Part shown: one piece after another, positions 1 through 64,000 of the stretch
Layout of the letters: each line of letters opens with the position of its first letter
Position numbering within the stretch: position 1 is the stretch's first letter
From: Mobula hypostoma
Taxonomy: Eukaryota
Direction: 5' to 3'
DNA: 64,000 bases
Assembly (NCBI RefSeq): GCF_963921235.1
Contig: NC_086097.1
Coordinates: 159,342,001-159,406,000, forward strand
Made by a program: the position numbers and the translations under genes
The notes under the pieces: model-generated
The model's database searches: none
What the model saw: only the letters and a program-made list of their open reading frames with translations
Told to the model about the DNA's origin: nothing

Positions 1-207
1 TCTGTGTAGCAGTAAGATTTGGGTAAGATGTCACCACATTGGCAGTCACATACCAGTCCATCCCATACCACTTCCTCTCCAGTACAAGTGCATTGGAACT
101 CTGGGGCATTTTCTCTGACACACTGCACTGTGGTGAACTGCAATAGCAATTGCCAGTTTCTGAAAGTCCAGTTATGCCTTGGCCTTTACCCTACTTTCAA
201 TAAGTCC

Positions 208-1535
208 TGAGTTACAAGGTCCTGGGAGTCAACATCCATTGATGCAAATTATGAGAAGGCACACCAGCGATTCTATTTCATTAGGAGTTTGAAGGTATTT
301 GGTATGTCTCCAAAGATACTTGCAAATTTCTACAGATGTGTGGTGGAGAGTACTCTGAATGGTTGCATGACAGCCTGGTACGGAACGTCCAATGCATAGG
401 ATGGCGAGTAGCTGTAGAGGGCAATTGGCTCAGCCAGCTCCTTCATGGCACAGCCTTTCCACAACTGAGGACCTCTTCATAGGCAGTGTTGATCATTTAG
501 GACTTCACCATCTGGAACATACCTTATTCTCATTACTACCATCGCCGAGGAGTCGCAGGACCCTGAAGACCCACACTCAATGATTTAAGAACAGCTTCTT
601 CCCCTCGACCATCTGAACAGTCCACGAACCCATGAACACTACCTTGTTATTCCTTTTATCTGCTCATCTTTTCGTAATTTGTAATAGCTTTATGTCTATG
701 GTAAATACGTCATGGTAAATGGTAGGGCATTGAAGAATGCAGTAGAACAGAGGGATCTAGGAATAATGGTACATAGTTCCCTGAAGGTGGAATCTCGTGT
801 GGATAGTGTGGTGAAGAAATCTTTTGGTATGCTGGCCTTTATAAATCACAGCAATGAGTATAGGAGTTGGGATGTAATGTTGAAATTGTACAAGGCATTG
901 GTGAGGCCAAATTTGGAGTATTGTGTATAGTTTTGGTCAACAAATTATAGGAAAGATGTCAACAAAATAAAAAGAGTACAGAGAAGGTTTACTAAAATGT
1001 TACCAGGGTTTCATCACCTAAGTTACAGAGAAAGGTTGAACAAGTTGGGTCTTTATTCTTTGGAGCGTAGAAGGTTGAGGGGGCTTGATAGAGGTATTTA
1101 AAATTATGAGAGGGATAGATAGAATTGACATGGATAGGCTTTTTCCATTGAGAGTGGGGGAGATTAAAACAAGAAGACATGAGTTGAGAGTTAAAGGGCA
1201 AACATTTAGGAGTAACTTGAGGGGGAACTTCTTTACTCAGAGAGTGGTAGCTGGGTGGAACGAGCTTCCAGCAGAAGTGGTAGAGGCAGGTTCATTGTTA
1301 CCGTTTAAAGTTAAACTGGACAGCCATATGGACAGGAAAGGAATGGAGGATTATGTACTGAGGGCAGGTCAGTGGGACTAGGTGAGAGTAAGAGTTCGGC
1401 ACGGACTAGAAGGGCCAAGATGGCCTGTTCCCGTGCTGTAATTGTTATTTGGTTATATGGTCTATGCACTTTTGCTGCTGCTGCAGTACAGCAAATTTCA
1501 CATCATCTGAGTCACTGATGATAAATCTGATTCTG
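208..1535 (+). mobile_element. Rex1/Babar-clade LINE 3' fragment, interrupted by a CR1 at 701-1460
   Basis: Degenerate C-terminal coding region (RFYFIRSLKVFGMSPKILANFYRCVVESTL). The 3' UTR resumes at 1461 and ends GATAAATCTGATTCTG like the copies at 3270 and 29402. Confidence 0.8.
701..1460 (+). mobile_element. CR1 LINE, 5'-truncated 3' end
   Basis: ORFs 712-930 (QRDLG...LYKALVRPNLEYCV) and 1085-1381 (FFTQRVV..WNELP), a CR1 3' UTR, and GTCTATG duplicated at 694-700 and 1460-1466. Confidence 0.92.
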
Positions 1536-2574
1536 TTCTTGAAGCCACTACACTCTAACCCAATGAAACCTGATAATCTGATATCCCCACTTCCAAAACT
1601 TTTGCCTAATCCAGGAGTTTTAGGCATCAGAGAAAATTTCTTGTAGTAGTGACAATTCCTTTCTTGTTTTCTTGGACTGCAGATGGCATGGCAAAGGAAG
1701 GATTCTGTTGTCACTGCAACTCAATCAATATGGTTATCGCCATCTCCACATCTTATTGTCCCACAGTGCAATATTGAATGACATAAATAAAAATTAGTAA
1801 ATTTGTTGTGTTGTTTTCATGAATCTTGTCCATACCTATCTTCTCCCCACCCCAAACAATACCCCCCTACCGAGTGTGCAGTTAGTCCCAGCAGTTCCTG
1901 GAACTGTTAAATGAGCCACTTTATCATTTCCAATAAAATGGCTCAATTTGAGGGAGAAAGAAAAATATCTGGTATAAATATATCTCCACTAATAACATAG
2001 TATTCAACAGGAAAAGGGGCAGAGGTTACAGAAAAATCATGATACAGATGTTTTTCTTGGAATTGAACCCTTCCATAATGGGGGATGGGGCATTGGGAAG
2101 GTCATCTGTACCCGTAGGACCCCAGTAACCACCTGAATTTGTGTTTTAATGCAGCATAATAAATATTATCCAAACTGAAACTTAAATAAATAAGAGCTCC
2201 GTGGATGTCAAGGGGTGACTCTATTTCCTTCTTTCTCATTGAGATTAAGCACGCACATCAACACACGGTAGCAGTAATTGCTTTCAGCCGAGAGTTCATT
2301 CTCCCATAATGTGTTTGCTTTGCAGATATAGAGGGAGAGCCCAGTGACCTTGTGGCATTAATTACAAAGTCTATATCGTTCATTTATTTGACACACATCA
2401 TCCATTTGACCAGGATAGTTTCCATAAACAGGATACGAATAGTGTATGTGGCTGGAGTTTTCAGTTTGTTCATTTACAGGGATTAAGCCCTTGAGTGTTT
2501 ATTTATAGAGTTGGCTGTATCATTTGCAGCATTCTACTGGAGGAACTCAGCATGTCGAGCAGTATCTTGAGGGA

Positions 2575-3282
2575 TTGAGGGACCAGCAGTAGAAAGGGTG
2601 AGCAGCTTAAAATTCCTGGGTCTCTGAAGATCTATCCTAGGCCCAGCATATTGATGCAATCACAAAGACGGCATGGCAGTGGTTATATTTTATTAGGAGC
2701 TTGAGGAGACTTGGGATGTTGCCAAAAACTCTAGCAAATTTCTACAGATGGAGAGCTTTTCTACATGGATGGATTTCTACATGGAGAGCATTCTAACTGG
2801 TTACATCACCATCTGGTATGGAGGGGCCACTGCACAGGATCGGAAAAGATGTAGAAATTTGCAAATTCAGCCAGCTCCATCATGGGCACTAGCCTCCCCA
2901 GCATTGAGGATATGTTCAAAAGACAATACTTCAAAAAGGCGTTGTCTGTCATTCTGGACTCCCATACTCCCATTGCCCAGGACATATCTTCTTCTCATTG
3001 CTATCATCAAGGATGAGGTCCAGGAGTCTGATGACACACATTTTAGGAACTGCTTCTTTCCCACTACCATCAGATTTCTGAACATACTATGAACCCATGT
3101 ACACTACCTCAATATTTTAATTTCTTTTTCACTCTGTTTTTGCACTACTTATTTAATTTTATATATATGTATATATTGCTTTTTGTAATTTGTTTATTAA
3201 TTTTATGTATTGCATTGCACTGCTGCCACAACACTACGAATTTTACAACATATGCCAATGATATTAAACCTGATTCTGATTC
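2575..3282 (+). mobile_element. Rex1/Babar LINE 3' fragment
   Basis: ESILTGYITIWYGGATAQDRK motif; tail ATTAAACCTGATTCTGATTC. Confidence 0.85.
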
Positions 3283-3511
3283 CTTCTGTGGGAGGAAGGG
3301 AATTGTCAACATTGTTATGCTTGTGGTACAGAAACTGTGAATAACACTTACACGAGAGATGGAGAGGCAAGGAACAAGCATGTTGCTGTTTATTTTGCTT
3401 GTAAGCCATCTACCCAGAATGCCTTCTCACATTTTGTTCAGTACCTAACACACAGGGAAGCTTGACAACAACCTGTAAGGGTCAAAATATACATGAATAC
3501 ATGGGGAAACA

Positions 3512-3790
3512 TGGAAGCATGGTGGTTATCACAACACTTTACAGTATCAGTGACTGGGTTCATTTCCCGCCATTGCCTGTAAGGAGTTTTTACATTCTCC
3601 TCATGTCCGCGTGGGTTTCCTCTCAGTGCTCCGCTTTCCTCCCACAGTCCAAAGACGTACCAGTTGTTAAGTTAATTGGGCATTGTAAATTGTCCCATGA
3701 TGAGGCCAGGGTAAATTTTGGGGGATTGCTGGGTGGGGTGGCTCAAGGGGCTGAAAGAGGCTATGCTGCATTGTTTCTCAATAAATAAAT
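3512..3790 (+). mobile_element. tRNA-derived V-SINE
   Basis: Degenerate tRNA head, central V-domain GTGGGTTTCCTCTCAGTGCTCCGCTTTCCTCCCACAGTCCAAAGACGTAC, and (AAAT)n tail. Confidence 0.8.
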
Positions 3791-3970
3791 AATGTTTTGG
3801 GTCAAAACAATGCACCCGGGCTGAGGACCCAGCATATCATTTACCACAATGTCCTGCAGAGTCTTTGAGATAGATGAATGCAGCACAGAAGCAGGTCCTT
3901 CTTTCCAATTGGTCCAACCACTGCACCATCCCTACATTAAATCCCATCTAACCTTACGATTGAAGGCGTG

Positions 3971-4468
3971 GGCCAGAACAAAGTGGCAGGGTTGTGTGAT
4001 AGTGAATCTCCATACACAAGAGGGATATCTTTCTCACTGCCTACATAATTACACCTTAACTGTTGCACTAATCCTAACCCTTTCTCCCAAGTTTCCTTCC
4101 CCCCTCCCACCTCGCTGCCAGTTTTTTTCCCACTCGCCTCCTCCCTTGCCAGGAGGCCTTCACCACTATCTCCCAAACCTACCTCCATTTCTAATCCTTT
4201 CTTCCACATCCCCACAAATTTGGATCGTATCCCCTACATGAAAACCACTCTAACATTAAGCATAGGTAATAACCTCGCCACCTTAGCACATTTATAAACC
4301 TAAGCTTAACAGTGGATGTAACGAGGAGGAAGATCACAATAAAAGCAAATGTTGGACCTGGATAACAAAGGCATGGCCAGAACAAAGAGGCAGGATCGTG
4401 TGATAATGAAACTCCAGGAATGAGATCTACAAGTACAAGAGGGATATTTTTCCCACTGCCTGCATAAT
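3971..4468. repeat. Diverged direct repeat pair (3971-4049 and 4375-4468)
   Basis: Both copies read GGCCAGAACAAAG.GGCAGG.T.GTGTGATA.TGAA...ACAAGAGGGATAT.TTT..CACTGCCT.CATAAT. Confidence 0.8.
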
Positions 4469-4494
4469 GACAACGTGGATGTGGATGTGGGTGC

Positions 4495-5660
4495 CTATAA
4501 CAGGTGACCAAAACTGTACACAATACACCAAGTGTGGCTTCACCAATGACTAGGCAAGATAATGGCACTACTGTTAAACTCAGTGCCCTGACTGCTGAAG
4601 GTAAGCATCCTAAATGTCTTGTTCAAACCCTCTTCTGCTTGCACAGCCATATTCAGCAAACTGTGCACTTGTATGCCCAGCTCCCTCTTTCCCACACCAC
4701 TCCTGCCATTCACTGAATAGGTCCTACTCTGTTTGATTGTCTAAAGTGTATCACTTCCACTATCTAAGCTGAAATCCATTTGTCATTCTTCAGCCCATCT
4801 CCATAACTGTTCAAGAGCTCTTTGTAATACATTGTAACCTGGTTCGAGACCCACTAACTCAGGATCATCTGCAAACTTGCTAATCATACTCAGGGTCGTC
4901 TGCAAACTTGCTAATCATACCATGCATGTCCATATTCAAATCATTTATATAAATAATGAACAGCACAATTCCCAACACTAAATCCTGGGGCATCCCACTA
5001 GTCACAGGCCTCCAGCTGGAGAATCAACCTTCAACCATCATCTTCTCCTTCGCGTCATTGAACCAGTTCTGATTCCACCTCACTAGCTCCTCCTGAATCC
5101 CATGTGGCCTAACCTTGGAGATCAGCCTACCGTGTGGGACCTTATAGACAACATCACTGACCTAGCTTCATATTAGTCCTCTTGGTTACCACATTAAAAA
5201 AATGCCAGTATATTCATTAGCCATGATTTCCCACGCAGAAAACTATTCTGGCTATTCCTCATCAGGCCTTGACTATCCATGTGATGTATGGTAGATCTTA
5301 ACCCTCAGAATTCTCTCCAGTAACTTCCCTACAACTGAAGTCAGGTTTCCCTGCTCTGGCCTTACTAACCTTGAACACAGGAGAGGCATAAACCACCCAC
5401 CATAATTTTTCCCTGACTTCCCATGACACCTGGGGCTGCTCTTGGTCAGGCCCTGTGGATTCCTCCACTGTAACGCGCTTCAAATCTGCAAATAACTCTT
5501 TCCTCATAATACGCATGTGATATAAGACCTCACTATTTATTACTCTCAGTTCATTGGCATCCATAATATTCTCCTTAGTAAACACTGAGGAGAATCAGAT
5601 ATTAAAGATTTTATCCATCTCTGTGGCTCCACACACAGGCAGACCAATAGTCTTTAAACA
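4495..5660 (-). mobile_element. Old CR1 ORF2 fragment (RT region), internally deleted
   Basis: The reverse strand gives SKFADD, WRPVTSGMPQD and KVPH remnants. There is a 31-bp tandem duplication at about 4857-4920. Confidence 0.8.
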
Positions 5661-5764
5661 ACTTGGTTACTCCCTAGTCAGTTTTTTACTTTTAATATAA
5701 CTTAAATATTAAAGATTAGCTTTATTTGTCACATGTTCATTGAAAATAGGTAAGTGTAATTATG

Positions 5765-6490
5765 AAGAAAGCATGGCAGCGCCTCTACTTCCTTAGGAGT
5801 TTGCGAAGATTTGATGTAACATCTAAAATTTAACTAACTTCTATAGATTTGTGGTTGAGAGTATATTTACTGGCTGCATCAGAGCCTGGCATAAAAACAC
5901 CAATGCTCTTGAATGGAAACTCCTACAAAGAGTAATGGGTATGGCCCAGTCTATCATGGGTAAAGCTCTCCCAACCATTAAGCACATGTATATGAAACGC
6001 TGTCATAGGAAAGCAGAATCCATCATCAGGATACTCTCTCCACCACCCAGGTATTGTTCTCTTCTCACTGCTGCCATCAGGAAGAAGGTACAGGAGCCTT
6101 AGGACCCACACCACCAAGTTTGGCAATAGTTATTACCCCTCAGCCATCAGGCACTTGAACCAAAGGGGATAACTTCACTCAGCTTCACTTACCCCATCAT
6201 TGAAATGTTTCCAAAACCTATGGACTCACTTTCAAGGATTCTTCATCTCATGTCCTTGATATTTAAAGCTTGTTTATTTATTATTATTATTATTATTTCT
6301 TTCTTTTTGCATGCAGACAATTTGTTGTCTTTTGCACGCTAGATGATAACCCAAGTTGGTGCCATCTTTCATTGATTCTATTCTGGTTATTATTCTATTA
6401 TGGATTTATTGAGTAAGCCCACAACAAAATGAATCTCAGGGCAGTTTACGGTGACATACATATACTTTGATAATAAATTTACTTTGAACA
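5765..6490 (+). mobile_element. Rex1/Babar LINE 3' fragment
   Basis: VESIFTGCIRAW motif; tail GATAATAAATTTACTTTGAAC. Confidence 0.85.
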
Positions 6491-6574
6491 GTGTTATTTT
6501 GCTTCAAATCAAATTAGCGAATATAGTGCTGGGATGCCTGCAAGTACTGCCATGCCTCCGGTGCCAACTCAGCG

Positions 6575-6732
6575 TGCCCATAACTGTACATCTTAGGAAT
6601 GTGGGAGGAAACCGGAGAACCCAGAGGAAAGCCACACAGTCATCAGGAGAACATACAAACTTCTTACAGAATTGAACCCCAATCTTACTGATGGCAGGAG
6701 TATTGTGCCAATTGCTACATTATCATGTCGCC
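6575..6732 (-). mobile_element. V-SINE 5' half
   Basis: Reverse-complement V-domain TGTGGGAGGAAACCGGAGAACCCAGAGGAAA. Confidence 0.7.
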
Positions 6733-6904
6733 CTACTGAAGAATTTCTTGGGTTTATCTTTAATCCTACCTGCCAATTCCATTTCATGTCTTCCTTAAAC
6801 CCTCATGATTTTAAACTTCCTGGTCTTAAACTTTTATATTCAACAATGGATTTATTCATAATCATGTGCCTTCATTTTTCTTACAAAAGCCTCGCTATCT
6901 CACC

Positions 6905-7240
6905 AGCGAGCATTCCCTGATAGAAACATCCTGCCTGTTATAGGAACGCCCTGCCACTGGACTCTTGATATGACTTTTTTAAAACCTTCCATCTGGCAGC
7001 AGGTCTTTTTCCTTTCTGTAGAGTTATCCAGTTGACCCCAGCTAGATCCTGCATAATGACCTCAAATTTAGCCCTTCTCCAGTTCAGGACTTTAACATGT
7101 GGACCTGTTCTACCTTTTTGCATAATTATTAAAAACTTCTAGGATTATAGTCACCTGGGATTAAAGTGCTCCCCAATTACCACTTTAGTTACTTGGCCCA
7201 CCTCATTCCCTAAGGAGAGTTGCACTATTGCTCCCTCCTC
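6905..7240 (-). mobile_element. Old CR1 fragment (endonuclease-linker region)
   Basis: GPHVKVLNWRRAKFEVIMQDLAGVNW matches the equivalent region of the CR1 copies at about 17600 and 25500. Confidence 0.75.
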
Positions 7241-9074
7241 TAAATATTGCATGAGGAAACTGCTCCTTTGAATTGTGGGAACCCAGGATCAAAATATATT
7301 AGGGCCTTGCTCTACAGAGTTTCTATGTGATATCTTAGTATTTCTCAGCAGTGCACTGTAGTGATCACCAGAAAACAAAGAGCTGCTGGAGGAACTCATT
7401 GGATCAGGCAGTGTCTGTGGAGGGAAATGGACAATTCATATTTTGGCTCAAGATAATTTTTCCCCAGAGGGAGCATTGTGTAGTGAACAATGACTTTCCA
7501 TACACAGTTGGCATTGAAATATCATATCTGGAAATGGCCATTAACACCATTCAATCTGGAAATATGCCTCGATCAAAATGCTGGAAAAAAAAGTGTTTTG
7601 TGATAAAAAAAAAGCATTTTCCAGACATGCAAGAAGAAATATAAACATATCTGATTCCCAAGACAGTGGAGAATAATAAGCTTGGGTTTGCTGTAGAGAA
7701 TCATCATTCAAATTGACATGTAATTAAATTACAAGGAAGTTTGACTAAATCAATTCACAAAAATATTGGAAGTATGAAGTGAGAAGATAACTATAATCAA
7801 GCAGGTTCAGACATAAAAAAGACAACATAGGTCCAGTATATAGACCCTGAAGGAACAGAATTAATTGTCTGAGAGATATGCTTTATGTAGGACTAAAGAA
7901 TCAGGTGTGAGCTTTAATGATGATGAATGGCAAAAGACATGAAAGCTGAACTGATTGAAAAAATGCCCCAAACAAAAAAAAAATCATTGTGCAGAAATGG
8001 TGAATGGGATTTACTAATTTGGTAGAGCTTCATGCTGTGTATATCTAGCTATAAGAAAGGGCACCCGACTCTTTTTGTTGGGTGCTTTCATCACTTGTGA
8101 TCTCCCTTACTGAAAAGAATAAGCCGTGTTTCACAGGAAGAAAGGTTATCAGGCTTCTTCTGGTCTTTTCATTAGAAATGTCAGACTTGGTATTATCATG
8201 TGCATTTCTTTTATCTTCCCTGGAAGAATATTCCTCTGCAAGGCTTTGACTGATACTTGGGAAGTTGTGAGTTCAAGTTCCACTCCAGGGACCTTGACTA
8301 TATAACCCTGGCTTGTACATCAATGGAGTGCTGGCAGGTTCAGTACTGTTGAAAATTTTCTAATCCTGTGTTGATAATGAGACCACACTGAGTATGGTAC
8401 TACAGATATTCTGGACACATTACAAAGAGGAAAAGGTAGATATCTGATTTTGTATTCTACCGGACACCCAGAAGAAACCTACACAGTCGTGGAGAGAATG
8501 TCCAAACTCTTACAGATAGCGGAGAGAATTGAAACTGGAGCAGAGACATTGGATATTAGAAAGACAAGAACTGATGGATACCAAGGGAAAATGGGAATGT
8601 ATTGCAGAGTTCACCAATACATTGTGTCTAATGACATTTCATTCTCTGGTGGTTGGTTTAAAGGTGGAGGTTGCCAGAACCACTGGAGTGGTTATATTTG
8701 TATGGGACCATTGTACACCAACCACCATTCCAGTAGTGAGGTTCATCAGAATGATATTTCACTCAGTAAACATGGATAGCTGGAGATTTTCATATAAAAA
8801 TGTATCTATTTTGGAGATTAAATGATTTGTGGATTATAAATACCTGCTTATTCAGTAGAGAATGTTTCTAATCAATTCACTTTGCTTTCATTTTTGGGAA
8901 CCGGGACTTAGTAGCTGGAACATGATTTTGTTTATTCCTAAAATCCAATCCAGCCTGGTGGTCATCTACTGATGACCAACTGCAGTTTCTGCTGTAATGT
9001 TCTGGTTATTTTCACATAGAGGCCTTACTGAATTGACAGGATAGATAAATAGGCATCCAAGTCCATTTATAATG

Positions 9075-9937
9075 ATATTGCACAGAACCAGGCCTTTCAG
9101 CCCATCATTCATGCTGACCCTTAACTAACCATCTACACTCAACACATTTTATTTTCCCTGTATTCCTATCAACTCCCACAGATTTTATGGCTCAGCAAAA
9201 GACAAGGGTCCATTAAACCTATTGACTTACAGTTGGAGTGTTGTACGCAATACTGCTTATCCTATTATAGGAAAGGCATCATTAAGCTAAAAGTAGTGCA
9301 AAGAAGATTTACAGGAATGTTGTCAGGACAAAGGTGTGAGTTATAGTGCGAGGTTGGGAAGCATAGGACTATATTCCTTGGAACATAGGATACTGAGTGG
9401 TAATCTTATGGAGAAGTATAAAATGACAGCGAGTATAGAGAGCATGAATACACACTGCTTTCTTCCCAAATGTGGGGAATCAAGAACTGAAAGGCATAGG
9501 TTTAGGGAGAGAGGAAAGAGATTTAATAGAGACCTGAGAGATAACTTCTTCATACAGAGGGTGATGTGTATGTAGAATTAGTTGCCAGAGGAAATAGTTG
9601 AAGCATGTACACTAACAACATTAAAAAACGTTTTTAAAGCACCTGAACAGGTACGTGGATGGGAGAGTTTTAGAGGGATATAGTCAAAAGTGGGGAAATG
9701 TGACTAACTTTGATGGGAATTTTGGTCAGCATGAATGAGTTGGGACAAAATGATCATTTCTGTACTCTATGACTCCGTCTTTTGGATTTGAAAGGAAAGT
9801 GGAACATTTGGAGGAAAGCCACATGATTACAGAGAGAATATACAAACGCCACACAAGCAACACCTTGAGGTCAGTATTGAACCTGGGTCACTTAAGCTAT
9901 GAGGCATCAGCTCTACTAGTTACACCCCTGTGTTGCC
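9075..9937 (-). mobile_element. V-SINE with CR1-like tail, split by a CR1 insertion
   Basis: The tail half lies at 9075-9231 and the head/V-domain half at 9776-9937, in the same orientation. Confidence 0.7.
9232..9775 (+). mobile_element. CR1 3' fragment nested in a SINE
   Basis: MSYSARLGSIGLYSLEHR...FFIQRV; tail CTCTATGACTC. Confidence 0.85.
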
Positions 9938-11057
9938 TATTTGCTTTTCTTCTGATGAGAGAGATCCCGAAGTGTCTGCGGTTAAGGTGGTAAATATCAG
10001 CAGGCCATTGGAAAATATGTTCTAATATCCATACTTTATGCATCACCGTGTTGCCACCAGCAGCTGTGTCGAAACGTTATAAAGCCTAATATTGCCACAG
10101 ATCTGAATGAATTTCTAATGATAACTGGCAGGGTCATGGTAGGATTAGGGTGGGAAAACCAACTGCTCTCTCTGTGCCAGCTGCAATTATTCTCTTCTTT
10201 CAGGATGTGTTGTTTGCAGTCCTGTTTGTAGCTGGCTGTAAACAGAGACAAAAAAACTTGTCTGATGAAAGATAATCATCCAGCACTCTTAAAATCACCA
10301 GCGTTAGCGCTTACTTCTTTTCCCTTTTGACAGCTCCCACCTTGTTCACTCAGCTAACCATGTATGCTCTCTTCGAATAGCCTGCTGCCTCTTGCCTCAG
10401 TGGTTCAGGGCAGCAGCACGATGGAGGCAAGGCCACCTTGTCCTGACCACGTTAACTTCTTGGTGATTGACAATTGCACTGATGTCTTATGAAATGCAAA
10501 AAGGAACTTTCAGAGGGAAATAAACAACATTGCTGCCAGTGTTTGAAATCAAGCCTGGAGACGTCAATCAGAAAAAGGGCAGAATAAATAGAATAAAATT
10601 AAGGTTACAAATCATGTCAGCTCTACTCCCAGCCAAAGTGGAAATGGTTGATTCATTCCATCATCAATCAAGCCTCGTGCCTACAGTGACTGAAACTGAT
10701 TTGATGCACGTAATACGTGTGTCACTATTCTCTACTCACTGTATTTTTTTTCTGGAGACATGAAGCTGCTTTTATTGGCAGATGTTTCCATGGATTCAAT
10801 CACTGTTCTGTTTCCACCGCCTGTTAAATAAATTTAAGTAGATTACTAAAAACTGGCAGTTCACAGATAAATTCTATGCTAACAAGGTATTAACAAATGT
10901 TGTGCACATTTAATTAGAGGTAAGGCCAGAAATAATGCCTATTGTCCAAGGAGGTTTTCTCCAGAACCCTATGGAGTTTTTTCTGCTTTCATTCCAACCC
11001 CAGGGGCAAATCTATCAATCCCTCCCATTATAGGGACATGAAATTAAAAAATGTCAA

Positions 11058-11155
11058 CTGTCCTAACAAAGGGTCTTGGCCCGAAACGTCGACTGTACCT
11101 CTTCCTATAGATGCTGCCTGGCCTGCTGCGTTCACCAGCATTTTGTGTGTGTTGC
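11058..11155 (+). mobile_element. Penelope-like terminal repeat fragment with decayed hammerhead motif
   Basis: GTC-CTAACAA-AGGGTCTTGGCCC-GAAA-CGTC-GACTG followed by GATGCTGCCTGGCCTGCTG...TGTGTGTGTT, homologous to 26621-26720. Confidence 0.8.
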
Positions 11156-11229
11156 TCTCCCCAGGACTTTTTTTTTGGTCTGAGGTCTGCTTCCTAAATT
11201 CAGAAGCATCCTACCAACATCAGAAATTC

Positions 11230-12320
11230 GCTGGTATTGGAATTGTTTTATTATTGTCACATATACCAAGATAGAGTGAAAAACTTGTCTTGCATACTGA
11301 TTACACAGATCAATTCATTACACAATGCATTGAGGTAGAACAAGGTAAAATAATAACAGAATACAGAATAGAGTGTAACAGCAACGGTTCAGGTAAACAA
11401 CAAAGTGCAAGATCTTCATGAGCTGAATTGAGAGGTCAAGAGGCCATCTTACTGTAAAAGAATATTATTAGCAATTTTTAGAGACAGGGAATTGAGATTT
11501 TAAAATGCTGAACGATTATAAATAGAAGTGATGAGTGGATCTGTAGGGAGCAGTTTGCCACAAATTATCAAGCTGTGGCATCATAACTGACTGCTCCAGC
11601 ACCCATTGCTCCTGAAACACACTGGCACGGCACTACCCCATACGTTTCATTAGAGAATGGTCTAATGTATTCTGCTTCCCAATAGAATGCTCAACTTTGA
11701 ATTATTTCTTAATAAAGATGAGATTGATACTAAAAGAGCTTCTCAAATAAAGTGAATAACAATATACCATGGATAAAACAGTATACTATTAAATGGTTCC
11801 TTCACTATTATTGTGTCAAATATTGAAAAGTAATTGGAAATTAGTTTATTATTGTCATGTGTATAGGGATATGGTGAAAATCCTTGTTTCAAAACATAAG
11901 TACAATACATCAAGTTAGTGCAACAGGAAAAGCAATAGCAGAATATAGTGTTACAGTTATAGACAAAGAACGGTGCAGACAGATAATTAGATACAAGTAC
12001 CAAGACAAGGTAAATTGTAAGGTTGAGAGAATTCATCTTCATCATACAAGAGGTCTGTTCAAGAATTTTGTAACAGTAGTATAGAAGCTGTCCTCCAGCC
12101 TGCTGGTGCATGTTTTTGAGATTTTTTTTATCTTCAACTGATAGAATTGAGGAGTAGAGAGGATGCCCAGGGTGGGTGAGATTCTGGCTGCTATCTTGAA
12201 GCAGAGTGAAGAGTAGATGGAGTCCACAGAGCAGATGTTAATTTCCATGATGTGCTGAGCTGAACTCACAACTCTCTGCAGTTTCTCATGGTCCTGGGCA
12301 GAGCAAATAATATACAAACA
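11230..12320 (-). mobile_element. Two Rex1/Babar 3' fragments (11230-11455 and 11830-12320)
   Basis: CSAQDHEKLQRVVSSAQHI motif; reverse-strand GACAATAATAAAC plus CCAAT-type tails. Confidence 0.75.
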
Positions 12321-13099
12321 AACAGAGCATTTTCCATATTGTGCCATACACAAGACACTTGCCATAAGCATGGAGGAGAGTGCTTCAGTCAGGGAATCCA
12401 ACCTGTGTGGTTCTATCTTCTTCCTATTAATGTCCTTCATTGACTTGGGACAATAAGTTTGTGCATTTCAGGAAATAGCTACTGGCTTTGGCTCAACAAC
12501 AACAACACGAGATAACAATGCCAGAATGGCTCAGTTGATAGAATTGGATTGCGGTGAAATTTGAAGCACTACAATTGCTTGCCAAATGTGATGTTATCTT
12601 GCAATTTCAGAAGTAGCCTCATTTGTTTTACTTACTGACAGCTGGGCATGTTGCCAACCATGAAACAACCACCTGTCTCTTCAAACGACACTAGATTTAG
12701 ATCTCTTGCCCATGCTAGTCAGTCTTGCTGAGCAGTTTTTAACATGCATTTTTTTTGCATCGATTTCAATTTTATTTTTCCAAAATAAGTCTGGTGGTTT
12801 AACTGTATAACATGCTATTCAACAGGAAAGCAGTTAATATTCAAAATACTTAGTTCCTGTTGTTTCTCCCCCAACCCTGCTGCCTTGTCTCTCTGTCATA
12901 TGTTGAACATAACTGTATTTTATCATATTTTTCACACATTTTAATCATGAGAAGAAATAAAAAGAAAAATCAAATTTTGTTGCAGAGGTGCTTGTCAAGA
13001 AGAAGCTTTCTGATAAGGCCCTTCATCATATCTGAACAAAGATTAAAAGGAAGCCAAGAAAGGATTTGTTTGCTCATCAGGTTTGCTTTTTCAGGCACC

Positions 13100-13395
13100 A
13101 TCAGCATGGATATGGCCTTAGTAACAAAAGTACAAAGAACAAGTTCAATATGCCATCCAAAGTGTAATTATGGTGCATGACAGTGTGTTTGGAGTCTGGG
13201 GCACACTAGTAAAGTGTGGTGGAGGCAGTTACTCTCACCATATTTAATATGTCTATAGATCAACACTTCAATCAACAAGGCATTGAAGAACATGTGCTAA
13301 GTGTTGACTAATGGGATGAGTACAGATGGTTACTTGATGTCTGGCATAAACAGTGTGAGCTGAGTAGCTTGTTTCTATGCCGGGTGACTCTACAA
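13100..13395 (+). mobile_element. Very old CR1 3' end
   Basis: Degenerate GTGGTGGAGGCAG...TTTAA...GTTTCTATGC..TGACTCTA terminal pattern. Confidence 0.6.
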
Positions 13396-13729
13396 CTTAT
13401 TGCCCATATATTGAGGTCTACCAGCAAGTCATTCATGATATCCTATAGAGAGATACTGTTTTGACACCATTCCAGCAGTTTAACAGCTGTTTTGTACAAG
13501 TTATCAAACCTAACATTCTCCTACCTGCTCCATTTAAAAACAAAATTCATTCTCTTATTCCCTGTCCTAAAGACAGACATTGGGAACAAAAACACAGAAT
13601 GGCTTTATACATCATTTCACATGGTGTAATTTTTACTTCACTGACAACAGACATGCACTGGAGTACCAACTGCTGAATGGCACAGAAGACTTAACGTGTC
13701 AGACCCACAGTCAATTTCCAAAGGAGTTA

Positions 13730-13910
13730 GTAAAATCATATGGTCCGGAAACAGCGGTTCAGCCCACTGTTGGTACTGACAACAAAGCACTCATTTACAT
13801 TAGTTCTTCACTAATTCCATTTTATTCTTCCCTCATTCTCATCAATTCTTTCCAGATTCTAACATTCACGTACACATTAGGGAGAACTTACAGTGGCCAA
13901 TTAGCCTTCC
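13730..13910 (-). mobile_element. V-SINE 3' half with CR1-like tail
   Basis: Reverse complement of the 3' half of the SINE at 21894-22255. Confidence 0.65.
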
Positions 13911-14054
13911 AAATTGATCTTCTATTTGTAAACTCTACTGCGGAAGAGCAGGGCCATCCATTTGTGACATTCATTTCTCCACGTCTGACTTTGAAAGACA
14001 ATAAACTTACCTTTGACTAACCTTCAGTATTAACCGCAGTCCTCAACCTCAAAA

Positions 14055-14726
14055 GGAGGAGGAGGAGATGGCAACACGACGCAGCGCACGTGGCCACTTT
14101 GGTGGTGATGTCTGTTATTTGTCAAGTAGGGGACCGTGCACAATTCTGATTTGATGGAGACAGATGTGAGAGTACGGAGGAACATCTGGAGAAACTTCTG
14201 AAATGCCTGCTTCGCTGCTGCTGTTACTGTGTGGTCCGGAATCTCCAGAGGAGAAAGCTTGTTTTGGCGGCTGGGTGAGGTCGAAGGTGCTCGGCAGAGG
14301 ATGGCGCTCAGGAGGCTGTATCGAAGGAGCTGATCGGAGGCTCAAAGTTTTCGGACGGACGGACTCAGTGTCGGCTGTGGTCGGGTGTTTCCAATGCATC
14401 GGCAGTTGTCGGTGCCTGGAGGTTTATGGCAGGGAGTTTCTCCCTTTGCTGCCTGCTATCGGGGACTCGGGAGTCAATCGACTTGGGACTTTGAGACTTC
14501 TTTTTACTGTGCCCATGGTCTGTTCTTTATCAAATTATGGTATTGCTTTGCACTGCTGTAACCATATGTTATAATTATGTGGTTCTGTCAGTGTTAGTCT
14601 TTAGTTTGTCGTGTTTTTCTGTGATATCACTCTGGAGGAACATCGTATCATTTCTTAATGCATGCATGCATTTCTAAATGACAATAAACGAGGACTGAGT
14701 GTTCTCCTAATCTAATCAAAAAAAAA
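14055..14726 (+). mobile_element. Non-coding retroposon with purine-rich/YY1-like head and (TAATC)n+polyA tail
   Basis: Head GGAGGAGGAGGAGATGGCAAC, GC/CpG-rich body, and GACAATAAA..TAATCTAATC(A)n tail. Both ends are shared with 40831-41073. Confidence 0.75.
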
Positions 14727-14789
14727 CTAACCCCAACCTTGAATTGTGACACCTCTCCCTTCCCTCTCTCCATCCAATCTCCCCATTCA

Positions 14790-15470
14790 TTTAATGAAAA
14801 ATGTATTTCCTTTCCATTCTAAAACCATAGTACTGCAAATATATGCCCTTCATATACTTATCCCTCTTTTGATGATTCTTTGGAATATGCATTCATCACT
14901 TCCTTAGGCAGTACTTTCACCTGACTGCTACTCTATATATCTATCTCTCATCTCATTTCTAATTCTTCTGAAAAAAAAGTCACTTTTAATCTGAACCATG
15001 TGGTTATTGAGAATTCTACTCCAAGATATTGTTACTCCTCATTTCTTGAATCCATTTATGATTTATGAGTTTGAGCTAACCTGTCAATTTTTTTTAATCT
15101 TACTAAGCTCTGAGGAATAAAACCACTGCATCTTTTGTCCATCCACACAACTGAAATGTCTCACCTCAGGACCCATTTGTATTTTTCTCTCGATTTATAA
15201 AACAAGGGCTTGACATTTTTTTTCTACAAGTGTGGTGCCCTGAATTGAATATAATATCTTAATGAAGGTGTACACAATGTATCCAGTGCTTCTACTTACT
15301 GAGTCAAGGATCATCTATGCTTTATTAAAAAGGGTTTGCAACTAATTTTCATTTATATGCAATTTATGCTTATACATTCCTCAAGTCTCTTTTCTTGCAC
15401 TCTCTTTAATTTCGGCTATTTAATTAATATCCTTTTTCCACATCAGACTTCTGAAACTAATCTATTGTGA
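14790..15470 (-). mobile_element. Very old CR1 3' region
   Basis: Degenerate CTACAAGTGTGGTGCCCTGAATTGAATATAATA (reverse of the YCVQFWAPH motif) and TTAGGCAGTACTTTC (WNxLP). Confidence 0.55.
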
Positions 15471-15539
15471 AATTGAACATAGAATATAGAATAGTACAGC
15501 ACAGTACAGGCCCTTCGGCCCACAATGTTGTGCCGACCC

Positions 15540-18399
15540 TCAAACCCTGCCTCCCATATAAGCCCCCACCTTAGATTCCTCCATATACCTGTCTAGTAGT
15601 CTCTTAAACTTCACTAGTGTATCTGCCTCCACCACTGACTCAGGCAGTGCATTCCACACACCAACCACTCTCTGAGTAAAAAACCTTCCTCTAATATTCC
15701 CCTTGAACTTCCCACCCCTTACCTTAAAGCCATGTGCTATTGTATTGAGCAGTGGTGCGCTGGGGAAGAGGCGCTGGCTGTCCACTCTATCTATTCCTCT
15801 TATTATCTTGTACACCTCTATCATGTCTCCTATCACCCTCCTTCTCTCCAAAGAGTAAAGCCCTAGCTCCCTTAATCTCTGATCATAATGCATACTTTCT
15901 AAACCAGGCAGCATCTTGGTAAATCTCCTCTGTACCCTTTCCAATGCTTCCACATCCTTCCTATAGTGAGGCGACCAGAACTGGACACAAAACTCCAAGT
16001 GTGGCCTAACCAGAGTTTTATAGAGCTGCATCATTACATCGCGACTCTTAAACTCTATCCCTCGACTTGTGAAAGCTAACACCCCATAAACTTTCTTAAC
16101 TACCCTATCCACCTGTGAGGCAACTTTCAGGGATCTGTGGACATGTACCCCGAGATCCCTCTGCTCCTCCACACTACCAAGTATCCTGCCATTTACTTTG
16201 TACTCTGCCTTGGAGTTTGTCCTTCCAAAATGTACCACCTCACACTTCTCTGGGTTGAACTCCATCTGCCACTTCTCAGCCCACTTCTGCATCCTATCAA
16301 TGTCTCTCTGCAATCTTTGACAATCCTCTGCACTATCTACAACACCACCAACCTTTGTGTCGTCTGCAAACTTGCCAACCCACCCACCTACCCCCACATC
16401 AAGGTCGTTATTAAAAATCACGAAAAGTAGAAGTCCCAGAACAGATCCTTGTGGGACACCACTAGTCACAATCCTCCAATCTGAATGTACTCCCTCCACC
16501 ACCACCCTCTGCCTTCTGCAGGCAAACCAATACTGAATCCACCTGGCCAAACTATCCTGGATCCCATGCCTTCTAACTTTCCGAATAAGCCTACCGTGTG
16601 GATCCTTGTCAAATGCCTTACTATAATCCATATAGATCACATCCACTGCACTACCCTCATCTATATGCCTGGTCACCTCCTCAAAGAACTCTATCAGGCT
16701 TGTTAGACACGATCTGCCCTTCACAAAGCCATGCTGACTGTCCCTGATCAGACCATGATTCTCTAAATGCCCAGAGATCCTATCTCTTAGAATCTTTTCC
16801 AACAGCTTTCCCACCACAGAAGTAAGGCTCATTGGTCTATAATTACCCAGACTATCCCTACTACCTTTTTTGAACAAGGGAACAACATTCGCCTCCCTCC
16901 GATACCATTCCCGTGGACAACGAGGACATAAAGATCCTAGCCAGATGCTCAGCAATCTCTTCTCTCACCTCGTGGAGCAGCCTGGGGACTTATCTGTCCT
17001 AATGTATTTTAACAACTCCAACACCTCCTCTCCCTTAATATCAATATGCTCCAGAACATCAACCTCACTCATATTGTCCTCACCATCATCACGTTCCCTC
17101 TCATTGGTGAATACCGAAGAGAAGTATTCATTGAGGACCTCACTCACTTCCACAGCCTCCAGGCACATCTCCCCACCTTTACCTCTAATCGGTCCTACCT
17201 TCACTCATGTCATCCTTTTTTTCTTCACATAATTGAAGAATGCCTTGGGGTTTTCCTTTACCCTACTAGCCAAGGCCTTCTCATGCCCCCTTCTTGCTCT
17301 TCTCAGCCCCTTCTTAAGCTCCTTTCTTGCTTCCCTATATTCCTCAATAGACCCAGCTGATCCTTGCTTCCTAAACCTCATGTATGCTGCCTTCTTCCTC
17401 CTGACTAGATTTTCCACCTCACTTGTCACCCATGGTTCCTTCACCTCACCATTCTTTATCTTCCTCACCGGGACAAATTTATCCCTTACATCCCGCAAGA
17501 GATCTCTAAACATCAACCACATGTCCATAGTACATTTCCCTGCAAAAACATCATCCCAATTCACACCCGCAAGTTCTAGCCTTATAGCCTCATAATTTGC
17601 CTTCCCCAATTAAAAATTTTCCTGTCCTCTTTGATTCTATCATTTTCCATGATAATTATAAAGGCCAGAGAGCGGTGGTCACTGTCCCCCAGATGCTCAC
17701 CCACTGAGAGATCTGTGACCTGACCCGGTTCATTACCTAGTACTAGATCTAGTATGGCATTCCCCCGGTCGACTTGTCCACATACTGTGACAGGAATCCA
17801 TCCTGGACACACTTAACAAATTCTGCCCCATCTAAACCCTTAGAACTAATCAGGTGCCAATCAATATTAGGGAAGTTAAAGTCACCCATGATAAAAACCC
17901 TGTTATTTTTGCACCTTCCCAAAATCTGCCTCCCAATCTGCTCCTCTGTATCTCTGCTGCTACCAGGGGGCCTATAGAATACCCCCAATAGAGTAACTGC
18001 TCCCTTCCTGTTCCTGACTTCCACCCATGTTGACTCAAAAGAGGATCCTGCTACATTACCCACCCTTTCTGTAGCTGTAATAGTATCCCTGACCAGTAAT
18101 GCCACCCCTCCTCCCCTTTTTCCGGCCTCTCTATCCCTTTTAAAGCACTGAAATCCAGGAATATTGAGAATCCATTCCTGCCCTGGTGCCAGCCAAGTCT
18201 CTGTAATGGCCACCACATCATAATTCCATGTATGTATCCAAGCTTTCAGTTCATCACCTTTGTTCCTGATGCTTCTTGCATTAAGGTACACACATTTCAG
18301 CCCTTCTACCTTACTGTCTTTACACCGTTTATTCTGATTCTCTTTCCTCAAAGCCTCTCTGTATGTTCGATCTGGCTTTACTCTATGTACTTCTTTCAC
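15540..18399 (-). pseudogene. CR1 ORF2: APE endonuclease + reverse transcriptase, frameshifted
   Basis: Endonuclease motifs YLNARSI, AITETWL, MGDFNFP and DSDH; RT motifs YMDYSKAFDK, GVPQGSVLG and KFADDTK. Split across ORFs 17749-18399, 17582-17812, 17205-17609, 16965-17204 and 15540-16955. Confidence 0.95.
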
Positions 18400-18434
18400 T
18401 GCTCTATCGCTCTGGGTCCCATCCCCCTCGCAAA

Positions 18435-19376
18435 TTAGTTTAAACCCTCCCGAACCATGCTAGCAAACCTACCTGCAAGGATATTGCTCCCCCTTGAGTT
18501 CAGGTGCAACCCATCCAATCTGTACAGGCCCCACCTTCCCAGAAGAGATCCCAATGATCTAAAAGTCTAAAACCCTGCCCCCTGCACCAACTCCTCAGCC
18601 ACGCATTCAACTGTCATCTCCTCCAATTCTTACCATCTCTGTCACGTAGCACTGGCAGCAATCCTGAGAACGCCACCCTTGAGGTCCTGTTCTTCAGCCT
18701 TCTGCCTAATTCCCGAAACTCACACTTCAGGACCTCGTCCCTCTTCCTGCCTATGTCGTTGGTCCCAACATGTATCACGACTTCTGGTTGCTTTCCCTCT
18801 CGTACCAGGATGTCGTGCACCCGGTCAGAGACATCCCGGACCCTGGCACCCGGGAGGCAACAAACCATGCAGGTGTCCTTCTCATGTCCACAAAATCTCC
18901 TGTCTGCTCCCCTGACTATAGAATCTCCAATGACGACAGCTTTCCTCTTCTCCGTCCCACCCTTCTGCACCACAGGGTCAGACTCAGTGCCAGAGGCCCT
19001 GCCACCGTGGCTCACATCTGGCCGGTCATCCCCACCAACAGTATGCAGGACAGTAAACTTATTATTCAGGGGAATGGCTACAGGGGTGCTCTGCACTACC
19101 TGTCTGCTCACCTTCGCTTTCCCCCCCTCTGACTGTCACCCAACGTCGCGCTTCCGACAGCCTAGGTGTGACTACCTCCCTGTAGCTCTCATCTATGACT
19201 GCCTCATTCTCCCTTATGAGTCAAAGGTCATCCAGCTGCTGCTCCAGATTCCTTATACAGTCTTCCAGATCGCCCAGCTGTATGCACTTCTGGCAGATGT
19301 GACTCTGCGGGAGAGGGGCGTCCCCCCAAGACTGCCACATCTCACATGACAGGCACATCACCGTCTCAGGGGACAT
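18435..19376 (-). pseudogene. CR1 ORF1: zinc finger/leucine zipper + SGNH esterase, disrupted
   Basis: CLSC...CQKCIQLGDLEDCIRNLEQQL, then SGNH blocks IGDSIV, LPGAR, HVGTND and DGLHLN (about 18500-18516). Premature stops at 19221 and 18614. Confidence 0.9.
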
Positions 19377-20399
19377 TGTAAAAACTAACTGCGAGCTAGC
19401 TTGTCCTCCGCCTCTTCTCGTCGAAGCCTCAAAGCTCCACTCCTTCACTGGCCCACTCACACTCTGACCGCTTTGCTTGAGCTATCCCTCTATTTATCTG
19501 TTTGAGCTTTTCAAAATGTTTGGTCACCTGACCTCGACTGCCCAATCAGCTGCTTTCTGCTGAGTCTGAGCTATTCAAATCTTGATTGTCTAATTAACAG
19601 CTTATTGCTGATCTATTCAAATCTTGATTGACTTGATTGCACAGACCAACTGCCAAAACTGCCAGAATCTCTTGAGTCAAAGCCTCAAAGCTGAGGCTTT
19701 GATGTGCATTTTCAGTTTATGATCAATTTCCAGTTCTGAGCCACGTGGAGAAGAAAGCCAAAACATTCAATAACAAGTATTGTGTTTCAGGCAAATTTAA
19801 GAAAATCTATTACATTTAGTAAATTGTACTTGCAATCAATTTTATGCTAACTTCTATCAGTGAGGAATTTGGATCAAGCACTTTCGGTGTGTAATTTACT
19901 CAGATATCTAATAATTTTCTAGTACCACATGCATACTGCATCTCTTCATGCAACATCCAGACCAACATAAATTGAAGTTCAGTGCTATATCTTCCAATGA
20001 ATTAGAACAGTCTTATTAAAATCAGGAGCACATTGTGCTGGTTTGGCTTTTCTCCTCAGTATGAAAAAAGACAACCCTCTGACATTGAGCTACCTGATTT
20101 GGCAACTTCATACCTGACTGTAAGTTACACAAACACCTTCCAAAATAATGTGTGTTTAAACTAACAGGGACTTTTTAATGCAGCATTCGCCTGCTGAGCT
20201 ACACATGGGACCCTCATTAGCAACAACAAGGAATTGGAATTGGAGTTGCTTTATTATTGTCACATCTACTGAGATACAGTGAAAAGCTGGTCTTGCGTAC
20301 TGTGCAGAATTAAAAGTGTAACAGCTACAAACAATAACATGCAACCTATAACTCCACTGTTGGAAGCATTATTATGGTCATGACTGGTGTGATCCTGTA

Positions 20400-21035
20400 A
20401 TGTCAGAGCAGGGGCTAAGCTATTCCCATTTACCTCCAGATGAAGTTCAGGGAGAAGAATTCCCACCGGCTGAACACTGCATTAGGCATGTCCACATTCA
20501 CTCCACCAAGTTTTATTGATGCACTAGAGAAAGCATTCTGTCTGGATGCATAATGGCTTGGTATGCTAGCTATTCTGCACATGACCTGCAGAGAGTTGTG
20601 GACACAGCTCAACACATCACAGGAACCAACCTCCCCTCTGTGAATTCTGTCTATACATCTCACTGCCTGTCAGTAGAGCAGCCGGCATAATCTAAGACCC
20701 CACCCGAACCAGACATTCTCTCGCCTCCCCTCACCCATTGTGCAGAAGATACATAAGCAGGAAAGCAAGTACCACCAGACTCAAGGATGGGTTCTATCCC
20801 AATGTTACCATTTGAATGGACCTTGTATGATAAAATGGACTGTTGGCCTCATAATTCACCTCTCTGTGATCTTGCACTTTATCGTTCACCTACACTGCAC
20901 TCTTTTGATAGCTTTTACATTATATTGTGCATTATTATTATTTTACCTGGTTCTGCCCCCATGCATGATTTGGTCTGTATAAACATTATGCAAGACAAGC
21001 ATAATGTGCGAATAATAAACTCATATCAATACCAG
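20400..21035 (+). mobile_element. Rex1/Babar 3' fragment
   Basis: ESILSGCIMAWY-type motif at about 20527; tail AATAATAAACTCATATCAATACC. Confidence 0.8.
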
Positions 21036-21061
21036 TACATCAACAGCTCATCATTTCCAAT

Positions 21062-21701
21062 CATAGTCATAGTCATAGTCATTGTCATACTTTATTGATC
21101 CTGGGGGAAATTGGTTTTTGTTACAGTTGTACCATACATAATAAATAGTAATAGAACCATAAACAGTTAAATAGTAATATGTAAATTATGCCAGGAAATT
21201 ATGAAACAAGTCCAGGACCAGCCTATTGGCTCATGGTGTCTGACCTTCCAAGGGAGGAGTTGTAAAGTTTGATGGCCACAGGCAGGAATGACTTCTTATG
21301 ACGCTCTGTGCTGCATCTCGGTGGAATGAGTCTCTGGCTGAATGTACTCCTGTGCCCACCCAATACATTATGTAGTGGATGGGAGACATTGACCAAGATG
21401 GCATGCAACTTGGACAGCATCCTCTTTTCAGACACCACCGTGAGAGAGTCCAGTTCCATCCCCACAACATCACTGGCCTTACGAATGAGTTTGTTGATTC
21501 TGGTGGTGTCTGCCACCCTCAGCCTGCTGCCCCAGCACACAACAGCAAACATGATAGCACTGGCGACCACAGACTCGTAGAACATCCTCAGCATCGTCCG
21601 GCAGATGTTAAAGGACCTCAGTCTCCTCAGGAAATAGAGATGGCTCTGTCTCTTCTTGTAGACAGCCTCAGTGTTCTTTGACCAGTCGAGTTTATTGTCA
21701 A
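21062..21701 (-). mobile_element. Young Rex1 LINE 3' fragment
   Basis: Uninterrupted frame DNKLDWSKNTEAVYKK..LYFLRRLRSF...SFLPVAIKLYN; tail CAATAAAGT(ATGACT)n. Confidence 0.9.
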
Positions 21702-21893
21702 TGCTGTAACCACCAAGATGAGTGATATTTTGAGGGATGACCTTCAGCCACGTTCCTGTACCTGGACTGCTCTCTCCACAGAAGTCAAGGTCACATTGAC
21801 TCTGAAATTCCTTGCCATTCAACTTTCCCACTGTTCTCCGTCATTACCACGGCATCAATGGGATTACCTAAACACTTCATACCTGAAGCAAGT

Positions 21894-22255
21894 GGGCAGC
21901 ACATGGGTGCAGCTAGTCGAGGTACTGCCTCACTGCGCCAAAGATCTGGGCTCATTCAGGACCCTAAGTTCTGTCTGTGTGGACTTTGCTTTGTGCTGGT
22001 GTTAGTTTCCATGGGTGCTCCAGTTGTCCTCCATATCCCAAGGCAGTTAGCGGGTTAATTGGTCACTAAATATAACTCCCAGTGTGTAGGAGAGTGGTAG
22101 AATGGGGAGCGGCTGGCGGGGGTGCTAGAGATGAGAAAATGGGGAGATAAGAATGGGATTAATGTTGGATTATTGTAAATGGATGCTTGAATAGTTACAC
22201 TGGACTCAGTGGACCAAAGGGCCCGTTTCCATATTATATCTCTCTAAGACTCTGA
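21894..22255 (+). mobile_element. Full-length V-SINE with CR1-derived tail (HE1-like architecture)
   Basis: tRNA head GGGCAGCAC...GCTAGT, V-domain TTTCCATGGGTGCTCCAGTTGTCCTCC, and a CR1-like end GGACCAAAGGGCCCGTTTCC...CTCTAAGACTCT. Confidence 0.8.
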
Positions 22256-22365
22256 TTTCATCTACTTTTAATGAGGTGTAAGGAGCATCTCAGGAAATGG
22301 GATTTTCCAACATTTCTGACTTTTCACAAGTACAGACAGCCTTCCTCTACAGCTGTCAGCCCATA

Positions 22366-22656
22366 TAGGCATCCGTTAGTCTCATGAGACCATGGATTTG
22401 CGCCTTGGAAGGTTTCCAGGGCGCAGGCCTGGGAGACCAACAGTTGTCCATGCTGCAAGTCTCCCCTCTTCATGCCACCAATGTTGTCCAAGGGAAGGGC
22501 ATTAGGACCCATACAGCTTGGCACTGGTGTCATCGCAGTGCGATGTGTGGTTAAGTGCCTTGCTCAAGGACACAACACGCTGCCTCAGTCAAGGCTCGAA
22601 CTAGCGACCTTCGGATCACCAGCCGACGCCTTAACCACTTGGCCACGCGCCAACAC
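22366..22656 (-). mobile_element. tRNA-derived CORE-type SINE
   Basis: Reverse strand shows A box TGGCCAAGTGG, B box GTTCGAGCC and CORE-like GTGTCCTTGAGCAAGGCACTTAACC. The 8-bp TSD AGCCCATA lies at 22358-22365 and 22662-22669. Confidence 0.85.
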
Positions 22657-23149
22657 ATACGAGCCCATAAGGGCTCTTCTTAATCATCTGAAACCTTTTT
22701 ATGAACAAAAAAACTATACCTGCTCCTTCAGTACACAGCTTCCTGTGGACCAAGAGAAGAATTTCCTTGTTATGTGCCTCCCTTGTTATTAGAAAGCACA
22801 CAGATCAATTTTAATCCTGCCCAGAGTATGTACCAGCAGAGTGCAATACAAATACAAGAGTAGCCAACGTGTCAGGACAGCAGTGGAGAACATTGTAGGT
22901 ATCCTGAAAATAAGGTTTGGTATCCTGAGTCCTTCAGATTACTGCAGCATGCATCCATGTGATTTGTGTGCTTCCCAATCTTGCAACTGAAGCCAGGAAC
23001 CTGAGAGCAGAAGCTAGAGCTTGGAGTTGTGCAGGAGCAAGAAATGGATGAAGATAGCTTCTGGAGGATATCCTGTTCAACGTTCGAAGACTCAAGTCCG
23101 AGCTGAGTAGAGAAGGCTTTTAGTAAGGAGCATAAGAAACCCATAGTTC

Positions 23150-23625
23150 CCGGTGCAAATCAGCAAGATTTATGAAAATGCTACTGGGACTTGAGGGGCT
23201 AAGTTACAGAGAGAGGTTGAGCAGCGAAGACTTTATTCATTGGAGCATGGGAGAATGAAGGGTGATATTACAGAGGCGTATTAAATCATTAAAGGCATAG
23301 ATAGGGTGAGTGAGTACAGTCCTTTCAGTGTTTGCCCTCTAGATCTTGGGGAGTTAAGAACTAGAGGACAACGGTATAGGATGAAAGGGGAGAGATAAAA
23401 CGAACAATTGTTTCAACCAGAGTGGTCTGTTTATGAAATGAGCTGACAGAGAGCATGACTAAGGCAGTATATTAACAACACTTAAAAGGTTTTTACACAG
23501 GTACCTATGTTGGGAAGGTTTAGAGGGAAGCAGGGTAATTGGACTAGTTTAGAAGGGAATCTTGGTCAGCATGGACCAGCTGGGTTAAAAAATGTCTTTC
23601 CATGCTGTAAGACTTGATGACTCTA
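23150..23625 (+). mobile_element. CR1 3' fragment
   Basis: GLEGLSYRERL motif and a CR1 3' UTR. Confidence 0.8.
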
Positions 23626-23709
23626 ACACCGTTGTAGCATATCAATGACAATTTATTGACTTTTGCCCTTGAAATTTTGTTCTGCAATTTCTTCTTTGAC
23701 ATCTGTAAC

Positions 23710-25815
23710 TTAGAGTCATAGAACACTATAGAACAGAAACAGGCCCTTTGGCCCATCTAGTCCATGCTGAATCATTAATCTGCCTAGTCCCATCAATTTG
23801 CACCCAGACCACTGCCCTCCATTCCCCTCCTATCCATGTACCTATCCAAAATCCCCTTAGATGTTCAAATCAAACATGCATCCATAACTTGCGCTGGCAG
23901 CTTGTTCCACACTCTCGTCACCCTCCTGAGTGAAGAAGTTCCTCTTTGTGTTTCTCTTAAATATTTCACCTTTCACTCTTAACAAATAACCTCTAGTTGT
24001 AGTCCCACCCAACCTCAGTGAAAAAAAAGCTCTGCTTGCATTTACACTGTCTATACCTCACATAATTTTGTATACCTCTATCAAACCTCCCCTCAATCTT
24101 CCATCTTCGTGGGACTAAAATCCTAACCTATTTAACCTTTCCATATAACTAAGGTCCTCCAGTTCCGGCAACATCCTCACAAATTTTCTCTGCACTCTTT
24201 CAATCTTATTTACATCTTTCCTGTAGATAGGTGACCAAAACTGCACACAATTAGGCTTCACCATTGTGCTATGCAATTTCAACATTACATCCCAACTCCT
24301 GTATTCAATTTATTGATTTATGAAGGCCAATGTGTCAAAAACTTTTTTGAAGACTTTATCTACCTGTGATGACAATTGCTAGAAATTATAGATCTGTATT
24401 TCCAGATCCTTCTGTTCTACTGCTCTTGCCAGTGCCCTAAACACCCACTGTGTTAGACCTGTTCTGGATGGTCTTCCCAAATTGCAACACTTGTCTGCAT
24501 TAAATTCCATCTGCGACTTTCAGCCCATTTTCCCAGCTAGTCCAGATCCCATTGGAAAGTTTAATAGTTATCTTCACTGTCTACTACACCACCAAACTTG
24601 ATGTCATCCACAAATTTGCTGATCCAGTTTACCACATTATCTGCCAGATTGCTGATATAGATGACAAACAACAATAGAGCCATTACTGATCCCTGTGCCA
24701 CACCACTAGTCACAGGCCTCAGAATAGAGAGGCAACCATCTATTACCACTTTCTGGCTTCTCCCGCAAAGCGAATGTCTAATGCATTTTACTACCTTATC
24801 TTGAATGCCAAGCAACTGATCCTTCTTGACCAACCTCCCATGCGGATCATGTGAAACAACTTATTAAAGTACCTGTAGACAACATCCACTGTCTTGCTTT
24901 TATCAAGCTTCTTGGTAACTTCCCCGCAAAAACTCTATAAGATTGGTTAGACATGATGTTGACTATCCCTAATCAGTTCCTGTCTATCCAAATACTTATA
25001 TATGCGGTCCTTTAGAAAACCTTTCTATAATTTACCCACTACTGATGTCAGACTCATTGGCCAATCATTTCCAGGCTTATTTTTCGAGCCTTTCTTAAAC
25101 AATGAAACAATATTAGCTATTCTTCAATCATCTGTCACCACGCCAATGGTTAAGGATGTTTTAAATATTTCATCTGGGGTCCCTGCAGTTTCTGCACTTG
25201 CCTCCCACAGGTCTGAGGGAACACCTTGTCAGGCCCTGGGAATTTATCCACACTAATTTGCCTCAAGGCAGCAAACACCTCCTTCTCTGTCACCTGTCTT
25301 GGGTCCGTGACATTGCCGCCGCTTTGTCTCACTTGTATAGACTTTGTGTCTGTCTCCTGAGTACATACAGATGGAAAAAGAAAAAATTTCACTTTTGAAG
25401 GCCTTCCACTTACCAAGTACAACTTTGCCAGAAAACAACCTGTCCCAATCCATACTTGTCAGATCCTTTCTGATAGCACCAAAATTAGACTTCCTCCAAT
25501 TTAAAATCTCAACTTGAGGACCAGATCTATCCTTTTCCATAATTACCTTGAAACTAATGGCATTATGATCACTAAATGCAAAGTGTTCCCTTACAAAAAC
25601 TTCTGTAACCTGCCCTGCCTCATTTCCTAATAGGAGATCTAGTGTCAGACTCTCTCTAGTACTGATTAAGGAAACTTTCCTGATCACATTTGACAAATTC
25701 TTTCCCATCCAGCCCTTTTACAGTATGGGAGTCCTAGTCAATATGTGGAAAGTTAAAATCACCAACTGTCACAATCTTATGTTTCCTGCAACAGTCTGCA
25801 AGCTCTACAGATTTG
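23710..25815 (-). mobile_element. CR1 ORF2 fragment (endonuclease to 3' end) with internal deletions
   Basis: DFNFPHID, SDHNAISF, PVTSGVAQGSV and KFVDD motifs; (TTCTATAG)-type tail at about 23715. Confidence 0.9.
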
Positions 25816-26720
25816 TAGTGTGTTTGTAAGGAGTGAGATTGGGATTGGAGCGATTGGAGTGTGAATTCGAGATGGTTGATGTCTCATTGGCTGATCACAA
25901 TGAAATGATCAGAAGTAGGCAGAAGACCAGAACGGCTGTCCAGGAAGAGGAGGAGGGTTGAAAACAGGAGAAGGTGTCATTGGAGCATGCTGGAGAGTCC
26001 TTGCCAAAGAAATAGGCATGGAGGTGGAGCTGGCTGAAGAAGAGCTCAGCATCGTGGCGGGCATGGAACTCGCTGTATATCGGCAAGATCTGATGTAGAT
26101 TGGGAGACTGCTCCGCTGAGTACCTCTGCTCAATCCTCCAGAAAAAGCGGGATCTCTCTGCGGCCACCCATTTTAATTCAACTTCCCATTCACATTCCAA
26201 CATGTCAGTCCATGGCCTCATCAAACTGCCATGATGATTCCACATTCAGCTTGCAGGAGCAACACCTTATATTCTATCTGGGTAGCGTCCAATCTGATGG
26301 CATGAACATTGATTTCTTGAACTTCTGGTAATGCCCCCTCCCTCTCCTTCACCATTCCCTATTCCCATTTCCCTCTCTGACCTTATCTCCTTACCTGCCC
26401 ATCACCTCCCTCTGGTATTCCTCCGCCTTCCCTTTCTTCCAAAGACTTCTGTCCTCTCCTAACAGATTCCCGCCTTCTCCAGCCCTTTATCTCTTTGACA
26501 AATTGACTTCCCAAGCTCTTTACTTCACCCGCCCCCTCTTCCAGTTTCACCTATCATCTGCTGCCTTGTACTTATTCCTCACCCCACCTTCTTACTCTGA
26601 CTTCTTGTCTTTTTTACCTTCAGTCCTGATGAAGGGTCTCGGCCTGAAATGTTGACGGTTTACTCTTTTCCACAGATGCTGCCTGGCCTGCTGAGTTCCT
26701 GCAGCACTTTGTGTGTGTTA
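25816..26720 (+). mobile_element. Penelope-like element: GIY-YIG C-terminus and terminal repeat (+, 26074-26720) with an inverted N-terminal piece (-, about 25816-26073)
   Basis: Plus strand: YIGK...RLGDC.AEYL...ATHFNSTSHSH...LQEQHLIFYLGSVQSDGMNIDFLNFW*. Minus strand: EFHARHDAELFFSQLHLHAYFFGKD. Confidence 0.85.
26621..26658 (+). ncRNA. Minimal type I hammerhead ribozyme motif in a Penelope terminal repeat
   Basis: CAGTC-CTGATGA-A-GGGT(CTCG)GCCT-GAAA-T-GTT-GACGG. The CUGANGA and GAAA boxes are intact, stem II is present, and stem I (CAGTC/GACGG) has one mismatch. Confidence 0.7.
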
Positions 26721-26739
26721 CAACTTTCTCATTCCTCAA

Positions 26740-27520
26740 TTTTACCCATAAAGCCTCAATAGATGAGTTCTCCAGCTTGTTTTGTACTGCATGAGATCAT
26801 TTTACACAAAATCAATTATCTTGGCATTGTTAATACCAATTAAGTAGGTGTACTGTAAATCAATTGGAGAAATGAATGATGTGTGTTTTTGCAAATATAT
26901 TGTGTTGTCTTGGTTTCCACCTATATCCTAACAACCAGTTTCCTGAAATCAGAGACATGGTATTGGTGATGGCTTGGTCCCACTTTAATGTGTTATTGCT
27001 TAATTTTAATAATATAAATAACTCACTCTCCAACAGCAAAAACTATACACACTTTCCTTTGAAAAAAAACTGTTGTTAAATCTGTTAATACTTCAGTAAT
27101 CACTCTTTCCCAATGTGAATTTGCCACTCTGAGAAGCTTTGTTTGATAATGGTTTTGTCAGTGAATTGTATGCATTATTTATAAATCCTATCTGACTTTC
27201 TAAATAATCCTTCCATTCTATCTGATCTTCAAGTCGGCTAAATCATAATTGCTTCTGTTTAGTGAACTGTTCTACTTGGGTGGAACTTGGCTTTATTTAA
27301 GACCTAAACAATGGGATAATATAGAGGGTCACTTGGTACCTCAGGATAGTTATAATAAGACTGTAATTCTTCTTTGGCTTAGATTTTTAGCTTTAATTTA
27401 GACATCTGTTAAATATTCTATCCTTGACTTGATTCTCTGCCTATGAAGCTACTGCTGACTAGAATGCTTGTCATTAACATAGGAAGATCAGGAATTGTCT
27501 GCTTTGAGGATACATCTATT
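26740..27520 (+). pseudogene. Heavily eroded Harbinger transposase fossil (tentative)
   Basis: KSIGEMNDVCF, KYIVL, GFHL..QFPEI, LLGWNLALFKT*TM and SYNK occur in the order and approximate spacing of HARBI1-like motifs. Confidence 0.45.
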
Positions 27521-28089
27521 TGAAGGTTAATTAGCAAATGGATGGAAACACTTGTCTGATCTCGCAAGAGTGGAATTTAAATTGGCAAAGATGCGGTTTT
27601 CTGTGGAACAAAAACAAAATCAAGAATATCCTATGTTTAAGCGCCACTGCAATCATTCTCAGTGGTTAATGTCCAAACTAAAACATAATGTTTGAAAGCT
27701 GTAAAATGAAACTGAAGAATCAGGTTTTAAACTGTCATGAAGATCTGTTGCAAGTTTCAAGACTCCAATATTTTTGAACAGATTTGCTGAACAAAAGCTG
27801 CTAAGAATTGAAACACTTAATACATTTAAGACATCTTTCTGAATAGTTCTTTTGTTACCTGGTATTAATATATAGTCCACATAATTATGCCTTCAGACAT
27901 GGTTCAGTAATCTTCTCAGGCGACCACTTGAGAATCTGAATGAGGTTTATCCACTCCTATTCTAAAATGCCTGATGGGATAATCTGGCAAATGAAGATTG
28001 TGTTTCTGCTGGGGAAGGATTTATTCATCTCCAAATGCCTAGACCTAGGATTCAATGTCTCACTTTATCACTAGAAAACTTGACTTCCT

Positions 28090-28760
28090 GAACAACGGAT
28101 GACAATCAGGAAGGATAAGCAGAATCACCTTCATCTCAATTATCCTCAGTACTGCTGTCCCACAATTCTGCATCATCAGCTCCCTACTCTATTCCTGAAA
28201 CACTCAGGACTGGCCACATTCTGTACCAATTCCATCTACAAGTTTGCAGATGATACCACCATTGAGGGTTGTATATCAAATAATAACGAGTTGACGTATA
28301 GGATAGAGATAGAGAGCCTGGTGACAAGGTGTTATGACAATAATCTTTCCTTCAATGTCAAAACAACAAATGAGCTGGTTGGTGACTTCAGGAAGGGGCA
28401 GGGTACCCGCTCCTGTTTAGATCAACTGTCCAGAGGCTGAGAGGGTTGAAAGCTTCAAGTCATGAGGAGCGAACAATAATTGCCCATCCTGGTCCAACCA
28501 TGTTGACACCATGGGCAAACAAAAAGGTCACCAATGCCTCCACTTCCTTAGGAGGCTAAAGAAATTTGGTGTGGTCCCTTTGACCCACACCAGTTTTTAA
28601 TCAATGCACCATGGAACGCATCCTATTCAATTGCATTATGGCTTGATATGGCAACTGTCCTGCCCATGACTGCAAGAAATTGCAGAAGGAGTGGACAAAG
28701 CACGGAAACTAGCCTCTCCTCCATGGACTCTGTCTACCTTGTCTTGATAAAACCACAGCA
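28090..28760 (+). mobile_element. Rex1/Babar RT fragment
   Basis: NSIYKFADDTTIEGCISNNNE motif. Confidence 0.85.
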
Positions 28761-29107
28761 AGGGTACTAATCATTCTTCCAATGCTCACATCACAATCAT
28801 TTCCATTTATCTTTGTCCAGTAAAGATTTGAAAATTACTGAAATATTACCAAACCAAGAAATACTTCTGAATATGGCACGATCAGACTGAAGCGTCTTAA
28901 TATGTGGAGACAACTTTTTTTGGGCTCCTTCTGTTTGTATGGGTTAGTCAATAAACCTTTCAATAGAATGCAAAGGTCTCCAGAAACAATCCTCAGCACT
29001 GATATTCAAGTCCAAACACAACATTTTACATGATAATGAGGTAAAATGGTCCATTATAAGTAAAATATGATATGGAAGAGATTTCCACACCCTTTCTTAC
29101 CATTACT

Positions 29108-29400
29108 GTGCCACGGTAGCATGGTAGTTAGTGCGAGGCTATTACAGCTTTGGGCATTCCAGAGTTCGGAGTTCAATTCCGGCGCCTTTGGTCACAAATA
29201 TGCACGTCCTTCCTGTGGAAAGTGTGGGTTTTCCCCAGGTGCTCCTGTTTCCTCCTGCAGTCCAAAAGTGGACGTACCAGATTGGCTAATTAGTCGTTTG
29301 TCCTGTGATTAAAGTAGGGAAAATTGGGTTTGTCAGCAGTTGCTGGTGTGGTGTGGTTCCAAGGGCTGGAAGGGTCTATTGTGTGCTGTATCGCAAAGTA
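29108..29400 (+). mobile_element. V-SINE
   Basis: A box GGTAGCATGGTAG, B box GTTCAATTC, and V-domain GGGTTTTCCCCAGGTGCTCCTGTTTCCTCC. Confidence 0.8.
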
Positions 29401-29401
29401 A

Positions 29402-30513
29402 AGAATCAGAATCAGGTTTATTATCACCGGCATGTGATGTGAAATTTGTGAACTTAGCAGCAGCAGTTCAATGCAATACATAACATAGAAGAGAAAAATC
29501 AATCAATCAATCAATTACAGTATACATACATTGAATAGATTAAAAAATGTGCAAAAACCAGGAATACTGTATAATAAAAAATGTGAGGTAGTGTCCAAGG
29601 GTTCAACGTCCATTTAGGAATCGGATGGCAGAGGGGAAGAAGCTGTTCCTGAATCGCTGAGTGTGTGCTTTCAGGCTTCTGCACCTCCTGCCTGATGGCA
29701 ACAGTAAGAAAAGGGCATGCCCTGGGTGTTAGAGGTCTTTAATAATGGATGCTGCCTTTCTGAGACACCGCTCCCTAAAGGTGTCCCAGGTACTTTGTAG
29801 GCTAGTGCCCAAGATGGAGCTGACTAGATTTACAACCCTCTGCAGCTTCTTTTGGTCCTGTGCAGTAGCCCCTCCATACCAGACAGTGATGCAGCTTGTC
29901 AGAATGCTTTCCACAGTACAACTATAGAAGTTTTTGGGTGTATTTGTTGACATGCCAAATCTCTTCAAACTCCTAATGAAGTATAGCCACTGTCTTGCCT
30001 TCTTTATAACTACATCGATATGTTGGGACCAGGTTAGATCCTCAGAGATCTTGACACCCAGGAACTTGAAACTGCTCACTCTCTCCACTTCTGATCTCTC
30101 TATGAGGATTGTTATGTGTTTCATTGTCTTACCCTTCCTGAAGTCTGTAATCAGCTCTTTTGTCTTCCTGATGTTGAGTGCCAGGTTGTTGCTGCGGCAC
30201 CACTCCACTAGTTGGCATATCTCACTCTTGTACGCCCTCTCGTCACCACCTGAGATTCTGCCAACAATGGTTGTGTCATCAGCAAATTTATTAGATGGTA
30301 TTTGAGCTATGCCTAGTCACACCGTAATGGGTATATAGAGAGAAGAGCAGTGGGCTATGCACACACCCCTGAGGCGCACCAGTGTTGATTGTCAGCAAGG
30401 GGGATGTGTTATCACCAATACACACAGATTGTGGTCTTCCAGTTAGGAAGTCAAGGATCCAATTGCAAAGGGAGGTATAGAGGCCCAGGTTCTGCAACTT
30501 CTCAATCAGGATT
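29402..30513 (-). mobile_element. Rex1/Babar LINE (RT C-terminal half to tail)
   Basis: [15 protein letters not shown] and the 159-aa ORF 29729-30208; (GATTCT)n tail. Confidence 0.92.
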
Positions 30514-30529
30514 ATCAAGAAAAGAAATT

Positions 30530-31005
30530 TTACTGCAACCTCTGGTGTCCACATGATCTCTGTCTCAGATCAGACTGAAGTCAGAACAGCTTTCAAAAGC
30601 GTGAACCTTCACAAGGCTTTAAGCCCTGATGATATACCAGGTAGGGCACTGAAAACCTGTTCCAACTAATTAGAGACGCACAAGGACATCTTCAGTCTAT
30701 TACTGCTGCAGCTGGAGGTTCCCACCTGCTTCAGTCATGCCAGTGCCCAAGAAAATCAGAGTAAGCTGCTTCTGTGACTGTCACTCAGTTACACTCATAT
30801 CTACTGTGTTGGAGTACTTTGAGAGGTTGGTCATGGCCAGAACCAATTCCTACCTCAGCAAGGACCTGGACCTATTGGCAATTTGCCTATTGCCAGAATA
30901 AGACTACAGCAGATGCGGTTTCGGCCTTGAACTATCTGGGCAACTGCAGTAGCTACGTCAGACTGCTGTTTATTGATGACAGCTCAGCATTTAACACCTC
31001 ACCAT
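30530..31005 (+). mobile_element. Rex1/Babar RT N-terminal half
   Basis: [34 protein letters not shown] and [15 protein letters not shown]. Confidence 0.8.
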
Positions 31006-31339
31006 TGTGACTTAAAATATTAGTTATGTTTTTCTTCCCATACATGTGGCTTGGACTGCTGAGCACTTACAGCATTTTTCAAACTTATTCCAGCTTTTGA
31101 CAGGTATTTAGCATGCCTGTGTCCATTGGACAATGGCAGGAGTCGGTCTACAAAGATTCAAGCAGAAATTACAGTAATATACCAGTACATAAACACCACA
31201 TTAAACACTATTTTGCATGCCATTGGATTGCGTAGAGAAAGTTTTAAAGAAGCGAGTGGGGACAGTCAGCACATTTTGCTTCAGTTCCCAAGGAGGTATT
31301 AGATTGTGCTTAATTAGGACTAATAAAAAGAAGTTAGGT

Positions 31340-34300
31340 TGAAGCGGAGTGGCCACTGTGGGAGTTGCCTTTGTGTGAGTAGGCCAGTGCTGGAGTGGGG
31401 AGTTGAGGCTTTGGTGAGGAAAGGCATAAGATGTAGGTCGATTTTTTTTTCATTCTTTATTCTTTCTTTCTTTCTTATTGTACATTTAGGGCAGTAGAGA
31501 TGCCAGGCAGGATAGTTGAATGCTCCTTTTGCAGGATGTGGGAAGGCAGGGAAACCCTGACCACTACACCTGAAAAAAGTGCATTCAGCTGAAGCTTCTA
31601 ACAGACCATATTAAGGAGTTGGAGCAAGAACTGAATGAATCCGGATTATTTGGGGCAGCTGAGGGGTTGTTAGACAGGACATACAGGGAGGTAGTTACAC
31701 TCAAATTGCAAGATATAGGTAAATGGATGACCTTCAGTAGGGAAAATGGTGATAAGTAGCCAGCGCAGAGTACCCCTGTGGCTATTTCCTTCAACTACAA
31801 CTTTGGATACTGTTAGGAGGGATGACCTAGCAGAGGAAAGCCACAGCAGTCAGGTCTCTGCCAGTGAGTCTGGTCCAGTGGCTCAGAAAAGAAGGTATCG
31901 GACGGGGAGAAGAGGCAGGGGATTCATTGGTTAGGGGAATAGGACGGAGGTTCTTTGGATGAGAATGATATTCCCAGATTGCCTATTGACTCCTGGGTAT
32001 CAGGGTTGGCAACATCTTGGATCAAGTCCACAGCATTCTTAAGAGGAAGGATGAGCAACCAGTGGTCGAAGTTTCCATCAGTACCAATGGCATGGGTACG
32101 GTAGGTGACAAGGTCGTGCAAAGTGAGTTCAGGTAGTTAGGTGCTAAGTTAAAGGACAGAACCTCCAGGGTCATGATCTCAGGAATACTACTCATGCCAC
32201 TTGCTAGTGCAGCCAGAATTAGGAAGGTCATATAGTTTAACATGCGACTAAAGAGTTGGTGCAGGAGAGAGGGCTTCAAATTTTTGGATCATCTTCCAGG
32301 AAGGTAGGATCTGTACAGAAGGGATGGTTTTGGAGGGAGAACCAGAATATAGGGAGCCTAATATTCTAGTGAGGGGATCTGTAGTGCTGCATGGGAAGGG
32401 ATTAAACTGAAGTTGCAGAGAAATGGGATCCAGAGTGCCAGAATAGATAATGGAGTGGTTGTGGAGAAAGATGTTGATAAATCTACATACAAGATCAGGA
32501 AGCTAAAGGTTAAGCAAGGTGGGAATAATGCACTGAGCTGCATATGTTTCAATGCAATAAGTATTGTAGGAAAGGCAGCTGAACTTAGAGCATGGATTAG
32601 CACATGGAATTATGGCATGTAGCTTTTAGTAAGATTTGGTTGCAAGACTGGCAGCCCAGTGTTCTGGGGTTCTGTTGTTTTAGATGTGATAGAGTGGGAA
32701 AGATTCAAGGAGGCGTGATGGCATTGCTAGTCAGGGAAAATGTCACCCCATTCAGGACAGACTGGACAGCTTGTTTAGTGAGGCTTTATGGGTCGAACTG
32801 AGGAATAAGAAATGTATGACCATGTTAACGGGATTACATTATAGACCACCCAACAGCCTTGGGATTTAGAGGAGCAAATTTGTAAGCATATCAAGGCAGG
32901 TGACAGAAGTTTGTGTGGTGGAACACTTTGTATCTAATGATCAAAATGCCATTAGTTTCAAGGTAATTATGGAAAAAGATAGGTCTGGTCCTCAAGTTGT
33001 GATTCTAAATTGGAGAAAGACCAATTTTGATACTATCAGAAAGGATCTGGCAGATATGGACTGGAATTGGCTGTTTTCTGGCAAAAGTATACCTGGTAAA
33101 AGGAAGGACTTCAAAGTGACTTTTTTTTTGTATGAAGTACCTGTCAGAATAAAAGGCAATGGTAACAGGTGAATGAAACCTTGGTTTTCAAGAGTCCATA
33201 ATGAAGCAAAAGAAGGAGGTGAATAGCAGGTATCGTCGGGTAGGAACAAATGAGGTATAAGAAGTGAAAGAAAAAAACCTAATCAGGAAATCAGGAGGGC
33301 TACAGGAAGACCTGAGATCGCTCAAGTAGACAAGGTGGAGGAGAATCCTAGGGTCTCTACAGATATATTAAGAGCAAAGGGATAGCAAGGGACAAAATTG
33401 GTGCTCTGGAAAATCAGAATAGTTATCTATGTGTGGAGCTGTAAGAGGTGGGGTAAAATTTAAATGAATTGTTTTGCATCTGTATTTACTTGATCGATAG
33501 ATGGAGAAAATTTCCAAGGGTGTTTCTGGTTCTGCACTTCAGTTATAAGGGAAGATTGAATAGGTTAGGACTTTATTCCTTTGCATGTAAAAGATTGAGG
33601 GGAGATCTTATGGAGGTCTACAAAATTATGAAAGGTATAGATAGGGTAAGTGCAAGCAGGCTTTTTTTCACTGAGGTTGGGTGGGACTACAATGAGGTCA
33701 AGGGTTAAGGGTAAACTGTGAAAAGTTTAAGGGGAGACTTCTTCACTCAAAGTGTTGTAAGAGTATGAAATGAGCTGCCAATGCAAGTGATGATAGAGAG
33801 CTCACTTTTAAAATTTAAGAAAAGTTTTGATGGGTACATGGATGGCAGGACTATGGAGGACTATGGTCCAGGTGCAATTTGATAGGACTAGACAGTTAAA
33901 TGGTACAGCATGCACTAGACAGACTGAAGGGCCTGTTTCTGCACTGTGCATTTCGATGACTGTATGATTCTATGACAGACACTGAGTCTATAGATGAGAG
34001 GCAACGCTGCAGGGGAGAATCAGATCTATACAGATTAAAAAGGAATAGTGTTCACTGTCTTGTGGCAAATTAGGGTGGATAAATCGCCAGGGTCTGACAA
34101 GGTCTTCCCTCAGATTCTGTTGGAAGCTAGTACAGAAACTGTAGGGGATCTAGCAGAGATATTTTAAACATCCTGAGCCATGGGTAAGCTTCTGAAGAAT
34201 TGGAGGATAGCTAGTGTTGTACCCTTATTTAAGAAAGGTTCACAGAATAAGCCAGGAAATTACAGGCCAGTAAGCCTGACATCAGAAATGGGTAAGTTAC

Positions 34301-34505
34301 TGGAAGGTACTCTAAGGGACTAGATATATATTTGTATTTGGATAGTCAGGGACTGATTAGAGATAGTCAACATGGCTTTGTGTGTTTAAGTCATGTCTAA
34401 CCAGTCTTATAGAGGTTTTCAAGGAAGTTAGCAGGAAAGTTGATGAAGGCAAGCACTGGATATTGTCTACATGAACTTTAGCAAGGTCTTTGACAATGCC
34501 CCGCA
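31340..34505 (+). mobile_element. Older long CR1 (5' UTR, ORF1, endonuclease, RT start)
   Basis: ORF1 MPGRIVECSFCRMWE..KCIQL at 31499, an esterase remnant, CFNAISI, GNYRPVSLTS and NFSKVFD. Confidence 0.88.
33494..33976 (+). mobile_element. CR1 3' fragment nested inside the older CR1
   Basis: SYKGRLNRLGLYS...GDLMEVYKIM and tail TATGATTCTATGAC. The host sequence (SVFT|...DTES) resumes immediately after. Confidence 0.85.
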
Positions 34506-35212
34506 AATGCAGATATCAATAAATAGCAAGAAATAACGATAACATGAAATAACAAGATAAAGAGCCCTTAAAATGAGATCATTGGTTGTGGGAACATCTC
34601 AATGGGTGGGCAAGCGAATGTAGTTATTTCCTTTTGTTCAACAATCTGATAGTTGAGGTGTAGTAACTATTCCTGAACCTGGTGGTGCAAATCCTGAGGC
34701 TCCTGTACCTTTTACCTGATGGTAGCAGCAAGATGGCATCAGTTCCTTGGTCTTGCTGACATTGAGTGAGCCAAAGTTTCAATCTCTCTCCTGTATGCTG
34801 ACTCATCACCACCTTTGAAACGGCCCACACGGTGGAGTCATCAGCAATCTTGAGTATGATGTTGGAGCTGTGTTTAGCCACACAGTCATAGGTGTAAAAC
34901 GAGTAGAGCAGAAGGCTAAGCACAGATCCCTGTGGTGCACCTGTGCCGGTGGAAATCATGGAGGAGATGTTGTTGCCAATCCAAACTGACTGGGATCCAA
35001 GATCCAGGATCCAATTGCACAAGAAGGTATTGAGACCAAGGTTTTGGAGCTTATTGGTTAGTTTTGAGGGGGTATTGGCATTAAATGCTAAGCTGTAATC
35101 AATAAAGAGCATCCCAATGTATGCATCTTTGCTGTCCAGATGTTCCAGGGTTGTGTGAAAAGCCAATGAGATGGCATCTGCTGTGGATCTGTTGCTTCAG
35201 AAGGCAAATTGG
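34506..35212 (-). mobile_element. Rex1/Babar fragment with internal deletion
   Basis: [19 protein letters not shown] and KIADDST are joined directly to the C-terminal [10 protein letters not shown]. Confidence 0.85.
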
Positions 35213-35725
35213 TGCATGTCTGGTTTTGGTCACCTACTACAGGAAAGATGTAAATAAGATTGAAAGCATGCAGAAAAAATTTAGAAGGATGGTGCCTGGG
35301 CTTAAGGACCTCACTTACAGGGAAAAGTTGAAAAGGTTAAGAATGTAGAAGACTGAGGAAAGATTTGATAGAGGTATACAAAATTATGAGTGATATACTG
35401 TAGATAAGGTAAAAGCAAGCAGGCTTTTACTACTGAGGTTGAGTGAGACTGCAACTAGAGGTCATGGGTTTAGGGTAAAAGGAGAAATGTTTAAGGGGAA
35501 CATGAGGGCGAGCTTCTTCACTCAGAGGGTGGTGAGATTGTGGAATGAACTGCCAGTGCAAATGGTGGTTATGGTTTTGGTTTCAACATTTGAGAGAAAT
35601 TTGGATAGAGGGATATGGAGGTGTGCGGTCTGGGTGCAGGTCAATGAGACAGCAGATTAATGTTTTGGTACAAATTAGATGGGACAAAGACCTGTTTCTG
35701 TGCTGTAGTGTTCTATGTCACTATG
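35213..35725 (+). mobile_element. CR1 3' fragment
   Basis: YYRKDVNKIE and FFTQRVVRLWNELP. Confidence 0.85.
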
Positions 35726-35754
35726 ACCATTATACCCTCAATACTAATCATCAA

Positions 35755-37900
35755 GTTTAAAAATTCAAAGTAAATTTATTAACAAGGTACATATATGTCA
35801 CCATATGAATCCCTGAGATTCATTTTCTTGCAGACATTCAAAGTATAAAAAACACAATAGAATCAATGAAAGACTGCTCGCTACAGGTTGGACAAATGAC
35901 CAATGTGCAAAAAACAACAAAGAGTGCAAAGAAAGAAAGAAAATAATGATAATAAATAAGCAATAAATATTAAGAACATGAGATGAAGAGTAATTGAAAG
36001 TCGGGGCAGCTGTAGGAACAGTTCAGTGATGCAATAAGTGAAGTTGAGTGGTGTTATCCCCTCTGTTTCAAGAGCCTAATGGATAAGTAGTAATAGCTGT
36101 TCTGAAACTCAGTCATGTGGGTCCCAAGGCTCCTATGCCTCCTTCTTGTTGGCAGCAGTGAGAAGCGAGCATGGCTTAGATAGTAGGTATCCTTGATGAT
36201 GGATGCTGCTTTCCTGTGACCAGTGTTCCATGTAGATGTGCTCAGTGGTGGGGAGGGCTTGACCCGTGATGAGCTGGACTGTATCCACCACTTTTTTGAG
36301 GGCTTTTCTGTTCAAGGGTGTTGGTGTTTCCATACCAGGCAGTGTTGCAACCAGTCCACCACACATCTATAGAAGTTTGTCAAAGTTTGAGATGAGATGC
36401 CGAGTCTTCGCAAACATTAAAGAAAGTAGAGGTACTGCCGTGCTTTCTTTTTAATGGCAGTCACGTGTTGTGGGACAGAGCCTCTGAAAAAATAACACTG
36501 AGGAATTTAAATTGGCTGACCATAAATTCCACCTCTGATGAAGACTGGCGCATTGACCTTTGATTTAGTCCTCCTGATGCCAATAATCAGCTCCTTGATC
36601 TTGCTAACATTGAGTGAGAGGTTGTTGTTTTGGCAACACTCACCCAGATTTTCACTCTCCCTCCTATATGCTGATTGATCATCACCTTTGATTTGGCTGA
36701 TAGTGGTGTCATCCGCAAACTTAAATATGCCATTGGAGGTGTGCTTAGCCACACAGTCCTAAGTGTAAGGCGGGTAGAGCAGGGAGGTAAGCACACAGCC
36801 TTGTAGTGCACCTGTGCTTATGGTGATTGTGGAGGAGATGTTGTTGACTGAGACTTGCAAGTGAAGGAATCAACAATCCAGTAGCACGAGGAGTTATTGA
36901 GGCCCAGTTCTTGAAGCTTACTGACTAGTTTTGAGGTGGATGAGAGCATTGAATGCTGAGCTGTAGTCAATGAAGAGCATCCTGATGTATGCACCTTCAC
37001 CGTCCAGATGTTCCAGGGTTGAGTGAAGAGCCAATAAAATGGCATCTGCTGTGGATCTGTTGTGATGGTAGACAAATCGAAGTGGATCCAAGTCGATTCT
37101 CAGGCAGGACTTGACATGTTTCATCACCAGCCTCTCACAGCACTTCATCACAGTGGATATAAGTGCTACTGGATGATAGTCATTATGTTAGGTTACCACA
37201 TTTTTCTTAGACACCTGTATAATTACTGTATAATTGAAGCCTGCTTGAAGCAGATTGGTACATCAGACTGCCGAAATGAGAGGTTAAAGATATTGGTGAA
37301 CACTCCAGCCAGTTGATCAGTACATATTTTTGGTATATGGCTGGGTACCCCTTTTGGGCCAGATGCTACCCGTGGGTTCACCATCCTGAAATCACATGGT
37401 CACTGGAAGCTGTGGGAATTTGTGAAGGTGTCTCCATGTTTAGACAGTCAAAGCCAGCATAAAAGGCATTGAGCTCACCTAGAAGCAAAACCTTGATGTC
37501 ACCTATGGTGACACCATTCTAGCCCTGCCATGGCTGTTGAGCATCCTTCAGTGATTCACGTTTGGTCTGGAATTGCCAGTTTGCATGTGAGATGACTTTC
37601 TGGAGATGGTACCTGGACCACTTGTACTTTACTTGGTCACTAGGACTGAATTCCACTGATCCAGCCCTCTGCTGATTGTGGATCTCATGTGTTCATCCAT
37701 GGCTTCTGTGGGGAAGACTCTTGGGGAAGATTTTGTGGGGACATGCTTGTCTATGACTGTTTTCATAAAGTCTATGACAACTGTGAATGTATTTGTTCAG
37801 ATCTTCTGATGAGTTCTTTAACACAGTCCACTGACTCTAAATAATCATGTAGTCACTCCTCTTCTTCCCGCGACCACCTTTTTGTTATTCTTACTTCTGG
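35755..37900 (-). mobile_element. Long Rex1/Babar LINE fragment
   Basis: [21 protein letters not shown] and FKFADDTT; tail TAATAAATTTACTTTGAA on the reverse strand. Confidence 0.9.
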
Positions 37901-37981
37901 ATATATATTTATGTGCCTGTGTGTATATGTACTGTACGCATATAACATATACACTTTATATTACTTCTGGAAATATATATA

Positions 37982-38392
37982 CCTACTGCCCATTATGCTG
38001 CTTGTGTTTAGGGCAGAAATGAATGTCCTCCATCTCTGGTGGCTTCCAGGGCTTCCTTCATCATGCCAGTAGCTTGGTTTTAACTACTGTCAGTCATGCA
38101 TGTTCTGGGTGGAGACTCAGGAATACCATCACACTCAGATATAGAAGGATTCTTCATTGCTATTTTTGTAACAGTTTTGTTTTACCAGTCAGGGTTGTTA
38201 GCACTGAGCTGAACGCCCAAAACAGGAGCACTGGTAGACCACTCTTAGTCTGGCCTCTACCCTTTGACCTGTTTGGAATGGGTGACCATACCAAGGGCCA
38301 AAGTAGAAAGCTCTGACTGCAGCCAGCATAGCTCTTTGGGTCTTTGAGGCACACAAGCCTCCAAACTACAAGATTGTGGTCCTCTTGGAGGG
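37982..38392 (-). mobile_element. Bipartite non-autonomous RTE-clade element (5' UTR fused to 3' end)
   Basis: Reverse strand has an RTE-type 5' UTR (GGCTTGTGTGCCTCAAAGACCC..GAGCTATG...GGTCACCCAT...GCTAACAACCCTGACTGGTAAAAC) and a 3' end encoding RWRTFISALN, with no RT between them. Confidence 0.65.
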
Positions 38393-38859
38393 GAAAAAAT
38401 TACATTTCACTGTCATTTATAGTTTTTATGTATTGCACTATACTGCTGCTGCAAAACAACAGATTTCATGACGAATGCCAGTGAAATTAATTCTGATTCT
38501 GATTGCTTCCCCCTCAAGGCAAACTTACAAAATTCAACCTAACCAAGATAATCAAATGCTCCTCAAGACAGCATGATCAATGCCTCCGGAATCCAAGGTT
38601 ACACAAGACTTGCTGTTTGCTTTCCTCTTATGTAATCTTCCTGTAATGTTGGACAAAGTATGAAACCAAGGACCTTGTCAGGTGAATGTTTGTCTTTCTT
38701 TTGAACACAAGTAGATGTCAGCTAACTGCTGTCCTTTGACTGACATCACCAAATTAGAACAATAGATCTCTCACCTTATCCTCTTTTTGGGCACTTGTTG
38801 AGCAAAAGCTGTCCACTGAGTTTATAACCAATTATCACAAAAAAGTTCTGTTCAAAAGG

Positions 38860-39689
38860 TTCAAACAAGCTTGATGCATTTTGGAAACAAGTCCTGTGGT
38901 CTGATGAAGTTAAATTAGCTTTTTGGCTGCAATGAGCAAAGGTATGTTTGGAGAAAAACGGGTGCAGAATTTCATGAAAAGAAACCCTCTCCAACTGTTA
39001 AGCACGGGAGTGGATCGATCATGCTTTGGGCTTGTGTTGCAGTCAGTGGCACTGGGAACATTTCACTGGTAGAGAGAAGAATGAATTCAATTAAATACCA
39101 GCAAATTCTGGAAGCAAACATCACACTGTCTGTAAAAAAGCTGAAGATGAAAAGAGGATGGCTTCTACAACAGGATAACAAACCTAAACACACCTCAAAA
39201 TCCACAATGGGCTACCTCAAGAGGCGCAAGCTGAAGGTTTTGCTTTGGCCTTCACAGTCCCCCGACCTAAACATCATCGAGAATCCGTGGATAGACCTCA
39301 AAAGAGCAGTGCATGCAAGACAGCCCAAGAATCTCATAGAACTAGAAGCCTTTTGCAAGGAAGAATGGGCGAAAATCCCCCAGACAAGAATTGAAAGACT
39401 CTTAGCTGGCTACAAAAAGCGTTTACAAGCTGCAATACTTGCCAAAGGGGGTGTTACTAAGTACTGCCATGCAGGGTGCCCAAACTTTTGCTCCAGGCCC
39501 TTTTCCTTTGTTTTTGTTATTTTTAAACTGTAAAAGATGGAAATAAAAAATTTTTCTTGCTTAAAATATTAAAGAAATATGTTATCTTTAACTTTATGCC
39601 TTTTGGAAATCAGTTCATCTTTTACTCACTTAGCTATTCACAGTAACAGAAATTTTGACCAGGGGTGCCCAAACTTTTGCATGCCACTG
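38860..39689 (+). mobile_element. Tc1 (DD34E) transposon, left part missing
   Basis: VLWSDE, QQDNKPKH and SPDLNIIENPW, with exactly 34 residues between the second D and E. The right TIR ends ...GCATGCCACTG followed by TA (39690-39691). Confidence 0.95.
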
Positions 39690-40830
39690 TATTAGTCATC
39701 CTTAATTCCCCAGAACGGAGGGAGTTACCAGAAATTTTCGGGGGGGGGGGGTGATTAAGAGTCAATCACATTGGTGAAACCTGAGCCAGATCTACGTTAT
39801 AAATCATTGAAGAAATTGATGATAATTTGTAAGTACAGCATTTGCATTTGTTTTATTCCTACATTCACTGATGCACTAAATTCTATTTAACTAGTACACT
39901 TTGCATCACACAGCTAATACAAAGAGTGTGAGAAGGAAGCAAACATATTGTGAGCAATCTAATTAATAAACAGTGCTCTAGAAAATAAGACATAACACAG
40001 GCAATTCTGTAGTTTTATGATTGCCATTACTGATATGGATACTAGTTTTACATTCAATTACTTTGATTTAAATTCCACAGTAGCTGTGACAGGATTCAAA
40101 CTCAGGTCTCTTGATCAATAGCCTTGTGGATACATTTAGGGACTTCATCACTGTGTTACGCTCGTGCAAACAAAGAGAATGCATGGCAGTGGTGTAAAAG
40201 CATGGCAGTAGGGTCAGATGGCTAGCTGTAAGTTGTTGCAAAATAACAACTGCTCAGCAGGGCAGACAGCACCAATGGAGAGAGAGAGTTAATGCTTCAG
40301 GTTGTTGAACTTATATCAATGCTGGACTAGTTGGATAGATTTTAAGGGCCAGCAAAGTCAAAATGGACCAAATGGCCTTCCCCAAGGCTGAATGATTCTG
40401 AGGAACTTTAAAGCCACAAAGTTGATTGAATGGTGGCAACACATCCATTTGGCAGAGATTTGGAATCAAAATGAATTCAAAGCAATCTCAATGCTAATGT
40501 AAACCAGAGACTTGAATGTGATTTTCCAGATTGTGGTCAGAAATTTTTGCTCAGTTACTTGACCTGTTTATAAATTTTTAAATTGAAACCTCTGAGCTTT
40601 CACTGGGCTATTGGAGCTTCTCAAAGGTGGAACTGAAATGTCGATGCTTTGATGATTTGTTTGAAGCTATATATGACTGGGTTAACCTTTTTTTTTGTGC
40701 TGATCAAGCAGAATGTATTATTTCAAGCAAAAATAATTTCAGAATCAAGAATTCCCATGCCAAGAAAAGTTGAGTCAGACAGAGATGACAGCTTCCTCCA
40801 GGTCTAAAATTATAGCATATAAGTGCGACT

Positions 40831-41073
40831 GGAGGGGAGGAGAAGATGGCGGCGCGACACAGTGCACGTGGCTGCTTCGTAATGATATCCTATCATTGCA
40901 CTGTTGTAACTATATGTTATAATTATGTGGTTTTTGTCAGTTTTTCAGTCTTGGTTTGTCTTGTGTTTCTGTGATATCATTCAGGAGGAACATTGTATCA
41001 TTTTTTAATACATGCATTACTAAATGACAATAAAAGAGGGCTGCATGTCCTCATAATCTAATCTAATCTAATC
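40831..41073 (+). mobile_element. Short form of the YY1-head retroposon family
   Basis: GGAGGGGAGGAGAAGATGGCGGCG head joined to a 3' part matching 14548-14717; (TAATC)4 tail. Confidence 0.75.
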
Positions 41074-41354
41074 CTTGTATAGAAATCTGAATTAATTCTA
41101 GGAGAACCACGAGTAAATCAGGATTCTGAGATTTTCATTTTATCTCCATTGGCTGGAACTGTATTCATATTGAGAGTAAAGAGGGAATTGTGGTATGTCT
41201 AGAAAGATTGCTAGGGCAACAAGTCAAGGACTACACTAGACGACTTTTTAGATTGTGAGCAATATAGTATTGCATGAACATAGACTAGAGTATGGTTTCT
41301 GTTTATGTGAATGCTTGGATGCTGATTTTTTTATGATCTGAGATTTGCATTAAT

Positions 41355-42070
41355 TTCCCTATCTGCAATTGTCCTTGAGAGATGATGGTAGTCGAATTGC
41401 TTCTTGAACTGTTCTTACTGATAATGCCATTAGGGAGGGGGTTCTAGTAATTAGATCCAGTGGCAATGAAATGTCCATGTCAGAATTGTTTTTAATTTGA
41501 AAGGAAGTCTGCAGAGAGTGGTGTTCAAAGTGCCTGAAGCTATTGACTTGCTGGTAAGGCACTTGGGTTTAGAAATGGTCTATGCGTATAACTGAAAAGT
41601 ATTTTGTAGATGGTACGCAATGCAGGTCCATAACTCAGAATATCAAAAACTTTACTGTAGTGGTTAGCACAACGCTTTGCAGTTCAGATGACCTGGGTTC
41701 TCCTACAGTTTCTTCCCACAGTCCTACAACATACCAGTTGGTAGGCTGCTTGATCATTGTAAAATGTCCCATGATTAGGCTTGGATTAAATTGTGGGAGT
41801 TACTGGGCAGCAAGGCTTGAAGGGCTGGAAGGGCCTACTCTGCTCTACATCTCAATAAATATATAAGATATATAACTAATAAACAGTCAACATTTACATC
41901 ATGCACAAGGTAAAATTCAGGAGTGTAATGAAGTGCTCCCTTCTGTATTAGTGCAGCCGCAACAACCATCAAGAAGCTCAATACCATCCAGGACAATGCA
42001 ACATAGTTCATTGATCTCTTATCCAGCTCCCTAAACACTCACACACACACAGCTACTGATGCTACAAAAT
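41355..42070. mobile_element. Old CR1/L2-group LINE fragments (41355-41625 minus, 41890-42070 plus) flanking a deleted V-SINE (41655-41870 plus)
   Basis: SAAATTIKKLNTIQDNA motif; a related 3' end occurs at 47100-47345. The SINE matches 3512-3790. Confidence 0.55.
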
Positions 42071-42399
42071 TTAAAGCAGAGTTAATGAATACTAAAGTTG
42101 GACGAAAAGATCCTTAACCAATGGTACATTGTGTGCCCTTGTTACTTTCAATGAGAACTCTTTCATCAGGTGAAGGAAGAGAATAAGTGTGAAGGAGAAG
42201 ATGCTCTTAGCTGTGACCTTTCAGTTCTGATTACTTCAAGGACTACAAACAGCCTGAATAGCACAGTGGCGCCACGTCTAGTAGGTCTGTCATGCCAGTG
42301 TGAGACAAATTGTACCCATTGACTGCGATAATGAATCAGAAGGGCTAAGAGTTTAATAACAATCCATGTATAATAATAATACATATATATTTGTGTGGT

Positions 42400-42790
42400 T
42401 ATATTTTTACTAATATTCTATATGTGTTTTTATATGTGAGGACTGCACCTCAAAGCCATGGTATCACCCAGCGGGCATTGGAGTTGGGGCCAGTTGAGAG
42501 GTGATCTCGGTGGGATGGGATGGTGTCTGGACAACATACATCCATATTCAGTGTTGTTGTATTTTCCTGATACTCCATATGCGCTTGTTGACCTTTATGT
42601 GCGAGGTCTGGGCCTTGTGGTAGTGTCACGGGGGCGGGGCATCAGGCCTCTTTTAATCTGTGATTGTGATCTTGTGTGTGTGTCTGTTGGTACTGTGTTG
42701 TGGCTCCTTGACCCTGTAGTAACACTGTCTTGTTTGGCTGTATTCATTAGTATTCATGTATGGTTGAAGGACAATTGGAATTGAATTGAG
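42400..42790 (+). mobile_element. Unclassified non-coding retroposon-like segment with (GAATT)n tail
   Basis: GT-rich body ending GTATGGTTGAAGGACAATTGGAATTGAATTGA, a layout like the Rex-type tails. Confidence 0.4.
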
Positions 42791-44639
42791 TTTTCATAAT
42801 TATTGTTTTCTTCAAGATTCTTGCATCGTTTTAGTACTTTTCAATTATTTTTCCCTGAAAATTCCCTTGTCCCCTCCCTAACCAGCCACTCAATTCAATC
42901 ATCTTTCTCTTCCTTTATATCTTGCACTTCTTCCCTCAGTCCTCATGACTGCCTGTGTTCCTTTGTGCATGTCCTTGTGATTCTCATTCACTTTCTCACC
43001 ATCTTAATTTGCTCTCCAACCTAATTCTGCCATGCTGGCCATTACTTACAATGGCCGGAGATCCTGGGAGAAATATCTTTGTGTAACTATCCTTGTCCGA
43101 TGTTCATTTCACCAAGCATGGCACAATGAATCAAATGCACAACAGAATATTATTTTTAAATTTCTAGACCATCAGAACCAGCTTCCAGGAAGGAGTCAAC
43201 TGCAAATATGTCAAATTGCCATAATTATTTTAACCGATGTTGATAAAATTAGTTTTGAAACTGAGGGCAATCTTACTCAGGAGAGCCAAATTATCTGTGG
43301 TGTTCAGTGTGTTATAAAGGCTGCAGGACCCTTGGGGAGGTGGGGTAGGAATTGTTGAAACCCTGCATCAGGACATCCTGCATCAAAAGCCTCCCTCAAT
43401 CATTGTGGTTGTTCACTCAGTGTTACTTTCCTGCACTCACATCAATTCCTTGCAACCTTTGAAGGGTTGAATAGTTACTTCTGCCCCTATTTATTATGTT
43501 CTGAGAGCTTTGAGCTACCATATTTAATTTCTAAATTGGTTCGAACAGTAACAAATTATTGAAGTTAAATTAATCCTCCAGGGCACAACCTAAAATGATA
43601 TGGAAGTGAGTGCCATCGTATTCTGCTTCGGAAATACTGTTCCATCGGATGTGGGTTTTAGGAGAGTATGATTTGCAAATACATTAGTAAATCATGTTTA
43701 ATGCATATAAGTGACAATGAAATTCCGCCCATTTTCTTTCTCCTTGTGAAAGAAACCGTTAAGCGCAAACTGTTAGCAACGATTTATGGGTTATGTTTTT
43801 TGAGAGCATATTGGCAAATAGATTAAATACCATGTGGTAATTTAATGAATTGGTATATTCACTGATGTAATAGTTTTTTTTAGTTTTTTAATAAGCCTTT
43901 TCAGCTTTAATTGGAATTTTGTGGAGCTTTTATCCTGCTATCATATTGCTGTGTTAATATTGGGTTAGTGATATAGTTGAAAATGACCCTGTTATTTGTG
44001 AAGCAGTAATTAATGGTTTGCTAACTATTATTTAGTCCCTGCTAAAACGAGGGGCGAAATAATCAATGCTAATCGAAACACTTCCAGATGCGTTCACATA
44101 TTTTATCACTTCATTCTGCTGCCATCTGTGAATGGCGGCTTCTTAAACTGTTAGCAATCTCCTTTCCCATCCTTAGCTGTGTTTGAGTCCTTGAGTCCTG
44201 CTCTGAGCAGAAAGATGTGCCTCCTCTGCAGCTTATTGGATGGCAATATCTTGCCGCACAGCTTTTCTGCATTGTATGATAAATTATATAAATATTTGAG
44301 CTTTCTCCTAGTGTCCATGAGATATCAATAACAAAAAGATGCAAAATACCACAGTAAGTGGATGTTTGAAATATAAGCAAATAACTAATAGATGAAGAAA
44401 GAATATTTATTGAGTGAAATTATGCTAACACTTCAAGTGAGTGAATTTTCATTGGAATTGGAAAATTGAAAGTTGAAAATTGGGGCTTTTCAGTTCTGAA
44501 GCTGAAGATTTCACAGCATTGTACAGAAATGTATAATTCTGTGCCCGCTTGGTCAAACTCGATTTCTCAGTAATGTACAAATCTATGAAATCATCAAGAT
44601 TGACCAAGAGGGCACTGACATGGTCTGTAAGAACTTACT

Positions 44640-45130
44640 TCTCAGATCTTTAAATTTCTCTTTTTCACTTTAAACCCATGACTAATTCTAGATGCCCCTG
44701 CCCTGGGTGGGGGTGGGTGGAGGAAGAAACAAGATACTGGCTATCTGTGCTCTTCATAATTATGTCACCCCATCTGTTTCCAATGTCTCCAATGAATAAA
44801 CTCAGCCTATCCAACTACTCCTTATAACTACATCCTTCCATTCCAGGCAGCATCCTGCTGAATTTCTTTTGCACCTTCTCTATTGCTATCACATCCTTCT
44901 TTCCATGTGGTGAGTAGAAAAGTGCACAATATTCTAGGTGTAATCAAACAGATATTTTGTACACCTGCAACATGATGTCCCATTTCTCATACTCAGTGCA
45001 TCAATGCATGAAGAAAAGCATACAAAATGCCTTTTTTACTATCCTATACACCTGTGTTATCACTTAAAGATAGCTATGGACTTCCACCCCAAGGTCCATC
45101 TATATATCAATCCTCCTAAGGTCCACAATG
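44640..45130 (-). mobile_element. Old CR1 fragment
   Basis: Reverse strand gives LEYCALFYSPH and EKVQKKFSRMLPGMEG. Confidence 0.75.
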
Positions 45131-47394
45131 CTCACTGCAGTGGAAACTAAACTACATCCATTGTACATTGAGAGGCAGCTACCATGCCTTCCTAAGGCAA
45201 AGATCTATTTTTTACCATTCATCCATTAATAATAATGGAGGATCAGAGAGATACAACACTGAAACAAGTTCTTTGGCCCACCAAGTTCACTCATTTATGT
45301 TGGCCTTACATTAATCCTTCCTTAAATATGCAAAAGATGACTGATGGCACTAAAATTATAATAGTGGCTATTGGAAGATGCTAACTGTAACAACAGCTGA
45401 CAAGATATGAAGATATTAATGACATAAAGGTGCAAAGACAACTTAACATTGAGTCACAGATCGCCAATTTAAAAAAATAGAACTGAGAATTTGAAACAAA
45501 GATCCCAGTAAAAAAAACAGAAACCGTATTAGTCCTGTTGTCAACAGTATAAGCATTTGGATAACCCCTGACACTCCTGAGTAATCACAAGCTCAAATGA
45601 ATATCTACTGTTAATTTTGGCAACAATTTTCATTTGAAGACTCACATCCAGACAGACTGTCAATCATAAGGGACAAGAATCCCTGATTGTTTGAAAGGTG
45701 AAATATGTTGTGAGTTCTGGTGTCAATGTGAGTGACAGTATCACTTCCAATTGCACAAACAGCTAGCAGGAACAACAATATTTATAATCCACGACAATGA
45801 TGGATCCTTAAAAACACATTTTTGCATGGATATTACACTGACTGACAGTTTTTAAAGAAAGGAATTATAGCATCTTTGGGGACACTGCAACTCTTACTTT
45901 GTACAAAATACACTGTAGTTGTGTGTATTTTATTGAAGTAAGTATATAAAGCAGAGTAATTCACTCATAAGTGATAATATATAGCTCATGCTTGCATTTC
46001 TGACAAACCTTGTTCTGCTTCAGTGTTGATGGCAATGTAAGCTTATCATTTGAAGGTAGCGTTTGAGTAAACTTGGTAACATTTCATTTGTTTATTCTTG
46101 GAGCAAGCCTCACAATTGATGATTACAAGTTTTTTATGTGAGTATTGCTGAAGATCTCTTCAGGGTGGCTTACCACCCAGTGCAGACCTCTACACTGCAT
46201 TACAGAGATCAGGGCTTCATTTATTTTTCCATGAGGATTCTCCAATTAATATTAGAAGTTTGGCTAAAAATTAAGGAAGATTTCTGAGTACCTAAGACCT
46301 TGAAATTTGTTTAAAAGTAAACCAGGATCCTCTGAGGCAATGCTTGACCATCCTTCCAAGGACGACTATTTCACCGGTTGTCCACTTAAGACTGCATAAG
46401 AAATACAGTCATTTGGATAAGCCACTCCAGAATAAAATATTTGTGGTAGTCTTGAGTACCATAGGAATGTGAGAAATGAAGCAAAGTATAAAAATCTTGC
46501 AACTCCCAACTACTTTCCATAACATATCCAATGTTGAGAACTAGTGTGATAAAACTAGGGCTGTAATTATTTGAAGAGGGAAGAGAGAAGGGGTGACTGT
46601 GAAGAACTGTAAGTGCTCTGTAGTAGTTTGACAGATCTAGCATTTCTCCTATGACGATTACATCCTCACTCCTTGTCTGTACCTTACCTAGAGGGAATTC
46701 ATTTGAAATAATTTCTAGATGGGAGAGGCAAGCACCACATCAGATCAATGTTTGCTTCTTGTAAAGAGCTTGCAGGGCATGAAGAAACCTGTGACCTTGC
46801 AGATAGAAAAATACTTAAATCTAGAAATTGCTGCTTTGGTATGATTATTTTCTAAAGACCATAAATATAAATACTAAAGATACTGGGTTTGAGGGCGAGT
46901 ATGTTTCACGGAGTGACTCACAACCTGCCCCCATTTCTAAACACTCTGCCATTTGCAAGTGCAATGGAATATTTTTCACTTTTCTGGATAAGGGCACAGT
47001 TGATTATTTTTGACACTGTGCTTGGAGTGTATATCATTCACATATTTATTCCTGTGATTCCACCAGGGCATCTTTGACACAGGTCACAATAATAAACAAA
47101 TACTAATACCTTCCAATTCTGCAATGTTATTGGAAAAACACCATCTCCAAGTCTTGCAGTTCTCTGACTTATCACTGTTCCTTCATCAATGTCATAAGGA
47201 CTACTAAATAACATCATTATGAGAGCAGCCTCACCATAAGATATTGGCTCAAGAAGATTACTCACAATCTACCCATTGGCAATTAGTTTGGACAATAAAT
47301 CCACATTTTTGCTGGTGATGCACAAATCGGATTAATGATTTTAAAAATATAGGTAATATTGAAAGTGTGACCTGAACAGAAATGGAAGCTAGTT

Positions 47395-47900
47395 TTATGT
47401 TCAGTTCTGTCACCTTATCATAGGAAGAATGTGGAAGAATTAGAAAGGGTGCAGAAGAGATCTACCGGTAAGCTCCCTGGATTAGAGAGCATGTATTATG
47501 ACTGAAAGCTTGAGGGTGAGCTAGGGCTTTTCTCCTTGGAATGAAAGAGGGTGTGAGGTGACTAGTTAGAGCTGCATAAGGTAATAAGAGACCTAGACAG
47601 AGTAGACAGACAGCTCCTTCTTCCCGGAGCGGTAATAGCTAATACGAGAGAGAATAATTTTAAGGAGATTAGAGGAAGGTACAGGGGACATGTCAGATAT
47701 AGATTTTTTTTTACACAAGGAGTGGTAAGTGTGTGGATTGCACTGCTCTGGGTGGTGGTAGAGGCAGATAAATTTGGAGACATTTAAGAAACTGGATGAA
47801 AGAAAAATGGAAAGGAAAGATTAAATTGATTTTCGAGTAGGTTAAAATGCCAGCACAACATAGTGGGCTAAAGGGCGTAGACGGTGCTGTACTCTTCTCT
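47395..47900 (+). mobile_element. CR1 3' fragment
   Basis: VQFCHL..RKNVEELERVQKR and FFTQGVV. Confidence 0.8.
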
Positions 47901-48911
47901 GATACCACTTTGTTCAAGATTTTCTTTCAATTTTAGAAGAAAATAGTTGTGCATACGCTCTGCCCATGTAAAAAGTTGCATTAAATCTCCAAGATATATT
48001 CTCACTCACTGACCTGTTTCAATTACTATTACATAGTGGCCTATGATATGCTTTGAAAATTGTATGTGTTATAACCTTTATTTCTAATGCTACACTTCCA
48101 TAAACTTAATTTACAGAGGAGGAAGAAAACCTCATAAATGCCCAAGGTGACCCAATCTACCAATTCTACTTTGCCCTGATTTTATTATTTGACATCTCAA
48201 AGAAAGTCAATTAATTTTAGCTAAAATCTTGTCCAATTTCCGTGATTTTCACTGTTGTCACAGAGGGAATTAAAAACTTTAAACTGTAATTAATAATTTA
48301 AGTGTACACTTCACTCTTAATTATGCAGAGCAGTAATATGTTAACCAACAGCCAACATTCTTGCCTACATCTTTTATATTTCCTCACAGATGCTAATGAC
48401 AGCCTTGGGAAATTAGGTTTATTAAGGAATAAGTGTTCAGACATTAACTGTCTGAATAGTGGACCAAAACAGTGCTTATCCTTGAATGAAATTTAACTGT
48501 AAGATGATGTGCAATGCATCTTCACAATGCATGCTGTCTTATAGATGGCCAGGAATTGCATTGTATCTATTTATAGTACAAAAATTACATTTTGAATTAA
48601 GGCCAAATCCAATTCCCATACAAAATCCATGATATAGGCCAAAATCTGGCATGAGACAGTGTTAGAGTGCTTGACACCCATAAACTAGAACAGAGGATGT
48701 TCAATCTCATACAGGATGTCACTGACTTAATGTGAATCTCTCCTACAAAGGTGCACTCACTGAGGCAGCCACATAGCAGCAACACATGTTTCAGCTATGT
48801 GGAGGAGACAACTGCTCCAAGGGAGTAAAGAGACCACCCTGCATTCAGTCAAAGGAGTATGCATGTACTTGTCAATGATACATATGCTACATTTATAGAA
48901 GAAGATTGTAG

Positions 48912-49462
48912 GTATTTGGAGTATTGTGTACAGTTCTGGTCAGCTAACTATAGGAAGGATATCAGTAAGATTGAAAGAGTGAAAAGAAGATTTACTAGGA
49001 CGTTGCCGGGTCTTCAGGAGTTGAGTTACAGGGAAAGATTGAACAGGTTAGGACTTTAATCCTTGGAGTGTAGAAGAATGAGAGGAGATTTGAGAGGGGT
49101 TTACAAAATTATGAGGGGTATAGACCGAGTAAATGTGAATAGGCTCTTTCCACTTAGATTAGAAGAGAAAAATATGAGAGGACATGGCTTTAGGGTGAAA
49201 GGGGAAAGGATTAGAGGGAGCATTAGGGGGAACTTCTTGACTCAGAGAATGGTGGGAGTGTGGAACGAGCTGCCATCTGACGTGGTAAATGTGGGATCAC
49301 TCTTAAGTTTTAAGAATAAGTTGGACAGGTACATGGATGGGAGAGGTCTGGAGGGTTATGGACTGGATGCAGGTCAATGGGACTAGTGGAATAATGTTTC
49401 GGCACAGACTAGAAGAGCCGAATGGCCTGTCTTCTGTGCTGTGCTGTTCACTGGTTCTATGG
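48912..49462 (+). mobile_element. CR1 3' fragment
   Basis: LEYCVQFWSANYRKD...WNELP; same subfamily 3' end as 701-1460. Confidence 0.92.
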
Positions 49463-49853
49463 TACATGGGATGTTCTATGTGCCATGGAGATCCAGGAAG
49501 TATACCTGGTCACATCATCAAGAGTTTGGTTTGGGGTAGCAACAATTGTCAGCCTAAAGTGGAAAACCTCACACGATGAGGTTAAAGTAAGCACATGTTC
49601 GGCACAGCATTGTGGACCAAAGGGCCTGTATTGTGCTGTAGGTTTTCTATGTATCAATGGAGCAAAGTGGCAAGAAATTTCATACCCTCATTAAATACAT
49701 GAAAGTGATCTGCACCTGGAAAGTACAACTCTTCACAGGAGTAGATGGGAAGAACTAAGTGAGCTGCCATTCATTGTGAAACACTAAATTTGCAGCAATA
49801 CATTAATGTAATAAGCCAATCATTCAAGTTAATAATCAAAGCAAGTCAATTTA

Positions 49854-50404
49854 CATTCAGTGGCCACTGAGTCTATGTTCCTGGTCTTTTGCTGCTGTAG
49901 CCTATCCCCTCAATGTTTAATGTGTTGTTCATCAATAATGTTCTTCTGCACACAACCATTGCAACACATGGTTCTTTGAATTGCTATTGCCTTCCTGTCA
50001 GCTTGAACTAGTCTGGCCATTTTCCTCTTACTCCTCTCATTAATTTCATCCACAGAATTGCTGCTCAGAGGATATTTTTGTTTCTTGCACCATTCTCTGT
50101 GACTCTGGAGATTGTCGTGTAAGAAATTTACCGAACTCTGGAGACTCGTACATGAAATTTACAGGAGATCAGCAGTTTCTGAGATACTCAAATCACCTCC
50201 TCTGGCACCAATAATCATTTCAAGGTCAAAGTCCCTCAGATCACATATCTTCCCCATTCTGATGTTTGCTCTGAAAAACAACTGGACCTCCTGACCATGT
50301 ATGCATGCTTTTATGTGATAAGTTGCTGCCACATGATTGGCTGATTAGATATTTGCATTAATGAGCAGATGTACAGGTGTACCTAATAAAGAGGCCATTG
50401 AGTG
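49854..50404. mobile_element. Non-autonomous Tc1/mariner-type element
   Basis: The left end TA|CATTCAGTGGCCACT and the right end AGAGGCCATTGAGTG|TA are inverted repeats flanked by TA. Confidence 0.75.
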
Positions 50405-50629
50405 TATGGAACAGAATAAGAGTGTTTTTTTTTAAACATCTGAACTCCTTGGGGCATTGCTTATGTGGATGACCAGAGTCTTTTTCCCACAGCAAGCGTG
50501 TCTAAAACCAGAGGGCATAGTGAGCAGGGAAAGATTTAAAGACCATCCAAGAATTACTACAATGAAATCTTAATCTTTTGAGCATATGACAAGTGCAGAA
50601 AAATATTACACAGAAGTTGTTGGGATTTG

Positions 50630-51072
50630 GGTACCTGTGTTACAAGGGGTAGGCTGAATAGGTTAGGACTACATTTTCTGGAGCAGAGGAGAATGTGGGT
50701 GTACAAAATTATGAGGGGGATAGAGGGTGAATATATGCAGACTTTTCCCCCTCAGGTTGGGTGAGATTAGAACAAGAAGTCATAGGTTTATGGTGACAAG
50801 TGAAATATTTAAGGGAAATCTGGGGGGGGGGGGGAGGAGAGCTACTTCATTTGGATGGTGGTGTGAGTGTGGAACAAGCTGCCAGTGGAAATGGTAGATA
50901 GGGATTCAATTGTAAAATCTAAGAAGTGTTTGGATAGGTACATGGATGGGAGGGATATGGAGGGCTATGGTCTGGGTGCAGGTAGATGGGAGTAAGCAGG
51001 AAAACAGACTGGCATGGATTAGATGAGCCAAAGGGACTGTTTCTGTGCTGTAGTGCTCTATGACTCTATGAC
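50630..51072 (+). mobile_element. CR1 3' fragment
   Basis: RLNRLGL and VWNKLP; tail CTATGACTCTATGAC. Confidence 0.85.
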
Positions 51073-51589
51073 TGCAAATGTATTGATGGCTTCAGACAGC
51101 TGTACTCCACCCTTGAGAGGAGTTTTCCACAACAGTATTCCTGGTCGTTACTGTGGATCCTTGAAGGAATGTTACAGCAGAGTCCGTGCAAACCACAAAC
51201 ACTGGTTTCTGTGGCTTGATTCACTGTGAATTCACTATTGAGATAAATTTTGTGGATTACCACTCAGATAGATGATCTCAATGCCTCCATTTCAAGCTAC
51301 CTCGATGTCATTTTGTTTATCTATTCAAGCACAAAGAAACATTTCCGTGGCTGTATGTGAGTGTGGTTAAGAGTCAAACACATTGCTGAGGCTCCACTGT
51401 CAGAAGTCTGAAAGGCTAGAGAAGGGGCTGGAACAGATAGCAAAGCCCAATACTGTCACTCAGGTAATGGATAAGAATAAGTAGATCTACTAGGACACTT
51501 GAAATAAAGTTGAGTTTTTCTTCACAACGACCCTTGTAATTTGAGGGACCATTTGTTTTATCCCAAAAGCAGAAAAGCTAGTGCACATG

Positions 51590-51656
51590 CAGTACTGTGC
51601 AAAAGTTTTAGGCACCTGAGCTGTATATATGTGTGCAAGAATTTTGCACAATACTG
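51590..51656. mobile_element. 67-bp Tc1-type MITE
   Basis: CAGTACTGTGCAAAAGTTTTAGGCAC ... GTGCAAGAATTTTGCACAATACTG|TA imperfect TIRs. Confidence 0.75.
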
Positions 51657-51864
51657 TACATTAATAATTAAAATTCAGACCTGAAATGGGCTAATATCGA
51701 AAAAGAAGACAAAAAAAAAAGAAAACAGTAAATATCTTAAAATTACAAGTGAAAAACTGAAATCCATTAACCCTCTCAAAACAAGGGGCCAGTAAAAGTT
51801 ATAAATACATGCCCCAAGAGTTCAGGGTGAAAGTATGCTTCAGTTATACAGGTACATTTTAATA

Positions 51865-53489
51865 ACAAGCAAAAGAGATTCTGCAGATGCAAGAAATCCA
51901 GAGCGACACACACAAAATTCTGAAGGAACTCAGCAGATCAGGCAGTATTTATGGAAATTAATAAAAAATTAACGTTTCCAGCTGAGACTCTTCTATAGGA
52001 CTGGAAAGGAAAAGGGGAGATTCCAGAATAAAAAGGTGGGGGTGGGGTGGGGAAGAAGTACAGGCTAGAAGGTGACAGGTGAAGCCCGGTGACTGGGGGT
52101 GCAGGATGAGGTAAGAAGCTGAGAGGTGATAGGTGGAAAAGGTAAAGGGTTGGAGGTGAATGAATCTGATAGGAGAGGATAGTGGATTATGGGAAAAAGG
52201 GAAGGAGGAGAGGCACAAGGGAAGTTGATAGGGAGGTGATGAGGAGAGGGGCTTGAGTGTAAAAATGAAGAAGAGGGAAGAGGAAAGGGGGAGGGGAGAA
52301 AAATAGCAGAAGTTGGAGAAATCAATGTTCATGCTGTTAGGTTGGAAGCTACATAGATGGAATATAAGATGTTTCTCCTCCAATCCGAGAGTGGCCTCAT
52401 CATGGCAGAAGAAGAGGACATGGACCAACATGTCAGAATGGGAATAGGATTTGGAACTGAAATGGTTGGCCATTGAGAAATCTTGCATTTTGCGATGGAG
52501 CAAAGTTGCTTGAGAAAGCAGTCCCCCAATCTATTTTGGGTCCCGACAATTTAGAGGAAGCTGCATCGGGAACTCTGGATTTGGTAGAGGACCCCAACAG
52601 ATTTGCAGGTGAAGTGTTGCTTCACCTGTAGGAATTGTTTAGGGCCCTTAGTGAAGATGAGAGAAGGGATGAATGGACAGGTATAACACTTCTGCCTCTT
52701 GCAGTGTTAAGTACCGGGTGGGAGATTAGTTGGAAGGAATTAATGGACAAAAGAATCACAGAGAGAGTGATTCCTAGGGAAATTGGAGAGTGAGGGGGAG
52801 TTAAAGATGTGTTTGGTGGTAGAGTCCCTTTGAAAATGACTGAAGCTGCATAGACTGATGTGTTGGATGTAGAGACTCATGGAGTGATAGATAACGACAA
52901 AAGGAAGTCTACGCTGTGTTAAGGTGGCGGGAAGATGATGTGAGTGCAGATGTCCGAGAAATGCAGGAGATGTGGGTGAGGGCAGCATCAATGGTTGAGG
53001 AAGGGAAACTGGTTCTTTGAAGAAGGAAGTAGTCTCTGGTGTCCTGTAAAGGAAAGCCTCAGTCCAGGAACAGATGCGGCAGAGATAAAGGAACTGAGAA
53101 AAGGGAGTGCCATTTTTACAGGCAGGAAGAGGTATTTCAATCACAAACAAGAGAAAATCTGCAGATGCTGGAAGTTCAAGCAACACACCACAAACACACA
53201 CGATGCTGGAGGAAGAGGTATAGTCAAGATATCCTGGGAACAGTAGATTTAGAAAAGATTTCAGTAGACAGTTTGTTCCCAGAGATGGAGTTAGAAGATC
53301 AAGAAGGGGGAGAGAAATGCCAGAAATGGACCAAGTGAATTTAAGGGTAGAGTAGAAGTTAGAGGCAAAGTTGATTAAATTGACGAGCTCAGCACTGGTG
53401 CATGAAGCAGCACCAGTGTAGTTGTCAATGTATCGCAGAAAGAGTTGGGGAGACATTACCAGAGAAGCTTGGAACATGCACCGTTCCAA
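51865..53489 (-). mobile_element. Penelope-like element, 5'-truncated (RT C-half, GIY-YIG, terminal repeat)
   Basis: PQLFLRYIDNY (YxDD variant), LKFTWSIS..LPLLDL, PFSQFL and LEEKHLIFHLCSFQPNSMNIDFSNF; the terminal repeat matches 26621-26720. Confidence 0.9.
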
Positions 53490-56400
53490 ATTATGTGTGT
53501 GTTACCTTCTGTTACTGTAGTAACCTACTGGAAACAGGAAGATAGGGCAGCCTTCACTTCAATCAGTTCTTAAAATGTGAATGATTTGGAGCAGCAAAAT
53601 CCCAATTCTTTCTCACCTCAACAGGGCTGGCATTAAGATTGATCTTGAGTGATTTGAGTGCCACCAAAAAAAAATGCTTTTATCATTTTCCCTTCAAAAC
53701 AAACTCCAAATTAATTTTAAATGTTTTCAAATTGTCTCAACATTTTTTAGCATTTGAAATTAATCTTTCATGTTACTTGCCTCACTATTCAAAAGTTTTC
53801 ATTATAGCTCTGTTGGTAATCTGACACTTGACTTTGTTGTGCTCCCATATCACTCTCCTCTCTCAAACCTCTCCCCTTCAAGATTTTTAAGTTTGTAAAC
53901 TAAGTGTGCTGCTGCCACCTAGTTTACAATACAATGTATAGTCATCAAACCTGGGTCATTGTTGAACAAGATATTTGTAGAGAAATAGAATTATATAAAA
54001 TGAGCTGTAATGAGTTTGCCAACTCCTTCAAGAGCAGTACATTTTGACATCACATCACATTTGCTATCTTGATTTCTGATACAAAAGTACTCTGGCTTGG
54101 TCTAACTGAATTACAATAGAAATTTTTGAGACCCAACAGCAATCCTTGTATATTATCGATAAGATCTTTACAATACACTGAATATCTTGAATAAGTAACA
54201 TCAATGTGTTCCTCGAGGACTTGCATTTCAAGATGTCAAACGTTTATTTAGCTGAATAAGTCCTTGTTCAATACCTGCCACTCATAAACACATTAGCAGG
54301 TCTGTATAACCCAATAAGACCAGGTTGACAACAGCCAAAATGGGAAAAGCAGCCTCGTAGTGTGTGTCTACAATATTGGACATTATATCTAATTGTCACT
54401 GGGAATAAATTGTTATTGAATAATTCAACGTACTTGATAACATCAAGCGCAGTTGGAAGTGCAAGGTCTGAAGGTTGACAACCAAAATCAATTGGGTTAC
54501 AAGACTTCTGCTGACTTTATGAATAATTAAATCTCATTTTTTAGGAGCTCTATTATTTAAACATGAATAGATGCCACAGAGAAATACTTTATCAAATAGT
54601 CTTTACAAACTTGTTGACTTGTTCACAAAATTACTGGTATATTCTTAACACTATATTTTGCTGTGTTCTTATTTATAGGTTGGGTGCAAGGAAATTTCAG
54701 AGTCAACTGGCTCAACTTGTTAACATGTGATTTATAGTCTCCTCAAAATATTTCTGTCCCCTCAACTGACGTAAATGTTTTCACTCATCCAGTAGTATCA
54801 TGAATAGCAGAAACAGTAGGGAATAAACTCATCCATATCACCAGTCACTTTGTTAGAAAAATTAATTTTAAATCAACATGTAATGAATGGAATTTTGCAT
54901 CATTTATTTAACAAGTAAGATTTTTGATTTTGTGGTTATAGCTTGTTATCCCCCACTAGCAATGTCATAAGATTATTACACTGGATACGATTGTTACATG
55001 TAATATGTTACTAAACACATGATCATGCTTCACAATAAAGCACATAGAGAAGATGCAATACATAACAAAGTCTAACAAAATAGTAAAATACAAATTAAAC
55101 TCTTATACATTTTAATATCTGTACGGTCTGTTGTACAGTAAATCTCCAATTGTCATTTCAGAAATCTGAATGGTTTGGCATGTGGCTCTTCGGTTAACAT
55201 TTTCCTCTTTTCTCTCTCCATTTAAGGCCATTGTCCCCTCATCCTTGTACCATTCACCAGGGGCCTGATGCCTGTTTCTGTCATTCACTCAGCATCGGCT
55301 CAGTTCCCATGCCCTCCATTCAGATGCTGATGTCTTGTTTCTTACACTTCCCTCCACTTGCTGTAGCCCTGTTCCCATGCTCTCCTTAAATTCAATTCTA
55401 TTCACTTCTCTGCTGTGAAACTTACTGAGATATTAGACCTTCCTTGCTCACAGAAAATTAAAATTCAATTTTAACAAACATAAGGAGATGTTGGAAATTT
55501 GAAATAAAATCAGAAACTGCTGGAAACACTTCTATCAGGCAGCATCTAAGTGGAGAGAAGCAAAGTAGTGATAAACAAGGAGTGAACTCAAGTTAGTATT
55601 TCATATTTCATTTTTCAAAAAAAAGTTGAAAAATGAGGATATTAAGAACAGTGTAAACTGAGGGTGAGCGGGAAAAAAAACATATGCAGAACTTAACAAT
55701 TGCCATAAATCTGAAATAAAATATGTCTTAGTAAATCTGTTTCATCTGTTCTTTGTCCAGTTACACTTCAACGGGACAGATTAATTACCAATAACTAACC
55801 ATCTTGTAGTCAACGGCAGTTCGAGAGTGATATTCAAAATCATCAAAGCACCTAAACATGTCACTGAAACATTTTGGATTGGATTTTTTTTAAATTGGAG
55901 GATGCTTCATGTGATATGTTGTTTGCAATTTGTATTATTATCTTCTCATGTTTTATTGAGATAAACTGCAGTTCTTTACACTTCTCAGATTTAGTATGTC
56001 ACCTTCTTGTGTCTGTGACAAGTTGACTTTTCCTTTGTCTGTCCCTTTCATCTCTGTCATCCAGATTTCCTTTTGACACTCAGGGAGGAACTTTTAATAA
56101 AATCTGATTGATATTATGCTACTTTGTCTCTTGCATTAGTTCAAGGTTGTAGATTTGTTTCTCTCCCTTCCTCTAACCAAAATTCCCATGTGAATCTCAC
56201 TTCTTTACGAACTACAGCCTCCAGTCTCCCAATACAGATGTATGGTTCCAGTATGTCTTCAGATTCCCTGTTACCTTTCATTCTATGCAGAGCCCCTATT
56301 TGCTTAGACTCTTAATTTATTTATCTTTAACCAACAGTCTACAGATTTTGCAGAGAATGTTCAGTGAATTCACTTTGATGTTCATGGTTCCTATTTGAGT

Positions 56401-56879
56401 ATACTCTTTTTGGTTTACATTCTTATACTTCTGTTACTTAACGGTGTAAAATCTGCTTTTATACCCAGGAATGATCCACAGTTTGGCTGTATGAGTGGAT
56501 CAATTTACACGATTGTGCTTTCAAGTGTTATGAGTGTATTTGTACTCTGTTCTATTGCAAGTCCCCCCTCTTCATTAATGATCTACCTATTTTCTTGCTT
56601 TGTATTTAAAGTCAGTTCCCTAGGTTACAAAAGGGTTCATAACCCACACAATTCTTAAATTAGAACAAGTAAGGAGAGGATCACAGAAATGAGCAGGTGC
56701 AGTAAAGGCTTTCACCAACAAGCCTCACTGACTTAGTCAATGAATGAGCCTGTTCGGAGCTCCCTGCTCCATTCAGTTTGACCCAGATCCCAATTGTTGT
56801 GGTTCAGTAGGAGTGGGGTGTTGGGCAGAAAAGGCATACAGAAGATACCTTGTTCCCACAAAAGAAACAGAGAATAAAA

Positions 56880-58415
56880 CTACACCTGTGCTAATTCCTG
56901 CAGCATCTGGTGACTCTGTAATCTCTGGCTCAGAGACTAACATCAGAACATCTTTCATGAGGATGAGCCCTTGCAAGTTGTTGGGCTCTGATGGAGTATC
57001 TGGGAGGAAACTGAAAACCTGTGCCAACCAACCGGCGAGAATGTTCCATGATGTCTTCAATCTCACACTGTTGCAGTTGGAGGTTTCCACCTGCTTCAAA
57101 AAGGCAACAATCATGCCAGTGATCAAGAAGAGTGTGGTGAGCTTCCTCAATGACTATTGCCTAGTTGCACTCACATCTACTGTGAGGAGGTGCTTTGAGA
57201 GGTTGAACGTGGTCAGATTCAGCCCCGGCCTAAGCAAGAACCTGGAACTGCTGCAATTTGCCTATCACTACAATAGGTCTACAGCAAATGCAATCTCACT
57301 GGCTCTCCACTTGGCCTATGACCACCTGGAAAATAGCAATACCTAATTAGGCTGCCGTTATTGATTACAGATCAGCATTCGACACATTCGTACCCTCAGT
57401 ACTAATCAACAAGCTCCAAAATCTAGACCTCTGTACCTCCCTCTGAAATTGCATCCTTCCTCATTGGCAGGTCACAGTCAGTGTAGATCAGAAGTAAAAC
57501 CTCCTCCTTGTTGACAATCAACACTGGTGCACCTCAAGGGTGTGTGATTAGTCCACTACTCTTCTCTTGCTATACTCCTGACTATGTGGCTAAGCACAGC
57601 TCAAATGCATTCTATAAATTTGCCAACTATTATTGGCAGAGTTTCAGATGTGAAATAGAACAGCTGGTTGAGTGATGTCACAATAACAACCTTGCACTTA
57701 ACATCAGTAAGATCAAGAAGTTGATTGTGGACTTCAGGAAGGGGGAATTGAGGGAATACACACCAGTCCTCTTCGAGAGTGATCAGTTTCAAGTTCCTGG
57801 GTGTCAACATCTCTGTAGGTCTATCTTGGAACCTACATATTGATGGAATTACAAAGAAGGCAGTACAGTGGCTATATTTCATTTGGAGTATGAGGAGACT
57901 TGATATGTCAACAAACACTCGTAAATATCTACAGATGTAACACGGACAACATTTTGACCAGTTGCATCACCATCTGGTATGGAGAGGCGACTGCACAGGA
58001 TTGGAAAAAACTGCAGAAAGTTGTAAACTTAGTCAGCATCATCATGGGCACAAGCATCTCCAGCATCGGGTATATCTTCAAAAGATGGTTCCTCAAAGAT
58101 ATGGCATCTATCATTAAGGATCACCATCACCTTGAACATACTCTCTTCTTCATTGCTACCATCAAGGAGGAAATACTAGAGCCTGAAGATACACATTCAG
58201 CGTTCTGGGAACAACTTCCCCACTGCCATCAGATTTCTGAATGGGCAATGAAATCATGTACACTACCTCACTACTTTTTCTCTCTTTCTGTACTACTTAT
58301 TTAATTCATATATTTTCTTAATGTAGCTTATAGTTTTTAATCATGTATTGCAATGTACTGCTGCCACAAAACAACATATTTCATGACTTACGCCAATGAT
58401 ATTAAACCTAGTTCT
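56880..58415 (+). mobile_element. Rex1/Babar LINE (RT to tail)
   Basis: LNDYCLVALTSTVRRCFERL, QFAYHYNRST and TGAPQGCV; tail GATATTAAACC. Confidence 0.9.
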
Positions 58416-58480
58416 GTTTCAAAGCAGTAAGTGCCAGAGCTCTGCAACAGCCAGTAAATCCATTTCCATCCTTCCCACTG

Positions 58481-58950
58481 ATCAGAATCAGAATCAGGTT
58501 TATTACCAATGACATATATAGTGAAAATTGTTTTCTGACAGCAGCATGGTGCAAGACATAAAACTTATTGTAAATTACATAATAAAACAGTGCAAAAGAC
58601 AAATAACAGTGTTCCTGGACAGTTCAGAAATCTGATGGCAGTGAGGAATAAGTTGCTTTTAAATTGTTGAGAGGGGATTTTTCAGGCTCCTGCACCTCTT
58701 TCCAAATGTTAGTATGCAAAGAGGGCATGTCCCAGATGGCGAGGCTCTTTAATGATGGATGCCACCTTCTTGATGCACTGCTACTTGAAGATGTCTATGA
58801 TGGCAGGGTGAATTGTGCCTGTGATAGGACTGGCTGCCTGAACAACCCTCTTGAGATCCTGTGCATTAGAGGCTTCATATCAGACTGTGCTGTAATCAGC
58901 CAGAATTCTCTCCACTTACATCTGTAGAAATTTGCAAGGGTCTTTGGTCA
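58481..58950 (-). mobile_element. Rex1/Babar 3' fragment
   Basis: (GATTCT)n tail on the reverse strand at 58481-58500; homologous to 29402-29950. Confidence 0.8.
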
Positions 58951-60199
58951 CTCCCTTATACATATGATCTCATGTTTATGATCTCCTAAATGCTCATTCA
59001 TATGTACAAGCTGTCTAAAAAACAGGAGTTCAAAACCTGTGGAGGGCCTGTACTGGCTGTACTTTAAACTTTGTAAAGAAATCTTTATCAACACCCCCCT
59101 CGACAAATGGAATATGTGGAATATATAAAGTAAGCAGAAACACATCAGAAACTACTTTGGGCAAAGGTTTCTATATTGGCAGCTATTATGGATATTTAAT
59201 AAAATTCTTAGATACACACGCACATATATATCAAATAAATTTATATATTCCAAAGACAGTACTGATTAATTCAAGCTCTTCCACGTAAAATACTAATTTT
59301 CCTCTTGAGTGCTTATAATCAGATATTAAATTAGGCCAAAGATTTCTCAGGTAATACATAACTTTAAATATTTAAATAAGACTGGTTTGGACAATTTGAA
59401 TGTTCCACAGAATTGGCATCAGCCTATCCTTACACATTGAAACCTATTAATATAGAAACTCCATTTCGTAATTACTACTGGTCATATTCAAAGTAGCTGA
59501 AGGCATTTAAGAGCTATTCCACTGTCTGAATTTAGAATTTACAAGGCATTAAAATTATTGCACATAATTTTTTTTTATTTTTACTCAATATTGAAAATAA
59601 TAGCTAAGCAGATGACTGCATCCTTGAGTGCTAAAAATAGGCCACCAATCAGAATTAAATTGTTCTTCTCAGCTCAGCTGTGATAATAGATTTCGTGATA
59701 CTGTTTGTTCAGAAAATTGGTTAAGATAATATATCATTTCATATCTTTAGTTGTTATAAGCCCTCTTGATGAATCATCAGTACTTCAAAAAAATCCACTC
59801 ATTTGCACTGTTCTGGGAAGTTAGAAATTGGTTAAACTGAGGAAAAAAGCCATTGATTTAATTTCCTCAAACTATTTATCTTTTCTTCTTTACTGCACTA
59901 TATGAAGAAGCTCATAATTGTAATTAATTTTACTTGAAAAGAGTTAATTTACAGATTGTTGTATGAGTGGATGCTTTTGGTTATGATTGTGGTCTAGATT
60001 TTGTTTCTGTTAGCCACCCTTTCCTGATTTTCATGTTTAGGCCTTTCCGATGGCTACGTTACTCAACAAAAGTTTATTGTGTTTGTACAATATTCCATTA
60101 TTACTTCAAGTTGCATTATTGAATCATAACACCCAGAACAAAGAAATTTACAGCTCTGAAAAACATTGTTCAGCTCATCATACAACATACAAATCTTAG

Positions 60200-60325
60200 T
60201 GGTTCAGATGAAGAGTCTGGACCCAAAATGTTAACAGTGCTTTTCCTTCCAACATATGCTGCCTGACCAATTGAGTTCCTCCAGCACTTCGTGTGTTGCT
60301 GCAGATTCCAGCATCTTTAGGTTCT
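60200..60325 (+). mobile_element. Penelope terminal repeat remnant
   Basis: CAGATGAAGAGTCTGGACCCAAAATGTTAAC...ATGCTGCCTGACC..TGAGTTCCTCCAGCA. Confidence 0.75.
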
Positions 60326-61274
60326 TGAGTCTCCTTTCAGCCCATTTTGCCTATCTTAGTAAAAACTAAGCTACCTAGGTAATACCCTTCCTAGAACCTA
60401 GTTCCTAGTCCCACAAGTTATAGCACTTCAACTGCTAATAAGGTAATTTTTAGATATAATGAGGGGTTCTGCTTCCACTGGGGAGTCCTGTGCCTCTATT
60501 ATACTTCAATTAAGAAAAGTTGCTTAATTGTCCTCAAATGTGTTCAACAATTATTTGGTTTGGTGCCCTCTTAGTTATTGATGTTTTAGCTTCAGAGAAT
60601 ATGTCCTTTCTGTTCAACCTGCCTCTATTAAATCTCCTCTCACCTCACTTTATTCCAGAGAAGAGAGGTGAGGTATCAAAAAAAAATCCCCACAAACTGC
60701 TTTATCTAATCTAGAAAAGAGCACTTGAATTAAATTTGAAGCAGTTACCAAAAAGAATGTAATCAGTCTCAGATGTAGCAGCCTCTTAGTTGAACATTAT
60801 TTAGTTTATCATTTGATCAGTACATACAATAGGCACTCATGCCACAGGTGCTCTGTTTTACGTCACTGGTAACTTAATCAAATTTGATCCCAGTTTTCTG
60901 CATAAGTGACTTCTTTCTATATCATAAAAGTGATTCAAAATATACCCCTCCTTCAGCAACACCTCTAATTAAGACTCTACACTTATGTAATTTCATTTGC
61001 TAGTCAGTCCTGTGCTCCCACATCTGCTGAGGCCACTGAATATTCTGTTCAATAGCAAAGGTGTTGAAGAATGTAGGTTAAACTCTTTGGAGCTCAGGTA
61101 CTAAAGGACAACAATACTGTGGACACAAGAGACTCCACTCCAGGTTCTGCCATCTGGAGCAATACAGGGTCTGTTGGAGGAACTCAGTAGGTCAAGCTGC
61201 ATTGGTGGGGAATACTGGATTGGGTCGAAACACTGCTTCAAGACAGCAATATTGGGGCTTAATGCAGGGTTGAT

Positions 61275-61550
61275 GAATTGTTGTCTGTCAAGATGAGATG
61301 ATAAATTGAGGCTATCTGTCTATAAGAGCACAAAGGTCCAGCAGGATAATTTTGAAGAAAACCAATACCTTGGCCAATACTCAATCAGCAACCGTGGATC
61401 TGAACATTAACACGTTGCTGCTTGTTGCAGCTGATCTGTGCAAACTGTCTGTGCAACTGCCTATACCATTGACTACTCCTTAAAAAGTATTTCATTGGTT
61501 ATAAAATGTTACATCCTGCAGGGGAAAAGAACGGTGTTGGGAATGTATCT
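61275..61550 (+). mobile_element. Deu-domain SINE remnant (SacSINE1/AmnSINE1-like)
   Basis: GATGAGATGATAAATTGAGGC, TTGAAGAA, CTTGGCCAATA and AAAAGTATTTCATTGGTTATAAAATG follow the DeuSINE consensus order as I recall it. Confidence 0.55.
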
Positions 61551-61834
61551 GTTTAACAACCAAGGCTTCTTAGAAAGGAGAAAAGCCGGAAATGATGAGT
61601 TAACACGGAAAGCCCTTGGGCCCATAATCTTGTGCTATACTGAATTAGTTAAACACCTAACTTAACTAATTCCTTATGCCTGAAGAATGCCCATATCCCT
61701 CCCTTCTCTGCACATTCATGTGCCTATCTAATAGCACCTTAACTGCTTCTATCATTGTGAAATATCATAGTAGTTAATCACTTAGATAATTTTGCAAAAT
61801 AGGTGACATTTGTTGCTTCTCCTTAAATGAGTAC

Positions 61835-62215
61835 ATGGAACAATACAGAACAAGAACAGGTCCTTTAGCCCACAGTGTCTGACTCGACCATGACACCAAA
61901 TTAAGTCATTCCATCTGCTTGCACGTGGTCTATACCCCTCCATTCCCTGCCATTTCAGGTGTCTGTCTAAATGCCTCTTAGATGCTAATATTCTATTTGT
62001 TTCTACCACTTCCCTTGGCAGCCTGTTCCAGGCACTTACCATTCTCTGTGGGAAAAAAACTTGCCTGATAAATCCTCTTTAAACTTTCTCCCTTCTCATA
62101 TATAAAAAAAGAATGCTCTTTGGCATTTGGTTATTTCTATCCTGGAGAAAAGATGCTGCCCATCTACCTGATATATGTCTCTCATAATTTTATATTCTTC
62201 TATCAAGTTGCCCCA
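61835..62215 (-). mobile_element. CR1 3' fragment
   Basis: MVSAWNRLPREVVE...HLDRHL. Confidence 0.85.
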
Positions 62216-62339
62216 GTTTTAGGCCGATTTGTCAGGAAGTTCTGGAGTAAATTAGGGACTGCAAAATTACAGAACATACAGCAAATAACTACAGATCATG
62301 ACTCTTTCTCTCTGCTATACTGAAGTTTTCTTCCTCAGG

Positions 62340-62975
62340 TAGAAGAACATCTGTGTTAGGATATCAATAAGCTGCACCACCGCTTTTGCTTAGCTCTCAG
62401 ATGATCAATATTCGGGGTTAGTACCCAGATACCTCACAGTAATCTTGCCCACTCATTGCTCACAGTGCCCGTCTGTCACCCAGTAGAGAAAGAGAAAGAT
62501 CCAGAATTAGAGTAAGACTGCCATCAAGAAATCAGATATAAACCTCCATGACTTTGGCTACGATTCCAACCAACTTGGGCATTGAGTGACTGGAATGCAT
62601 TATCATTGAAAATCTACTTGGTGCAGTAGAGATAACGGTGCCAAAATGAAATCTCTAGAAGCACTTTGGAAGGCAACAGAGGTGCTAAGTTCTGGAGCTG
62701 TGTTGTCCTTCACTACTATTGGCAAAGGACTGTGTGGACTATATAGTATTCCATTCTTCCCCCATCAGGTGACAGATAAAATTGACGTCTCTCTGTTGAT
62801 GTGCTGCCTACAGAATTTGACCTATATACCTGGATATCCCTGGATAATTGCCCAGCAGAATGCAGCCCACAGTGCTGGAGTTTCATTAACAAGTGTCACA
62901 GACTTACTCCAGATACTTGGTAACTGGCATATTTGGGTTTCAGTAAATGAAAGTCAATTTCTATACGAAGACTAA
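62340..62975 (+). pseudogene. Heavily eroded Harbinger transposase fossil (tentative)
   Basis: GLYSIPFFPHQVTDKID, GYPWIIAQQNAAH, and S-R-Y-(1-nt shift)-GNWH...NESQ in Harbinger order. Confidence 0.4.
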
Positions 62976-63629
62976 GATTTTGACCAGCCTAAAGAGATGT
63001 AGAACCCTTCCACAAGAGAATAAGTTATGAGTTGTCAAATGGAAATGATGAAATATTTGTGATCAGTTCAGGTAGATAGAGCAGACATATTAAAATACCC
63101 CTGATATGATTTCAATTGTTAATGTCATGTCATTGATCATTATATCTAATTTTATAAGGATATTGTCACAGTTTAGCTGGTCAGCTTTTAATCAGGCTGT
63201 TAAATTCTACAACAGCTCAATTAATTTGATCTATCAAAAATGCATACAGTTCCCAGTAATATAGCTCTGGAGATTTTAATTTAGCCAATGTGCCCAACAT
63301 GTACAATTAAGCCTCAGCCAACACCCTAAGCAGTACCATATTTTAAATTCTTTGTAATTATCCTTTTGATTCTTCTTCCATCTGTAGGAAAGTTCAAACT
63401 CCAAGGACATAATATTCTCATTAATACAGACAGAAACAGCTTTGCTTCAGATTCTCAACTTTAGCTGAGAGAAAACAAATGACAATTAGAGCTAATCGAC
63501 AGAACAAATGGAGAACTGCTCATGTTATGTCACCTTCATTATAAAATGACAAGGTCACCCCAAACTTAATCATCTCCTTTAGTGTACGGATGATGCTTGC
63601 ATATGCAAATATTCACAGCTTGATCTCTA

Positions 63630-64000
63630 GGTCCATGGTGCTGTGATGGACGGGTCTGGCCCGGTTGCTGCACAATGTCCTACTCAGCTGGATGTTGCCA
63701 CACTACCTGTCCTTCATGGAGAAGTTCTTCTAGACCAACACCTTTGACCACCAGTCCACCAGGCAGTGGTCAGTACAGAACTTCCTGCAGACACAGCAGG
63801 AGATGGACTCGATGGGCACAGTGGAGGTAGCTCTTTGAGAAGACTATCTGGAACTTCTAGCAGAATTCTGCATCACCAGATCTCGCTATCAGGCAATAAG
63901 ACCTTCCCTGGCTGGCAGTCAGATGGGCCCTATCAGTTGCATCACTCCTGCTGCACACTGCCCCTGAGAGGACTGTAGGTGGGATGAGATGGTGGCTCAC
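63630..64000 (+). mobile_element. Tx1/L1-clade LINE ORF2 C-terminal fragment, runs off the window
   Basis: WMLPHYLSFMEKFF*TNTFDHQSTRQWSVQNFLQT, DLPWLAVRWAL, and HCP*EDCRWDEMVAH (start of a CCHC knuckle). Confidence 0.7.

What the first reader, a model, noticed from the sequence alone, without database searches (positions are those of the whole stretch)
21030..23125. Hidden Harbinger/HARBI1-like transposase that reassembles after removing three nested insertions
Seen: the spacer DNA between Rex1 (21062-21701), V-SINE (21894-22255) and CORE-SINE (22366-22661) translates to Harbinger-type motifs in the right order. Deleting the CORE-SINE plus one AGCCCATA copy restores a continuous frame: QEMGFSNISDFSQVQTAFLYSCQPI|RALLNHLKPFYEQKN. 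Known: PIF/Harbinger transposases have the order ALxxxxKV..L.FYA, GFP.V.GAIDxTH, NRKG.HS.NVQ, YN..H...R..VE..IG.LK.RF, C..LHN. Inference: an old, catalytically dead copy (first D lost, E retained in AVENI) that is invisible in the ORF track.
Basis: partly seen in the sequence, partly recalled or inferred. Interest (0 to 1): 0.7.

Follow-up and report, generated by a model that had tools for sequence, protein, structure and literature searches.

The report
Dead Harbinger transposase split by retroelements
This is the decayed remnant of a cut-and-paste transposon enzyme gene in a shark or ray genome, broken apart by three younger jumping elements; it is real but ordinary genomic debris with no sign of present function.

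Summary
Four spacer pieces (21041-21061, 21703-21893, 22256-22365, 22670-23126, + strand) align in order to PIF/Harbinger transposases. Joined, three of them score 37.4 bits on a profile built without the window, against at most 22.7 in 200 codon shuffles and 24.9 in 312 window tiles. The best single match is a Narcine bancroftii HARBI1-like protein (22 of 38 identical, E 3.6e-8 within the window). Two related species lack 22358-22661 exactly, a true empty site for the SINE plus one AGCCCATA. Corrections: the second catalytic D is gone too (about 34 codons deleted), about 14 codons are missing at the V-SINE, and the N-terminus is lost under a fourth LINE. It is not a HARBI1 pseudogene (AU p 0.007). 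It shows single-copy depth and is no more conserved than its flanks. No TIR, TSD or Myb partner was found. Best reading: a neutrally decaying fossil of an elasmobranch Harbinger lineage (0.70). Live rival: a dead copy of a domesticated Harbinger-derived host gene (0.22). Low interest.

The parts
20486..21034 (+). Fourth insertion, not in the finding: older Rex1-type LINE 3' piece directly upstream; ends approximate; the transposase N-terminus is not found beyond it
   Evidence: Translation resembles the same LINE C-terminus (family label recalled); self-matches elsewhere in the window; repeat-level depth; upstream search for the first 66 residues of P0236 negative, 158 of 300 random stretches score as well
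21041..21061 (+). Harbinger piece 1 (7 codons, the R-L-R-F-S-equivalent stretch)
   Evidence: Adds 5.5 bits (P0236) or 4.7 bits (shark/ray profile) when joined; random 37-mers do as well in 9 and 15 of 1000; not significant with the non-shark profile, 272 of 1000
21062..21702 (-). 5'-truncated Rex1-type LINE fragment with a short-unit repeat tail near 21062-21090; CAAT at 21058-21061 and 21699-21702 as probable 4-nt duplication or microhomology
   Evidence: PF09004 E 5.5e-9 (that this domain marks Rex1-type RT ends is recalled); summed depth about 1-2 million against about 13 for single-copy bins in X1; organism D's contig piece starts at 21699
21703..21893 (+). Harbinger piece 2: best preserved block (TAL..VKVT.TL.FLA), then frameshifted
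   Evidence: tblastn P0236 22/38 identical, E 3.6e-8 in the 64-kb window; hmmsearch 20.8 bits
21894..22255 (+).
   Evidence: A-box-like match only; tail 72% like the 3' end of the minus-strand LINE at 23707-23764; spanned by contigs of all 4 runs laid, so older than their split
22256..22365 (+). Harbinger piece 3: GF..I..F..VQ.A block; first catalytic D column is Leu at 22345-22347; ends in the first copy of the TSD (22358-22365)
22366..22661 (-). Young tRNA-derived SINE (CORE-type label recalled)
   Evidence: A and B boxes on the minus strand; absent in organisms C and D, present in A and B; summed depth about 800,000 in X1
22662..22669 (+). Second copy of the 8-nt target-site duplication AGCCCATA
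22670..23126 (+). Harbinger piece 4: stop at 22790-22792; about 34 codons deleted near 22823 including the second D; E kept at 22886-22888; frameshift near 22937-22955; C..L.NLA block, acidic tail, TAG TAA at 23121-23126
   Evidence: single-copy depth, 13-14 in X1 for bins 22673-23006

Best explanation
A PIF/Harbinger DNA transposon of an elasmobranch lineage inserted here long ago and died. When active, its DDE transposase would have been carried into the nucleus and onto the terminal repeats by a separate Myb-like protein and would have cut and pasted the element (known mechanism, not shown here). The copy then decayed neutrally: substitutions, a stop, frameshifts, deletion of the second-D region and loss of the first D. 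Retroelements landed in it in sequence. The V-SINE-like element came before organisms A-D split (shown). The CORE-type SINE came after C and D branched off, with an 8-nt TSD (shown by empty sites). The Rex1-type LINE probably also came after the split (inferred). It makes no working protein today.
For: Collinear profile match above shuffles and window tiles with references fetched independently of the window (37.4 bits against max 22.7 of 200 and 24.9 of 312); native order best of 24 permutations. Falls in the elasmobranch Harbinger clade, 99/99 support. Empty sites in 2 of the 3 other species laid. Differences from orthologues are no lower than in flanks: organism D 36/659 and 35/604 against 15/522, 12/272, 17/348 and 28/312. 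8 of the 9 listed differences I could place in frame change the residue, with 66% expected for random transitions. The second-D deletion is shared with C and D (1 and 3 gaps in the spanning pieces). A second, separate Harbinger fossil at 62427-62257 in the same 64 kb (22.4 bits) points to a dispersed family. The relic keeps the catalytic E that its three nearest proteins have each replaced, by Q, K and R.
Against: No TIR/TSD pair above chance (2 found, 0-2 in 10 shuffles) and no Myb hit in the near flanks, so element ends are not shown. Depth is single-copy at 80% likeness: no close sister copies. The nearest proteins (P0236, P0212, P0140) look like non-catalytic host genes. Most of the shark-profile score comes from piece 2 alone (42.5 of 54.6 bits), and the unspliced alignment did not find the SINE boundaries by itself. 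The 9 differences are a subset chosen by the tool (586 rows of that table not shown).
Confidence: 0.7

Rival explanations
1. Dead copy of a domesticated Harbinger-derived host gene: the lost orthologue (unitary pseudogene), or a duplicate or retrocopy, of the gene that survives in Narcine as XP_069759287. It would have served as a non-catalytic nuclear partner of Myb/SANT proteins, like HARBI1, and was lost in this lineage before A-D split.
For: P0236 is the clear best single match (61.7 bits against 51.3 for the next of 125) and shares distinctive residues (WTAL, EVKVT, LxFLA, H.KP, N after the E column). The relic groups with P0236, P0140 and P0212 at 97/99. P0236 has four RefSeq accessions for one protein and no cluster mates and lacks the second D and the E. 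The relic has single-copy depth.
Against: The sister link to P0236 is weak (90/56) on a branch of 2.56 changes per column. AU tests do not reject leaving the relic outside that trio (p 0.35) or joining it to the multicopy Scyliorhinus family (p 0.20). The trio is only 57-59% identical, so its orthology is unproven. The relic keeps E. A second fossil lies 39 kb away.
Confidence: 0.22
2. The fossil has been exapted as non-coding regulatory DNA.
For: Orthologous DNA is present in all 4 runs laid; exapted Harbinger fossils exist in vertebrates (PMC9004415, passages).
Against: It is no more conserved than its flanks and tolerated insertions after the species split.
Confidence: 0.04
3. A pseudogene of HARBI1 proper.
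For: Same superfamily; annotation pipelines name all such proteins 'putative nuclease HARBI1'.
Against: 17-22% identity to the four HARBI1-clade rows against 34% to P0236 and P0140 over 172 columns; AU test rejects the grouping, p 0.0073.
Confidence: 0.02
4. Chance motif matches in spacer DNA.
For: Single pieces fail library-scale searches; the middle block is invisible to the non-shark profile.
Against: the empty-site join found in other species is the join that restores frame and register.
Confidence: 0.01

Closest known systems
PIF/Harbinger DNA transposons (PHIS superfamily; transposase Pfam PF13359 DDE_Tnp_4)
   Same: Order and spacing of transposase blocks over profile columns 61-323 of 377; E kept; acidic tail.
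   Different: First D replaced, second D deleted, stop and frameshifts; N-terminal 60 or so codons, TIRs, 3-nt TSD and Myb/SANT ORF not found.
Narcine bancroftii 'putative nuclease HARBI1' XP_069759287-290 (P0236), with Pristiophorus P0140 and Heptranchias XP_067829836 (P0212)
   Same: Best matches: 34%, 34% and 29% over 172 columns; one clade with the relic at 97/99.
   Different: They are intact ORFs of 395-418 aa that lack the catalytic E; the relic is broken and keeps E.
HARBI1, the jawed-vertebrate domesticated Harbinger transposase (PMC9392472, passages)
   Same: Derived from the same transposase superfamily.
   Different: Separate clade; grouping rejected.
TE protein fossils fragmented by younger insertions (Frith 2022, PMC9004415, passages)
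   Same: Same kind of object and the same need for frameshift-aware alignment.
   Different: The fossils highlighted there are strongly conserved and exapted; this one is not conserved above its flanks.

Membership tests
PIF/Harbinger transposon | Transposase homologous to the Harbinger DDE family | tested here: met
   seed references verified as PF13359 (6 of 6)
PIF/Harbinger transposon | Intact D-D-E triad (needed for activity) | tested here: not met
   Leu / deleted / Glu; 19 of the 39 reference rows keep D, D and E
PIF/Harbinger transposon | Terminal inverted repeats, mostly under 60 bp (PMC4482050) | tested here: inconclusive
   2 candidate pairs in 12000-21061 x 23126-32000, both in stretches that I read as LINE DNA, against 0-2 in 10 shuffles; nothing notable; age and insertions could erase them
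PIF/Harbinger transposon | 3-nt TSD, TWA (CWG for the Nuwa I group) (PMC4482050) | tested here: inconclusive
   Ends unknown; the joint TIR+TSD scan was at chance level. The PHIS subgroup therefore cannot be assigned by TSD
PIF/Harbinger transposon | Second ORF with Myb/SANT domain | tested here: inconclusive
   No Myb hit in six frames of 19400-20500 and 23100-23750 (12 translations); farther flanks not scanned
PIF/Harbinger transposon | Dispersed copies | tested here: inconclusive
   Single-copy depth at 80% likeness; one other, separate fossil in the window; no genome held
HARBI1 (domesticated gene) | Groups with HARBI1 orthologues | tested here: not met
   AU p 0.0073
Domesticated Harbinger-derived gene of the P0236 type | Nested among P0236, P0140, P0212 | tested here: inconclusive
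   Best tree nests it; exclusion not rejected, p 0.35
Domesticated Harbinger-derived gene of the P0236 type | Conserved synteny with the intact gene | not testable with these tools
   No eukaryotic genome context available
Domesticated Harbinger-derived gene of the P0236 type | Open frame under purifying selection now | tested here: not met
   Stop, frameshifts, insertions; 8 of 9 placed differences non-synonymous
SINE insertion by target-primed reverse transcription (22366-22661) | TSD and orthologous empty site | tested here: met
V-SINE and CORE-SINE superfamilies | Central V or CORE domain | not tested

The most novel reading that the evidence does not exclude
The relic is the pseudogenised orthologue of an undescribed elasmobranch-specific domesticated Harbinger gene (intact and non-catalytic in Narcine, Pristiophorus and Heptranchias), lost in this lineage before A-D split. 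It would mark the birth and lineage-specific death of a transposon-derived host gene, one of a small family of such shark and ray genes beyond HARBI1.
Probability: 0.15. Interest if true: 0.5.

Novelty: new member of a known kind. Interest (0 to 1): 0.2.

Why it matters
As a fossil it matters little. It documents that Harbinger transposons were active in the ancestry of this shark or ray lineage. One survey did not detect them in elephant shark, the cartilaginous fish it names (PMC9179366, passages). The SINE presence/absence site (A+B against C, D) is a clean phylogenetic marker. If synteny ties the locus to the Narcine gene, it becomes a dated loss of a domesticated transposase. The side finding may be worth more than the relic: shark Harbinger-derived proteins that are 92% identical across genera and lack the catalytic E look like undescribed domestications.

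Tried and rejected
Library searches with single pieces found nothing real. Pfam gave no DDE_Tnp_4 hit for 6 pieces. The word-indexed search with 21700-21894 gave 0 of 59 candidates at E<=1. phmmer of 22661-22987 against 1.84 billion proteins gave 2 hits, both tandem-repeat artefacts. PDB gave 0, and plasmids gave 1 chance hit. Rfam and ARAGORN found nothing in the window. The motif scan of viral contigs found 0. No whole genome is held. No Atlas look-up was obtained, so the language-model comparison is open. The unspliced frameshift-aware alignment ranked the region first among 82 and 48 tiles, but aligned through or jumped the insertions and did not recover their ends. A tempting N-terminal look-alike near 20400-20485 was rejected: the upstream best score was matched by 158 of 300 random stretches. 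A third candidate fossil at 56367-56251 (6.7 bits) was not supported by the frameshift-aware alignment and was dropped. AU tests could not separate placements among elasmobranch groups (p 0.10-0.35, six tests). Earlier scan notes: 0 hits. Paper searches listed no description of shark-specific Harbinger domestications; only titles and abstract starts were seen, apart from the four papers read as passages. The supplement of PMC9179366 (fish Harbinger proteins) was listed but not opened, and it could bear on subfamily naming.

Full report
Setting. The window is repeat-rich vertebrate DNA: its long ORFs read as LINE and Tc1-type pieces (labels recalled), with no Rfam or tRNA gene hit. No genome is held. 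A shark or ray source is inferred from the best homologues, not shown.

The insertions. AGCCCATA occurs twice on the + strand, at 22358-22365 and 22662-22669. The DNA between has A and B boxes on the minus strand. Laying the contigs of four runs (organisms A-D, 80% likeness) gave the most direct result. In C and D a single contig covers up to 22357 and resumes at 22662 with consecutive coordinates, so the 304 nt of SINE plus one repeat copy are absent. In A and B the contigs run into the SINE. The 21894-22255 element is spanned in all four runs, so it is older; it has no TSD over 5 nt, and its tail resembles the 3' end of a neighbouring LINE. The 21062-21702 piece is a minus-strand LINE end (PF09004, E 5.5e-9) bounded by CAAT on both sides. 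D's contig piece begins at 21699, which fits an empty site, but the first 81 letters of that contig were not shown. A further LINE end of the same type lies at about 20486-21034.

Is it Harbinger? Single pieces fail unbiased library searches, which is why it is invisible to annotation. I fetched references independently of the window: a short motif scan of metagenomes gave 109 loci; 6 of 6 ORFs tested hit PF13359; one served as seed for 120 listed proteins, mostly from a newt. A profile of 133 of these sequences (P proteins of at least 300 aa, unique metagenome ORFs of at least 150 aa), run on all six frames of the window, put 62382-62215, 21712-21816 and 22832-22936 on top at 13.5, 11.4 and 8.7 bits; the next hit had 2.0. 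With a frameshift-aware aligner of my own, three pieces joined (785 nt) aligned in one path over columns 61-323 at 37.4 bits. The 200 codon shuffles had mean 15.3 and maximum 22.7, and 312 equal-sized tiles had maximum 24.9. A second search brought in shark and ray proteins. Narcine P0236 matched 21703-21816 at 22/38 identity, E 3.6e-8 within the window, and was best of 125 on the joined sequence. A 9-protein elasmobranch profile, chosen after seeing these scores, gave 54.6 bits against a maximum of 25.5 in 200 shuffles, and the native order was best of 24 permutations (49.9 against 42.5-45.9). However, 42.5 bits come from piece 2 alone, and the unspliced run did not find the SINE ends by itself.

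The joins. At the CORE-type SINE the join dictated by the TSD and the empty sites is in frame and in register. It beat 7 other offsets for 3 of 4 elasmobranch profiles and was reached by 0, 0, 0 and 2 of 500 random joins; the non-shark profile saw nothing there (221 of 500). At the Rex1-type piece, joining 21061 to 21703 adds 7 codons in frame (9 and 15 of 1000 random pieces do as well; 272 of 1000 with the non-shark profile). At the V-SINE about 42 nt are missing by my count. The gene therefore does not reassemble cleanly. The first D column is Leu, about 34 codons including the second D are deleted, E is kept, a stop and frameshifts remain, and the N-terminal 60 or so codons were not found upstream.

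Function today. Depth over 22673-23006 is single-copy (13-14 in X1, as in unique flanks). Differences from A in the two relic-spanning pieces (the first includes the V-SINE) were: B 15/673 and 7/629 (flank 10/597); D 36/659 and 35/604 (flanks 15/522, 12/272, 17/348, 28/312); C 56/634 and 46/732 (flanks 17/351, 31/402). Of the 11 listed differences inside the Harbinger pieces I could place 9 in a sure frame; 8 change the residue, with 66% expected for random transitions. The tool showed only 40 rows of that table and left 586 out. Nothing suggests constraint. The deletion of the second-D region is shared with C and D, so the copy was dead before they split.

Placement. In a 40-row tree the relic sits in the elasmobranch clade (99/99), with Heptranchias P0212, Pristiophorus P0140 and Narcine P0236 (97/99), on a very long branch and with under half of the columns filled. 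Grouping with HARBI1 is rejected (p 0.0073). None of six alternative placements is rejected (p 0.10-0.35). The three nearest proteins lack the catalytic E and are 57-59% identical to each other; P0236 has four accessions for one protein. They may be host genes, which keeps open the reading that the relic is a dead domesticated gene. Against this, the relic keeps E, and a second unrelated Harbinger fossil lies at 62427-62257.

Comparison with what is known. Autonomous Harbingers carry TIRs, a 3-bp TSD, a DDE transposase and a Myb-like ORF whose product imports the transposase and binds the TIRs (PMC9179366, PMC9392472, PMC4482050; passages only). Homology is met and the triad is not. TIR/TSD pairs were at chance level, and no Myb domain was found in the near flanks. 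TE protein fossils number about 100,000 to 500,000 per vertebrate genome, and fragmentation by younger insertions is well known (PMC9004415, passages). HARBI1 is the only transposase-derived vertebrate Harbinger gene named in the passages I read; searches listed no paper on shark-specific ones.

Verdict. Observation confirmed and interpretation supported, with corrections. Shown: homology, order, one insertion with its empty site, loss of two catalytic residues, lack of excess conservation. Inferred: origin as a transposon copy (0.70) rather than a dead domesticated gene (0.22), and the timing of the Rex1-type insertion. New member of a known kind; interest 0.2.

Noticed in passing
window 62427-62257, minus strand: A second Harbinger transposase fossil (C-terminal R-C-x-x-x-x-G-x-x-L-Q-Y-S ... 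V-V-I-C-C-M block): 22.4 bits with the shark/ray profile, tblastn E 2.7e-5 to Chiloscyllium P0168 within the window.
   Followed up: partly
proteins P0165/P0243-P0245/P0168/P0246-P0249 and P0191/P0250/P0239/P0251-P0255: Two groups of shark 'putative nuclease HARBI1' proteins, mostly one per species, 85-93% identical across Carcharodon, Scyliorhinus, Rhincodon and Chiloscyllium, outside the HARBI1 clade and lacking the catalytic E in the 6 rows checked: candidate undescribed domesticated Harbinger genes. By contrast P0190 is a multicopy family in one species with D, D and E kept.
   Followed up: partly
proteins P0112, P0124, P0126, P0128, P0132, P0148, P0166, P0141, P0145, P0158: Further coelacanth, amphibian, turtle and bird Harbinger-derived proteins with altered triads form clades apart from HARBI1; possible additional domestications.
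   Followed up: no
window 22358-22661: SINE presence/absence marker: present in organisms A and B, absent in C and D.
   Followed up: yes
window about 20486-21034, plus strand: A fourth, older Rex1-type LINE end abuts the relic's 5' piece, tail to tail with the younger one 27 nt away.
   Followed up: partly
window 19660-20280: Single-copy stretch somewhat more conserved than the relic (15/522 to D, 17/351 to C); no Pfam hit of note.
   Followed up: no
window 38919-39533, plus strand: 204-codon open frame that reads like the C-terminal half of a Tc1-type transposase (label recalled).
   Followed up: no
window about 15100-19400, minus strand: Near-full-length CR1-type LINE with long open pieces (15540-16964, 17749-18459, 18614-19135) (label recalled); its endonuclease gives a recurrent false match to the Harbinger second-D motif at 17967-17851.
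   Followed up: no
window 19566-19633: Imperfect 42-nt tandem duplication; one contig of run X5 skips one unit.
   Followed up: no
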